A stretch of DNA of 64,000 nucleotides from Amphiscolops sp. MND2022 (taxonomy: Eukaryota): positions 36,084,001-36,148,000 of the forward strand of contig OZ076421.1 of assembly GCA_964187785.1 (NCBI GenBank), in the 5' to 3' direction. The notes under the pieces were generated by a model. The model did no database searches and was not told where the DNA came from. It was given only the letters and a program-made list of their open reading frames with translations. This document shows, one piece after another, positions 1-64,000 of this stretch. Within the stretch, counting starts at the first letter, position 1. Every line of letters begins with the position of its first letter. The translations under genes and the position numbers were made by a program.

Positions 1-250
1 CGTCTACATTGTCCCCGAATCGTAGTCGTGGCATTTTGAGTTTTTTGCTTCTTCGGTTGTAGTGATGTTAGTGGTTTTGTCAGCTTTTGGGGGTGCAGCA
101 TTGTGTCGTTTGGGGCGCGGATCAACGGCTGCGTTGGCGCCATTCCAGCAATCCTCTGTCTTGTGGGGTTTCCCACAGGTGTCACGTTTTGGCTTGAGTG
201 GTCGGTTTCCGATTTCACCGCTTATGTTGGATTGGATGACACATACTTGG
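1..250 (-). mobile_element. gag: Ty3/Gypsy gag C-terminal fragment (zinc knuckle) with gag-pol slippery site; continues off the left edge
   Basis: Minus-strand peptide DTCGKPHKTEDCWNGANAA is a CX2CX3-4HX4C-like knuckle similar to those in elements B and C. It is followed by in-frame A AAA AAC (plus 40-46) and TGCCACGAC, as at the gag end of element C. Confidence 0.7.
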
Positions 251-1485
251 TAGCTTCCACCCACACTTCTTGAATTCTTATATAGTTCCAGATAAGAAAA
301 AACTTATAACATTTATCGAAGTCAAGCTTCATTCCCCCTGGCATGGCCCCAGAGTATTCCGAAGCAAGGTATGATAAGTTTCGAGTTGAATCTTAGACTT
401 TCACATAAAGCATACTTTCAGCGGAAAGGAAGCGTTATACCCAAAGGTGATACTATTTTAGTTCAATTTGACAAGATAATCAAATTTGACAAGCAATATA
501 CTTCGGATATAAAGTCAAAAGTTCAAGTTCGGATATAATGTGCTGTGCCACATGGCAGCGCACTTTTTGAGAACTTCCGCCTTCCCCGTAGTAAAAAGCA
601 ATATATGTCAGGCACAAAAAATACCCTATAAGATTATGAGTCCAAGTCTTCTCGTTTACCCTGGAATACCCAAGGTTCAAAACCTCCATCTGCCGGATTA
701 ATTAACAGCTGCAGTTTTCAGATTGCTATATGTGGCTACATTCAAAAACAGCTTCACTAGCTCGCAAAATAGCAATAAAATGACAGCTTTCAGGTATTCA
801 TTTGCTGAGTCAATTTCTCCTACATTTTTACTCCATAGTGCTTCAATTCAGTGCATCGCTTCCAATTGGATACAAAATACCCTTTTAATTACCAAAAGAT
901 CTCTCAATTAAACTTTTTAATCCCTGACGTGATTGGTTGAAAATGAAAGACAGCAAAAGATTTTACTGAATTTTTTTCGAAACAAAGAAGAAATAATGAA
1001 AATAATTCTCTTCCAGTATCTTTGAATTTCTCAACTCATTTATGCTTCGCGGATTATTTCTTGATTATTGATGATTATTTCTTTACCAGTTTCAATATAT
1101 TCAGTTCAAATTGCTGCTTTCAATTTTCAGAGAAAGTTTCAGCCTTCGCCAAAATATTGTTGATCGATCAATTATCAAAATTCTCGGCAATAATTGTTGA
1201 CAACAGCTGAAATATACAAATGAATTCAACCAATGCAATCGTGTCATTTTTTTTGAAATTATTGCTTCCTCAAGTTCAACCAAAAGAAATCAATTAAATA
1301 ATTGAAAACACCCCCAAAAAGTGACCCTCCAAAAGACCTTGTTTTAGCAATCGAATTTGGGTGACGGACCAATTTCGATTTTGATTCGCATCACAGGGTA
1401 CAATGATCCAAGACTTTCTATACCTCTGCATTCTGTTGTTAATTCTTGATCGTTTTATTCCTCTGCAAACTTTTTCCATGTCCAG

Positions 1486-1585
1486 CAGGGCACGTGCTGT
1501 GAGATACATCACGTGGGATGACGTCAGACGCAACAAACGGATGACAGCCGGGGTCATCCAGAGCACACTGGGTTTGAGTAGGAAG
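1486..1585 (+). CDS. possible isolated host exon, product unknown
   Basis: GC-richer 100-nt block between a pyrimidine tract with tandem acceptors (tccagcag) and a strong donor aag|gtaaga; open frame RARAVRYITWDDVRRNKRMTAGVIQSTLGLSRK. Confidence 0.25.
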
Positions 1586-1627
1586 GTAAGAAATATCACA
1601 AAGAGGATAAACAAGCCAAAAGTCATG

Positions 1628-2069
1628 AGTCGGCGCCCCGCTTAAGGCTCAAAAATAGCAAAAGGATTTCAAAGTGTCATGCATTGACTTCCTCAGTACC
1701 AGAAATACCCAAAGGGGGCCGAACTGGCGCGCTAACAGAGGGACCCTCTGGGATTTTTGGACATCCATACTGTTGCTGCAAAATATCAGAAATTTAAGGG
1801 GGACCCGTTAGAGACATTTACACATTACCGAAAAAATCTCACAGTGCCGAAACAAATCGAAAGGACAACCCTTTAGTGTAATCTGGTTTTGTAAGTTACA
1901 TTAAAAAAAGGAACAACTATGATAGTTCAATTCTCTAGGCCAAATGCTACAATTTGCAATTTAGCTCTTACAACTTTGTAGGGCTTGAAGAACACTTTTC
2001 GTCAGTTCGTTTGGATTGAAAAAAAGCCACTACTATCATCGCGTTTCACATCTTCGTGAAGCGTCGACT
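1628..2069. mobile_element. MITE-like short repeat family member (AGTCGGCGC...GCGCCGACT ends)
   Basis: Starts agtcggcgc, ends gcgtcgact; internal taaggctcaaaaatagc and gaccgaactggcg blocks shared with 21878-22494. Confidence 0.55.
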
Positions 2070-2229
2070 AAAAAACACTGAATTCTTTTTCGTGGCTACA
2101 ATATTTATTGAAGTAGATTTTCCATCCATACTACAGAAAAGGCAGTGAAGTTATTAATTGCCGAAAATCAATAGTATAAATTTTAACATTATTACTCACT
2201 TAAACTTGTGGGTGCTCTAACATATTTTT

Positions 2230-2587
2230 AGTCGGCGCATTTTCCCTTAAGGAAAAAAGCCGACTATTACAGTGGGTAGTTTTTTTTCAGCCTACAATCT
2301 CCTCTGAATGGTCCACTTTTCTTACAATTCTTACTTAGCTTACGAAGTAGTATTTTTACAGGATCTAAGAAACTCAACGGGGCCAAAGAGTACTCCCTTA
2401 GAGTATTTTCAGCTCTGTGACTTTTTTTTCGAAAAAAAGTTCCCACCAAAGTCTCCCCCCTTTCAGTTTTTTTCGGTATTGTGAGACTTTTTTCCAATTT
2501 GTTTTCATAAAAGGGTCCCCAATTCACCAATACTGTGACATTTTGAAGTTCTTCGGCTATTTTTGAGCCTTAGATATGGCGCCGACT
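2230..2587. mobile_element. MITE-like short repeat family member
   Basis: 9-bp inverted ends agtcggcgc (2230) and gcgccgact (2587); left part aligns with 49770 onward and with the head at 16642. Confidence 0.6.
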
Positions 2588-3229
2588 TGGGCCGTTCAGG
2601 AAGTGCTGTTTGATTTTTATTTGCTCAGCAGTGACATGAAACCTATTTAAAAAATTTATAGTTTTTGGCAGGATTATCCACAATGCTATTGTACTTTTGA
2701 AGAAACAGTTGTGAATGAAAAAACAGTTGCGAATTGAAAAATTAGTTGCAAATTGAAACAAAACAGTTGCGAATAGGATCTGTAACGTTATTGCATTGGA
2801 TGATAAGAAGAAATAAAAACCTAAAAATACAAAATTAAAAAAACCCACAGAAAAAAACCTAATTGGCGCCGAAATTTAAATAAATTCTAGCATATTTTCG
2901 AGACCTGTTTGTTTAGACCTGTTCAAGAAAGAAATGTTTTACAAAAATTGGCAAAAAGTGAATAAACAAGTTTTATCGTGGTTTACCTCAATGCATTTTA
3001 TCGAATCCCCCACTGATCTGTTTTTTTTTCGAAATTTACAAAACTAAGGGGTTGTTAGAAGGTTTAGTCATTGAAACTTTTTGGCACTGCGTGACAAGTG
3101 ACAATTTTAAAAACATAGGCGCGACGGCATGTCGCGCTTGGGCACAAGCAAAAACGTTCAATGGTCTGCAGAAGGTGTTACAAATTTTTTGTGTTCCAGG
3201 GCCCACAATCTTGTGAACTTATCCAGTCT

Positions 3230-4130
3230 CAGATGAGGATATTTTGACGAAAGAACTAAAAATAACTAAAAAAGAAAGTTTTTTTTGAGGAAAATGAAAA
3301 AATGTATTTTTGGCAGAAACCCGAAAGCGTCATACTTCATGACGGAAACTTTGATAGTACAAAAAATAGCCTACATACTTGCCTCACTTTGTGATGGAGA
3401 ATGGTTTTCGTATATATTTTCAGTTCTGAGAAAAATTAGCTTCAAATTGGAAAAAAAATCAGAAAAATTTTTTCATTACTTTATTTGCTAAAAAATCCAG
3501 AGCGAAAAATTCCGACATCACTTTTAGCCTAAAACGTAGCCTACATAAACCTCGTAAAATTAACGAAACCATGAACCCCATATTTGGTCTCGGTCATGAG
3601 ATATACGAGCTCAAGTAAAAAAGAACCAAGAATTTTTTTGAAAAAAAATTGAACTTTTTTTGGCAGAAAAAAGAAGCCGTCATACTTGATGACGGTAACT
3701 TTCTTGGTCCAAAAAGTAGCCTATATCTATGCCATTCTTCTCGAAAGAGAACGGTTTCTGTATCTTTTATCAGTTTTGAGAAATATGAGCTACGAATGAG
3801 AAAAGAATTTTCGAAAAAATGTTTGGCCTTTTTTTGCCCAAAAACACCAACTATGAAAAAAATGTTGACGTCATTTTTACGCCAAAATGTAGCCTATAAA
3901 GCGTTTGTACAATTTACGAAACCATGGACCCTGTATTCGGTCTCAGTTCTGAGATATAGGGGATCAAAGATGAAAAAGAGTCAAAAATAGCGTTTTTTCA
4001 AAAATTCTTTTGAAAAAAACCCATGAAGCCGAATTTTTTTCGAAACTTTTTTCCGGCAAAAATGTAGCCTAGGATCCTGCGCGAAAACATGGTGTCAGTG
4101 TCTGTTCTGGGTTTTGAGAAATTTGGCTCA
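3230..4130. repeat. degenerate ~175-bp tandem repeat arranged as ~350-bp dimers
   Basis: cgtcatactt at 3328 and 3678; gaaaccatg at 3565 and 3918; cagttctgaga-like blocks recur about every 165-180 bp. Confidence 0.65.
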
Positions 4131-4716
4131 CAAGTTTGAAAAATTGGCACATGTCACGAAATCTGCGAAAAAAAACGTCACCATATGGGCATCTCGCAAA
4201 GCTCGTGCCCCAAAAAAATTTCATCGAAGTCGTTTCATCCGACTTCCTTCTTCGAAAAACTTCCCGACTACTTTCACAAGAGTGAATACAAATGATTATC
4301 AATTGCTAACATCTCAATTAAACTGGATACCTGAACTCAACTTTCCTCAGTTAATAAAACCTGATACTCAAAATTTGAATGCCTACATTGGAACTTTCGC
4401 GATTGACCATCCTTATCGATTAAAAAACCCGAGTTTGTAATTAGTCGATTTTCTCGGAAACGTTGCAGAAGAAATTTCATTCAATCAAGTTTCAAAAATC
4501 AATCAAAAGTTTCAAGATATTTCTAAAGTGAAGTTTCATTGTAACACTCTCATTATTTTTTGCCGAATTTTCTTGGATTTTTCGACAGTTGCAGAGATAA
4601 CAACATCGCGTTAATCCTTTCGAATTTTTAGGAGTGTAGTCTAAAATGTCTGCAGAAAAAAGAATGCCGGTCTTACAACTACTGTGGGGGTAGAGTTTGT
4701 GTGCTCTCCTCTAAAG

Positions 4717-4818
4717 ACGTGTTTTCGGTGGGCCCTGACGTGGATGAGCACTTGACGGACGACACCGAATGTGTGTACAACGGCATGACCAAAAACGAGA
4801 CAGTTGTCTGTTCCCAAG
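4717..4818 (+). CDS. possible host exon
   Basis: Acceptor ctctcctctaaag and donor caag|gtttgg; open frame DVFSVGPDVDEHLTDDTECVYNGMTKNETVVCSQ. Confidence 0.25.
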
Positions 4819-5288
4819 GTTTGGGAGTATTCTTTCTAAACTGTTGCTCTCTTTGTAAAATGTGTCTTCCGTATTACCACTAACAGCTGCCGATTTTCAG
4901 AAGATTATTCGTAGAATTTCATCCAAGAAGTGCCTGTTATGGATATTGTAAGCAAAAGCAGAATCAATCTTAAGTAAACCAAATCGAGATCCCATGGGTT
5001 AAAAGCGGAGGCCCAGACCGCTCCCATCGAGGTTCCATTGATGGCCCATCAATGGTCCAGCAATTGTAATATAAGTTTGACCCGTCTGAAAAACTCAGAT
5101 TCGGTAAACTAGTTGTGAGTTTTAAGGGCCATGTCATGCAAACTTGGTTTTTGGTTTCAAGGGTTTCCTCAATAACACGGGTAGTATTGAGGACGTTTTT
5201 TGGCACCGCGTATCTTGAAGCCGATAGATATGTGTCCGTTATGTATTATTGAACTTTAAAACGACCCCCCTCCACGCTTTTTTCACAG

Positions 5289-5497
5289 GAGGAGAAGAGC
5301 AAGACATTCAGGACGACGATGACCCTGGATTCTGTGTCATCAACTTGAAGAGAGTGGACCACGAGTGGGGCGAGTGGGTTACACATACAACTGTCGACAC
5401 TCTGGACGAATACAAGGCAGGCATTGGGAGTAAAGAGAACATAAAAGAACAAAGTGCAAAAGGTCTAGGTTCCTTTTTGATGAAATACAAGAATTAG
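5289..5497 (+). CDS. possible host exon, weak C-type-lectin-like pattern
   Basis: Acceptor ttttttcacag; frame GGEEQDIQDDDDPGFCVINLKRVDHEWGEW; the DPGxC motif recurs at 20344-20501. Confidence 0.25.
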
Positions 5498-5506
5498 CGA
5501 TTCCCA

Positions 5507-5678
5507 GAAATTTCGTCGTCGGAAATTGCGTCGTCGGAAATTGCGTCGTCGGAAATTGCGTCGTCGGAAATTTCGTCGTCGGAAATTTTGTCGTCGGAAA
5601 TTTCGTCGTCAGAAATTTTGTCGCCAGATATTTCGTCGTCAGAATATTCGTCGTCAGAAATTTCGTCGTCGGAAATTA
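5507..5678. repeat. 15-bp minisatellite (gaaatt[t/g]cgtcgtcg), about 11.5 copies
   Basis: Directly visible tandem units from 5507. Confidence 0.95.
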
Positions 5679-6511
5679 CACTCTATAAAACGTTGCATTT
5701 TATCTAAGCTATTAGGAATTGTCTAATGGTATTGATGTCTTAAAACTTATCGAATCTTGATAATTATCTAAATAATTATCGATAATTGTGCAATTATTGC
5801 TATCATTGACTTTTAGTGATGGTTTTAACAGAAAAAGTTTCGGACCATGTTCCTTATCCCTGCCACCCCAGATACACAATGTTTCTTTATCCCCCTCCAA
5901 ACACGAATTTGTTTCGACACTTGAAGCGAAAATTCCCCGGAAGCTCCGAATACAATGCAAATTTTCTCCGCCATAAATTAAATTGAGCAACAAAAAGAGA
6001 TTGCAGGGTTCATCATTTGGGTTTTCAAACAATTTGGGACTTTTTTAGTTTTCTTAAAACGAACTGCACGTTGATTTTCATCAGAAACAAATCAATTTGC
6101 TGACCTTGATGATCCTCTCAGTGATGTTTGGCACTGTGCTACTAATGGAAAAATATTTTCTGACAGATATTGGTTTTTTGAGCTTTTCCGTTTATCAAAG
6201 CAGTTTTTCGAGTACTGGCTGACCCCTTTGGTTATGTTTTGTCCTGTGTGACTAATGAGTTTTCTCAAAAAGTTTTAAAAATTGGGATTTTTGGCCAGTT
6301 TGCAGCTTTTTAAAAAATTTTGAATTTTCGGTATAGGTTTGCGAAGCGACTTTTTTGAACTTCAATCATTTAGATAAAACCACCATATCGCGTTTTGGTG
6401 ATATTAACGTTAAAAAACACTTTTAATTATCTGAAATAATTTTTAATTTTTAATTATCCCTCGGATTTTTTTCTTTTAACAGTATACGAAAAAGTTGCAG
6501 TGAAGATGTTT

Positions 6512-7294
6512 TGTAACGATAAGCGCTGGCGCTTGAACCGCAACTTAGAATGGAGGAACTAGAACAGCGAATATAATCTGGGACCTAGATCTCCGCGGCC
6601 CTAGCTCATTTTCCCTCCGAAGGAGCCAGTCCCAAGGTGGGGGAACCGTCTTGTAGGACGCTCTCTGGCCTGGTCCCAGTCTGTAACTGCTGAGAATAAC
6701 GGGCATCCGTCTCGGCCCTTTGCCTGGGACCACCGTTTAGACAGCCTTTAAAAACAATGCCAAGAATAAACAGTGTAAATTTCCATCTTCCACCTGATAT
6801 CGGAATAATATCTAAAATGGGGAATAAGATCTAAAATTGCACAAACCAGCGCTTGCGCTAGTTCAAACGGCTAAATCCAGCAAAAATACATCAAAGCACA
6901 CATCGGAATGGCAAACCACACAGCTAAAAAGCTGGGGCGCAGGGGCTCCAAGCACCAAACAAGGACAATTAAGCGAAAAGACTCATTTTACCGGTTTCTG
7001 CTACATAGGGTAGCATAATGCTGAAAATCGGTAAAACCGGTGTTAGCACCTCAAAAAGAGTCTATATTCGAATGTTCTTGCCGTCTCTGGCTTCTGTCAT
7101 GGCGGCGCGCCCGTATTTTTGCTCGTTCTTGCTCTTTGTTGTCGAAGTACCTGCCAATTTCGTGGAAACAGCGAAAAGAGCAATCACATGCTCAGTGCCA
7201 CGTCACACATCGAATTAGAACTTTTGACAAAATTTCTGAACATGTCAAAGTTGCAAAATCAGTTGATATTGCTGTACCAGAGCTTGCCGTTACA
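6512..7294 (-). repeat. element A 3' LTR (783 bp)
   Basis: TGTAAC...GTTACA termini; first ~200 bp and last ~120 bp closely match 14501-15226. Confidence 0.8.
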
Positions 7295-7307
7295 TCACTC
7301 CCCGGGC
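7295..7307 (-). other. polypurine-tract-like plus-strand primer of element A
   Basis: Minus strand reads gcccGGGGAGTGA immediately before the TGTAAC LTR start. Confidence 0.55.
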
Positions 7308-8401
7308 TTTATGCATGACGTCCCTGTTATGCGGAGAGGCTGGCATTGAATACATCGCCACATCATGAGTGCAATCCACGGGGATCTCAAACTGGTGATG
7401 TTGCAAGGGTCCAGTGGCACTGTCATCTTTTGCTGATTGGACAACTGCTTGGGTCTTGCCATCCAGAGAACCTGCATCGTCCACAAACTGTTGAAACAGA
7501 GCTAGCTCGAGAGCTAGAAAACCAGTACTCAAAAATGCACCTTGAAATTGATCAAATCCAAGCTTCCATACATCAATCAAAAAAGCACCACTTTTTTAGC
7601 ACGAGTTTTCTGCAAAAGTCTGAATAGGATTCTGCTAGCACTTTGGTTTTTGGACGTCTAAAATTTCTTTTACGGAGCGCTCACGCTCCAACGCGCACGT
7701 GGTTCTCAGCAAAACATCCTTTCCACGGCAATAAAACTTCAGTTTGCAGCACAGTTAAAAGTTTTTTTTTGCTAAAACTTCTTTTCAGTGGAAAAACCAC
7801 TGTTTAAAAAGAAAACAGGCTGTTTCTTTGATACTTTTTTTACAGTTCGGCTCGGTTTGGGCAACACGCACTGAAGTGCAGCTCCATACCTGTGTAGAGT
7901 TCAGTAGCATCTGTCAAGGAACGCATCAGAAGCAAACTACGAACTGCTCATAAGCATAAGCACTGGAGTAAAGTAGCCAAAAATAGACAACATCCTGCAA
8001 TTTTGATACCTGGAGCGCGCGTGCTCCCGTTTTTTCTGGATACCGCATTGAAATTTGAAGGAATCTACTGGAAACCTTTGGAAAAATTTACGCGAAAACA
8101 AAAATAGCACCTTTCGGGTGAAGAGATACATGTAGAGTTTTTTTTAGAGTTTCTGTGTTACTTATTGAATTAACAGAAGTATTTGAATTCAAACATCTCA
8201 AATAAAACTAAAAACAAAAATGTCGCGACGTACGTTTACATGACTACTAAAATTAGGAAACAAAGTTGCCGAAAAAACTGCTCCAACAAGAACATCACGC
8301 TGCAAGGTATCCATTACCAAACGTAGTGATATCCTCCGGGCGTTATCCAATTGAGTTGATGAGCGTAGGGGTGTTTGTCTTCAACTGAGACTCCCCGGGC
8401 C

Positions 8402-9823
8402 TTAGTTGACTCCCCGGGCCTTAGTCGTTGAGCACCCTCTTTCACATGAGGATAGTGAGGAATGGACAAAATTGAATGCCTGGCATAAAAATGCAGCAGG
8501 AAAAATTAAGCGTTGACGACACCTCCTCCCCCTTTGAAAAGAAGTGGAGTGTGGTTTGGACTGGATGGACATCACCATCCAATAGCAGCAGGACGTGCAA
8601 CAAGCATGAAGCATCAGGAAATCCGATAAAGAGAACTGTGGAGACTGGGTCTGTCTCAAGACTGGAATAGTTGTTCGGAGGACGGCCACGCCTATGTCCC
8701 TTCGGTCGGAGCAACCATGGTAGAACTTGGCGTGGTGGACGGCGACGTCCATCATAAAGGGACAAGAGAACTTTTTGCCATGAGTGCTCACAGTCTGTGC
8801 GCGGTGGTCGACCACGTCTGTGACCAGTTGGTCGAGTTTTAGCTGAACCAGCAGACAACCAATTGATAAAGACTGGCGGGTCCACCTGAATAAAATCCCG
8901 TAGCCCACGTTCAGCAGAATGTGGCTCCAAGGAGTCTTCAGCAAAGTCGGTAGCAACTTCGTAGTTGATATTAGGGACTTTGTTCCAGGGAAGTGAGAGT
9001 TGCTTAAAGAATCCTGCGATAAGGAAATGGAGGATGAGATAGATATTCGTTCATTCTTCGTATCACTTGAGTAGAGGTTGCGCTCGCGCAACCCATTATC
9101 ACCGGCGTGATATTCAGGCAAAGTGTCAGCAATACACATGGTTGTGGTGTCCAAAGGTGTTGGGTCCACCCCCATGTCTTTTGTCGGCGGTGTCAATTGT
9201 TCTGATTCGACGGCGTCTGAAATATTGATAACGGCATTTCTGAGGTGTACCTGCACTTCTGCATTTATCAACTGCATTTGTGCTAACGCTCGCGCTAGCA
9301 GTTTCTCCCTGCGAAGCGTGCTTTGTTCCAAAAAGGCTGATATCTCATCCATCTGCTGCTCCAGGGCCTCTAATTGGTGGTCCTGTTTCTGATAAATCTG
9401 AACACAGGTTTCATAGAGAGAGGATCTTTTCGACAACGATACTGAACTAGGACTGGGAATCCTTATGCTCTTCTCCGGCTCGATACCCTGAGAGTTAGAT
9501 GGCATTGAGTCTAGAAAATTGAAGACATGTTCGAAACTATCCTCCAAAGGCCAATCTTTCAAGTTCAAATCCTCTAACTTCGTCGATCGGTCATGTTCAT
9601 TTACCATTTGGGATTCATTTTGAGGTTGAACATCCATTGGTAGTGCTGCACGAACACTCTTTTGTGCTGCACGGACACCCCTTCCCTCTTGAAAAAAGGA
9701 ACGGATGCGGCGGGAGATCTTCCCAAGTTTAATTTCAGCTTTAGAGGTTCCGAACTGCATCACTAGAACAACCTGTGTAACCAAGGTCAGTGTCCGGGTC
9801 AAAGTCAAGAGAATTTCTAGCAA
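8402..9823 (-). CDS. orphan 473-aa ORF inside element A (Ser-rich, coiled-coil-like)
   Basis: Longest ORF in the element, in the element's sense orientation; heptad-like QDHQLEALEQQMDEISAFLEQ; no gag/pol/env motif recognised. Confidence 0.55.
   Translation of the reverse strand: MLEILLTLTRTLTLVTQVVLVMQFGTSKAEIKLGKISRRIRSFFQEGRGVRAAQKSVRAALPMDVQPQNESQMVNEHDRSTKLEDLNLKDWPLEDSFEHVFNFLDSMPSNSQGIEPEKSIRIPSPSSVSLSKRSSLYETCVQIYQKQDHQLEALEQQMDEISAFLEQSTLRREKLLARALAQMQLINAEVQVHLRNAVINISDAVESEQLTPPTKDMGVDPTPLDTTTMCIADTLPEYHAGDNGLRERNLYSSDTKNERISISSSISLSQDSLSNSHFPGTKSLISTTKLLPTLLKTPWSHILLNVGYGILFRWTRQSLSIGCLLVQLKLDQLVTDVVDHRAQTVSTHGKKFSCPFMMDVAVHHAKFYHGCSDRRDIGVAVLRTTIPVLRQTQSPQFSLSDFLMLHACCTSCCYWMVMSIQSKPHSTSFQRGRRCRQRLIFPAAFLCQAFNFVHSSLSSCERGCSTTKARGVN
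8442..8930 (-). CDS. overlapping frame with three AT-hook-like RGRP repeats
   Basis: GHRRGRPPR, DGRRRPPR and GHRRGRPPN encoded by three degenerate DNA repeats; which of the two open frames is translated is unclear. Confidence 0.35.
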   Translation of the reverse strand: MEPHSAERGLRDFIQVDPPVFINWLSAGSAKTRPTGHRRGRPPRTDCEHSWQKVLLSLYDGRRRPPRQVLPWLLRPKGHRRGRPPNNYSSLETDPVSTVLFIGFPDASCLLHVLLLLDGDVHPVQTTLHFFSKGEEVSSTLNFSCCIFMPGIQFCPFLTILM

Positions 9824-12800
9824 TCACAGCGTGCTGAAAATTGCTCAACACTTTGCACGCTGCTCTGTGGGCCAGAAAATTTTGCTCTAGAGCAAATTGC
9901 TGCAGCCAAGTTGGATAGTGTGCACCAAACAGACAGTCAGGCGGTTTGTCGACCTCTCAACCTCAATGGATTTGGATGTGTTGTGATTACCCAAAAGAGT
10001 TCTCTGCAAATTTGGCGTGATATTCGGCTTTGATGCTACTCGATACAGCGGAATACCACCAAAATGAGGCACCAGAGCGTTCAAAAAGGTGACACACTTG
10101 GGCATTCCGTTAAAATTATTGTCACTAGGAAGTTGCTTCTCTCAAAATCTCGTGATTTTGGCTATGTCGGAACACCCAGGGTTTCTTTTGGATATCGAAA
10201 ACCCTGCTCAAGGTAACTCCTAGAGATTTTCGTTTGGAAAAATGTAGTCCAGAGCGCGTCGCAGGCACTTAAAATTGCTGCCTTGAACTGTTCAGGATCA
10301 AATTTCAAAGTTCCAGAGGAGTCCAAAGTTTATGACCCGGCAATTTTTTTGAACCGTGGGATTTGCCTCGTTTGCACCCAGGAAGGTCTACTGGGTCCGT
10401 TCCGTTGGAAAATGAAGGCTTTTTGGGTCTGCCTCCTGTACAGCGGAAGTATTGAAGATTTAGAGTGACAGCTCTTCCGGTGTTTTCTGGAATTTTGTTC
10501 AAAACGTGTGTCTGAACAGAGTCAAATTCAGTTTTGTCAATGGTACTGGGTAAAAAATGACACAGCACGTTTCGTCAGCCACACAAGTCAGAAAAATAAT
10601 CTTCCGTAGCTGATAATTGCCTCCAGCTCCAAGCTAGAGCCTTTTTCAACAATTTTTTGATTTTCAACTTTTTTCGAAAATTACTCGAATGGCTTGTACA
10701 AGTGCTGGAAACGTGGTATCAGGCTCAAAATTGGTCACGCGATCACACGTACAGCCAGCTACACTACAGAAACAATCAATGAGAATTCAGACCACTGGGC
10801 AAGATTTAGATCTGGTACGGACGTTCCGTATCACCGTGTCTCGATTGACACGATTTTTCACATGCAATCAGAGACTCTAGTCCACAGTGCTGAGCTCTCA
10901 AGCTCACTTTTTCAGCAACGGTGCACCAACTGACACCAATAGGAATAGTCCAGGACAATATAATCTCAACTTTTCAATAAGGTACGCCGACAGTTTCAAA
11001 AAATGATCCAATTCGTTACAATACACAGGATATCACAACTTCAAGTAACAAAATACTAAGATCCAGCAAGGCAGCCCACTCAATACTGATCAAATAGTAC
11101 ACGCACAGCAATGAACGAACTACTGGGAGGTCAAACTAGGGGTTTCCACAGGTTTCCAACACGTAGAAATGACTTTTTTTCCCACTTTCCTAGTTTTCTT
11201 CTTGGTGGACCCTTGGACTGAAACAATGAATATGCACGTCCAAGAAGAGTCGAAATAAGTTCCAAGGGTTGTAGCGTGCTGGAAGGTATACAGCACATTC
11301 CAAGTTGATGCACTGACCCAAAAAGTGAGTCCAGAATTGGGGTATTAGGATCCAGTCACAGGTCAGAGGTTTTTCAGATATTTTTTGGGTTTTTCAGATT
11401 CACTTGAGAAAAACTCAAGTGGCTAGCGCTAACGCTACAAACGCAGGATCGGCTTAAAAATCAACCACACAAGCCCACGTAAACTGAGGTACACGGGAAT
11501 AAAAGCTGATTTGTGCTGAGGTGACTAGGTGAAGTTTCAACATAGTAGAGACTTTCGGTATCACTGTGTTCCAAGATGTACTGTTTTTCACGTGTCAACC
11601 CAGATTCTGGCGAACTGCAAAGAGCGCTCACGCTCGCTTTTTCGGCAACAATACGATAAACTTGCACTGGTTACGATAGTGGGTAGCAATTTGGCCCCAC
11701 TCTTTGAATAACGTGTTCAGGCAATCCCACAAGACTTCGTAGAATTCGCCTTCTTGCGCACCTTCTTGTGCAGTTTGTTTTAGTCAATTTCTCAACAGAT
11801 ATAGTAGCAATTGACACCAAACATGGCCGACGCTGTCAGTAGGCACCAACCACGCTGTTAGAGTAGTGAAATAGACGGTGGTAGGCTTGCAAGGGGTCTT
11901 CTCAAGGATTTGGACCTCTGCTCGTCTCGGTGAGGACTTAAGAAAATTGTTGTTTTTTCAACGTCCAAGACTTCTCAAAACACGTTCTAAGGCTCGTAGG
12001 CTGTTCAAATTTGCACAGCGCTTTCCCACAAGCACACTGGGCTAGAAAATCAACCTGGTGTAGGGGAAAAGTCTCCGGTCACTCACAGGAAGTATTTCAA
12101 AGAATTTTTGGATTTTCCAAAAATCGCACAACAACACTCAAGAGGCTCGTGTGTGCGCTGGAAGCGCTGTATCAAGCCCAAAATTGACCAACAGATCTTA
12201 GATACACGTAGGTTTACGAAAATGAACACAGTTTTGAGCTGCACTCCTTCTACACAGTTTCACCTAGGTACAGACGTGCGGTACCACTATGTACCGAAAT
12301 ACACTGTTTTTCACGTCTTTTTCAAGATTGCGGTCCACTGGAAAGAGCTAGCAAGCTCAAATTCTCTGCAACAACGTAGAAACTAGCACAAGTTACAATG
12401 GTGGTTCTGCAATATAGCCCCACCCTTCGGCTGAGGTACCCGGGTTACTTGGAAAAATTAAGAAAAAACTGCCTTTTTGCGCACTTTTTTGGGCGCCGCG
12501 TTTTTCCTATTTTCTCGACAAGTATCACACAGATCGGCACCAAACTTGGTAGTCCATGCCAGTGGGCACCTACAATGCCACTGATATGGTCGAATTGAAG
12601 CGCGAGCGCTTATTTGAGGTTTCGACTTCTTATGGACGTTACACGCGAAAAAACACTGTTTTTGACTACTTTTTTCACAATTTGACCAAGAGGATCACCT
12701 CAGGAAGTGATACGGCGGGCAAAATGGGACCAACGTGTTGCCCCACTATCCGTAGCACTAGGATAAACCCTCAATTGGTTGTGCCCGTTAGGTATAAGGC

Positions 12801-13034
12801 ACTGGCAGTCCTGCAGTTTTGGATTTTTTCGGCTTTTTTCGCTTCTTCGAAGTCAAAACGTCAGAGAGCTTTTCTCGACTTTGCTGACCGATACGCTCAC
12901 CAACTTTTCGGCACTAACGTTAGTTTTGGCGGTGGTTACAAAAATGCAACCACTTTTTGACTAGGGTTCAGGAATCGATGACCCGACCCTAGCTCAGAGA
13001 CAGTCCGGTTTAGTGGAAAATTGATCAAATTCAG

Positions 13035-13410
13035 TGCGTTTTTCCACTTTTCTCAGCAGTGAATGGGAGTTTTTACACGCAATTTTCACCACCACGCGTT
13101 ATTTTTATGATAAAAACAGAAAATTAGAGCGCGGAAGCTCCTAGCTAACAAAAAGACAGAGTGCCCATGGGGTTTTGATTGTGTACTCAGACACTCCTGA
13201 AACTGACTAAAAATCAAGGTTTTTCAACTTTTCTCAGCACTGAAAAGGAATTTTGCACGCGGTTTTCACCACAATGCGCTATTTTTACTACAAAAACAGA
13301 AAATGAGAGCGCACGGGCTCCCAGGTCTCGAAAACACTGAGTGCCCCAGAGGTTTTAATGATGCACTCTGGCACTCCTGAAACTGGCCAAAAAACAAGGT
13401 TTTTCGACCT
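13035..13410. repeat. ~180-bp tandem duplicate inside element A
   Basis: cttttctcagca...aaaaacagaaaat...gagtgccc...cactcctgaaactg occurs twice about 180 bp apart. Confidence 0.85.
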
Positions 13411-14467
13411 GTTCTCACCAAGAAAACGTTACAAACTCTCTTAAATCCTATTTTTGGTACTGTGGAGTGTGCCCCAAACTAATAGCAGCACGGAAGAGGC
13501 AATTACATCACAATCCAGCACTCTCCCAGTGGCATTTCATAGTGGTTTTTTGCCAACTTCGCTAAAAACCGGTTTTTTTCATACAAAACACGTCTCAAAA
13601 AGGTTTCAAACGGCCTTTCTGGTACTCGTTACGTTATGTAGCAGCATTCTCGAGGTCTTGAGCTACTTTACAACCACTTTTGCAACTTCGGTGGCTAATT
13701 CTTTGAGCGCTCGCGCTCGTACCAAGAAAAACACTCAAAAATGCCAAAAACGACGTTTTTTCTACTTTTGCACCTAAAATCGGACTTTTCTCACTGAAAA
13801 CAGCTGCAAAAGCACACACTGAGTTGCAATACGGAAGAACGATTCCTCATCAAAAAATACGCAATCGAAATTTTTTTCATACCACACTCCAAAATGTCAA
13901 TTTTTCCGGATTGAGGGGTGGTACCTTCGCCGTCTTTTTTCTCAACATCCAGACTAGCCAGAGAAAAACGGTTTGCACCGTCGGCAACGTCAGTGCTTGC
14001 TCTACCTTTCCACCAAATTTCATCCTTCTATGACGTCTGTAGGAGAAATGAGAGAGGTGAGTCGGGAACACTCGTTTCTGCTCATCTATCGATCTGATGG
14101 ACTGTGGTTCAACCATAAACTTCACCTCTCGTACATAAGCGCAAATCACTGAAAACAGCTAGAAAAACCTGTTAAACACCAGTAGCGACGTGCTACTGTC
14201 CACTACGCTTCAAAAAAGAGGACCCGCTGATGGGAACCTTGCAATTTTAGACGATATCTGTCAACAAGTACCTGTTATCAAAACATACCACAGGTACTCG
14301 GAAAAATCCCCTGAAGACTGGAAAAATACCAAATTATAACATCATAACATCTAAAAAATTTGGAAAAACTCTGGGTAAACGTCTCCTTCCAGAGTCCAAT
14401 CGTTCTTGGCGTCAAACACCAGGGGGCCAGATCTTTTAAAAACCGCTAGGGAAAGCCTCCCAAGACG

Positions 14468-14485
14468 ATCCCTCTGTGGTCGCCA
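14468..14485 (-). promoter_or_regulatory. primer-binding site of element A (tRNA-Ser-like)
   Basis: TGGCGACCACAGAGGGAT has tRNA 3'-end geometry (CCA, G discriminator, 7-nt acceptor strand, 5-nt T-stem strand, AT) and resembles Ser PBS TGGCGACGAGGATGGGAT. Confidence 0.7.
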
Positions 14486-14500
14486 AAAAATGAGGTTCTA

Positions 14501-15226
14501 TGTAACAATAAGCGCTGGCGCTTGAACCGTAACCTAGAGTGGAGGAACTAGAACAGCGAATATAATCTGGGACCTAGATCTCCGCGGCCCTAGCTCATTT
14601 TCCCTCCGAAGGAGCCAGTCCCAAGGTGGGGGAACCGTTTTGTTGGATACTCTCTGGCCTGGTCCTAGTCTGTAACTGCTAAAAGTAACAGGCATCTTGC
14701 ATGACTCAAGACCACTGCTCAACTAGCCTTTAAAAATCGGGCTGAAAATTGGTGAAGGTTGAACCGTAATATTGGAGAATCTGATAAAATCGCCAAGTTG
14801 GATAAACAGATGTTAAATAACAGCTCTCGAGCATATTAATTTATCACATCGAAGAATACAACAAGAAATCAAGAGTTCAGAGTCATTTGATGGAAATTGA
14901 CCTCAGCTTCCCAGCGCTAGCGCTAGTTGCCACACAGGATACCGCAGGAACACTCAGGCGAACATCTGGAACACTGGTTTTCTCTACTGTAGTAACGGTA
15001 GTATAGAGATGGACACTATACCGTGTTCTGTGTACGCTGGGGACGTCTCTCTAGTCGTCTCCGGTGCTTGTTCGTCGCGAGCGGCGATTTCTGATTTTCT
15101 GGGGTGCTTTTTCTGGCAGGTACTTCGTCTTGAGCATGTTTGAGTGCCACGTCAAATTTGAACGAATTTTTGACAAAATTTCCGAACATGTCGGTTGATA
15201 TTGCTGTACCTGAGCTTGCCGTTACA
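14501..15226 (-). repeat. element A 5' LTR (726 bp)
   Basis: TGTAAC...GTTACA termini; homologous to 6512-7294. Confidence 0.8.
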
Positions 15227-15544
15227 TTTCCTCCTGATTTTATTGTTAACATAAAACTAGTATCAAGGCCTTTAGATTATCACACTTATGATGTTCTGAT
15301 GCTCTGTCTTGGAACATTATTTCCTAATCACGGGTTCTTATCGTAACTGTGATCATAGAATATTAACCATAAGTTGACTGCAATGGAAACGATCAATGAT
15401 GCTTTTCATGATAAAAATGTAATGGAATATCATCATCCATTATCCATGAAATCGAAATTCATGCCATGAAACAGTTCTGATCAGGATTAAATGATAACAA
15501 GACGCTCGCTAAGCACCGGGATAGTTTTCCGCTAAAAATATACG

Positions 15545-15597
15545 CATCAGCCCGGGTTCGAACCCAGGCGCACGCACTACCAACTGCGCCATGGTGA
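15545..15597 (-). mobile_element. tRNA-derived SINE-like head (Pol III A and B boxes)
   Basis: Minus strand TGGCGCAGTTGG (15591-15580) then GGTTCGAACCC (15565-15554); spacing too short for a tRNA anticodon arm. Confidence 0.45.
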
Positions 15598-15758
15598 CCA
15601 GAATTTACTAACTAAAATAGTCAAGTAACTATAGTTACTTGACTAATTTAATTAGTAAATTCTAATCGCCATGGCGCAGTTGCTCCTCAATCTTCATCCA
15701 CTACTTGACTGTTTTATATAGATATAAAATAGTCAAGTTGTGGATGGAGATCGTGGAG
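15581..15758. repeat. two adjacent long hairpins (15581-15683 and 15684-15758)
   Basis: caactgcgccatgg/ccatggcgcagttg, agaatttactaa/ttagtaaattct and a perfect tagtcaagtaactatagttacttgacta core; the second hairpin reuses tagtcaagt. Confidence 0.9.
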
Positions 15759-16853
15759 ATTTGGCGGAATTTGGAAAAAAAGCGCAACACATATCATGAT
15801 TTTTCTCCGCCGATTATATGTGGGCGGAAAATAATAATAGGCCATGATGGTGAAACATGGTGAAACATGATGAAACATGGTTCCAAGGAGTTAAATAAAA
15901 AATACAGTTAACCTTTGATAGCGATTCGCAATAAACTGGTAATTGTTAATATTAAACTAGTATAGGTTAAAAGTAAATGTTTTGTTCACCGTTTGTTAAC
16001 GGTTTATCTTTCTAAGTTTTTCAATACCGTGTACAAAAGTGTTTCTCAACATAGTGAGTCAAGATGTAAGTGATTCCCCTTCGTTGTGAGAGAAATTGTG
16101 TCTGAAGGAAAAACTCTAAGTTAGTTCCAGAAGTAAGGTCCTAAGGAATAACGTCCAAAGTTCACTGTGCAATCAAAGATTCAGTGTTGGCGTACAGATT
16201 TGGAATGAACATTATATGGATATACACACAAAAATGAATACAAAGCAATGCAAGACCTAGAATGCATCATACCTGCGATGTTTTTAATACCTTCCAATTC
16301 CTGGTATTAGAAAGAATCGGTGAGAGAGGCCAGATCTCCGGACGCTCATGGTGGCAAGACCTCTTCAAATGATGGGGAGACTCGGATCGTTGTCGAATGG
16401 CTGAAATTTGTTCACGAGAAGAAATACTGGCAAGGAGCCCAAGGCAAGGGCAATATGTTTCAAATTGTTTCCTCTCGAAACCAAAGCTACAATTGTAGCT
16501 TAATTTATATAACTTAAATTATATAAATATGAAAATTATATGACTTGCATTTATAAACCTTCTTGCTTTTATGATACACAAAACTTAAAACTTATATAAC
16601 AAACTAGTTACAAGTATGCAAAATTGTAGACCTTGGATTTTAGTCGGCGTTTTAAAAGAAAAAGTGTCCGACTCTTGCAGTTTCCCTTTTTTGACGTTTT
16701 GCGATGGAAAAAATCCCAAAAATTCTCTTGTTTTTCTCGGCAAGTTTGAAGTACTTCATCAAATGGTACCCTCTTGCATTATCCGATGAAAAAACCTTCT
16801 GTGTTTATTTTGTTTTTTTTTAGTGGTCAGTTTTTCTTTTCCCTTTTTCGACA

Positions 16854-16913
16854 TTTTGGTATGAGAATTTTGGTAAATATGAATTCATATTTACCAAAAT
16901 TCTCATACCAAAA
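16854..16913. repeat. perfect 60-bp spacerless palindrome
   Basis: ttttggtatgagaattttggtaaatat-gaattc-atatttaccaaaattctcataccaaaa. Confidence 0.95.
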
Positions 16914-19900
16914 ACTTAATTTTTTTAAAGCCCAAAAAATTATCTTCTGGGCATTCTGTGACTTTTTTTACGTTTTCAAATATTCTAAAATTTATTCAAA
17001 GGTTCCCCTTTCTTGTTCTTGACATTATCAGGTATAAAAACCGTTTTGTTTTTGTTTTTGCCCTTTTTGTTTTCCTCACTGTGAGATTTCCAGATATTTC
17101 ATTTTAAAAAACAGCCTTTTAGTATATTAGAAAGACTTCTTTTTCAGCCGTGGCTTCGACTCGAGACGTTCCAGTCTTCTTAGTTATCCTAATTACCTCT
17201 GTTATCTGTAACCATCTGAACTTTTTTTGGAATCAAATCCGACAAGCAAGAGGATAAAAAATGTTAAATATTGATCTCAAATGTTTGAAAAACTGTTTTT
17301 TCTGTTTTATGTATTTGTTATGGTTCTATTGACTAATTTATCGTTTGATACTTGGGAAAATGTAACACAATTTTAAACATTCCCATTGTGATCTAGAGGT
17401 ACTGAACGAAGTATTGACATCAAAGATTTCGGGTAGATTTTTGGAAAATTGAACCCAGTAACTAGTAAGTTTACTTTTGAAATTGAAAATAAAGTCACTG
17501 TTTGAAACTTTTTTCACCTGTTTGAAAAGACCGCTGCCAAAGCATGGGAGGGAACTTGTTCTATGACCTGAACGGAAGCACAACTCAGCTAGACTTCCTG
17601 TTCCAGAAGATGAATGAAAAAACTCACTGGCTAGGGGTGTGTGATGATGGGGGGCAATGGATGACGGTCAAAGGTAAAGGCATCAAAAATTCTACATTCT
17701 GGAAACAATTAGCTGAGAATTAGCTGAGAATTAGGAATTAGCCGAGAAAAGGAATTCATAATATGACATCATACATCATATATGATTCAGAGTAAGGTCT
17801 GCCTGGAACCATTAACTTCTATGGTCCAGCTTGAAATCATAAATTTTAGAGAAAAATTGACAACAGCCAGCTTTATAGGCTGAATGCAGAACAGGCAATA
17901 GACCCACATTCGAACTTTTGTATCTTCGAACAATACATTGCAGGTCTCAACTCCGTAAAACACTTAGCGGAGTTAACTTTAAGTTATATCCACACAATTT
18001 TTTCTGAGCTCTCGACAATAAGTTAATCATTAACTCTTTTTTCAGCGTGACTCCCTATGTTTTTGAGAACATTTGCCAACAGTTCATCAAAAATGTCAAA
18101 TTTTGTAAAGGCGACCATGTTTTCAGTTTTGTGATTGTATTGGCACTTTGAATGAGGAATATCTAGTAATTGCATTAGTGTATATGATATTTGACTACGT
18201 TTTGTTAACTTTCTATCTATGGAACCAAAGAGATCATAAACTGAACCAAATATTGTCCAGTCTATGGCGACCTTTGAAGATTAATTAAATCATGGCGATC
18301 AAAACATGAGCCATAAAATGGACGCATATTATTAATAGACTAAATCATTTGTGATCTGAAAAATGGTCAGCTTGGAACCATAAACCTTCATTGTCCCGTT
18401 TAATATCAGCCTGGAAGCCAACTTGTTTCTTATGGCAGAGAATGATCAACCTGGTATCGTATGCTAGAGAAACAGGGGTGGAAAATTGATTTCCTTAAAT
18501 CTGTTGGAATACAACTCGTCGAAAACGAAAAAAAAATGAAAACTGGCCCCAAGAGGTAATGGTGAGTTCCTTTTACGCAAAGACTCAGGTACAGCAGAGG
18601 TTACATGTCAAAGTTTCCTCCTCAAAAATCCTCTTAAGAGTTAAAACCTCCTGTGCCAAAATATCCCAAATCAATTACTTGTGGTTAAAAGTCTATGTTG
18701 AGATCCTCTTCTTTGAAATGTAGCATCTTATTTTCTAAGAAAGGAAAAGAAAAGAAAGAACAGGAAAGAAAGGTTTATTCAATTCAATGTTGAATAAATG
18801 GATAAATTGCATTCAATCCAAAAATACAAGCAATCATTTCAGACACGGGTTGAGCCTTCTCAGCTTTTCGAGCCCATGCCCAGCAAAATACTATTTCGCG
18901 AATCATTATATTCCAATGAGGGCTATTTTTGTGACTATTTAGGAAAAATTTGAAACCGATCCTATTGTGCGAAGAAACAATTCTCAGGAGGCGGTTTCTA
19001 GGGGCGAGTAAAAACGTTCTTTTGTTTCAATGCATTCACCAACGTAGTTAAAACGAATCTTTCCGATATAGAGTTTTAGTTGAATTGAATTCAGTGTTCC
19101 AGTTTTTTAGCCAGTTGCAATAAATTCTCATGGCATTTTCAACTGATTTCTATTTTGTTACTGTTGTAGAGTATAGTGATCAAAATAGGCCATACTGTGT
19201 TCTTGCGAGTCTCATAAAGGCTAAGATTAATAGCACGTGTGAGATTATTATGCGGAAAGTTCCTTCTAAGCTGCAAAAAGTCTTCACAAATGGATTCAAG
19301 TATAATACGTTCAGATGCTGTGAGAGTGAGAAGTTCGGAATTAGTCAAAACAATAGATAAGCTTTCAGTATACTATTTAAAAAAATGCACCAAGTAGTCG
19401 TTTTTGCGTTGAGCTTTTTCAATCAATTTGGTGTTTGTTTTTGCTGCACTTCCACATTTTAGCTTTGTAAATCAAACCAGAAAGTTTGTTCAGCTTTCGG
19501 ACAACATGAGCAATATGGTTGGTTAAATGTATAGTTCTTGAAAATTACAAACCTAGGGTTTCACAGGAATATTGCTTTTACTGTGGCTGCGAAGTAACCT
19601 TCACTACTGCTAGTCCAGCGCCAATTTTTTCACAATTAAAATTTTACCTACCAGAATATCATATTTCTGCAAATCGAACGCATCCTGTAAATCGATGAAG
19701 CAGACCTCAACGGCTAGTTTTTTGTCAATCTGATTCCATAAACAATCTAGATTAAAATCTTCTAGTTCAAAATATCTTAGATTAAATTCCAGGTTAAAAT
19801 TTCCTATGTTAAAATCTTTCCGGTGAAAAAATCTTCAATCAAATTCTCAGTCAAGTCCTTCCACGCTAATATCTCCGACACTGATTCTCGCTGGTTAAAA

Positions 19901-20343
19901 TCTAACTTCAAGTTTCTTTAGTTAAAATCTCTGATTAGTATGAATTCAAAAGATTGGTCGAATGATTCGGCCGCACTCCTTCAGGAGCGCTCCTTGACCC
20001 TCCAGGTCAGCTTTCGTCAATAACAGCCCCTGGTCAAGTATAGGTAACTATCTTTATGTGAACGTAGCTATTCACAATTCTTCAACTTTTTGACGTAGAT
20101 TTTAACCCGTGACATTTTGACTTGGCACCATATCAAATTATTCAATTCATTCAATTCATCTCTTGGATCAACTTCAGCGCAGGTTTATAAAAAAAACAAA
20201 AGCTAAAGCTATAGCTCTCGACACATTCAAGGAACTTAATAACCAAAAAGAGCAGTTATGGTGCTTTGCCTGTGGCAACAACGTACAAAACGTCAAACAT
20301 TCATTTAGTTCTCGAGTCATTAGTTTGATATTTCTGTCAACAG

Positions 20344-20501
20344 GTGAAGTTCTGCCCGAGAGCAAAATCAAATGGGGTGAAAGTCCGAAGGAAGACCCTG
20401 GAGTGTGCCTGTACAACAAGATCGAGAATAATCAGAGGGTGTACATCTACGAGAGGGGTCCCACCAGTAATGATTTCGTCTTCGTTTGTACCATGATATG
20501 A
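20344..20501 (+). CDS. possible terminal exon of a divergent C-type-lectin-like host gene
   Basis: Acceptor tttctgtcaacag; KWGESPKEDPGVCLY...DFVFVC then stop resembles the CTL C-terminal W-x2-P...C...FxC pattern, but one Cys is missing. Confidence 0.3.
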
Positions 20502-21079
20502 CTCAGCGTGCAAGTGTGTACAGCTTGTTAAAACATTTGAATTTTACCAGAATATGAGCACTGTAAGAGTAATGAATAGGTATCTCATCAACATCGCTTT
20601 ATCACTGTAAATTCAAGTAGTTTTTTAAATATTATTCAAGTTTTATAATATTTATGCTGTTAGAAAGTCGAGTAAGGAAAGTCGAGTAAGGAAAGAAAGT
20701 CGAATACTCCCGTGGGTACTTTTCCTCAATGCCATTCCCCCCCAATCTTAAGACTATTGCTCAAAATATATTATTGATTCAAATGTGCGATTGCTGCCCA
20801 GAGCTTTCAATGAGCCCACAAAGCCGAAAATCTGTCAACAAAGCACATCAAAGAAGACTTCAGAGAAACTGGTACAGGAAAAAAAGTACCCGGGTCCGGA
20901 ACAGTGCTGAACTTGAAAATTCTTGTGTAGGTAGAAGGGTACAAAAGACCGAAGGCACTGTTTTTTGGCACTGGGATTTTTTGCAGAAAATTCATGTCCA
21001 ACTTTTGACGGATTAATGATTGATACAAAGTGCTCGCAGAACCTCTCTTGATTCTAAATTCTCGAAACGGAGAATTTTT

Positions 21080-21830
21080 TTTTGGTTTTTTTTTTCATTT
21101 TTTGAATCCATCGCTTCCTTAAGCGATTTTGAACTCCTTCGAACTTTGAGACCCTTTGTTTTCCAATTTTTATTTTATTGATAATATTTTATGCAGAGGA
21201 TGTTATGCATAATTCAAGATGACGCAACGATGCCCACCTTTTTGTTCCAATTTTGTTTTGTTGAGAGTTTTAAAGCCTTTCAAGTTGTTCTCCCGCTGCA
21301 ACAAAAAATACAAAAGAGCACCTTATACAAAATGCTCGTTCAGCTATTTCATTGGCCTCGATATTTGAGACACTTGAAATCTGGAAACAATGTGCTGAAG
21401 TTTTTGAGACAGAATAGCGAGCGTTTTTTATTTTCCAATTTTTTCAAAGGGGGTGTTATCCATAATTCAAGACCACGAAATGAGGCCAGCCTGTTTGTTC
21501 CAAATTTGTTTGTTGAGAATTTCAAAACCTTTCAAGTTGTTCTCCCACTGCTACTATACAAAATGCTCCCAAAAGCGAGAACAATTTAGCAACCAACAAT
21601 GGTGATACTTTCGATTATGCAAGCTTTTTTGTCAATATTTACTTTTGTCATCTGGAAATAATTCACTGAATGTTATTGTCTCCTTGAGCTCACTGAACTC
21701 GCAAAGTAACTAGAAAATACCTCAAGCATACACTTTGACCGAAAACACTCAAATTTACTCGTGAAGTTTCACCTGAGCGTTGCAATGAACGAAACATTCA
21801 TTTTTTAGTTTTCATTGGATGCCATCGAAA
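21080..21830 (+). repeat. dispersed repeat, second copy at ~46370-46990
   Basis: Shared gcgattttgaact.cttcgaactttgagac, cataattcaaga (twice internally here) and tttagcaacca.acaatgg blocks. Confidence 0.7.
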
Positions 21831-21877
21831 TCTCAGAGGAATTGGGAGAAAGAATAAAAAAATCCGAGAACGGCCTA

Positions 21878-22494
21878 AATCGGCACCCTAAGGCTCAAAA
21901 ATTACAAAAGGACTTAAAGGCGTCAAGTATTCTCTTCTACAGACCCGAAAAATCCAAACGAGGACCGAACTGGCGTGCCCGCTAGCGCGGTCCTCTAGCG
22001 CGCTAAAAAGGGGGATCCTATCTATGGGAGTTTTCAACATCCATTTTGCTGCGAAATAAAAAAAATGAAAGGGAGGCCTTTGGAGACATTTTCGAATAAA
22101 AAAAAGAAAATAAAGTCTGAGAGTGCCAAAAAATGAAAGTGAGGACTCTTTAGTCTCGTCCGGTATTGTAAGTTATGCTCAAAAAAAAACAACTATTATA
22201 GGTTAATTCCTTGCTCCAAATGGTATATTTTGGCTCCTTACAATTTTGTAGAACTTTGTAGAACTAGTTTAGTCACATTACGATACAAATTCAGCAGAGA
22301 ACTAGCAAGATCTTGCTAGTTCGAATAACACCCAATAAAAAGGAGTTCATATTTCCGATACGCGTTACAAGTTTTGCTCGTTACACTATGTGATTTGGCG
22401 TTACGCGTAGTGATCAAAATGCAGTAAAGGGCAGTTCGTGTGGATTGAAAAAAACCACTATTATAGCCGCGTTTCAATTTGTGTAGCGCCGACT
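21878..22494. mobile_element. MITE-like short repeat family member
   Basis: Ends gcgccgact at 22494; body aligns with 1628-2069. Confidence 0.5.
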
Positions 22495-22654
22495 AAAATT
22501 GAAAGAGGAAGCGGAAACGCGAACAGGAGTTGCAAGAAATTTCGAGTGTTTGAGTTCGCGAGTGTTTGAGTCACAAAATTCCGTGTACTATATGTCAACT
22601 TGAGGACTCAACACATACTTCCAACAACTATTAAACAACACTGAACATGATAAT

Positions 22655-24195
22655 TGTCAGAACGCGGTGACGTCCCGAGGTTGTGGACGTTTTGGTCCTT
22701 CTCTTCCCTACTGTTAGTCACTTTCTCAGTAAGGGCTCTCACAATGCTTGTTAATTCTTCGATCTGTTTGTTCATCTCTGGGAATCTTTGCTCTATTCTG
22801 AACCTCTCATGGTCTCTCTCTAGAGACCTCATTGTTTCTCCATCATTATCATTGAAACAACTCCCTGAGTAATGATCGGAAACACTAATTTTGTCTTCAT
22901 CATCAACAAATCCATTCACTACTGATTGTTCGTTTTGAATCTCTCTAATATTCTGGGATCTATTATTTACCATTGTTGGGAGAAAAATGGTTGGTTTTTA
23001 CGATGAATTGAATATAGATTTCAAAGGTAGGAATGTAGGTTTTACTAAGTTGAAGGCAAAGGATGAAATTGTTAGTAAGAGTAAACAGCACGTCTGAGTA
23101 TCACGGTAACAAATGGTCAACTGGTTGATTTCTATTTCGCAATAGCACTTTCGTTATTTTCAATCATGCGTTAGTAACGCTTAATTGAGTGTGTCTATTT
23201 ATTCGGTTTTACAGGTTAAGCCAGCATTTATCGCTTCATGGTGCGTTAGACGACTGCTTTCTTCGGTCGTCGCTAATCCTCATCGCAGCACCTTCGCACC
23301 TGTCATCCAATACTTTAAGTCACTGAACTTTTCACTTTTTTAGCACCGGCCAATTTACGACTAAAGTTTATGGTGGTGATTATGGCTACAAAACTTTCAC
23401 ATAATCTTGGTATGCTAAATCGATGCACCAATTGTTGATGATGACTAATCTTTCGGTTGTTAATGTGGTTTTCTCCAAACGTACAAATCGACGCCCTATA
23501 TACTAATGACTACCCCTACTCGTGGTTGTTATTTTTTAAAGGTAATAAATGGAAAATGATTATCACAAGTACTAATCGACACCCTGTTTATCACGTACCA
23601 TGCATTGAACTGCATATAAAATGTTTGGTAAACTGATGACTGGATAGGCCGGTCGTTTTTTTCGCTAATATAAAATGTGGAATGCCATTTTGTATTGAAC
23701 TGAAATTAAAGTCCTTGACGACTGGGATGTGTCGTCGTTAAACTCCATCATGCCATCCGACATGACAATTATTGTGTATCTACCCAATCAACATAAAAAT
23801 TTTATTATAAAGCAACGTCAAAGCGCTTTTTGTCTTGTGTGTTTTGTTTGGTTCCAGATCTTAAAACGGAATTAATCAAAGTACTCACATGTACTAACAA
23901 TAGTCACTTTACATCTAAACGCGTTTAAATTTTTCGGGGGTGAAATGGCTCGGACATGAAATGGACTCAATAGTATAGGCGGACGCGAAAATGGGGACCT
24001 ACTAAAGACAGGCGGAATTGAAGTGGACCTAACTTCGCAACTAGGAAACCGCTCAGCCAACCAATTATGACTTCACAGGTAAGAATAATTTCAGTAGGCG
24101 TAGAGCAGACCTAATCAAACATCGTCTATCTAGTTAGAAAAGCAGCAATAAACCAATGTGGACATAAATGGAACGGAATAAACAAGGATTTTACA
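22655..24195 (-). mobile_element. probable solo LTR of another Gypsy family, containing a gag-like 5' ORF (ATG at 22973)
   Basis: Minus strand starts TGTAAAATCC and ends CGTTCTGACA; acidic N-terminal ORF runs to the LTR end as in B and C; right boundary and TSD unconfirmed. Confidence 0.5.
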
Positions 24196-24251
24196 GTTCA
24201 GAGCGCAAATTTAAAAACTCAATAGAACAATAGAAATTTGTTGGTAAATCA

Positions 24252-24487
24252 TTTTGAATTTGTTTTTTTACACCTAATTATTTTTGCATTACAATTTCTA
24301 AAGGGAAATTAAGGTCGGCCAATTACCAAACTATGTAAAAGTGAATTCCAAAACGAGCTGAATTTGTTTTGAATCGTTTTGAATTTGTTTTTTTTTACAC
24401 TTAATTATTTTCGCATTACAATTTCTAAACTAAAATTAAGGTCGGCCAATTACCAAACTATGTAAAAGTGAATTCCAAAACGAGCTA
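24252..24487. repeat. 127-bp tandem duplication
   Basis: acaatttcta at 24291 and 24418, followed by identical attaaggtcggccaattaccaaactatgtaaaagtgaattccaaaacgagct. Confidence 0.9.
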
Positions 24488-24801
24488 CAAATGAGTTAAA
24501 TAGTTTGACTTCATTTCTAATTTGATGTTGCGAACATTGCTCCTGTCGAGGAGAAGAATGGTGCTTGAGATGCCTTTATTCTACTATTGTCAGCGACAAG
24601 TATGTATTTACATCCATCGCAGGGCCTCCCGCGAAACCATTTTGGACTAAAACGCTTGGTGTTATTTTCCGAAAAACAGTTGGGATAATTTGATACTTTA
24701 GGTCGAGATAAGATTCAAACGAAGCTCGTAGTTATCTTTAGCAACAGCTTTTAAAAATATAGTTAAAACTTGCAATTCCGTTTTTCGTCTATTAAAATAA
24801 T

Positions 24802-26522
24802 TGTCGCCCGGTTACCCTTGCGAGATGTCCGGAGTGCAGCACCGGTAAGCAGATCAGCTCTGCATCATCCTTCACAATGCCCGAAGACCCAATGCCAGCC
24901 TTATAGACTTTGGAAAACATTCAAACTAAACCATAAACTGAGAAATTTGTTCTCAAATAATTGCTCTCGTTGCTATTTCTTATGTTTGTTTAAGTTAAAC
25001 CGTTAGCTGATGTTGGTTTATGTGGACTTACGTCCTGTTTGATTTATATTTGACAACGGCATAACCGTTGAAAAAAAACAAAGAAAAAGACAAAAAGCTC
25101 AATAAACTAGTCATTAGTGACGATGTTACTAATCTGACCAGATCCAAATCTCTGTTTTGCTCCACAGTCATATTGTAGGAAATTGTGTTATACGTAACAG
25201 TAATTTCAACATATTAGTCAAGTTACATCATGATTATGCAAGAAGTGTATGAAATCAGTATGATGTTTTATTTTGAAAGCAGCATGACAAAACATCCGTC
25301 CAAAATAGTACTAAATTATGCTGCTTTATGCGGTTTGTATTGATCGGCATATACGGTATTTTTAGTAAAACAGCATTATATGGATATAAATACTGTTGCG
25401 TATGCTTTATACCGTATTATACTGGAATTGCTCAAAAACAGCATGATGATTTAACCCAGAAACAGCATATGCGGAAATCGCCCAGAAACGGCATGATGAG
25501 TTAGCTCAAAAACAGCATATGAAGGAAATTCAGGAAAACAGCATGATGTTCATACTCGAAAACAGTATAATGAACGCCAGCAGCATGACGCAGCTCAGTT
25601 AGATTGTATTATGCGGTTTTCATAAAACTGCATATGCAGGATTATATTGGAAAACAGCATAAATTGCATAATATTACACATTAATCCACCACTACATTGG
25701 TGCTATATTTAGACCTTCTAGGAACATTATGTCATAGTTTATTTTTAACTTCTGACCCTAGAAACACGACGTAATGATGACTTTGTAAAATTGCTGGTCA
25801 TATTACTGAAAATAACACCCAATGAAATCATTTTGTAAGGTACATTTGAAATCAGTTTTTCCCACGATTATTCCTACGAGATAACACACAGAAATCAGTC
25901 ACTCCAAAAGATAACTCTGAATTTGCATTTCAACAATTTCTTTGAAAGTTGTTTGAAGTTGTTTTCAACATGGGAAATAGAAGGAACAGACGTACACAGA
26001 GAAATGAGTCTCAGTCTCCAGAGAGAGATGGGAATATGTCAGAAACAAGCCTTCTACAAGATAATGCGACTTTAACTAATGTTTCTGCAAATGTTAATAA
26101 CGTTTTTGTCAGGAACTTAGGTAGCGAACTAACGGAACCATCACAAATCAGTAATGAGATAGAAATAATTTCTCAAAGTCTATCTGAACAAAACAACAAT
26201 AAGATGACACAGATTGAACATCAGCTGAATAGCAAATTTGAAGAAATACTTAAAGAAATCAGAGCAAACAAAAACTGTAACACAACAACTGATGAAGAGG
26301 ATGTTGAGAGTAGACAGCCAGGTCCTTCTAACTCAAAACCCAAGGGTCTCAGTAACAAACACGCATCAAACATGACAATAGAAAGAGATCAGAATGATCG
26401 GTTTTACTCGTCTGAAAAGAGTGAGTTAGGACAACCATATACTCCGATTGGAATTACAAATGAGACTCTGGATGAGACCACAATAATAAACGAAAACAGA
26501 CAGGAAAACGCCGATCATCACA
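24802..26522 (+). repeat. element B 5' LTR (1721 bp), includes first ~184 gag codons
   Basis: Near-identical to 43948-45700 apart from several indels; gag ATG at 25970. Confidence 0.92.
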
Positions 26523-26534
26523 TGGTGACAGGAC
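26523..26534 (+). promoter_or_regulatory. PBS of element B (tRNA-Leu-like, short)
   Basis: TGGTGACAGGAC directly after the LTR CA; resembles Leu(CAG)-type PBS TGGTGTCAGGAG; lies in-frame inside gag (MVTG). Confidence 0.6.
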
Positions 26535-27626
26535 CTACCAAGAACATCCTGAGACAAAGTTCTACTAATTCCCACACAACAAACCCAGTCGGACCACACG
26601 CAGAAACTCTCTTTGAACACCCTCAAACATCAGACCCTGTTAGCCAAATTGCCCTGGCAATCGAAAAACTAGCACACAAAAATCAAGAACCCTCAATCTT
26701 CCACTCGAAAAATACACTTACCTTCAACGGGAGACTAGAAAAAAACGAAAAGTTCGAATACTTTGAAGATCTTTTCCACACAACACTTAAAATGCAGCCA
26801 CATCTCACGGAAGAAATGAAAATAAACCACTTCCATGTCCACCTCAGAGGGCTAGCACTGAAAACATTTAAAAATATACAACGAACACCCACAACAACAC
26901 TCGAAGACATCTTGGTAGACTTCCGCAGAAAGTATGTCAAGCCCGAATCTAGTGCTTCAGCTAAACATTAAATTAACAAACTTATGTTCCAACCTGAAAA
27001 CCAGAAGCTACCTGACTTTCTTGAAGACTTACAAGAAAGTGCAGAAAAAGCATTTGGGGAAGCAGCGCCACAAATGACTGAAAGCCTCCTATACGCAAAA
27101 ATGCCTCCCCACCTAAAGAAATCTATCAACCATGCGTATCTTGAAAATGGTACATACGAACAAATCGTACGACACTTAGAACGCGAACTGGAGCTCAATG
27201 GACTTGAAGCAGACGAGTCTTTTGTCAAAACACAGATGACAGCAGTAAAACAACAAACAAACGTACAAAACACCAAATCTCAGCCACAAAACACAAAAAC
27301 AAAAACAAAAACCACAAACACAGTCCCCAATAACACGCTCCAGAACAACCAATGTCGCTATTGCAAGGAAGAAGGACATAGCACATAGCAAAAGAGTGCC
27401 CTAAATTTGCAAAACGACAAAAATTGGACAATGATCCAGATGCACCACGATGCGCCCATTGTAACACCACAGGTCATGAAGAACCCAATTGTTACTTTGG
27501 AGCCAACATGAAGAATCGCCCACCCAAGTGGACTCTCACAGAAACTCAACAAAAACTCTTTGATGAGTACAAAAAATCAAACGAACCCATCAACCCCCGA
27601 AACTCGAAACCTTCAACATCGAAGGA

Positions 27627-27633
27627 TTTAAAC
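27627..27633 (+). promoter_or_regulatory. -1 ribosomal frameshift slippery heptamer T TTA AAC at the gag stop
   Basis: GAT TTA AAC TAA has the X XXY YYZ register in the gag frame. Confidence 0.65.
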
Positions 27634-27636
27634 TAA

Positions 27637-30600
27637 TAAAGCCACGCCTTCAAACAACATCACCACAAAAACAACTCTCAGCAGATGACTGGCAGCATCC
27701 GCCGAGTCCAAAACCTATAAAAATTACAGTCTTCGATCACAACTCGACCAACAAAAACGACTCACATACTACAAACACACAAACTACCACACCCGATAAC
27801 CCCTCTGAGGACCTAAATGACTTACTCATGGATGCCCCAGATAACTACATACTCCGCCAAACCTTCGAACCTGAAATCGAGCAAGAAACAGAAAATCAAC
27901 ACCCCAATACTTCATACACTCAAGAAACACAAACAGAACACCCAAACACACAATTCACATCAACAACTCAAACTGAAAATGGAGCCATGTCAGGATTAAC
28001 AAAAACTCTTTTTAAAGCATCACCTGGGAAACAACCCCTCCTTGACAATGATGTTTTCAATCACCTAACTACAGATGAAGGCAACAACATCATGTACTTA
28101 AACCTCTCAACAAACCTAACCCTCAAAAAGAAACGTCATATGTATTATTTCCCCATGGATTTCGAAAAATTAACCCCGGATGGACTCATAGATACAGGCG
28201 CCCTCACCAGTGCCATTTCTGAAGCAGATCTCAATAAAATTAAACTACTATCAAACGAAGCAATCAAAGACACAGGTCCAGCACCAAACTTCCAAATCAT
28301 GGTGGCAAATGGTCTACTCGAACGCCCCATTGGAACTGTCCTACTTGAATTCGAGGTAGCAGACTTCCAATTTCAAGAAAATTTCATCGTCATGAAAACA
28401 CTACCCAATCCACTCATTGGATTGTGTTTTCTACAAAGACACAATGCCCTTTTTGATATTCGACAAGGAAGAATAACATTCCCATATTTGTAAATGCTGC
28501 TACGACCTGAACACACAACAAACACCCGAGTAGCAACACCTTTGTTGACTGAAACTACCTACACCCTGCAACCCGGAGAAGCTCTTGCAATCTCCAGCAA
28601 AATGCCCCATTTAATAGACCACAATGCAACAGGAATTGTGACTCCATCTTCACACATGGAGGAACACGAAAGCATTTTCATTACCTCCTCACTCAGTACG
28701 GTAAACAACAATGCAGTGGGTTATCAAGTGATTAACTTCTCAGATATGCTCTTCCTGTGGATACACACATGGCAGATTTCCGAGTACTAACCCCAGAACA
28801 AATCAAACACATCAAACCAGTTGACCCATCAATTCTTACCTTCATGATGCACCAACACATCGAAAATACGGATCTATACCTCAACCAACTGATGAAAACA
28901 AATCAATCGTCAGTCGAACAAGAAACGTACTGGTTCCATACACCTGAAAAACCCGGTGATCCGACCACATATACACCCATCCAACAAAGAATGTTTGTTG
29001 AACTCACAGAAGTTAAACAACTTGCACAACTAAACCCAAACGACAGCGAAGAATCAAGAAATTCTTCGACCATTTCTACTGGACCGACACCACTCTCAGC
29101 CCATTCGAAAAACAACACATTAAAGACATTCTTGTACAATATCACGATATCTTTGCCAGACATCGTTTTGATATTCGCACTAACATAGAATTTAAGGTTA
29201 AGTTAACGCCTAATGATGATAGACCAGCCTACAGCCAAAGTCTTCCAACGCCAATCAACCTCAATGATGATATAACTGTTGAACTGGCCCTACTCCATCG
29301 TTATGGCATCATCACGTCCTTACCTTTCTCTAAATATGCAAGCCCCACTTTGCTCAGCGAAAACTAAATGGACGTCTCCGCCTTTTGGTGGACCTTCGCA
29401 AAATCAACAATCTCATCACACAAGATTACGTAAACAACAACCACACAGTCAGCACTTTGTCGGACGCAGCACAGCACATGGCTGGGTAGAAGTTTTTTTG
29501 CAAACTCGATTGCTCCCAAGCATACCATTGTTTGCAGATGGCAGACTACCAGTCAATTCAGATGCTGGCATTTAATTTTGCAAGCCGAGCGTTTGCGTAC
29601 CGACGCCTTGCTCAAGGCTTAAGCCGCTCTCTGTCTGCTTTCTCATCCTTTATGAGAGAATACCTGGACAAAGCGATAAAAGCTGACCAATGCGCCCAAT
29701 ACGTTGATGACATTGGCATAGCCGCAAATGATTCAACCCAATTGTGCATCAACATCAAAACAGTCTTCGAATGCATTAGAAAAGCCGGCCTCAAACTCAC
29801 GATGGCTAAATGCCATTTTGGAGTCAAACAAGTCGACTTTTAGGACGAACAATCACCCCAGAAGGAATTTCCCCACAATCCGAAAAAGTCAAACAGTTTT
29901 TTCAGAAACTCAAATTTCCAAAATCTAAAGAAGATCTTCAAAGGTTTATTGGGTTTCTCAAATACTACAGAAACTACATTCCTCGGTTATCAGAAAAGCT
30001 TTCGCCTTTCTTCAAACTGCTCAAAGAAACTTCCCAGTTCTGTATACCAAATACAGTCCTAGACACTTTCAATGAACTAAACCAACAACTGGAAAAATCA
30101 TGCAGTCTTGCCCTCAAACAACCAAACAAAAACAAACAACTGATTCTAATGACTGATGCCAGTTTTACAGCAGCCGTCATGATTGAAGATGATCCTAACC
30201 AGAAACTTCAATCCAGAAGAAAAACCTATGCCCCAATCGCGTTTGGGTCAAAAACGTTCAATCCAACTCAAATCAAAATGTCCATCTACGCAAAAGAATT
30301 TTTAGCAATCTATTTTGCGTTTTCCGAATTTGGACACCTCATGTGGGGAAGTGTTTTCCCGTTATCGTCTTCACAGATAACCGTTCAGTAACACGCTTCT
30401 TCCAAACGAAAATAATACCACCACCTCTCTGGAATGCCTGCCACTTGGTCCTACAGTACAATTTCGTCATTGCGCACGTAGCAGGAGCCATGAACACAGC
30501 TGTTGATTTCCTTTCAAGAGCAGAAGTAAACCCGACCGAAAAACTCGAAATGAACATCCGAAATGATGTTACAACCAAAGCCATCGAAGTCAATATACAG

Positions 30601-32593
30601 TCCACAGGAGTTGCCGAGGAAGAATCTCTCTACTTTCTACCCGAAGAAGTTCCCTCAGAACAACAACTGTGGGAAGAGAAAGAATCACTTCGCAAAACAG
30701 CGAAGGAGGATACTCACAACGAACCAGAAAATGAAGTATCCGAACTCCAAAATTTCCATAAACCCACAGCTGGAACAATTGACTACAGAGAGTGTCACTT
30801 CAAAGACAATGCAAAAATACGTTTAGAACAAAACAACGATCCAGTTTTACGCAACCTTCGAGCAAAAATTCAAGGTGAACCATATGACGAAACTGCACTT
30901 ACACAAGAATATAGATATAAACACAACCTACAAAACATACCTCGTATCTAAATTCGACAGGACATCCTTATTAGAAGATACTACAATGACACGGGTATGA
31001 TCTCCCATTACCACATTCTCCTACCCCGACAACTCCTAGATGAATTCTTACATGCTCTTCATGGGCATAATGCAAACCACCCAGGTATCACAAAGATGAT
31101 TCAAGAAGCACGACAAAAGTACTATTACCCATGCATTGCCAAACACATCCGAACTTGGGTCACGAAATGTCAAATGTGCATACAAAACAAACGGATCAGC
31201 AATGACCTCCTCAAAACCGAACTACTCATTTGCCCGGAATGGGAGTTAGGTCCTGAGGATATATTGCAAATGGATGTTCTCCCGAACCTACCCTCAATTG
31301 GAGGTTATGACAATATCATCACAGCAATAGACGTGTTTTCACGATATCTGTTCGCATATCCAGTCACAAGAATCACTGTTGCAAGAGTTATCATGGACAT
31401 TTTATGCAAACACACATACCTACCCACAACAATCATCACAGATATGGGACCACAATTCAATTCTCAAAGTACAAAAGAAGTAGCTGCAGTTCTAAGTATA
31501 GAACTTAAACATGCCCCAACGAAACACGCCCAAACAATTGGACTGTTAGAACGCACTCATGCATCAGTCAAAGCACACGTAAAGGCCGCCACTGGAGAAT
31601 TCAGAAACAACTGGCATAAGTTTCTACCTTTGGCAGTCCTAAACCACAACACAACCTATCATGCAACACTCGGATGCGAACCCACAAGGGTCTTCCACGG
31701 ACGAAATCCGCACAATATACTAGATTTGAACCTTGGGTATAATCCAAATCCCCATTTCCAACCCTAAACCGAAGTAGCAGAAGAGATTCAAAGACGAATC
31801 GCACTACTTCACGATCAGACGAAGAAAAACATAATGCAATCTTACCTTAAATAAAAAGCTTACTATGACAGGAAAGCAAAAGCAGCACCTCTTACATCGG
31901 GGGATTATTGCTTTATCTTAAATCCGAAAGCCGACAAACAAGCGACCAAAATTCCTTTCAGAGAATTTTGTTGGGTAGGACCGTATAAGGTCGAGAAAGT
32001 CTTACCAAATAATAACTATATCGTCCGAAGATTGGGCACAAACAAAACCCAACTACTCCATCGTATTCGATTACGAATATACATCCCACAAGCGCCCTTA
32101 GCAGATAATTTCGTAAAGGAAACTGATTGGCAAAAAGAAGATACAGTCATTGCCCAAGATGATCTATATGCACAAACTTGGGACACTAATTTTGGATCGA
32201 GCCCTTTCGATTCTGAGCACGAAACCAATGATCAGCAAGAAGACATAGTGGAATATGAACCTGCTTCTCAACCCGAAATATACCGCCCTTCCTCCCCCGA
32301 AATTTCTCAAAACAGTGGGGGGATCCCAGCAGAACAACCTGCTGTGACTGATGAAGAGCCCCAAATAATCACAAAAGAACTTACAGAAATTGAAAATCAT
32401 GAGCCCATTCCAGAAACTTCAAGAAATCCAGAAATCTCACAAGATACCCCAACCCAAAATTCCCCAAAAACTCCCGAAAATAACCCAGAAATTGATGCAG
32501 AAAAAACAGAAAAATCAGTTAACAAAAGAGGTGAAAAGTACAACTTACGCCCAAACCCAAACCCTAACTACTCTGACTCATACAGATATTTAA
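27637..32593 (+). pseudogene. pol: element B pol (protease, dUTPase-like insert, RT, RNase H, integrase with GPY)
   Basis: LIDTGA 28191; YVDD 29700-29711; TDAS ~30152; HPG...C2 zinc domain ~31078; QMDV/TDMG/LERTH triad; WVGPY ~31978; KYNLRPNP end; many frameshifts and stops. Confidence 0.95.
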
Positions 32594-35500
32594 AAACGAA
32601 TCAAGAGACTCAAAGACTTTAACTAGATAACAGTCTCACTCGTTCTTCATTTTTTCCTTTTTCTTACCTCCAACTGAAACTGAAGGCCTAATTCTCTTTA
32701 TGAGAAAGATAAATAACTACCAACAAGACGTAATCAACCTGATTCGACAAAAACAACAAAACCAAACAAATAATAACAAAGGCACACATTATAAATTGAC
32801 AAAATACAATGAAAAGTATTGAGAAATGTTAGCACGTTCATTTATCACCAGAATCTTTCTTAGCCTTCTTGCCCTTGATTACTAGCTTCTTAGCCCCGCT
32901 GGAGCTACTGTCAGAAAGAAACAGGATATCTGCTACTACCCGAGGAACAGAAAGTGTCGGAGTCGAAAGTTTAGGACTAGAACCTTTGGGTTTACCACGT
33001 GATTCAGCTCCTCGAGCTCTGCCTGGAAAAGGAGTAGGTTGCACAAATTTACCACTTGAAAGGATAGGCCCTGGAGCGGATGTTTTGGGGCTAACCACAA
33101 CGGAAGTCCATAAAGCTTCTTCATCGGAGATGGTACATGTATAACGCGACTCCAGTTTGTTAAACAGTAGGCGCCGTCGAGAAGAACAGGAGGCAGTGAC
33201 ATCCAAACCGAAAACGTCGCGTCAGACAGTAAAGCATTGCCTTTACCAAGCAACGAGAAAACAGGTGAGATTGTGCGCGGATTTGAAAAAAGCCCAGACA
33301 CATTAGGAATCCCAGATAAAGAGGACTGGATACTTCGAACAGACGATCTAAATTCATCGGCATCAGAAGCTAGCCGAGGAAGTATCAAGGTGAAATGAGG
33401 CGGGAGTGAGGAATGATTGGCAAGGCTAAGACAACATAACTTGAAGGCAAAGAACAGGTTCTCACGGCAGTGCATTTCATAGTAACCAGACAAGAAATCC
33501 ACCCATTCTCTGTCATGTTCAATAATATTGGATCTAAACTGAGCGACAAAGGAGCGATATTCGCTGTAAATCAGAGGTTTTACATTACTGCTGATCCATT
33601 TACTCTCCACAAAGAAATCACAAAGCATCTCGCATTCACGAGAGTAATCTTCTTCCTCGCCATGCCGCACGATAGCTTCATCGAAGATGGAAAATCCTCG
33701 AACCAATTTGGATTTGCAAACTTTATGGCTCAATAACAACGCACAGATGTTTCTGCAGAAACACAATGCTTGCTCCACAAAATGGGTAGGTGTCGGAATG
33801 TCACTCTCAGCTACCAGATTAGCAAAATCTCTATTACGGAGAAAATCTGCAGCAGTCTTTAAAGGATGGCTATTTGATGAGAGATCAATTGACAGGAAAT
33901 TATCCCAATCAGACACTTATCCGAGAAACGAATCCGGAAGGATAGCTTGCAACTGTGAGTAAGTAAATGTTGCGAAAGCGCTGTAAACGCGGAAGATGTC
34001 TGGTGATGGCCCATTGACGTCTTTGAAGGCAGAATTATCTAAACACAAACAAATTGAAAATGGGGTAAGAAACCCGATGACAACCGCAAAAAGGAAAAAC
34101 TTACAATGCAAGAGAACATTCCGAATCAGGAACAACTTCGCAGGATACGTCTTGTCCTTGTAGATAGTCTCATAAATGCTTTTGGGCTGTAAAGAAACAA
34201 ACAGATATGAAAGGTGAAGCGAATAAAAGAAGGAGGAAAGATAAACGAAACTCACTTCTTTCATGTGGTAACGGAAGTCTTTGATCCTGTCTGCGAGCCG
34301 GAGGTGCAAAACAACGTGGGACCAGTTCATAGATAGCTGACCAAGGATAGTGGGAATATCTTCGTGACGAAATTCAAAACAGTGAATGGCCTGAAACAAA
34401 CCACATAATGATTGCTACTTGATTTGCACTGATGAAGACTGAAAATTATGATGCATCATGCTGAATTCTGAACACAGCATAGCATGGAACACAGCATACA
34501 GTATAACCTATGAGGATTATGCGGAAATCAGAACAAAATTGCATGACAAGAAAAACCCTATGCAGAAAAGTACAAAAAACAACATAAAACTAGTGCACAA
34601 CGTGCAGCGCAGTATAATGCAAAGTGAAATGAAATTATGCTGTTCTGAAGAAGAAACAGCATATTGGAATGATTATTATGCAGTTTTCAGAAGAACTTAC
34701 GCCCAAACCCAAACCCTAACTACTCTGACTCATACAGATATTAAAAAACGAATCAAGAGACTCAAAGACTTTAACTAGATAACAGTCTCACTCGTTCTTC
34801 ATTTTTTCCTTTTTCTTACCTCCAACTGAAACTGAAGGCCTAATTCTCTTTATGAGAAAGATAAATAACTACCAACCAGACGTAATCAACCTGATTTGAC
34901 AAAAACAACAAAACCAAAGAAATAATAACAAAGGCACACATCATAAATTGACAAAATACAATGAAAAGTATTGAGAAATGTTAGCACGTTCATTTATCAC
35001 CAGAATCTTTCTTAGCCTTCTTGCCCTTGATTACTAGCTTCTTAGCCCCGCTGGAGCTACTGTCAGAAAGAAACAGGACATCTGCTACTAACGGAGGAAC
35101 AGAAAGTGTCGGAGTCGAAAGTTTAGGACTAGAACCTTTGGGTTTACCACTTGATTCAGCTCCTCGAGCTCTGCCTGGAAAAGGAGTAGGTTGCACAAAT
35201 TTACCACTTGAAAGGATAGGCCCTGGAGCGGATGTTTTGGGGCTAACCACAACGGAAGTCCATAAAGCTTCTTCATCGGAGATGGTACATGTATAACGCG
35301 ACTCCAGTTTGTTAAACAGTAGGCGCCGTCGAGAAGAACAGGAGGCAGTGACATCCCAAACCGAAAACGTCGCGTCAGACAGTAAAGCATTGCCTTTACC
35401 AAGCAACGAGAAAACAGGTGAGATTGTGCGCGGATTTGAAAAAAGCCCAGACACATTAGGAATCCCAGATAAAGAGGACTGGATACATCGAACAGACGAT

Positions 35501-38500
35501 CTAAATTCATCGGCATCAGAAGCTAGCCGAGGAAGTATCAAGGTGAAATGAGGCGGGAGTGAGGAATGATTGGCAAGGCTAAGACAACATAACTTGAAGG
35601 CAAAGAACAGGTTCTCACGGCAGTGCATTTCATAGTAACCAGACAAGAAATCCACCCATTCTCTGTCATGTTCAATAACATTGGATCTAAACTGAGCGAC
35701 AAAGGAGCGATATTCGCTGTAAATCAGAGGTTTTACATTACTGCTGATCCATTTACTCTCCACAAAGAAATCACAAAGCATCTCGCATTCACGAGAGTAA
35801 TCTTCTTCCTCGCCATGCCGCACGATAGCTTCATCTAAGATGGAAAATCCTCGAACCAATTTGGATTTGCAAACTTTATGGCTCAATAACAACGCACAGA
35901 TGTTTCTGCAGAAACACAATGCTTGCTCCACAAAATGGGTAGGTGTCGGAATGTCACTCTCAGCTACCAGATTAGCAAAATCTCTATTACGGAGAAAATC
36001 TGCAGCAGTCTTTAAAGGATGGCTATTTGATGAGAGATCAATTGACAGGAAATGATCCCAATCAGACACTTATCCGAGAAACGAATCCGGAAGGATAGCT
36101 TGCAACTGTGAGTAAGTAAATGTTGCGAAAGCGCTGTAAACGCGGAAGATGTCTGGTGATGGCCCATTGACGTCTTTGAAGGCAGAATTATCTAAACACA
36201 AACAAATTGAAAATGGGGTAAGAAACCCGATGACAACCGCAAAAAGGAAAAACTTACAATGCAAGAGAACATTCCGAATCAGGAACAACTTCGCAGGATA
36301 CGTCTTGTCCTTGTAGATAGTCTCATAAATGCTTTTGGGCTGTAAAGAAACAAACAGATATGAAAGGTGAAGCGAATAAAAGAAGGAGGAAAGATAAACG
36401 AAACTCACTTCTTTCATGTGGTAACGGAAGTCTTTGATCCTGTCTGCGAGCCGGAGGTGCAAAACAACGTGGGACCAGTTCATAGATAGCTGACCAAGGA
36501 TAGTGGGAATATCTTCGTGACGAAATTCAAAACTGTGAATGGCCTGAAACAAACCACATAATGATTGCTACTTGATTTGCACTGATGAAGACTGAAAATT
36601 ATGATGCATCATGCTGAATTCTGAACACAGCATAGCATGGAACACAGCATACAGTATAACCTATGAGGATTATGCGGAAATCAGAACAAAATTGCATGAC
36701 AAGAAAAACCCTATGCAGAAAAGTACAAAAAACAACATAAAACTAGTGCACAACGTGCAGCGCAGTATAATGCAAAGTGAAATGAAATTATGCTGTTCTG
36801 AAGAAGAAACAGCATATTGGAATGATTATTATGCAGTTTTCAGAAGAACTTACGCCCAAACCCAAACCCTAACTACTCTGACTCATACAGATATTAAAAA
36901 ATGAATCAAGAGACTCAAAGACTTTAACTAGATAACAGTCTCACTCGTTCTTCATTTTTTCCTTTTTCTTACCTCCAACTGAAACTGAAGGCCTAATTCT
37001 CTTTATGAGAAAGATAAATAACTACCAACCAGACGTAATCAACCTGATTTGACAAAAACAACAAAACCAAAGAAATAATAACAAAGGCACACATCATAAA
37101 TTGACAAAATACAATGAAAAGTATTGAGAAATGTTAGCACGTTCATTTATCACCAGAATCTTTCTTAGCCTTCTTGCCCTTGATTACTAGCTTCTTAGCC
37201 CCGCTGGAGCTACTGTCAGAAAGAAACAGGACATCTGCTACTACCCGAGGAACAGAAAGTGTCGGAGTCGAAAGTTTAGGACTAGAACCTTTGGGTTTAC
37301 CACTTGATTCAGCTCCTCGAGCTCTGCCTGGAAAAGGAGTAGGTTGCACAAATTTACCACTTGAAAGGATAGGCCCTGGAGCGGATGTTTTGGTGCTAAC
37401 CACAACGGAAGTCCATAAAGCTTCTTCATCGGAGATGGTACATGTATAACGCGACTCCAGTTTGTTAAACAGTAGGCGCCGTCGAGAAGAACAGGAGGCA
37501 GTGACATCCCAAACCGAAAACGTCGCGTCAGACAGTAAAGCATTGCCTTTACAAAGCAACGAGAAAACAGGTGAGATTGTGCGCGGATTTGAAAAAAGCC
37601 CAGACACATTAGGAATCCCAGATAAAGAGGACTGGATACTTCGAACAGACGATCTAAATTCATCGGCATCAGAAGCTAGCCGAGGAAGTATCAAGGTGAA
37701 ATGAGGCGGGAGTGAGGAATGATTGGCAAGGCTAAGACAACGTAACTTGAAGGCAAAGAACAGGTTCTCACGGCAGTGCATTTCATAGTAACCAGACAAG
37801 AAATCCACCCATTCTCTATCATGTTCAATAACATTGGATCTAAACTGAGCGACAAAGGAGCGATATTCGCTGTAAATCAGAGGTTTTACATTACTGCTGA
37901 TCCATTTACTCTCCACAAAGAAATCACAAAGTATCTCGCATTCACGAGAGTAATCTTCTTCCTCGCCATGCCGCACGATAGCTTCATCTAAGATGGAAAA
38001 TCCTCGAACCAATTTGGATTTGCAAACTTTATGGCTCAATAACAACGCACAGATGTTTCTGCAGAAACACAATGCTTGCTCCACAAAATGGGTAGGTGTC
38101 GGAATGTCACTCTCAGCTACCAGATTAGCAAAATCTCTATTACGGAGAAAATCTGCAGCAGTCTTTAAAGGATGGCTAGTTGATGAGAGATCAATTGACA
38201 GGAAATTATCCCAATCAGACAGTTATCCGAGAAACGAATCCGGAAGGATAGCTTGCAACTGTGAGTAAGTAAATGTTGCGAAAGCGCTGTAAACGCGGAA
38301 GATGTCTGGTGATGGCCCATTGACGTCTTTGAAGGCAGAATTATCTAAACACAAACAAATTGAAAATGGGGTAAGAAACCCGATGACAACCGCAAAAAGG
38401 AAAAACTTACAAAGCAAGAGAACATTCCGAATCAGGAACAACTTCGCAGGATACGTCTTGTCCTTGTAGATAGTCTCATAAATGCTTTTGGGCTGTAAAG

Positions 38501-39001
38501 AAACAAACAGATATGAAAGGTGAAGCGAATAAAAGAAGGAGGAAAGATAAACGAAACTCACTTCTTTCATGTGGTAACGGAAGTCTTTGATCCTGTCTGC
38601 GAGCCGGAGATGCAAAACAACGTGGGACCAGTTCATAGATAGCTGACCAAGGATAGTGGGGATATCTTCGTGACGAAATTCAAAACTGTGAATGGCCTGA
38701 AACAAACCACATAATGATTGCTACTTGATTTGCACTGATGAAAACTGAAAATTATGATGCATCATGCTGAATTCTGAACACAGCATAGCACGGAACACAG
38801 CATACAGTATAACCTATGAGGATTATGCGGAAATCAGAACAAAATTGCATGACAAGAAAAACCCTATGCAGAAAAGTACAAAAAACAACATAAAACTAGT
38901 GCACAACGTGCAGCGCAGTATAATGCAAAGTGAAATGAAATTATGCTGTTCTGAAGAAGAAACAGCATATTGGAATGATTATTATGCAGTTTTCAGAAGA
39001 A
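32544..39001. repeat. tandem triplication of a 2152-2153-bp unit (32544-34695, 34696-36848, 36849-39001)
   Basis: Same ORFs recur at offsets 2152 and 2153; junction ttcagaagAActtacgccc has 2-bp microhomology; copies differ by scattered SNPs and a 1-bp indel. Confidence 0.97.
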
Positions 39002-41530
39002 AACAGCATGCCAAATGAAATTATGCTGTTCTGAAGAAGAAACAGCATATTGGAATGATTTTATGCAGTTTTTAGAAGAAAACAGCATGCCAAATGAAAT
39101 TATGCTGTTCTGAAGAAGAAACAGCATATTGGAATGATTTTATGCAGTTTTCAGAAGCAAACAGCATGCCAAATGAAATTATGCCGTTCTGAAGAAGAAA
39201 CAGCATATTGGAATGATTTTATGCAGTTTTCAGAAGAAAACAGCATGCCAAATGAAATTATGCCGTTCTGAAGAAGAAACAGCATATTGGAATGCTTTTA
39301 TGCAGTTTTCAGAAGAAAACAGCATGTCAAATGAAATTATGCTGTTCTGAAGAAGAAACAGCAGTTTGGAATGATTTCATGCATTTTTAGAAGAAAACAG
39401 CAAAACAAATGAAATTATACAGTTTTGGAAAAGAAACAGCAAACAGGATAGATCTTATATAGTTTTCAGAAGAAAACAGCATATTGAACGAGGTTATGTT
39501 GATTTGGAGAAGAAAACACATACCGGAATAATTTAATGCAGAAAAAAATTACACCGAACGAATTTATGCTGTTTAGACATTGAACAGTAAAGTGAAATAT
39601 TTGTAAATTACTTTTCGCAACTCAGGAAGGTTGCTCATCCAAGCGGAATCCAGAGCAGTGCGCAACTTCATGAGGAAGAAATGTAAAACGCTATGAAGAT
39701 CATATCTGTCAAGAATCTTGATAGCCGATCCTCCTGCAAAGACTTTGTACAAGTCTTCATAACCGAAAGTCGCACAAGGTGACGGAGCTTGGTGTAATTC
39801 AGTTTGTAAGGTCTTGACAGTCCGCGCATCAAAACCAAGCAGAGAATAGATGCTAACGGGGGTACTCGTTATAGCCAAGAAACAACCAGCAACTTCAAGG
39901 ACCTTTTTAGCTTCCATCAGGCTGGGGGTGGAGCTTCCATCCCTGTAAGTAGAAGGTGATTGAGGACGTTCCCAGACCAAAACGACACAGACAGTTTGGT
40001 ACATTCAGGTGTAGTTTGAAGCTGCAAAGAACAGCTTCCAGATTGACTGATGGCCTGGGCAGTGAATCGCAGCAATTCCCGGAACATATAGACCATTACT
40101 CCCTAGGAAAAGGAAAGAATGAGTTTAGATGACAAATGGTAGATAATAGACAATTAGTAAAACAATACTTACAAAGACACGTTCAGGACACCAATTGAAC
40201 TGGGGAACTTTTGAAGGCCCACAAATCTCTGACCCGAGACTACTCCAAAGTGAACGCACGACGTCCAATCCTCCGCCATGTTGCAATCCGGTCATTAAAA
40301 TGCGGATCTGTGAACAAATGACTGCAGAAGGATCAAGTATATCTACATCGGAGGGGAGTTCGTACTGTCCAGGTAGCAAATAACACTCTCCCAAAGTAGG
40401 AGCAATTGGGTAAGTCATTCCGGCCTTCTCCCGTGCTTCATCCAGAGATGGACCGACTAGCTCTTGCTCATTTGTCCCGTACAAAGGAAGTCCCGGGGTT
40501 TCCATAAGGAGCCGATGTTCCCGGACTAAGGGAGCTTCAGTTCCATAGTGGGATAGGATCTCCAATGCGCCTTTGGTTTTCAACGACAACTCAATGCTGC
40601 ACACTCTGCATCTCCACTTGTGTGGGTTGGCTTCAGCGTCCATGGGGGCTGTAACGAAGAATTTGAAAACAGGATGTTTCCTGAACATCTGAACGTTTAA
40701 CTGCAATCGTGGTTTGGAACGCCCAACTGTTCCAGATTGTCCTTGAAAGTTGGCCCCTGTAACAGTCTTGTCTCCGGCCGGCGCTGAAAGTCTTTCACGA
40801 CGCTGGATGCGCCGGGTGGCTGGGTTGCGCTTCGTTTTCGTTACTGCGACTTGCGATGAAGACGGTGGTTCCGGGATTCTGTCTTCGGACAATCGGCTGG
40901 ACGATGACTGTTGCTGTGATACCGGCGCTCTGGTAACGGTTTCTTGCAGTTGAGTACTGAGAGATGCAGTTGCTTCAGAGACTAAAACTTGAAAGCGCCG
41001 CTCTAGGGCCTCCAAATCAGAACTAGTTACGAAATTCATCGTAGGATCTGTGGAGGTCGCTGTGCGGGTAATTGACCTATCAACCTCTAGCCCTGTAGGG
41101 GCAGTAACAACAGGGGTTTGAGCTCTGTTCAGGAATGCAGTGAATGGGGAATGAACCTGTTGTTTTCCTCCGGAAGGGTTATAACTCGGCGATCCTGGAG
41201 TTGGCTCAACCTCAGTGGTCTCATTCCTGGGAGTCAAACGTTGGGTTTCGTCTCTAGTCGAAGCATCTCCAGTGACGTCGACCATATCGCTATCGTGAGG
41301 TACCCGAAAGGTGGACAATCCAAAAGGAGGGAAAGCGGTTTGGGCGAATGAAACGGAACTCCTGTCAAAAGAATGTGCAATTCCGTCTAGGTCTGCTTGC
41401 CTGTGAGACTCTAGATTAGTTTGAAGTTGCTCGGGAGTTGATTGGCGAGGCGGGTTTGAGAACGCTTCAAGAGGAGCCAAATCTCTAGTTGGAGTACATT
41501 GTTCGGCGGAAACGTGGAGTTCGAAGGAGT
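37143..41530 (-). pseudogene. element B antisense spliced accessory gene: BED-type zinc finger plus hAT-transposase-like body, about 1090 aa reconstructed
   Basis: Exons 41530-40173, 40102-39612, 38696-38562, 38492-38411, 38344-37143 with GT-AG introns of 70, 915, 69 and 66 nt; KWRCRVC...EILSHYGTE finger; one frameshift and one in-frame TAA; last three exons repeated in the triplication. Confidence 0.8.
38930..39540. repeat. 79-bp tandem array of paired ATGCTGTT...AACAGCAT inverted motifs in intron 2 of the accessory gene
   Basis: ttatgctgtt at 38941, 39021, 39100 and onward at 79-bp steps; about 6 good and 1-2 degenerate units, each two ~40-bp subunits. Confidence 0.95.
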
Positions 41531-42159
41531 CTGAAACACAAAAAGAAATGAAAATACAGGAAACCAAATTCGACCAGAAACGGAAGTTGTCTGATCAAAA
41601 TTAGTGAGGGCCTGATCAACCTTCACTTCGAATTTAGAGTACTCGAAAAAATCTGTTCACCACCCAAAGCAGGAAATCTGAAAATGAACCTAGTTTTGGT
41701 GGAGAAAACGAAATTTGTGTTGTTCTCTAGTCAGATAATCTACAAAAGACCTGAGTGCAAAACAAATTGAAAAGTAGTCCAAATTATTTTTGTCAGAGAT
41801 ATCAGAAATATTTGGAAATACAAACCTCGTATTGGAGTTCCTTTCTCTGCGTTTTCTCTGGACATCGTTCCCTCCAAATGAATGAACAACTAGCAAGAGG
41901 ATCTTGATACAATTAGTCGGTTGTCAAACACCAGCTAAACTGAAAAAAACTGCTAATCCGTCGAAATTTAACTAACAAAGGCGGTCAACCGATAAAGCTG
42001 AGTAAATTTGAAAAAAGACTGAAGGATAGACTGGCAAAGGAAAAGAAAACAAGAAGAACGGTGGGTACTGTAATGACTATCACTTGATACTGAAAACAAA
42101 GCGAGAAACGATGAAGGCGTGGCGTATAACAGAAAGGCAATAAAGCAAATAACCAACGT

Positions 42160-42520
42160 CAAAAGTATGCTGTTCGCGGATCAGCTCAATTCTGATTGGT
42201 CGAAAATGTGCTGAGCTTGGCCATATCTGCCAGTATGACTAAGCTGTATGAGCGCATTTTAATTACGTGGAAATCAAACGAGACGTACAACATAAACATC
42301 TCATTATGCGGAAATGTGAAAGAAACAGCATAATCTGCTCAAGCAGTGAATGAATGAGAGCAATAGATGACCCGCACTGTTATGCTGTAAACTCGAAATA
42401 ACAGCATAATGTTGTTATGCGGAAATGGATACAAAACTGTATAATGAACTAATATTGCTAGCAATGAGACTTGTGATGAAGTATGATGTTTTCTGTGAAC
42501 AGCATTTGATGTATATCACT
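42160..42520. promoter_or_regulatory. putative bidirectional promoter region of the accessory module (CCAAT box, AACAGCAT cluster)
   Basis: ATTGG at 42195-42199; about 6 AACAGCAT-like motifs; lies between the two divergent genes. Confidence 0.4.
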
Positions 42521-43027
42521 ACTAATACTGCAGTTCCAAAATATTATACATTGATTAATACACGAGTACAGATTCACACTTTGGAAGAAGTGACTCATAT
42601 AGTAAGGTGTGAAAACTTTCTCATGATAAACCTGGATGAATTATTGATGTAATTTATTTTGATTGTGAGTAATTAAAATTAGTCACCCTAAAATGGAAAG
42701 TTAGAAAACGAGACATGAAGGAAGGCTCAAGGTGATTCTCAAAACTGATAAATGTTTATTTGAAATTGAGAATTTTAGTGATGCTATTACTTGAATTTAC
42801 CCTGATAAATTACCCGAGGAAACCGGGAAAAGAGATTTTTGAAATGTGTTTTGGAGTAATTTACGTGGAACTCATAGTCTTACGGAAATCTAGAAGATCT
42901 CACCATTCTGGTCTTAACTTTCGCGATATCAGTTAACTCGTATTGTTATAATTCTTCAACCCCGTTCAATTTTCAAACTTAGAGTTTGTAAACCAGCCTA
43001 AAAACTCGTGAAACCTACTGAAGTGAA

Positions 43028-43994
43028 ATGTATGCAACTCCGATAACAAAGGCTAACAGTACTGGAGGACGAATGCAGTCCGACGCAGACCTAGATCTGA
43101 TAAACATATCAAGCAGTTCAGACGAGGGATTTGTAGTGGAACCTTTGACTTTAACTGAAATGGAAGATAGGTTCAGAGTCGCCCCTTCATCCATTGCGAG
43201 CATAACCGTTGCCTTCATAGGATCTACGGAAGCTTCTTTGTTCGTGACCAACTCAATGGAAACAGAATCACGAGGATGCATAAATACAAGGGGGACAACT
43301 ATCGAGTCCAAATTGATGGATTTGTTGAACGATATACGTGACATTTCGCCAGTGACATTCATCGACAGCTCAGAAGAAGAGATGGACCCATTTCCAGAAG
43401 CAAACTTTGCGAATGTGTAAAGAAATGCATATGGGCGTCCCACACAAAGAGTATCTCCTATCCCTAAGACCCCAAGTTGCAAACCCAGGACAACAACCAG
43501 AAGCAACACGTGACATCAATCCTCCGACGATACCTAGTCAGGTGAGTGCTTTCACAGCATATGTTGCCCCGCAACAAAGGACAGCTGACTTTAATGCACG
43601 ACCAGTTCAACAAGCCGCATACCTGCCGTTGCCTGTGCCATTCTACCCCAATGGGTGGAACAATCAAGGTTTTGGGCCGGTTAACAACAATGCACACTCA
43701 ATCCCAGCAAACAACGCCTTTCCCCAGAAGAGACCAATACTCCAGATGAATCCACCCGTTATGCCCGAAGTTGCGGAATACTGCTCCAGTTGCATGAAAA
43801 CATACGATCACATTGCAGTTGAAACCCTGACTAGCTACATTGCCTGGTCAGAATACCCTGAAGAAACTATTCGAGATCGGAATGTGAGGTCGAGAGCTTT
43901 TTTGGACGGGTTTGGAGCAGCCCTGATCTGTTTTAAAAATGCTGGACTGTCGCCCGGTTACCCTTGCGAGACGTCCGGAGTGCAGCACCGGTAA
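43028..43994 (+). pseudogene. element B sense accessory ORF3: acidic protein with SIM-like segments and conserved RxRAF(L/I)(D/E)G C-terminus
   Basis: DLDLINISSSSDE and PVTFIDSSEEE; frameshift near 43410; C-terminal RSRAFLDGFG matches RKRAFIEGMQ in element C; stop lies inside the 3' LTR. Confidence 0.65.
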
Positions 43995-45700
43995 GCAGAT
44001 CAGCTCTGCATCATCCTTCACAATGCCCGAAGACCCAATGCCAGCCTTATAGACTTTGGAAAACATTCAAATTAAACCAAAAACTGAGAAATTTGTTCTC
44101 AAATAATTGCTCTCGTTGCTATTTCTTATGTTTGTTTAAGTTAAACCGTTAGCTGATGTTGGTTTATGTGGACTTACGACCTGTTTGATTTATATTTGAC
44201 AACGGCATAACCGTTGAAAAAAGACAAAGAAAAAGACAAAAAGCTCAATAAACTAGTCATTAGTGACGATGTTACTAATATGACCAGATCCAAATCTCTG
44301 TTTTGTTCCACCGTCATATTGTGGAAAATTGTGTTATACATCATGATTATGCAAGAAGTGTATGAAATCAGTATGATGTTTTATTTTGAAAGCAGCATGA
44401 CAAAACATCCGTCCAAAATAGTACTAAATTATGCTGCTTTATGCGGTTTGTATTGATTGGCATATACGGTATTTTTAGTAAAACAGCATAATATGGATAT
44501 ATATACTGTTGCTTATGCTTTATACCGTATTATACTGGAATTGCTCAAAAACAGCATGATGATTTAACCCAGAAACAGCATACGCGGAAATCACCCAAAA
44601 ACAGCATGATGAGTTAGCTCAAAAACAGCAGATGAAGGAAATTCAGGAAAACAGCATGATGTTCATACTCGAAAACAGTATAATGAACGCCAGCAGCACG
44701 ATGCAGCTCAGTTATACTGTATTATGCGGTTTTCATAAAACTGCATATGCAGGATTATATTGGAAAAAAGCATAAATTGCATAATAATACACATTAATCC
44801 GCCACTACATTGGTGCTATATTTAGAACTTCTAGGAACATGATGTCATAGTTTATTTTTAACTTCTGACCCTAGAAACATGACGTAATGATGATTTTGTA
44901 AAATTGCTGGTCATGTTACTAAAAATAACACCCAATGAAATCATTATGTAAGGTACACTTGAAATCAGTTTTTCCCACGATCATTCCTACGAGATAACAC
45001 ACAGAAATCAGTCACTCCAAACCAGAGAAACGCGTTCCACCAATTCCAAACCTTGCAGTTTCTTTCATTGTAAAGATAACTCTGAATTTTCATTTCAACA
45101 ATATCTTTGAAATTCAAAGATTTCTTCAACTAGAAGTTGTTTTCAACATGGGAAATAGAAGGAACAGACGTACACGGAGAAATGAGTCTCAGTCTCCAGA
45201 GAGAGATGAGAATATGTCAGCAACAAGCCTTCTACAAGGTAATGCGACTTTAACTAATGATTCTGAAAATGTTAATACCGTTTTTGACAGGAACTTAGGT
45301 AGCGAACTAACGGAACCATCACAAATCAGTAATGAGATAGAAAGAATTTCTCAAAGGCTATCTGAACAAAACAGCAACAAGATGACACAGATTGAACATC
45401 AGCTGAATAGCAAATTTGAAGAAATACTTAAAGAAATCAGAGCAAACAAAAACTGTAACACAACAACTGATGAAGATGATGTTGAGAGTAGACAGCCAGG
45501 TCCTTCTAACTCAAAACCCAAGGGTCTCAGGAACAAACACGCATCAAACATGACAATAGAAAGAGATCAGGATGATCGGTTTTACTCGTCTGAAATGAGT
45601 GAATTAAGACAACCATATACTCCGATTGGAATTACAGATGAGACTCTGGATGAGACCATAATAATAAACTAAAACAGACAGGAAAACGCCGATCATCACA
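43948..45700 (+). repeat. element B 3' LTR (1753 bp)
   Basis: Homologous to 24802-26522; followed by TSD ATAAT; retains gag 5' ORF 45148-45672. Confidence 0.92.
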
Positions 45701-47509
45701 ATAATGGGCATTTTTTCAAAAATTTCCGGATATCGACATGACTCTATAAAGCTAATTTCCTGTAGTAGACTTCTATCGACAAAACTCTATGTTTTGAGTA
45801 TGCTTAATCTGTAAAACGTTATTGAGTTGTAAGCTTTCTCCTACACATAAATTAATAACGGCTGGAAACTAACAAGTTTACTATTCAAGCATTAGACTAA
45901 TTCTTTTTTGTCATATTTGTCAAAATTCAGTCTAGTCCAAACTCGTTTGGAAAATTAACTATACCAAAATAGCATTATGGTAAGATTCCGTTCACTGTTG
46001 AAAAGTATACATGAATAACATAAGAAAAAAACGCCATTCATTCTTTGAATACGTTTATTGATTCGATTTTTCGTTTTCAAGTTTTTATGATCAAAATTTA
46101 AAAAAAACTGAAAAATTCCGTTGTATTTTAAAATTTTGATTACAACTGACTTGAAAAGTGAACAATTATTGTTTCAAAGAATGAATGTTTTTTTTCAAAA
46201 AAAGAAAGGTTCCTTTTTTATTATTCGTTCCAGCAGTGAACATTATCTAATATAAATGCTATTTTGCTATTTTGCAATTTTACATATTGAAGAGATTTGA
46301 TTGAGTCCAAACGTTTTCAACATGAGGATTCCAATTCTAAATATTGAGTCAACTTAAAATCTCGAATCAAAACTCCAAATTTTTTGGTTTCTTTTCAATG
46401 TATTTCGAATTCTTTAGGCGATTTTGAACTGCTTCGAACTTTGAGACACTTTGTAAAGAGGATGACATCCATAATTCAAGATAACGAAACGAGACTACTC
46501 TCTTTGTTGCAAACATCGTCTGTTGAGAATTTGAAAATCTTTCAAGTTGCTCTCTCACTGGAACAACAAATACAAAGGGAACATCTAAACAAAAGACTCT
46601 CAAACACTCCGCAGTCAATCTACGCATCAACTGTCCTGAAAAAAAAACAAAGAGAACTTCAATTATTCAAAATCGGTTTTTGCAGTTTTTTGAGAGAACT
46701 ATTTAGCAACCAAACAATGGCGATACTTTCTGACTATGCAAAATTTCTGTCAATATTTTGTCACTTTTTGTACTTTTGTCATCTAAAAACTATGCAGTTA
46801 AGCTTTTTTAGAAAAGATTCTGGATGTTTTTTTTTCTCTCATGCTGATTGTTCTTGCAAAGTAACTAGAGAATCTTTCAAGCATATGTTTTGACAGAATA
46901 CACTTACAAATTCCCAGTCGTTGATTTTCATCTGAGCATTAACCTCGAAAGTACACCGAGAAGTCTAAAAATTGACAAAATTTTTGCAAAATTTTTTCAA
47001 AGCTTCTTTTCTCCACAAATAATAGCTGCAGCTCCAATCGGTTTTCTGTTCCTGAAAGCCCTTTACCTAAGCTTTCAAATGCACATTAGTTAGGTCCCGA
47101 GCTGCGCCGGGCCTTTCAAATGTCGGTTGAACTCATAACTGAAGCTTCATTGAAAAAAAACTTCTATGTTGGCAAACTGTGTTACTAGAGTGGGACAGTA
47201 AATTAGCAAACAGTTGCTCAGTTATTGAGAAAAAACGAATTTTCTGAAATGTACTTTTTTGCAATTTTTCACTTTTTTTCAGTTATTTTTTTGCCAGTGG
47301 CTCGGAAAATCTATATTGACACAAATAACAATTCACACCAGATAGTCCAATAGATTGCCGATAAGAACAACAATTTTTCGTTTTCCTCTATGCTTTTTGC
47401 GTGTCGTAATTTATTATTGATTGCCAAAAAATTGCAGTCGTCATTTGAGGACGAAATCGCTGTCGAGGTTAAGATTAACAAAATTGTTTCAATGTTTATT
47501 ATTTTGCTG

Positions 47510-48435
47510 TGTAAGATGTAAAGTCCGTATGTTTCCTTAGATCACAAGCGGACATAGAGTCCTTTTTTGAAAATTTCGTATTTGCATTTTTCCACAAATT
47601 TCCTACCCCGCTCTCATTTGAGGACGTACACGGCTCAACGCTCTGTTGGATCAAAGGGAAATTTTCCACCATGTTTTGTATTTCAGGTATTATTCTCTCG
47701 CTAATAGCACAACTAATGGCCCTACTAATCTGAGTTTGCATGAAGTCCATCATTGTCTCCATTTCCCGAGACGTTCTAGCATTCATCTCGCCCGAAAGCG
47801 CACTAATCGATTCCATTAGTCTCTCTTCTCTAACGGGCTCATTTTTTTACTGATATCTCTGATTTCATTTTCTTGGGAAGAATTTTCTCTAATCGTGAAA
47901 TCGTGAAATGGCTGAAAGTCTCGCTGTCCACCTGGGACATTGATGAGACTATCCAACTCTGTCTATGGAGTTGGAATTTCCATCCCCTAACATCACGTCC
48001 ATGTTGCCGTAATCGGACAACATGTCTAGTTCCCTCGACTTCCTGGCCTTAGCCTTTTGTTTTCTTGTGGAAGGCATAAAATGTTTCTACAGGAGGAAGT
48101 ATTTAAATTGTTCCTGTAACCGCGTATAGTAGGAGAGCTTTACAAAGAAACTTGTATAAATGCAAGGTAACTGAATAACAGTGGTTCAACTAAAATTGTG
48201 TCTTACAAAGACCCGGTCAGGGTTTATATACCCAAGCGAGCATGACACGCAATTTTCTAACGGTCATGTTACCAAAAATAGTTATTGACTATAACATTAC
48301 CTCATTCTAAATATAGGAAATGCAGTCACAGGTGTTTTGCGGAAGCGACGAGATCAAAGGCGCGTCACGGTCGTAAAGGGAGGGGGGTGACGCATGTCCT
48401 AATATGGTCTAGCAACGCATTCTTATATATCAACA
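47510..48435 (-). repeat. element C 3' LTR (926 bp)
   Basis: Aligns with 61505-62423 with visibly more differences than the B LTR pair; TATATAAA on minus near 48225; gag-like 5' ORF fragments. Confidence 0.85.
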
Positions 48436-48912
48436 TGAAGCAACACTTTACATGTGAACATTACATGTATTCCAAATTAGGTCACTCAGTTTATATGGCC
48501 GTACAAGGCCCTTCTCATTTTCGCACCAGAAAGGGAATTTGAATTGCGCTATAAGCGCCTTTGCTGGTATTTCATCAACAAGAGGTCTTGTGTATGAATA
48601 GAGCACCTTTCAACATATAACTAGCATCGACTGAACTGATTGACAAATAGGGCCGGCTAGTCCGCGTGGCCTTACTCGTCCTTTCCGAGTAAAAATAAGC
48701 ACAGCCATATAATTGATAAATAAGCATCCAATACCAACTGGTGACGGCTACGTTAGCTACACTGGACAAGCAATTTTTTGAACGCGTTTCTTTTCTACCT
48801 GTCAGAATAGCTTGCTGACAATTGGAATTTAACATAGTAAACAATAAAAACTAAATACATCAAACAATACTATAAATTCAAAACAGTATCAAAGATTCAA
48901 AGGTTTTAGTTT

Positions 48913-49757
48913 TTACAAAAGCAGAGTTCCGGGTAAGGCGATATGCCTTGTGTGGTCTATCGTACAAATATTGCCATCGCAGGCGGCCGCCTGCGACACT
49001 CCCCCTGGTAATAATAGGAAAGTGCCAACCTGCATTCCTTCTATAAAGGCCCTCTTCCGAGCTTCTAGCTGATCCGCTGTTTCTCCCAAAACGGCCGCCT
49101 TGTGCAATTAATCTGTAACTGCCTCATTTTGAATCTGCATGGTAGATTTCCCTCATATCACAGTCTGAGTAATTGGCTAACGGAATGTATGCATCGATTC
49201 CCATTCCTTGGAAATGGTTCGTAACTGTCTCCAAGGATTGCTGGGTATCTGTGCCCTGAATGTCCACTGGGTGTGGTTCGTAAGTTGTTCCCCTCTCTTC
49301 CGTTGGGGGCGACATGGGAGTGTCTACCATGGGGATATTTTCTCTACACAGTTTGATTGGATGGTTATTACCGACTCGGTCGTCTCGCAGTATCGGGCCA
49401 ATTCCCTTTCCCTGTGAGAAGAGAGATTGGTCAAGAGTTGGTCTCGAGGCAAAGCTCGACCCAGGAGTCTCATATCTTGGCAGACTGCAGACTGTAACGG
49501 AGGGGGCGTCGTTTCTAATTTTCGATGCTGTAGATGGACCAGGGACAGGGATGGGGTGATGATAACTCCATCTCGACGCATTGGGCCATCATCATGATTT
49601 CGTCATCTGTTTCTTCATCTTCTGATGACACATGAAGGTCTAGAACGGATGTCATGCTCAGATCACATATTTCGTCTTCCTCGTCGCTGGATAGGCAAAT
49701 TAGATCCACACCTTCGGGTGCTGCGCCTTGGAAGTCTTCAGGAAATTGTTGGGCCAT
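48913..49757 (-). pseudogene. element C ORF3: acidic SIM-like protein
   Basis: VDLICLSSDEEDE and VLDLHVSSEDEE near the N-terminus; GETADQLEARKRAFIEG near the C-terminus; frameshifts and stops between. Confidence 0.65.
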
Positions 49758-49769
49758 GTTCCTATTTTA

Positions 49770-50212
49770 AGTCGGCGCTTTTCTAGGGAAAAGTGCCCGA
49801 CACTTACAGTGGCTAGTTTTTTTTGTCAGACTACAATCTCACTCTGATTGGGCCACTTTTCTTACAAGCGAAACTACTAAAACTACTACCATAAGGCCAA
49901 GTCCGGTCAGCGTAAGTTAGTGCAAAAGGGTCCACCCTTTCATTTTTTACTATTTTAACGTAACCTACAAAACCGGACGAGACTAAAGGGTTCCCCCTTT
50001 CGATTTTGTTTCGGCATTGTGCGACTTTTTCTCGAAAATTTTTAATGTCTCAAACAAGTCCCCCTTTCGAGTTTTTTGACATTTTGCAACAGAATATATG
50101 TTAATAAAGCCCAAAGGGTCCCCCTTTTACATTTGCGGCATTATTAGACATTTTCTGAAAGAAAAAAATCAAAAATTTCAAGTTTTTTTTTAAAATGGAT
50201 ATAGCGCCGACT
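49770..50212. mobile_element. MITE-like insertion with 10-bp TIRs and TTA flanks (possibly PIF/Harbinger-Tourist type)
   Basis: agtcggcgct...agcgccgact; tta on both sides (49767-49769 and 50213-50215); same family as 2230-2587. Confidence 0.65.
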
Positions 50213-51277
50213 TTAGTTGTTCCCGTCTTGTTTATCATCTTTTTCGCAATTTTGAATGCAACTGACTAATTCAGTTTGATTTAAGCAGGGTTCCTGTCAG
50301 TCTGAAGGTTGGGAGGTAAATGGCTAATTTTTTTCCTGATTCCTCGATAGTTTCTGCCTCATACTTTGCCGGGATCTCATTTCCCCGCATTGCGTTTCAT
50401 TGATGAAGTTTTCCTAAATATTCTTTGATATAAGCCGCCTTTCGCGTTGTTGACCGTCGATCAACTCCAATTTGCCTAATCCGGCAAAGAACTTTCAAGG
50501 ACTTCATCTAGTGCTTATCTCCTCTTGATGGCCACTTGAAATCTTCAAGAGGTTGCATCTATGATTGAAGGCCACGCGCGTCGACTTGTCAGTGACGACC
50601 AATAGGAATTCGAATTTAATCCTCGCATCCCAAAATGGCGAATCAATAAGTAACCAGCCAAATCATGAAATAATAAGATAACTAAAATGATAACATAATG
50701 GAAATTGTATTATTCGAAATATAAAGAAAGCGGATTTCTCTGGCAGATTCCATCCAAGAAGTAGTTTTTGTAATTGTAAAAACATTTGACATCAAATCCA
50801 GCTTGCCACGAACTCCAATTTCTCTGCTTTTGCAGTATCATCAAAATCATAGTTCATCATTTGTCACATTGTTTAGTTCTTTTATCACTTTTTTTGAATC
50901 TTTAGTTAGTCACAACACTTTCCTTCGTATTTACTCTCCCTACCTTCTGACCATATATGGACAGTGGACATCTCCGCTAAATTTAGCTGAGCATCGTCAA
51001 GAGCCCCTGGGCTCTTTCCTCCCGATTATTATCACTTCTTGCTTCTACCCCACACACCAACAGGTACAGGTAAGCTATCTGATCTTTGTTTCATTTTGAA
51101 CGGAAATGGATTTGATCAGGACCTGCCTGTTCACGTTCATTTACTTCCTGTTCATTTAAGTAAGCCATTATGGGCTTTTCGTCATATATTTTGATTCACT
51201 TCTAGAAGATTTGTTGAGCGATATCATGGACTTATATTCAGGAAGTTACCCGCTAAACTTTAACCCTTTCCGTTTAG

Positions 51278-54200
51278 ATATGGCAAACGAAGGGGTTATG
51301 ACCGAATCCACTAATCCTGCGGTTGACCAGGATAACGAAGAACAAGTGCCAGTCCACGAGAAGAATGAGCCGGTGAAGGACGTCCGACCCGAGTGTCAGG
51401 CTTCTAATTTGAGCTGCTCCACTGATGAGAGCGTCACTGCTTCATTGAGAGGACTGTTTCCAATTTCTCAGCCCCCCAACTAGAGCAACCAGTCCAGACG
51501 CCCGGAGAGAGTTTTCCTGAGACAACTAAGACCTCTGAGTCTGAGCAGTTGTAGGTCACCCTCGATCACAATATCTTTCCTGATTTTGACGATGAACTAC
51601 ACCAGTCATCCGGGAACAGCGATGCTGAGCAGGCACTCTATAGGGATAAAGTGTTTGACACCGACAGAAAGTTGAGTCTAAGTGGTAGAGAAGCCATCAG
51701 AAAGTACTTTACCACCAATGTGCCAGTCGGTCTGCCTACACGCCACGCATCCGCTGCGTTCAGCGAGGGCCAGATTCACACAATCCTGCGGACCATAGAC
51801 GTCGAATCTTTGATTTCATCGTTCCACATGATGAAATCGTTGTTGATAAAGGTGACCGAGGGCATTCCTCTAGACAAACGTCCGTCTCGGAGCATTCTCT
51901 GAAGAGCTGATACGCCTGGTCTTGGATATGAGTCAAGTTCATGAGAAGATAGTTCTGCCGTAGACAGTGATGTGTATACAAGTGGGGCCCCAAATTCGGA
52001 TGAGGATTTTCGCTACATCGAGACTGCCTCTGAGACCAATCCGCCAGCCGTATCTGCCTCCAAGACCTTGGATACGTCAACGACCCATCCAGATCAAACT
52101 AGAGTGTTAACTCCGAATTCTGGTAGCAGCTATAGCAGTTGGGATTATCGGCCGTTAGCGTCCCTGGCTCAAGCGTAATCATCTGTCGCAGTCGTCACCA
52201 GCCCTCACGCAAGCGATGAAGAATGCTGTGCAAGCCGGGCAAAGTCATGAGGGACGCCTATTTTAAAGGCATTCAATGGACGAGAACCTTTTTCTCTGGG
52301 CCGCTTGATCCCATCCACAACCGGTATAAATTTTACTGCCAGATATGCAAAACAAACATATCGATTTATTCCAAAGGAGCTCGGGAAATTCTACGCCATT
52401 ATAAGACTGAGAGACATTTGCGTCGTGACCAACGTTGGAGGTTTGAACTCCTCTGTGAAGTTGATGCGGACACGGGCCGAGTGACTAACCAAGTCCGAGG
52501 AAAAGATGGATATATCCTCACCCCATAGAGTTGGAAAAGGAATGCCGCTCTTCATTGACGCCCCTCTCGTGGACAGAGGAGATAAATTTCCTTTTTCCGA
52601 CGATTATATGTTTCACTTCAGCCGGATCGTCAAGTCCAGACGAATTCCGCATGACGACACAGATTTCTTTAATTAGTCTTTTCGTGCCGTATGGAGGAGA
52701 CTTGGCTTTGCTACGAAATCTGTGGACTCAGTTCGGAACTTTCACCAGCCACCAAGGGTTCTTCTCCGACTTTGACTGGCGAGTCGATAACCTCACCGTA
52801 AGTATTAATTCCATGTTTGGGTAGGACGGGTTCTCCCGGTTAACTGGTTTATCTGAGTTGATTTGTTTTCAGAAAATCATCCATCACACTTCCTCCGTTG
52901 CACCGAGGACATCGCCGTCCAAGTGACCAAGGAAGGAACCTATTCTTTGGAATTTACAAGGCTATTGTTATATGGCAGTGCGATTCTGGTGTGATGATGT
53001 CATCCAGCGAGTGGAGTTACGCCGTCCTCCTCTTGCTTCGGCCTATCCAGGAAACTTCCTTGGGCCAATTTCACGTTTGCTGTCCTTCATCTCTGTAGGG
53101 CCCAATCTTGTCAGCTTCTCAGGCTATCCTTCTGCAAACCCTTGACCAGAGCGGCTTTTCAAGCACACTGTCCAATTCCTCTTCCGATTTGAAGTTTTGT
53201 CCTCACCAAGCCTCATGCACCAGAAGTACGAGAGTTTCTTCGGGAATGTAGACTTCTTTTCCCAACTGAAGTACGTGGTCGTCTTTCTTAATGATAGCCT
53301 GGACCAGAATTGGATCCTTGGGTGTCCAAACTTTTCAAAGGTTAGATTCCTTTCCTTTCCATAGTGATGTGTATTCAGGTCCGTATAATAGGGGTAGGTC
53401 ATTGAGCTATCTGTGGTCACACGTTAAAGGCAAACTTTTGTTTTCTAGGCTATTACTGCTTGCGATTTGGATCTTCAAATCATTCCTGCTTTATGCACTG
53501 AGATGGTGACAAAGTGGCATATCATCCGGGATTCAATAACGCGGAACGCTCCCCCACAAGCTGGCCAAGGAATCAGAAACCGGGTAATTTACATTTCGTG
53601 TTTCATTTGAGTTGCTTTCCAGGGACACCTATTTTAAGGACGATTCGTTCCATAACTTAAGTTTAGGTATTCTTGTGGTTTTAATGTGATAACACCAGTA
53701 GTCTTCAAAGCCTTAGTTGGTGTTTTTATTCCCAAGGTTATCATTCTAGTTTTGTATTATAGCCGCAGAGCATGGAGTGGATGATCTTGATGGACGAGTA
53801 CTTCGTAGTCAAACTGGAGATCTTCAGCCTTCTCGTTCGCGATTGTGAGTATAGATTTTCCGTTAACATCCGACTTCCCGGTCCTTCCTCTGGAAAAAGG
53901 TTGATGTTTAGATGTCAAGTGTTTTGATCGCGGTTTAACTGAGCAACCCGATGCAGCTTCCTTTGTCCACGGGCAATTCTGTCGTTTCCTGCGAAAGCTC
54001 TGCTCCCGCGCCGTCCTTCCCAAATGCATTCCTGATGACGTTAATTGGACAGGGTTGTTTTAGTTGTACCCTGAAGGTCTTCGACTGCTTTCTGGCCGGG
54101 AAATTTTGAGCCGTTTGAAGTTGAAATCTGACATCGATGTCATCTGTAGGGCCAGAGTCCAGCAGGCACGAAGCGAAGCTGATAACAGTTCTGGCGATAT

Positions 54201-55035
54201 TGATGCCTTGATAACTAGTGAGAGAGACAATTTTGCTGCAAAGGCCCGATGTTACTTCATAAATCTCTTGGAGATTTTGTTGCGCGACGTCCATTTAACG
54301 GCAGATATCGTCCATAGGATGGCTTGCTTCGACCCGCACGTTTTAGTTTCCTTACCGATGGAACAAATTACCTTTTGCTTTAGCGCTTTATTCCAAACCT
54401 TCTGTTTGCGTGGTTGGGTCCAACGGGCCTCGGAGTCCGATTATCGCGATGAGTCTTTGGAGTTTGTGGAGTATTTCCGTACTAGTTTCTCTCGCCTCGA
54501 GGATCAGCCTGGCCAAGTGAAAGACATAGTCAGCTTTCTCATTGTCCCTCCTGATTTGCGAAGTCGCAAGAATTTGTTCTATCTCTTCAGGTCGAGTTGG
54601 CTCTGTGTTACCGAGGGTGGAGTAAATCTTCCTCCCATTAGGTTCTACGAGGTGCATAATTCTAACATCAAATGCCGCTTTATCGATATGCTTTTAACGG
54701 CGCAATCTTATATGACTTGCTACTCTACTAGTCTGCCAAACTAGTGCCCTTCTGAGGCGTCCATGTGCAAATTGCGAGAAACGGATGAGCAGTTCATTTC
54801 TGGGCAGTTTGCTGAAGACCCTTGGACGCATGTGGATACTTTTGGACGAGATACATTTTTGAAGAGATTAACTACCACTTTCAAAAGGCTCAAATCTACT
54901 CCTGTTAAGGCTGTTACTTTGGCTTCTTCGTCCGTGTCTTACACAGTGGGCGGCACTGTTCTTCGTGGATCTGGAAGGGCTCAAAAGCTGGCTTTCTTTG
55001 GGATATCCTTTCTTCAAAAGTTTTACAGGCCTTAG
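51278..55035 (+). pseudogene. element C antisense spliced accessory gene: BED-type zinc finger plus hAT-transposase-like body
   Basis: Exons 51278-52797, 52873-53393, 53449-53583, 53763-53844, 53912-~55035; ATG at 51280; FYCQICK...EILRHYKTERH finger; MACFDP, DESLEF and NLFYLF segments align with element B; many stops. Confidence 0.8.
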
Positions 55036-55225
55036 AAGACTTGAAGGAAGGTAGTTCTAAAACTAATTGTACATTGGTGTACAATCTGTTTTTGGTTGTG
55101 CATTTGTATACTCTCTTTTGTTTTTGTCTGTTAGTTATTTTTCTGTTGTCATTGTGGTCAAGTTAGCCCCATTAAAATACATGCCATTTTCGTTCATTGA
55201 AGAAAAAGGGACTGTAGTTTTCATT

Positions 55226-58200
55226 TCTGACTAGTTTCTGTATTCATAAGTAAAGTTGGGGGTGGGGTTAGAAACAAGGTTATATTTTCCTCCTCTAGGG
55301 CTAGATGTTTCAATGTCTTTTCCTTTTTTTCTTTCTACTGATATTCCAAGAACGGGATTATTTCCCCTGGTTCAGGAGAATAGTTAGTGTCATTCTCTAT
55401 ATCATTTCGCGAATCGGTAGGCGTGTCGCCAATATTTTGGTTGTCTCGGCTAGTGGCCGTTTAGGGCCTTCTTTCTAATTCGCTGCGTGGTTCATCTTTT
55501 GCAGCGTTATCGCTGACGTCATCCTCGTCATTGAAGATTAATGCGTCTCGGCTAGTGGCCGCATGCGGTCTTGTGTGGTATTCGTTTTTATTGTTTCGGT
55601 CATTCCCTTCGCTGCCGTCATTTTCGTCTCGTGTATTCATGCTATCGCGACTGTTGGCCGTTCGCGGCTCTGGTGCGTCGTCATTAGCACTGTCGTAAAT
55701 GACGTAATCATTATCTGCAGTAGTCGCATTATCATCCTGAATCAGCTCAAAGACTTGGTAGACAAAATCGTTTTTTCCATGCGATGGTATATAAGTCGTC
55801 TTGCGGAATTTCGTCATCAGGTAGTAATTTCACTTTGGAATATTTGCCTCTAAGGTTGTGTTTGGAACAGATTGTTTCAATCTGATGCGGCGTAGTATCT
55901 GCGTTTTATTTGTGTTCAGACGACGGACAATGTAATTGTCATTAGGTAGGACTTCTTCAACTCTATAAGGGCCAATCCTCGGTAATCCCTGAAAGGTATC
56001 TATGATCCTTGAGTATTTGCTTTAGGCTGTAGAATAAAACAAAAAAAACTTTTCTTTCAGAGCTGCTTCCTTGGCTTTACGGACATAATACTCCTTGTAT
56101 TTCAAGTGTGACTGCATAATGTTTTGCTTGGTTTTGTCAATAAAAATTTGTGTTCTCTGTTGTAGTTCTTCGGCAAATTCCGTTGTCGGCAAGAAATCCT
56201 GATTGGGATTTTTTCCAAGTTTATGATCTAAAATATTATATGGGATTCGCCCATGAAAGACTTTGCTCGGCTCACAGCCATTACTAGAATGGTAGGTAGT
56301 ACTGTAATTGAGTATCGCCAGTGGCAAGTATTTGTGCCATTGACGGCGGTATTCTCCTGACGCCATTTTCAAGTTTGTTTTCAATGAGGCGTGAATCCGC
56401 TCAAGTTCGCCGATTGTTTGAGGATGTTTAGTTGTTGCACAATTGAGTGTGATTCCGAGAATTTGCGTTATTTATTCAATAATTTTTGAGGTGAAAGCAG
56501 TTCCTTTATCAGTGATGAGCGTAGTGGGCAGGTATGCATGTTTTGTCATGATTTCGATAATGACCTTGGCCGTGCTTGAAGCAGTGGCCTAAACTAACGG
56601 GTGTGCAAACAGGTACCTTGAGAAAACATCCATAGCCGTCATCACTGTTTGATAGCCTCCACTAATTCGTAGACTTGGTAGCAAGTCGATTTGCATCGCA
56701 TTTCTGGACCAAGGTCACATTCAGGCCAATCGAGTAGTTCAAGTGTTATTTTGTTATTTGGTACACGCTTGTCTTTGGCACAAATTTCGCATCCTTCCAC
56801 CCACATTTTTACATGTTCCACTATCCCAGGGTAGTAATACTTCTGACGAATTTCTTGTAGCATTTTGGAGATTCCTGGATGTTTATGAGCGGTGCCATGT
56901 AGCGCTCGCGGCAATCACGTCAATAAATGTTTTGGTAGAAGGATTTGATGGTACTTGACTTGTCCCGTTTCGTCATAATATGGTTTCGCGACTTTAAGGA
57001 CTATTCGGTCCAAGTTGTTGAGATAGTGTTCGTACCGATAATTTTGTAGGAGTATCTTATCGGAGTATTCTTTGTTTTGGATTTTGGCTTTGAGTTGCTG
57101 TAGGATTGGGTCCATGGATTGTTCAAGTAGGATTTGGTTGGTCCTACGTAATCTGTGGCTGAAATTCCTAATTTTGTCCACTACGTTTTCAGATAATGCG
57201 TCTAAGTGTATGACGGCTTCTGTGTTGTGGTGGTTTTTACGGATTTGTTTTTTCATTCCCAAAATTGCGCTTCCGTCTCTTCGTCATTCTCGGTTAAGAA
57301 GATTTGTTCTTCCTCAGATACATCTGCTGATTGTAAGTGTACCTCAATGGGCCTTTTCTCTACGTCCGCTCATATTGTTAAGACCAGTTTCTCTTTAGGG
57401 TCCATTTCCATGCGGGACAAGTAGTCTGCTGCAGTATGGTTTTTACCTGGGTTATATTGTAAAACATAATCGCAAGCACTCCAAAGTCCTCGGAGTATTC
57501 ATCTTTGTTTGAAAGAATCTGGTTCCCGATTTATTGTCCGAAGCATAGTTTTCGGCTGAGGCGTTTCCCAGAAGATTTGTCCAAATTCTTTGAAGGCAAA
57601 GAAGATAGCTAAGAACTCTTTGTCGTAAATGGACATTTTCAGCAACGAGGGGGTAAAGGTGTTCGATCTGTAGGCTTTTGGAATGTCTGATTTTCTGACC
57701 GAGGTGAATTTCTGATTCGGGTCGTCTTCGGTGAGGATTGCGTATCCCGCTGCCGTAAAGCCGCCGTCTGTCCTTAAGACTAGTTGAGTATTCGGTAACA
57801 GTTGTTTGAGTGCTAGTTGACTGCATTTGTCTAAATCTCAGTTGATTCCATGCGTTGCTGCCACGAGCTGTCGTCACTAAGACTTTCTCGTCCAATTTGA
57901 GAAGTTGAAAAAATGGGGCTAATTTTTCTGATAATCAGGGAATATAGTTCCTGAAATAGTTCAGAAAGCCCAGGTATCTTTGGAGGTGTTTTTTGGATTT
58001 TGGGGTTATTGACTTTCCAAAAATGTAGTTATGCTTTTTTTCTGTGGTTTCACTCCCTCAGGGGTGATTGTTCTTCCTAGGAAATCTATCTCAGATGCCC
58101 CGAAGTGACTATTGTTCATTGTTTGTTTTAGTCATAATTTTCGAATGCATTCAAATGTTGCTCGGAGGTTTCTGAGTAGATGGCCGGCGTCGTTGGCAGT

Positions 58201-60360
58201 TATGCCTATATCGTCCACATACTGCGCGCATTAGTCTGCTTTAATGACCTTGTCTAGATATTCACGCATAAAACTTGAAAAGGCCGATAGTGATCGACTG
58301 AGACCTTGGGCAAGTCTCCTGTATGCAAAAGTTCTCCTGGCAACATTGAATGCAAGCATTTCGATTGATCTTTGGTACGCCATCTGAAGACAATGGTAAG
58401 CCTGGAAACAATCGAGTTTGCAAAAAAGGTTTTTGCCTGCCATATGTTGCGCCGCATCTGTCAGAGTGCTCACGGGATAATTGTTGTTAATAAAATCATC
58501 CGAGATGAGGTTTTTAAGTTTCCTCAAATCGACTAATCGTCGTAGCTTCCCATTAGGTTTTTTCTGCGCAAATATGGGGCTGGCATACTTAGAGAATGGT
58601 AAGGTTGTAATTATGCCATACTTGTGATATAATGCCAATTCGATTAGTATGTCTTCCTTTAAGTTGACTGGCGTTGGTAGGCAGGCGATTCATCCTTTGG
58701 TGTTAGTTTGACCGTGAATTCCTCGTTCGTTCCTATGTCAAACCTATGTCTGGCAAATACATCGTGGAATTCCACTAGGAGCGACTCAATTCTTTTGATT
58801 TCATGTTGCTGTAACATGGAATCTTTTCAATCTAAGTAACCGAGAAACTTCTGTCTAAATTCCTCATTTACCTGTGGGTCTAGTTTTTCTGCGTCTTGTA
58901 GGTTACGCAGTACTTGTGATATCCGCGCTTGTATGAGCGTGTGGGTTTCCTCGTCTCCTGGGTTTTCTGGAGTTGGAAACCGATATTGTTCGTATTGGTC
59001 ATTGTTTCTGTTTGCTTTTAATAGACTGCTGACATAATAGGTCGCGTTTTCTTCACTCGCACTCAGCAGATGCCAAGTTTCATTGGTTCCGGAGTCAATA
59101 CTGAGAAATTTGCTATTTATAGCATTTTTTTGAGTTTGTATGGTTGATCGGTGAAGTTGTTGATATGGAAACTCGTTGCTCCTTCGGCCAAAGTGACGAT
59201 TGCGGCACAGAAGGCTATATCGCCTTCCTCGTTCAAAAGGTCACTAGGTTGTAATACTCCTGTTAATATGTGTTCAGGGCATATTTGTGATTTGACCGTA
59301 ACTGTGGCTCGGTCGTTGGCGGATTGGTTATATCATCTGGGCTGAGAATCGGTTCTACAACATTAGAATATTTGTGGTCAGCTGTTTTGAGTTGCATGGA
59401 GAAATAGGGGAAATTGAGGATGCCTTGGCGCATGTCCAGGACTGTATGATTCATTTGGAGGATCATCATTCCAATTTTTGGTCCGATCAGTTTTTCCATT
59501 ACGATGAATTTTTTGTGGAATTCAATGTCTCCTGCTTCGAACTTCAGTTCAACGGTGTATTTTGGGGTTTCCAATTGTTCATTTGCGACCATAATTTTAA
59601 ATGGTGGAGCAGGCCATTCTTTAAGTATTGATTGTGGCGCCAGAAAACGATATTGCCTCAAGTCTGCCTCCAGGATTGCACTGGATAAAGCTCCAGTGTC
59701 GATTAGGCCGTCTATGGATAACTCCTCAAAATCCATTGGAAAATAAAGCATCCGCTTCTTGTACTTTAGTCCGAGGTTCGTAGAGAGAGGTATGTATGCC
59801 GGTTCTCCTTCCTTAGTCACTAGAACATGTAAAAAGGCTGTTCCACCTAATAGACCGGGTTCGGTCCTGTGACCCATTGTCACTAATTGAGTCGTCTATT
59901 TCTTTCATATTGTTGATTTCGGAATTCGGCTGCCACAATTCGTTGAGCACCCTTGATAATTTGTTATCTGGGATTTCGGGAACATCCTCATCATCTGTTG
60001 GTGGGTCAACTTCACCTTTAAATTACAGTTTCCGTTGGTCGAAGAGGGAAATGTCCCAGTATGGGACTACTTCATATTCAGGGTCAAAGCAATGAGGGTT
60101 GTAGCCTTCGATTAGTTGAAGTGGTCTAAATCGTGTTTTAAAGTCTGCAGTACAGTCCATGTCGTAGTATCAGTCTGGGCGATCGTTGTGAACTAATTTT
60201 TCGGTTTTAATGTATGCCTTTTCCATGTGTTTCTGCCAGACAACTGATGGTATTCCATTGATGTCACTATGATTTTGTTTGTAAGTTACAGTAGCAGGGT
60301 CGGATATGACATATTGTCGTATCGACATTCGGTCACATCTTTGGAGTCGTGGCAAAATTT
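55226..60360 (-). pseudogene. pol: element C pol (PR, dUTPase-like insert, RT, RNase H, IN with GPY)
   Basis: LIDTGA 59692-59700; YVDD 58210-58221; HPGISKML zinc domain ~56875; IGPY 55965-55973; RGGKYNL end; heavily frameshifted. Confidence 0.93.
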
Positions 60361-62079
60361 GTTTTTTGAATCAGGTTTATTTGAATTCGATTGGCTTGAT
60401 GCGGATGTTGTAGATTTTTCAATTTTAGTGAGGTTGCCCTCGTCTTCGGATGCCTCTCTATTTTTAGAGTCCTGCCTATTCCTTTCGGGACGAAGGTTAG
60501 CTTCGGCGCCGCGCCAACATTTCTCCGCTGGGTGATTAACTTGGCTGCAGGTGGGATATTCTGGATAAGTTGGACGTTGGGGCTTTTTACCACTTTTAGC
60601 GTCCATTTCCTTTTTCTTTTTGAGCTTTGGGCAGTTGTTCCAGAAGTGGTCTTCAGCCTTGCAGTATGAGCATTGGTTGTCTTTGTTGGTGGTAATGCCG
60701 TTAGACAGGAGGTTCCGCGCCTTCCCCAACGATGAAGCCATTGTGGTAATGGGTAAATCATCAGCTTCCTCTAAGGAGTTTAATTCAAGTTCTCTTTCGA
60801 GTTGTCCCACACTTTCCTCATATGTCCCGTTTTCTCACCTGGCCATGTTGACCGATCGTTTGAGTTTGGGTGGTAATATGGCAGATAGCAAGCTGTCTAT
60901 CATGCTTTTAGCATTCTCTCCAAAGGCTTTCTCGGCGCCCTGCTTGAGTTCCTCCAGAAAGTCGGTTAGTTTCATTGTATTGGGATCAATTATTAGACGA
61001 TGACATTTATGTTTTGCTGTGGCTTGTGACTTTGTGACTCGGGTTTGACGTATTTTCTACGGAACATGACCAATACGTCCTCCACTGTTTGACGGTTTTT
61101 AGAGTTAATATTTCGAAAAGTTTGTAGGGCTCCTTTTCTGAGCAGTGAATGAAAATGGTTTAATTTCATTTGTTCAGTTATGGCGGGCTGCATCTTTATC
61201 ATTGTATGAAACAATGTATCAAACAATTCAAATTTTTCTGTTTTGCCGTCAAAGGTCATGGAGTTTGTCATGACTGGTCTGATTGTCATCGACTGCGCTT
61301 TATTTTGGAGGTTTACAAGGACGTCTGCAAGACGATTGATAACACCTTGTGGTTGTTCAGCTACAACTGCTTCTGCCACTGGTAGAGTGGTAACCATGGT
61401 TATATCGTGTGCGGATTCTTGCCTCTGAGGGTCTGGCTGAAAGTGAATTCCTCCTGTGAGGAATTCAGGGATCGGACGTTGGGGCTCGTTGGCTCCTGCC
61501 ACCGTGTAAGGAGTAAAATCCGTATGTTTCCTTAGATCACAAGCGGACCTAGAGTCCTTCTTTGTAAATTTCGTATTTGCATTTTTCCACACATTTCCAA
61601 CCCCGCTCTCATTCGAGGACGTACACGGCTCAACGCTCTGTTGGATCAAAGGCAAACTTTCCACCATGTTTTGTTTTTGTATTTCAGGACTTATTCCCTC
61701 GCTAATAGCACAACTAAAGACCCTACTAATCTGAGTTTGCATGAAGTCCATCATTGTCTGCCTTTCCCGAGACATTCTAGCATTCATCTCGCCCGAAAGC
61801 GTATTAATCGATTCTATTAGTCTCTCTTCTCTAACGGGCTCATTTTTTACTGATATCTCTGATTTCATTTTCTTGGGAAGAATTTTCTCTAATCGTGAAA
61901 TCGTGAAATGGCTGAAAGTCTCGCTGTCCATCTGGGCCATTGATGAGACTATCCAACTCTCTTTCTATAGAGTTGGAATTTCCATCTCCTAACATCACCT
62001 CCATGTTGCCGTAATCGGACAACATATATAGTTCTCTCGACTTCCTGGCCTTAGCCTTTTGTGTTCTTGTGGAAAGCAT
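60361..62079 (-). pseudogene. gag: element C gag, starting inside the 5' LTR, with slippery A AAA AAC at 60367-60361
   Basis: FDTLFHTMIKMQPAITEQMKLNHFH; CSYCKAEDHFWNNC; ATG at 62079 inside the LTR. Confidence 0.88.
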
Positions 62080-64000
62080 AAAATATTTCTACAGGATGAT
62101 AGGGTATAGTAGGAGAGCTTTACAAAGAAACTTGTATAAAGCAAGGTAAATGAATAACAGTAGTTCAACTAAATTTGCGTCTTACAATAACCCGGTCCGG
62201 GTTTATATACCCAAGTGGGCATGACACGCAATTTTATAACGGTCATGTCACCAAAAAGAGTTATAGACTATAAATTGCAACATTACCTCATTCTAAATAT
62301 AGGATATACAGTCAGAGATGTTTGCGGGGGGACGAGATCAAAGGCACGTCAAGGCCCTAAAGGGGGTAGAGGGGGTGACGCATGTCTTTATATGGTCTAG
62401 CAACGCATTCATATATATCAACATTTTCTCACCTGGCCATGTTGACCGATCGTTTGAGTTTGGGTGGTAATATGGCAGATAGCAAGCTGTCTATCATGCT
62501 TTTAGCATTCTCTCCAAAGGCTTTCTCGGCGCCCTGGTTGAGTTCCTCCAGAAAGTCGGTTAGTTTCATTGTATTGGGATCAAATATTAGACGATGACAT
62601 TTATGTTTTGCTGTGGCTTGTGACTTTGTGACTCGGGTTTGACGTATTTTCTACGGAACATGACCAATACGTCCTCCACTGTTTGACGGTTTTTAGAGTT
62701 AATATTTCGAAAAGTTTGTAGGGCTCCTTTTCTGAGCAGTGAATGAAAATGGTTTAATTTCATTTGTTCAGTTATGGCGGGCTGCATCTTTATCATTGTA
62801 TGAAACAATGTATCAAACAATTCAAATTTTTCTGTTTTGCCGTCAAAGGTCATGGAGTTTGTCATGACTGGTCTGATTGTCATCGACTGCGCTTTATTTT
62901 GGAGGTTTACAAGGACGTCTGCAAGACGATTGATAACACCTTGTGGTTGTTCAGCTACAACTGCTTCTGCCACTGGTAGAGTGGTAACCATGGTTATATC
63001 GTGTGCGGATTCTTGCCTCTGAGGGTCTGGCTGAAAGTGAATTCCTCCTGTGAGGAATTCAGGGATCGGACGTTGGGGCTCGTTGGCTCCTGCCACCGTG
63101 TAAGGAGTAAAATCCGTATGTTTCCTTAGATCACAAGCGGACCTAGAGTCCTTCTTTGTAAATTTCGTATTTGCATTTTTCCACACATTTCCAACCCCGC
63201 TCTCATTCGAGGACGTACACGGCTCAACGCTCTGTTGGATCAAAGGCAAACTTTCCACCATGTTTTGTTTTTGTATTTCAGGACTTATTCCCTCGCTAAT
63301 AGCACAACTAAAGACCCTACTAATCTGAGTTTGCATGAAGTCCATCATTGTCTGCCTTTCCCGAGACATTCTAGCATTCATCTCGCCCGAAAGCGTATTA
63401 ATCGATTCTATTAGTCTCTCTTCTCTAACGGGCTCATTTTTTACTGATATCTCTGATTTCATTTTCTTGGGAAGAATTTTCTCTAATCGTGAAATCGTGA
63501 AATGGCTGAAAGTCTCGCTGTCCATCTGGGCCATTGATGAGACTATCCAACTCTCTTTCTATAGAGTTGGAATTTCTATCTCCTAACATCACCTCCATGT
63601 TGCCGTAATCGGACAACATATATAGTTCTCTCGACTTCCTGGCCTTAGCCTTTTGTGTTCTTGTGGAAAGCATAAAATATTTCTACAGGATGATAGGGTA
63701 TAGTAGGAGAGCTTTACAAAGAAACTTGTATAAAGCAAGGTAACTGAATAACAGTAGTTCAACTAAATTTGCGTCTTACAATAACCCGGTCCGGGTTTAT
63801 ATACCCAAGTGGGCATGACACGCAATTTTATAACGGTCATGTCACCAAAAAGAGTTATAGACTATAAATTGCAACATTACCTCATTCTAAATATAGGATA
63901 TACAGTCAGAGATGTTTGCGGGGGGACGAGATCAAAGGCACGTCAAGGCCCTAAAGGGGGTAGAGGGGGTGACGCATGTCTTTATATGGTCTAGCAACGC
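60830..64000. repeat. 1594-bp tandem duplication (whole 5' LTR plus 675 bp of gag); second copy from 62424 runs off the window
   Basis: Identical ORFs at offset 1594; junction atatcaaca|ttttctcacc falls exactly at the LTR terminus. Confidence 0.96.
61505..62423 (-). repeat. element C 5' LTR (919 bp)
   Basis: TG...CA; TATATAAA at 62209-62202; followed by PBS-like CGGTGGCAGGAG (Leu-like, first base changed). Confidence 0.85.

What the first reader, a model, noticed from the sequence alone, without database searches (positions are those of the whole stretch)
38930..39540. AACAGCAT motif is amplified only in non-coding parts of element B, including a palindromic 79-bp array
Seen: about 10 copies at roughly 25-bp spacing in each LTR (25279-25665 and the matching 3' LTR region), about 6 in the inter-gene spacer (42160-42520), and a tandem array in intron 2 where ATGCTGTT and AACAGCAT face each other about 10 bp apart. 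Knowledge: hAT BED domains bind short subterminal repeats, often as dimers. Inference: these are cognate sites for the element's own BED protein. I did not see an equivalent cluster in element C.
Basis: partly seen in the sequence, partly recalled or inferred. Interest (0 to 1): 0.7.

Follow-up and report, generated by a model that had tools for sequence, protein, structure and literature searches.

The report
Retrotransposon with private paired DNA sites
A jumping gene carries dozens of copies of a precisely spaced, two-part DNA signal in its control regions and introns, together with an extra zinc-finger gene that may read the signal to switch the element on; the binding itself is untested.

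Summary
In detail: 36 exact AACAGCAT against 2.67 expected, 35 inside element B (Ty3/Gypsy, 24802-45700), none in its coding regions or in element C. The real unit is larger: a 26-bp inverted pair, ATnMnGnn-N10-AACAGCAT. The 10-bp spacing holds in the LTRs, the inter-gene spacer and the intron outside the array (15 of 17 sites; 0 of 3001 shuffles), while the central bases are random and the halves do not covary. That fits a dimeric protein on double-stranded DNA, not an RNA hairpin or a drifting satellite. The 79-bp array is two such pairs per unit. B carries a spliced antisense gene with a BED-like finger and weak hAT-transposase signals; it is broken in this copy. The layout matches plant VANC and TnpA systems. 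Self-recognition is inferred (about 0.5): no binding data, no relatives' DNA could be fetched, and element C has a homologous gene but no motif. A host dimeric factor is the main rival.

The parts
24802..26522 (+). 5' LTR of element B (TG...CA, 1721 bp); contains the dyad cluster and the start of the gag frame
   Evidence: Self-BLAST with the 3' LTR, target-site duplication ATAAT on both sides, TGG directly after the LTR
25260..25660 (.). LTR dyad cluster: 9 sites of 12 bits or more plus one weaker; six form a diverged 24/26-bp tandem. Lies just upstream of a TATA-like sequence at 25704, so probably the U3 enhancer (inferred)
25946..32622 (+). gag-pol in Ty3/Gypsy order (capsid-like, zinc knuckle, protease, RNase H, integrase), broken into several frames; no dyad of 9 bits or more with the final matrix
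   Evidence: Pfam; ORFs; scan
32542..39001 (.). Tandem triplication of 2153 bp (pol end, last accessory exons, intron sites, first 1.5 array subunits); right breakpoint inside the array; copies differ 0.7-1.1%
37143..41865 (-). Spliced antisense accessory gene: disordered N-terminus, BED-like finger (about 40530-40610), helical region, probable degenerate hAT-transposase body. Broken here at three places: fourth zinc-ligand codon 40530-40532, a frameshift near 39915-39950, a premature stop at 38223-38225
   Evidence: Four GT-AG introns verified, first intron unresolved; homologues; atlas lead
38697..39611 (-). 915-nt intron (the other three verified introns are 66-70 nt) that holds the array and four further dyads
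38761..38891 (.). Dispersed intron dyads outside the array (38761, 38778, 38825, 38866)
38933..39482 (.). 79-bp array, 7.0 copies; each unit is two 39/40-bp subunits, each with one ATGC(T/A)GTT-N10-AACAGCAT pair; degenerate copies trail to about 39573
42306..42505 (.). Four dyads (42306, 42382, 42417, 42480) in the spacer between the two divergent accessory frames; probable bidirectional promoter (inferred)
43022..43994 (+). Second accessory reading-frame region (two overlapping frames), no family match
43948..45700 (+). 3' LTR, 3.6% diverged from the 5' LTR (61 of 1688 aligned bases); 9 dyads at 44373-44746

Best explanation
The motif is half of a 26-bp inverted-repeat site (ATnMnGnn-N10-AACAGCAT) bound on double-stranded DNA by a dimeric protein. 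SHOWN: the sites exist, keep a fixed spacing, and sit only at the LTR, the spacer between the accessory genes and the one long intron. INFERRED: the binder is the product of the element's antisense gene, a hAT-transposase-derived protein that kept its BED-like finger and lost catalysis. Two fingers of a dimer would read the two halves. Intact copies would supply it in trans to switch on, or keep unsilenced, the LTR and the accessory promoter of family members, including its own gene (positive feedback). Sites multiplied by local tandem duplication (24/26-bp in the LTR, 39/40 then 79 bp in the intron), as described for VANC targets. This copy cannot make the protein and would be a passive target. 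Transcriptional activation or relief of chromatin silencing is more likely than DNA demethylation, because the sign of host CpG methylation is weak.
For: Fixed spacing outside the array: A at -18 and G at -13 together in 15 of 17 anchors, 9 of 11 after collapsing local tandem copies; 0 of 3001 shuffles reach the observed match at any of 41 spacers. A matrix from only the 6 spacer and intron sites finds 9 sites in each LTR and 13 in the array at 12 bits or more, and none outside B. Between regions the central 6 bases are 26% identical, the halves 62% and 84% (75 pairs; sites were chosen by motif match, so half-site figures are partly circular). Halves do not covary. The gene is a conserved family: 177 representatives at E<=0.001 for the finger exon, 42 proteins for the last exon. 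All 85 pattern matches among 182 fetched proteins have the same C-x2-C-x16-H-x5-H spacing, with subfamily-specific residues before the helix. zf-BED in 4 of 46. An intron-free relative, P0132 (23% identity to 40700-39603, E 2e-12), has hAT-type neighbours: DUF4371 and ZBED5/ZBED1 RNase-like, top score 0.91. VANC21 binds a short motif in introns, intergenic and terminal non-coding regions, amplified as tandem repeats (PMC5735166, passages). Transposases and their derivatives act as sequence-specific activators of their own copies (bioRxiv 10.64898/2026.08.24.746577, abstract and sections 4 and 8).
Against: No binding evidence of any kind. Element C has a homologous gene (52241-52525, 67% to P0113) but no enriched word or spaced pair in 3502 non-coding bases (best corrected E 1.3, against 1e-7 for B). 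No DNA of other family members was available, so motif and finger could not be shown to change together. hAT ancestry is weak: the atlas hit shares 162 of 256 features, below the 170 typical of true family members, and the family is on 18% of that cluster; the last exon gave no hAT signal in Pfam (0 of 40), PDB sequences or the atlas. The best VIA-align rows for the finger are RNA-binding matrin-type fingers (TUT4, Z 4.7, rmsd 3.2, 64 aligned). Hermes BED binds adjacent 4-bp half-sites, unlike an 18-bp centre-to-centre pair. In the matrix scan, spacers of 13 scored as many sites as 10, and 7 scored some; I read these as 3-base register shifts of the same sites, and the anchored test peaks at 10 (4.76 of 8, against 3.82 at 7 and 2.41 at 13).
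Confidence: 0.5

Rival explanations
1. The pairs are sites for a host dimeric transcription factor that the element recruits to its LTR, accessory promoter and an intronic enhancer. The accessory protein does something else.
For: Everything shown about the DNA fits any dimeric binder. C has the gene without a motif. LTR enhancers commonly gather host-factor sites by tandem duplication (own knowledge).
Against: No site of 12 bits or more in about 43 kb outside B with the final matrix; two borderline sites near 12 at 23590 and 52223. That sample is mostly repeats, so it is a weak test. Loading the intron of the accessory gene most heavily is the VANC pattern.
Confidence: 0.27
2. The binder is element-encoded but is the product of the second accessory frame (43022-43994) or of gag-pol, not the finger protein.
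For: B has a second accessory region next to the spacer sites. Its positional counterpart in C cannot be aligned (best E 1.8), so it differs between the family with the motif and the one without.
Against: No family match and no recognisable DNA-binding domain.
Confidence: 0.08
3. Neutral history: one ancestral 26-bp sequence was duplicated and moved about, and the array is an intronic minisatellite with no function.
For: Many sites are tandem copies. Retand elements carry family-specific arrays of unknown function (PMC11963269, passages).
Against: Drift would erode halves and centre alike; the centre and flanks are near background (26-32%) while spacing and halves persist across three regions. 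The signal survives collapsing tandem copies.
Confidence: 0.08
4. The pairs act as RNA hairpins in the element's transcripts, bound by a matrin-like finger (a Rev-like export or processing signal).
For: The array folds as repeated hairpins (z -7.1). The finger's closest VIA-align rows are RNA-binding fingers.
Against: Outside the array only 4.81 of 8 positions pair, no more than with shuffled partners (4.95); most 30-base sites fold weakly. A strict 10-base loop is not expected of a hairpin (inference).
Confidence: 0.07

Closest known systems
VANC anti-silencing proteins and motifs of Arabidopsis VANDAL transposons (PMC5735166; passages)
   Same: Short motif concentrated in terminal non-coding regions, intergenic regions and introns; amplified as tandem repeats; an accessory gene on the same element.
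   Different: VANDALs are Mutator-like DNA transposons of plants. The VANC21 motif is a single 9-mer, not a spaced pair. VANC was traced to a MAIN-related cellular protein (PMC13547354, passage). VANC removes DNA methylation; here the methylation signal is weak and binding is untested.
Spm TnpA and transposase-derived regulators (bioRxiv 10.64898/2026.08.24.746577; abstract, passages, sections 4 and 8)
   Same: A transposase-derived, non-catalytic DNA-binding protein proposed to activate its own family through dense motif clusters.
   Different: There the regulator stays in a DNA transposon or is domesticated by the host. The main text has 0 occurrences of 'LTR', 'Gypsy' or 'retrotransposon'. 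Here it would have moved into a retrotransposon.
Retand (Tat) Gypsy elements of flowering plants with antisense TRP28 ORFs and tandem arrays (PMC11963269; abstract and passages)
   Same: Ty3/Gypsy, long pol-3'LTR region, antisense ORF proposed as DNA-binding regulator, family-specific arrays of unknown function.
   Different: Different protein (no PF04195 match). In the passages read, no shared site linking arrays with the LTR is described. Here the gene is spliced and the array is intronic.
hAT BED domain on subterminal repeats, Hermes (PMC10368747; passages)
   Same: CCHH/CCHC finger; two fingers bind an imperfect palindrome cooperatively.
   Different: Hermes half-sites are AAG(T/C), adjacent, and serve transpososome assembly at transposon ends. 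Here halves are 6-8 bp, 10 bp apart, in an LTR element.

Membership tests
Ty3/Gypsy LTR retrotransposon | LTRs with TG...CA ends and a 4-6 bp target-site duplication | tested here: met
   24802-26522 and 43948-45700; ATAAT both sides
Ty3/Gypsy LTR retrotransposon | Protease, RT/RNase H, then integrase | tested here: met
   Pfam order on the + strand; the RT stretch itself was not scanned in B but aligns to C's RT region
BED zinc finger (PF02892) | CCHH or CCHC ligands with an aromatic residue before the first Cys | tested here: met
   For the family: 85 pattern matches among 182 proteins; ligand present in 99 of 113 homologues at the fourth position. This copy lacks that ligand.
BED zinc finger (PF02892) | Profile or fold match above threshold | tested here: inconclusive
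   4 of 46 members, best E 1.6e-4; P0061 and P0062 score 16 and 14.2 bits against a cut-off of 20.6; Foldseek E 0.85; window protein itself no match
hAT transposase-derived protein | RNase H-like body after the finger | tested here: inconclusive
   Atlas lead only, through P0132; no Pfam match for P0132
hAT transposase-derived protein | C-terminal hAT dimerisation domain (PF05699) | tested here: inconclusive
   No Pfam match in 40 members; model too poor to judge (pLDDT 43)
Active hAT transposase | Conserved DDE catalytic triad | tested here: inconclusive
   No Asp at the place where I expect the first catalytic strand in the window or four aligned homologues; the placement rests on a recalled hAT motif, not on an alignment to a transposase
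VANC/TnpA-type self-targeting regulator system | Family-specific motif concentrated in non-coding regions, partly in tandem | tested here: met
   within this window only
VANC/TnpA-type self-targeting regulator system | Element-encoded protein binds the motif | not testable with these tools
   Needs EMSA, SELEX or ChIP
VANC/TnpA-type self-targeting regulator system | Protein and motif diversify together across families | tested here: inconclusive
   Finger residues differ by subfamily; C has no motif; no related loci retrieved
VANC/TnpA-type self-targeting regulator system | Loss of silencing marks or activation in trans | not testable with these tools
   CpG observed/expected 0.76-0.94; 10 of 31 LTR transitions at CpG: weak sign of host methylation
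VANC protein family / Retand TRP28 | Sequence homology to VANC or PF04195 | tested here: not met
   No such Pfam match

The most novel reading that the evidence does not exclude
A Ty3/Gypsy lineage, probably of an animal, captured an intron-containing hAT transposase gene, lost its catalytic activity and kept it in antisense as a family-specific dimeric activator or anti-silencing factor. Each subfamily's finger would read its own spaced palindrome, amplified in the LTR, accessory promoter and intron. This would be a DNA-transposon enzyme turned into the trans-regulator of a retrotransposon, and a VANC-like system outside plants.
Probability: 0.35. Interest if true: 0.85.

Novelty: new variant of a known kind. 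Interest (0 to 1): 0.62.

Why it matters
Sequence-specific self-activation by a transposon's own protein is established for plant DNA transposons. For LTR elements with antisense accessory genes it has only been proposed, and the function of their internal arrays is called unknown (PMC11963269). This element gives a defined 26-bp candidate site, a candidate binder and a large natural family with variable finger residues, so the question is directly testable. My searches found no description of a hAT/BED-derived accessory gene in a Gypsy element; the library lacks most subscription papers and I read no supplements, so this is not proof of absence.

Tried and rejected
No genome is held for this window, so no genome-wide motif count was possible. 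No sequencing run was listed. No related locus was confirmed in metagenome contigs, genome contigs or viral contigs. The search for longer homologues covered only 1202-3430 residues and found none, which is weak evidence. P0132 has one near-length relative only. Two-copy complex prediction of residues 128-200 of the finger exon gave no verdict. The last-exon model had mean pLDDT 43 and its fold search is uninformative. No solved structure matched either alignment by sequence. VIA-align listed no BED or hAT chain among its 50 rows for the finger exon. Substitutions between the two LTRs (3 of 138 half-site columns, 58 of 1550 others) are too few and arose after insertion, so they say nothing on selection. 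A separate 7-bp-spacer class was considered and dropped: those sites fit the 10-bp register with A at -18 and G at -13. Our own earlier findings held nothing for this genome or sequence. The host is unidentified: literature searches under a recalled guess of an acoel host found nothing relevant, and no tool result supports that guess.

Full report
SETTING. The window is eukaryotic: it has GT-AG introns and a PAN-domain fragment at 4632-4880 (E 2.4e-4, just under the cut-off). An animal host is likely but not shown. Element B is a Ty3/Gypsy retrotransposon from 24802 to 45700, with 1.7-kb LTRs, TG...CA ends and the target-site duplication ATAAT. The LTRs differ at 61 of 1688 aligned bases. gag-pol is on the + strand and broken. 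Between pol and the 3' LTR lie a spliced antisense gene (41865-37143), a 1.1-kb spacer and a sense reading-frame region (43022-43994). A 2153-bp block is triplicated (32542-39001) and its right breakpoint falls inside the array; the copies differ by 0.7-1.1%, so the event is younger than the insertion.

THE OBSERVATION. AACAGCAT occurs 36 times against 2.67 expected. 35 are in B, all in non-coding DNA; none is in element C. The array is 38933-39482, period 79, 7.0 copies. It lies in a 915-nt intron; the three other verified introns are 66-70 nt.

WHAT THE MOTIF REALLY IS. Lining up the 17 plus-strand matches (up to one mismatch) outside the array shows a second constrained box upstream: A at -18 in 16 of 17 and G at -13 in 16 of 17. 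This is the reverse complement of the motif's own fixed positions, 10 bp away. Both bases are present in 15 of 17, and in 9 of 11 after I kept one site per local tandem family. No shuffle of the upstream 48 bases (0 of 3001, best of 41 spacers) reached the observed match in either set. A matrix built from the half-sites of 6 spacer and intron sites finds 9 sites in each LTR and 13 in the array at 12 bits or more, with none outside B; at 9 bits it also finds 10 outside B. Trained on the 11 LTR sites it finds 4 spacer, 2 intron and 13 array sites and 2 outside B. Among 16 non-array sites, pairs from different regions share 26% of the central six bases, 62% of the left half and 84% of the right half (site choice makes the half-site figures partly circular). 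In the array each 79-bp unit is two pairs; 13 of 14 subunits keep the 10-bp spacer while the linkers vary. One caveat: the half-site has a 3-base periodicity, so a spacer of 13 scores as many sites as 10 in the matrix scan; the anchored test favours 10.

DNA OR RNA. The array folds into hairpins as RNA (z -7.1), as any palindromic array would. Outside the array the halves pair at 4.81 of 8 positions against 4.95 with shuffled partners, with or without G-U pairs. Each half tracks the consensus on its own. A fixed spacer with independent halves and a free centre is what a protein dimer on double-stranded DNA selects for (established knowledge, e.g. spaced palindromes of dimeric factors; recalled).

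WHERE THE SITES ARE. The LTR cluster (25260-25660) ends about 45 bp before a TATA-like sequence at 25704. The spacer sites lie 440-640 bp upstream of the antisense gene and about 520 bp upstream of the sense frame. The rest are in the long intron. Promoter roles are inferred; no RNA data were available.

THE CANDIDATE BINDER. The finger exon has 177 relatives at E<=0.001 among cluster representatives; the 10 that I looked up are all unnamed ENA proteins, some in clusters of 11 and 27 members. The last exon has 42 relatives. The finger has constant ligand spacing and subfamily-specific residues before its helix. The model is confident (pLDDT 85), but no solved structure matches at E<=0.001; the top Foldseek row is the ZBED1 BED domain at E 0.85 and the top VIA-align rows are matrin-type fingers at Z below 5. 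Pfam zf-BED matches 4 of 46 members weakly. P0132, which runs on past the finger without an intron, falls among hAT-type clusters in the atlas; this is a lead, not a proof. The last exon gave no family signal. In this copy the gene is broken at three places: the fourth zinc ligand, present in 99 of 113 homologues; a frameshift in the following exon; and a stop in the last exon shared by all three duplicated copies.

ELEMENT C. C (47509-62424, minus strand, LTRs 7.0% apart) has a decayed homologous gene with different finger residues. Its 3502 non-coding bases show no enriched 6-8-mer and no spaced pair. Self-recognition predicts some motif there. C is older and interrupted, and a short motif could be missed, but this counts against the reading.

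MECHANISM. Shown: a family-restricted (within this window), spacing-constrained dyad at three non-coding locations. Inferred: dimeric DNA binding (likely, about 0.85); the binder is the antisense protein (about 0.5 overall); it activates or unsilences in trans. CpG observed/expected is 0.76-0.94 and 10 of 31 LTR transitions are at CpG, so DNA demethylation of the plant type is not indicated.

COMPARISON. It works like VANC (PMC5735166, passages) and TnpA (bioRxiv 10.64898/2026.08.24.746577, abstract, passages, sections 4 and 8) but is not a member of either protein family. Its layout resembles Retand elements (PMC11963269, abstract and passages), for which a regulatory role of the antisense ORF is proposed but untested. 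PMC13547354 (passages) lists other accessory proteins of plant LTR elements; PMC10368747 (passages) gives the BED precedent. PMC7264820 and PMC8365987 were seen as search listings only. No supplements were read; repeat-library entries or supplements could describe this family. Earlier notes of this scan report similar motif loads in fungal Gypsy elements, and one found them also in relatives lacking the accessory gene (e1-7572074). These are unchecked and only made me more cautious.

VERDICT. Real and better structured than first reported. New variant of a known kind; interest 0.62; the link between gene and site is the open question.

Noticed in passing
window 25970-26522 and 61504-61964: In both B and C the gag frame starts inside the LTR (about 180 codons in B), so each 3' LTR carries a gag fragment.
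   Followed up: partly
window 32542-39001 and 60830-64000: Both elements carry young internal tandem duplications: 2153 bp three times in B, with a 2-base overlap at the junction, and 1594 bp in C at 99.7% identity. An assembly artefact is not excluded for C.
   Followed up: partly
window 43022-43994 and 49124-49770: B and C each have a second, sense-oriented accessory region with an acidic start just before the 3' LTR; they do not align and have no family match.
   Followed up: partly
window 6512-14696: An 8-kb element-like stretch bounded by 196-bp direct repeats starting TG (93% identical), with a 473-codon minus-strand frame of no family and internal 180-bp and about 725-bp repeats; no gag-pol recognised.
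   Followed up: no
window 1628-2587, 21889-22498, 49763-50210: A small element with 52-bp terminal inverted repeats has related pieces elsewhere, one inserted in element C's spacer.
   Followed up: no
window 15581-15682 and 16854-16913: Two near-perfect palindromes of 102 and 60 bp with no spacer.
   Followed up: no
window 4632-5677: Probable host gene fragments with a PAN-like domain, followed by a 15-bp tandem array of 11.4 copies.
   Followed up: partly

Follow-up and report, generated by a model that had tools for sequence, protein, structure and literature searches.

Several Ty3/gypsy LTR retrotransposons carry reading frames in addition to gag and pol, and the closest known arrangements are those of the rotifer elements with their ORF3 types, plant Ogre and planarian Burro. 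These extra ORFs lie between pol and the 3' LTR and encode env, a GDSL esterase, a DEDDy exonuclease, Ub/SUMO-like domains or products of unknown type (PMC5408684, PMC6431247). The accessory gene described here, ORF B, has the same general location but differs in that its product is a non-membrane protein, predicted to be disordered, that has a SIM-like motif and ends in a domain of no recognised class, and in that the gene overlaps the start of the LTR. The nef-, sag- and bel-type 3' accessory genes of retroviruses are also the last sense ORF and overlap the start of the 3' LTR; with these the analogy is one of position only, and no homology was found.

Proteins with SUMO-interacting motifs (SIMs) are used by DNA viruses to counter SUMO-dependent repression, and such regulators, among them HSV-1 ICP0, HCMV IE2 and KSHV K-bZIP and K-Rta, have a hydrophobic core with Ser and acidic residues after it, as in IVISDS (PMC3174244, PMC12751080). 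The IVISDS sequence of ICP0, Daxx and IE2 resembles the first motif of ORF B, and only one of the seven SIM-like sequences of ICP0 is strongly identified as functional (PMC3174244). In contrast to these regulators, the ORF B product has neither a RING nor a bZIP, is borne by a retrotransposon, shows no sequence homology to them in our comparisons and has a SIM that is putative. It shares with Slx5 and RNF4 a SIM-like motif within a disordered, Lys-free region that precedes a Cys-containing C-terminal domain, but this domain is a predicted CxxC-helical hairpin with three conserved Cys rather than a RING, and there is usually one conserved SIM. Finally, VANC of the Arabidopsis VANDAL transposons is an accessory protein that has been proposed to act against host silencing; it comes from a DNA transposon, binds DNA sequence-specifically and has no homology to ORF B that we could see (PMC5735166, PMC10398659). 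Of the genes in the elements described below, it is the antisense ORF rather than ORF B that would come closer to VANC. A literature search, confined to main texts with few subscription papers among them and lying outside Repbase, Dfam and supplements, returned neither an accessory protein of a retrotransposon in which a SIM is conserved nor any account of the ORF B/C element family.

A Ty3/gypsy family with an accessory gene at the 3' LTR

ORF B is carried by element 1, a complete but decayed retrotransposon that occupies positions 24802-45700 of the plus strand of the window, the whole 64-kb stretch of DNA that was analysed, and that was delimited by its LTRs, target-site duplication (TSD) and pol order. 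Its terminal direct repeats are 91% identical, the LTR ends read TG...CA, and the 5-bp TSD ATAAT is found on both sides; a 5-bp TSD is also present in several fetched copies. Pfam matches to protease, RNase H and integrase occur in the gypsy order, the YVDD and GP[YF] motifs are present in pol, and the order protease-RT-RNase H-integrase is observed. The elements that host ORF B and its relative ORF C are thus Ty3/gypsy LTR retrotransposons. The 5' LTR (24802-26522, plus strand) opens with sequence corresponding to the final codons of ORF B and includes the ATG of gag at 25970; a PBS-like TGGTGACAGGA is found 3' of this LTR within the gag reading frame. The gag and pol genes, identified from ORFs and Pfam matches, extend over 25970-32619 (plus strand) in several broken frames. 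They are followed by the first piece of an antisense accessory ORF (40125-41285, minus strand), which has a CxxC...H zinc-finger-like motif and is divergent from ORF B, then by ORF B itself (43028-43994, plus strand), and lastly by the 3' LTR (43948-45700, plus strand), whose first nucleotides fall within the [LV]-S codons of ORF B and in which the 5' end of gag is present again from 45148 onward. Element 2 is on the minus strand and faces element 1. Its ORF C (48913-49757, minus strand) belongs to the same gene family and has two frameshifts as well as stops, and its 3' LTR (47509-48998, minus strand, with approximate ends) starts inside ORF C. A 1,594-bp tandem is present at the gag/LTR end of element 2 (60830-64000).

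The same plan recurs among relatives. Eleven 20-kb stretches were fetched, every one picked through its ORF B/C-type gene, and the recurrent order in them is LTR, gag, pol, the antisense ORF in pieces and then the ORF B/C-type gene, which is the last sense ORF of elements of about 16-17 kb and runs into the 3' LTR. The LTRs are 1.6-1.9 kb where complete, gag is about 550-570 aa and pol up to about 1,700 aa; one stretch has no LTR pair, and three have partial or tandem repeats. In several copies the LTRs are 99.3-100% identical, indicating that the family has moved recently. Many ORF copies in the genome lie 14-20 kb apart on the same strand, a spacing that suggests head-to-tail arrays of elements, one of which is seen in L114+L115. 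The LTR also holds the first 185-200 or so codons of gag (seen in the window and in L110+L111, L116+L117, L120+L121, L144+L145 and L146+L147), and every 3' LTR therefore includes a truncated gag ORF. The [LV]-S codons within which the 3' LTR starts do not vary at the DNA level in any of the subfamilies listed, so the invariant [LV]-S dipeptide near the C-terminus is not evidence of a protein motif and was rejected as one.

ORF B had originally been assigned to the env position. It does lie beyond pol and at the 3' LTR, but in the window is some 10 kb past pol, beyond the antisense ORF, and overlaps the LTR start. The accompanying statement that the protein has neither signal peptide nor transmembrane helix is borne out by a maximum 19-residue hydropathy of 0.82-1.52 among ten family members, and an env-type fusion glycoprotein is ruled out by the lack of a transmembrane helix or signal-like stretch in 10/10. 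The same ten proteins have a pI of 4.4-4.7, and a basic NLS-like cluster is missing from five of them, including all four members of the B clade.

Neither window copy is the single ORF that the original prediction took it to be. When translated against unbroken copies, 43028-43994 falls into two frames, 43028-43420 (130 aa) and 43413-43994 (193 aa), with a frameshift somewhere between about 43413 and 43495, and the sequence of ORF C (49757-48913) is divided among three frames that contain in-frame stops. All four of the motifs that had been quoted are present, both of those in C within 49757-49515, although in window ORFs that are themselves broken, and the segment YSDCD of ORF C arises by reading across a frameshift, as unbroken copies have a CxxC there, like B. 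Elsewhere in the genome ORF B is unbroken at 6 of 30 loci (321 aa) and ORF C at 24 of 30 (278-279 aa), while four further protein searches gave at least 125-146 scored matches per query, most of them stop-free. Pairwise dN/dS is 0.25 for ORF B (36 close pairs; 42 distant pairs between subfamilies are synonymously saturated) and 0.21 (126 pairs) and 0.11 (127 pairs) for ORF C. Neutral evolution, which the original prediction had named as grounds for abandoning it, is thereby ruled out in favor of purifying selection, and ORF B/C is a real, selectively maintained accessory gene.

A profile search returned 520 representatives at 50% identity. At least one protein of the family, P0172, has a best match of only 45% in this genome, and other hosts therefore probably have members of the family too. 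Fifteen family clusters were looked up, and none has a name. The ORF B/C proteins, which belong to a system of a known kind, constitute a new and unannotated protein family, and one that diverges far faster than gag or pol: between the B and C elements pol is 57% identical, whereas the ORFs align over just 63 aa at about 27% identity.

C-terminal domain, N-terminal motif and lysine desert

The C-terminal segment that B and C had been said to share represents true homology, with a BLASTP alignment of 63 aa (E 8e-6) and an hhalign match over 68 columns (probability 97.3, E 1.7e-11). Only these 65 or so C-terminal residues can be aligned between the two proteins, and they form a CxxC-helix-helix-Cys domain, encoded in ORF B by 43782-43967 (plus strand) as CxxC, helix, loop, helix and Cys. 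Among 92 diverse sequences both Cys of the CxxC are invariant and the third is nearly so. AlphaFold models the domain as a CxxC knuckle with two helices (mean pLDDT 76, core about 90), and zinc binding by it would be a guess. Searches of Pfam, PDB sequences, the ESM Atlas and fold libraries gave no clear match to the family or the domain, the best fold-search match having a Z of 5.7 and an rmsd of 2.7 over 52 aligned residues. No RING is apparent from Pfam, from the three near-invariant Cys or from the helical hairpin model, and the protein is therefore not itself a ligase. Overall, the N-terminal three quarters of the protein are predicted to be disordered and the C-terminus to fold as a small CxxC-helical hairpin.

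The first SIM-like motif of ORF B, DLDLINISSSSDE, is encoded by 43088-43126 (plus strand), with the hydrophobic core at 43097-43108 followed by Ser and acidic residues, and that of ORF C by 49671-49709 (minus strand). Its conservation was assessed in a set of 305 proteins, of which 260 have the C-terminal domain and 129 also a long N-terminus, these last falling into 27 clusters at 50% identity. The pattern scanned, in which a hydrophobic core is followed first by Ser and next by acidic residues, was written after the motif had been seen. It is present in 17 of the 27 cluster representatives, against 0.95-0.97 expected from shuffles, which rules out a chance motif; since the clusters share ancestry, this figure demonstrates conservation and not independent origins. 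The same pattern matched three times in a control scan of about 23,200 residues, made up of 27 ORFs of the gag, pol and antisense types. The ten representatives that lack it comprise two whose core contains Pro, two from a clade with a degenerate first motif, and others that appear truncated or decayed. A reversed pattern, acidic then hydrophobic, occurs in 5/27 against 0.46 expected, and its carriers include P0212 and P0236, both of the degenerate-first-motif clade. The codons of the first motif vary synonymously, so the constraint acts on the protein, and constraint at the level of DNA is ruled out.

Conservation of the SIM-like segments across the family, as originally proposed, thus holds for the first motif, which is kept across lineages whose intervening sequence cannot be aligned. 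The description of the motifs as tandem stands in part. In B the second motif, PVTFIDSSEEE (43349-43381, plus strand), is conserved within the clade, with a score of 2.61 compared with 1.27 for the linker, but in C it scores 0.84, within the background of 0.52-0.92, so that the tandem arrangement is clade-limited and not family-wide; the second motif is also kept in close C members and is degenerate in the most distant members of the B clade. Some further linear motifs surpass the SIM in conservation, namely HPIxLC and TPxSPP (D[TS]PxSPP) in C and PVPFYP in B, and an acidic helix, ExELMDLL, is also strongly conserved in the B family.

SIMs are loosely defined motifs, and the pattern fits the definition of the parallel type (PMC12751080). 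In the 17 of 27 clusters the motif has, as that source describes for parallel SIMs, a core of four residues of which three or more are V/I/L, with acidic or phosphorylatable residues after it. The location of the motif in a disordered region is supported by prediction for C only, in whose model pLDDT is below 50 over residues 17-47. The Ser are the most invariant positions, and branched hydrophobics directly precede them in most clades, while some clades are without the hydrophobic core. The fetched exons of host PIAS-like loci, intended as a positive control, did not contain the pattern, and a complex prediction run without alignments for a host-like SUMO (P0164, 12-94) and ORF B residues 8-47 scored 0.02; neither result was weighed for or against binding. 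On the strength of the conserved pattern, the ORF B product probably binds SUMO via its N-terminal motif. The host genome encodes SUMO, together with two SP-RING genes, one of them PIAS-like, and genes with Piwi domains. The nearest named relatives of this SUMO come from two acoels (83% and 80%), which makes the host most likely an acoel. In several host genes, moreover, ubiquitin-like repeats in tandem are joined to one more domain (L095, L097, L099 and L109).

A conserved lysine desert in the B clade is a new observation that was not part of the original prediction. Twelve B subfamilies, represented by 38 proteins with identities between them down to about 30% or less, have 16 K against 136 R in 3,005 N-terminal residues. 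Unbroken B copies have K-free runs of 248-256 aa, with no Lys where base composition would predict about 12 (P about 4-8e-6). In the gag of these elements, by comparison, K makes up 7.4-8.5%. Acidic disordered regions are generally lysine-poor. The desert is weaker in the C-type clades (P 0.007-0.17), and a Lys-free run of 150 aa is reached in 9 of the 27 family representatives. The dead ORF B of the window has Lys at three in-register positions that are Lys-free in the unbroken copies, consistent with decay after selection had ended. Lysine deserts, in which a Lys-free run covers 150 aa or more or else 50% of the length, as in the B clade, have been linked to proteins of the ubiquitin system, including Slx5, a subunit of a SIM-type ligase (PMC10665810). 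The desert is thus suggestive of work in the vicinity of ligases.

Candidate roles of the ORF B product

That SUMO scaffolds the piRNA-guided silencing of transposons is documented for Drosophila (PMC8490990), not for acoels. The reading that we tentatively prefer, and hold to be possible, is that the ORF B product is a SUMO-docking factor that would weaken the SUMO-dependent silencing of its own element. The motif would likely act as a parallel SIM that is strengthened by phosphorylation of CK2-type Ser, and would dock onto SUMOylated silencing complexes. The C-terminal domain may oligomerise or recruit a host factor, making the protein a competitor or an adaptor, and the loss of Lys could shield it from modification while it is positioned beside SUMO or ubiquitin ligases. 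A SUMO decoy or adaptor directed against silencing had already been envisaged in the original prediction, and such a role would be in keeping with the conserved motif and the selected ORF. TRIM28 and PML are vertebrate-type factors and hence poor models for an acoel host, and the tandem arrangement is not general.

The ORF B product could instead be a transactivator of the element's own promoters, with its acidic N-terminus, dotted with hydrophobic residues, as activation domain and the apparent SIM binding a coactivator or general transcription factor, or SUMO just for recruitment, although this is rather unlikely. Activation domains rarely hold one core-S-S-acidic register over such distances, the loss of lysine is left unaccounted for and no DNA-binding domain was found in ORF B/C. 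The antisense zinc-finger-like protein may bring the protein to DNA, and this divergent partner ORF is present in both window elements and most of the fetched ones. The low pI, the disorder that is predicted along with a conserved amphipathic helix, short and acidic, and a 3' LTR position like that of retroviral regulatory genes are also consistent with transactivation.

Less probable still is an adaptor resembling the STUbLs, whose SIM would capture SUMOylated silencing factors and whose CxxC-helical domain would recruit a host ubiquitin ligase to destroy them. Viral SIM-dependent ligases exist (PMC3174244), and a protein that combines a lysine desert with a SIM placed in disordered sequence and with Cys in its C-terminal domain echoes Slx5 and the RING ligases (PMC10665810), but there are three near-invariant Cys and no RING, the desert is mainly limited to the B clade, and one SIM is conserved rather than an array. 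We consider it very doubtful that the protein has a role in the transposition cycle and not in silencing, as an adaptor that depends on SUMO or phosphorylation and serves nuclear entry, the assembly of particles or the choice of integration site. Its co-inheritance with gag-pol in all subfamilies examined, in elements that were themselves picked via the ORF, and its conserved proline-rich linear motifs would suit such a role, while the gene is separate, has its own likely promoter region and is outpaced by neither gag nor pol, diverging far faster than both. Finally, it is highly improbable that the motif is a mere spacer or patch for CK2-type phosphorylation, or interacts with some unrelated partner, with function residing wholly in the C-terminal domain, for although Ser are the most invariant positions and some clades have lost the hydrophobic core, branched hydrophobics are kept directly before Ser in most clades.

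The SUMO-docking reading may be extended to the antisense gene, which is found in the window at 41285-40125 and downstream (minus strand) in element 1 and at 51226-55035 (plus strand) in element 2. A likely splice donor is predicted at the end of its first piece, and a part of it is present as three tandem 2,153-bp copies (99%) at 32542-39001. The antisense ORF gave no match in a Pfam search; its CxxC...H motif resembles, we presume, a BED finger. In B-clade elements repeats of the 9-mer AAACAGCAT occur in the LTR as well as in a tandem array inside the antisense gene, with stretches at 25368-25652, 38960-39566 and 44481-44649 of the window; there are 26 sites in the window, 35 in L120+L121 and none in two C-type elements. 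By analogy with VANC, these repeats could be a clade-specific binding array. In the degenerate-first-motif clade (L140+L141, L146+L147), residues 57-68 or so of the antisense protein are themselves SIM-like, [IL]VELSS[NT]TDTE.

The two genes might then form a counter-silencing cassette, in which an antisense zinc-finger protein would recognise the element's repeat and a SIM-bearing, lysine-desert adaptor would neutralise or remove SUMOylated factors; this is unlikely as it stands, but if true it would be an animal-retrotransposon equivalent of ICP0 or VANC. Irrespective of mechanism, the ORF B/C proteins represent a large, selected and unannotated family with a short motif that is directly testable with peptides. 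In acoel genomes LTR elements predominate (PMC9911081); a counter-silencing gene would offer a testable reason for this, and the cassette, if true, could help to explain that dominance.
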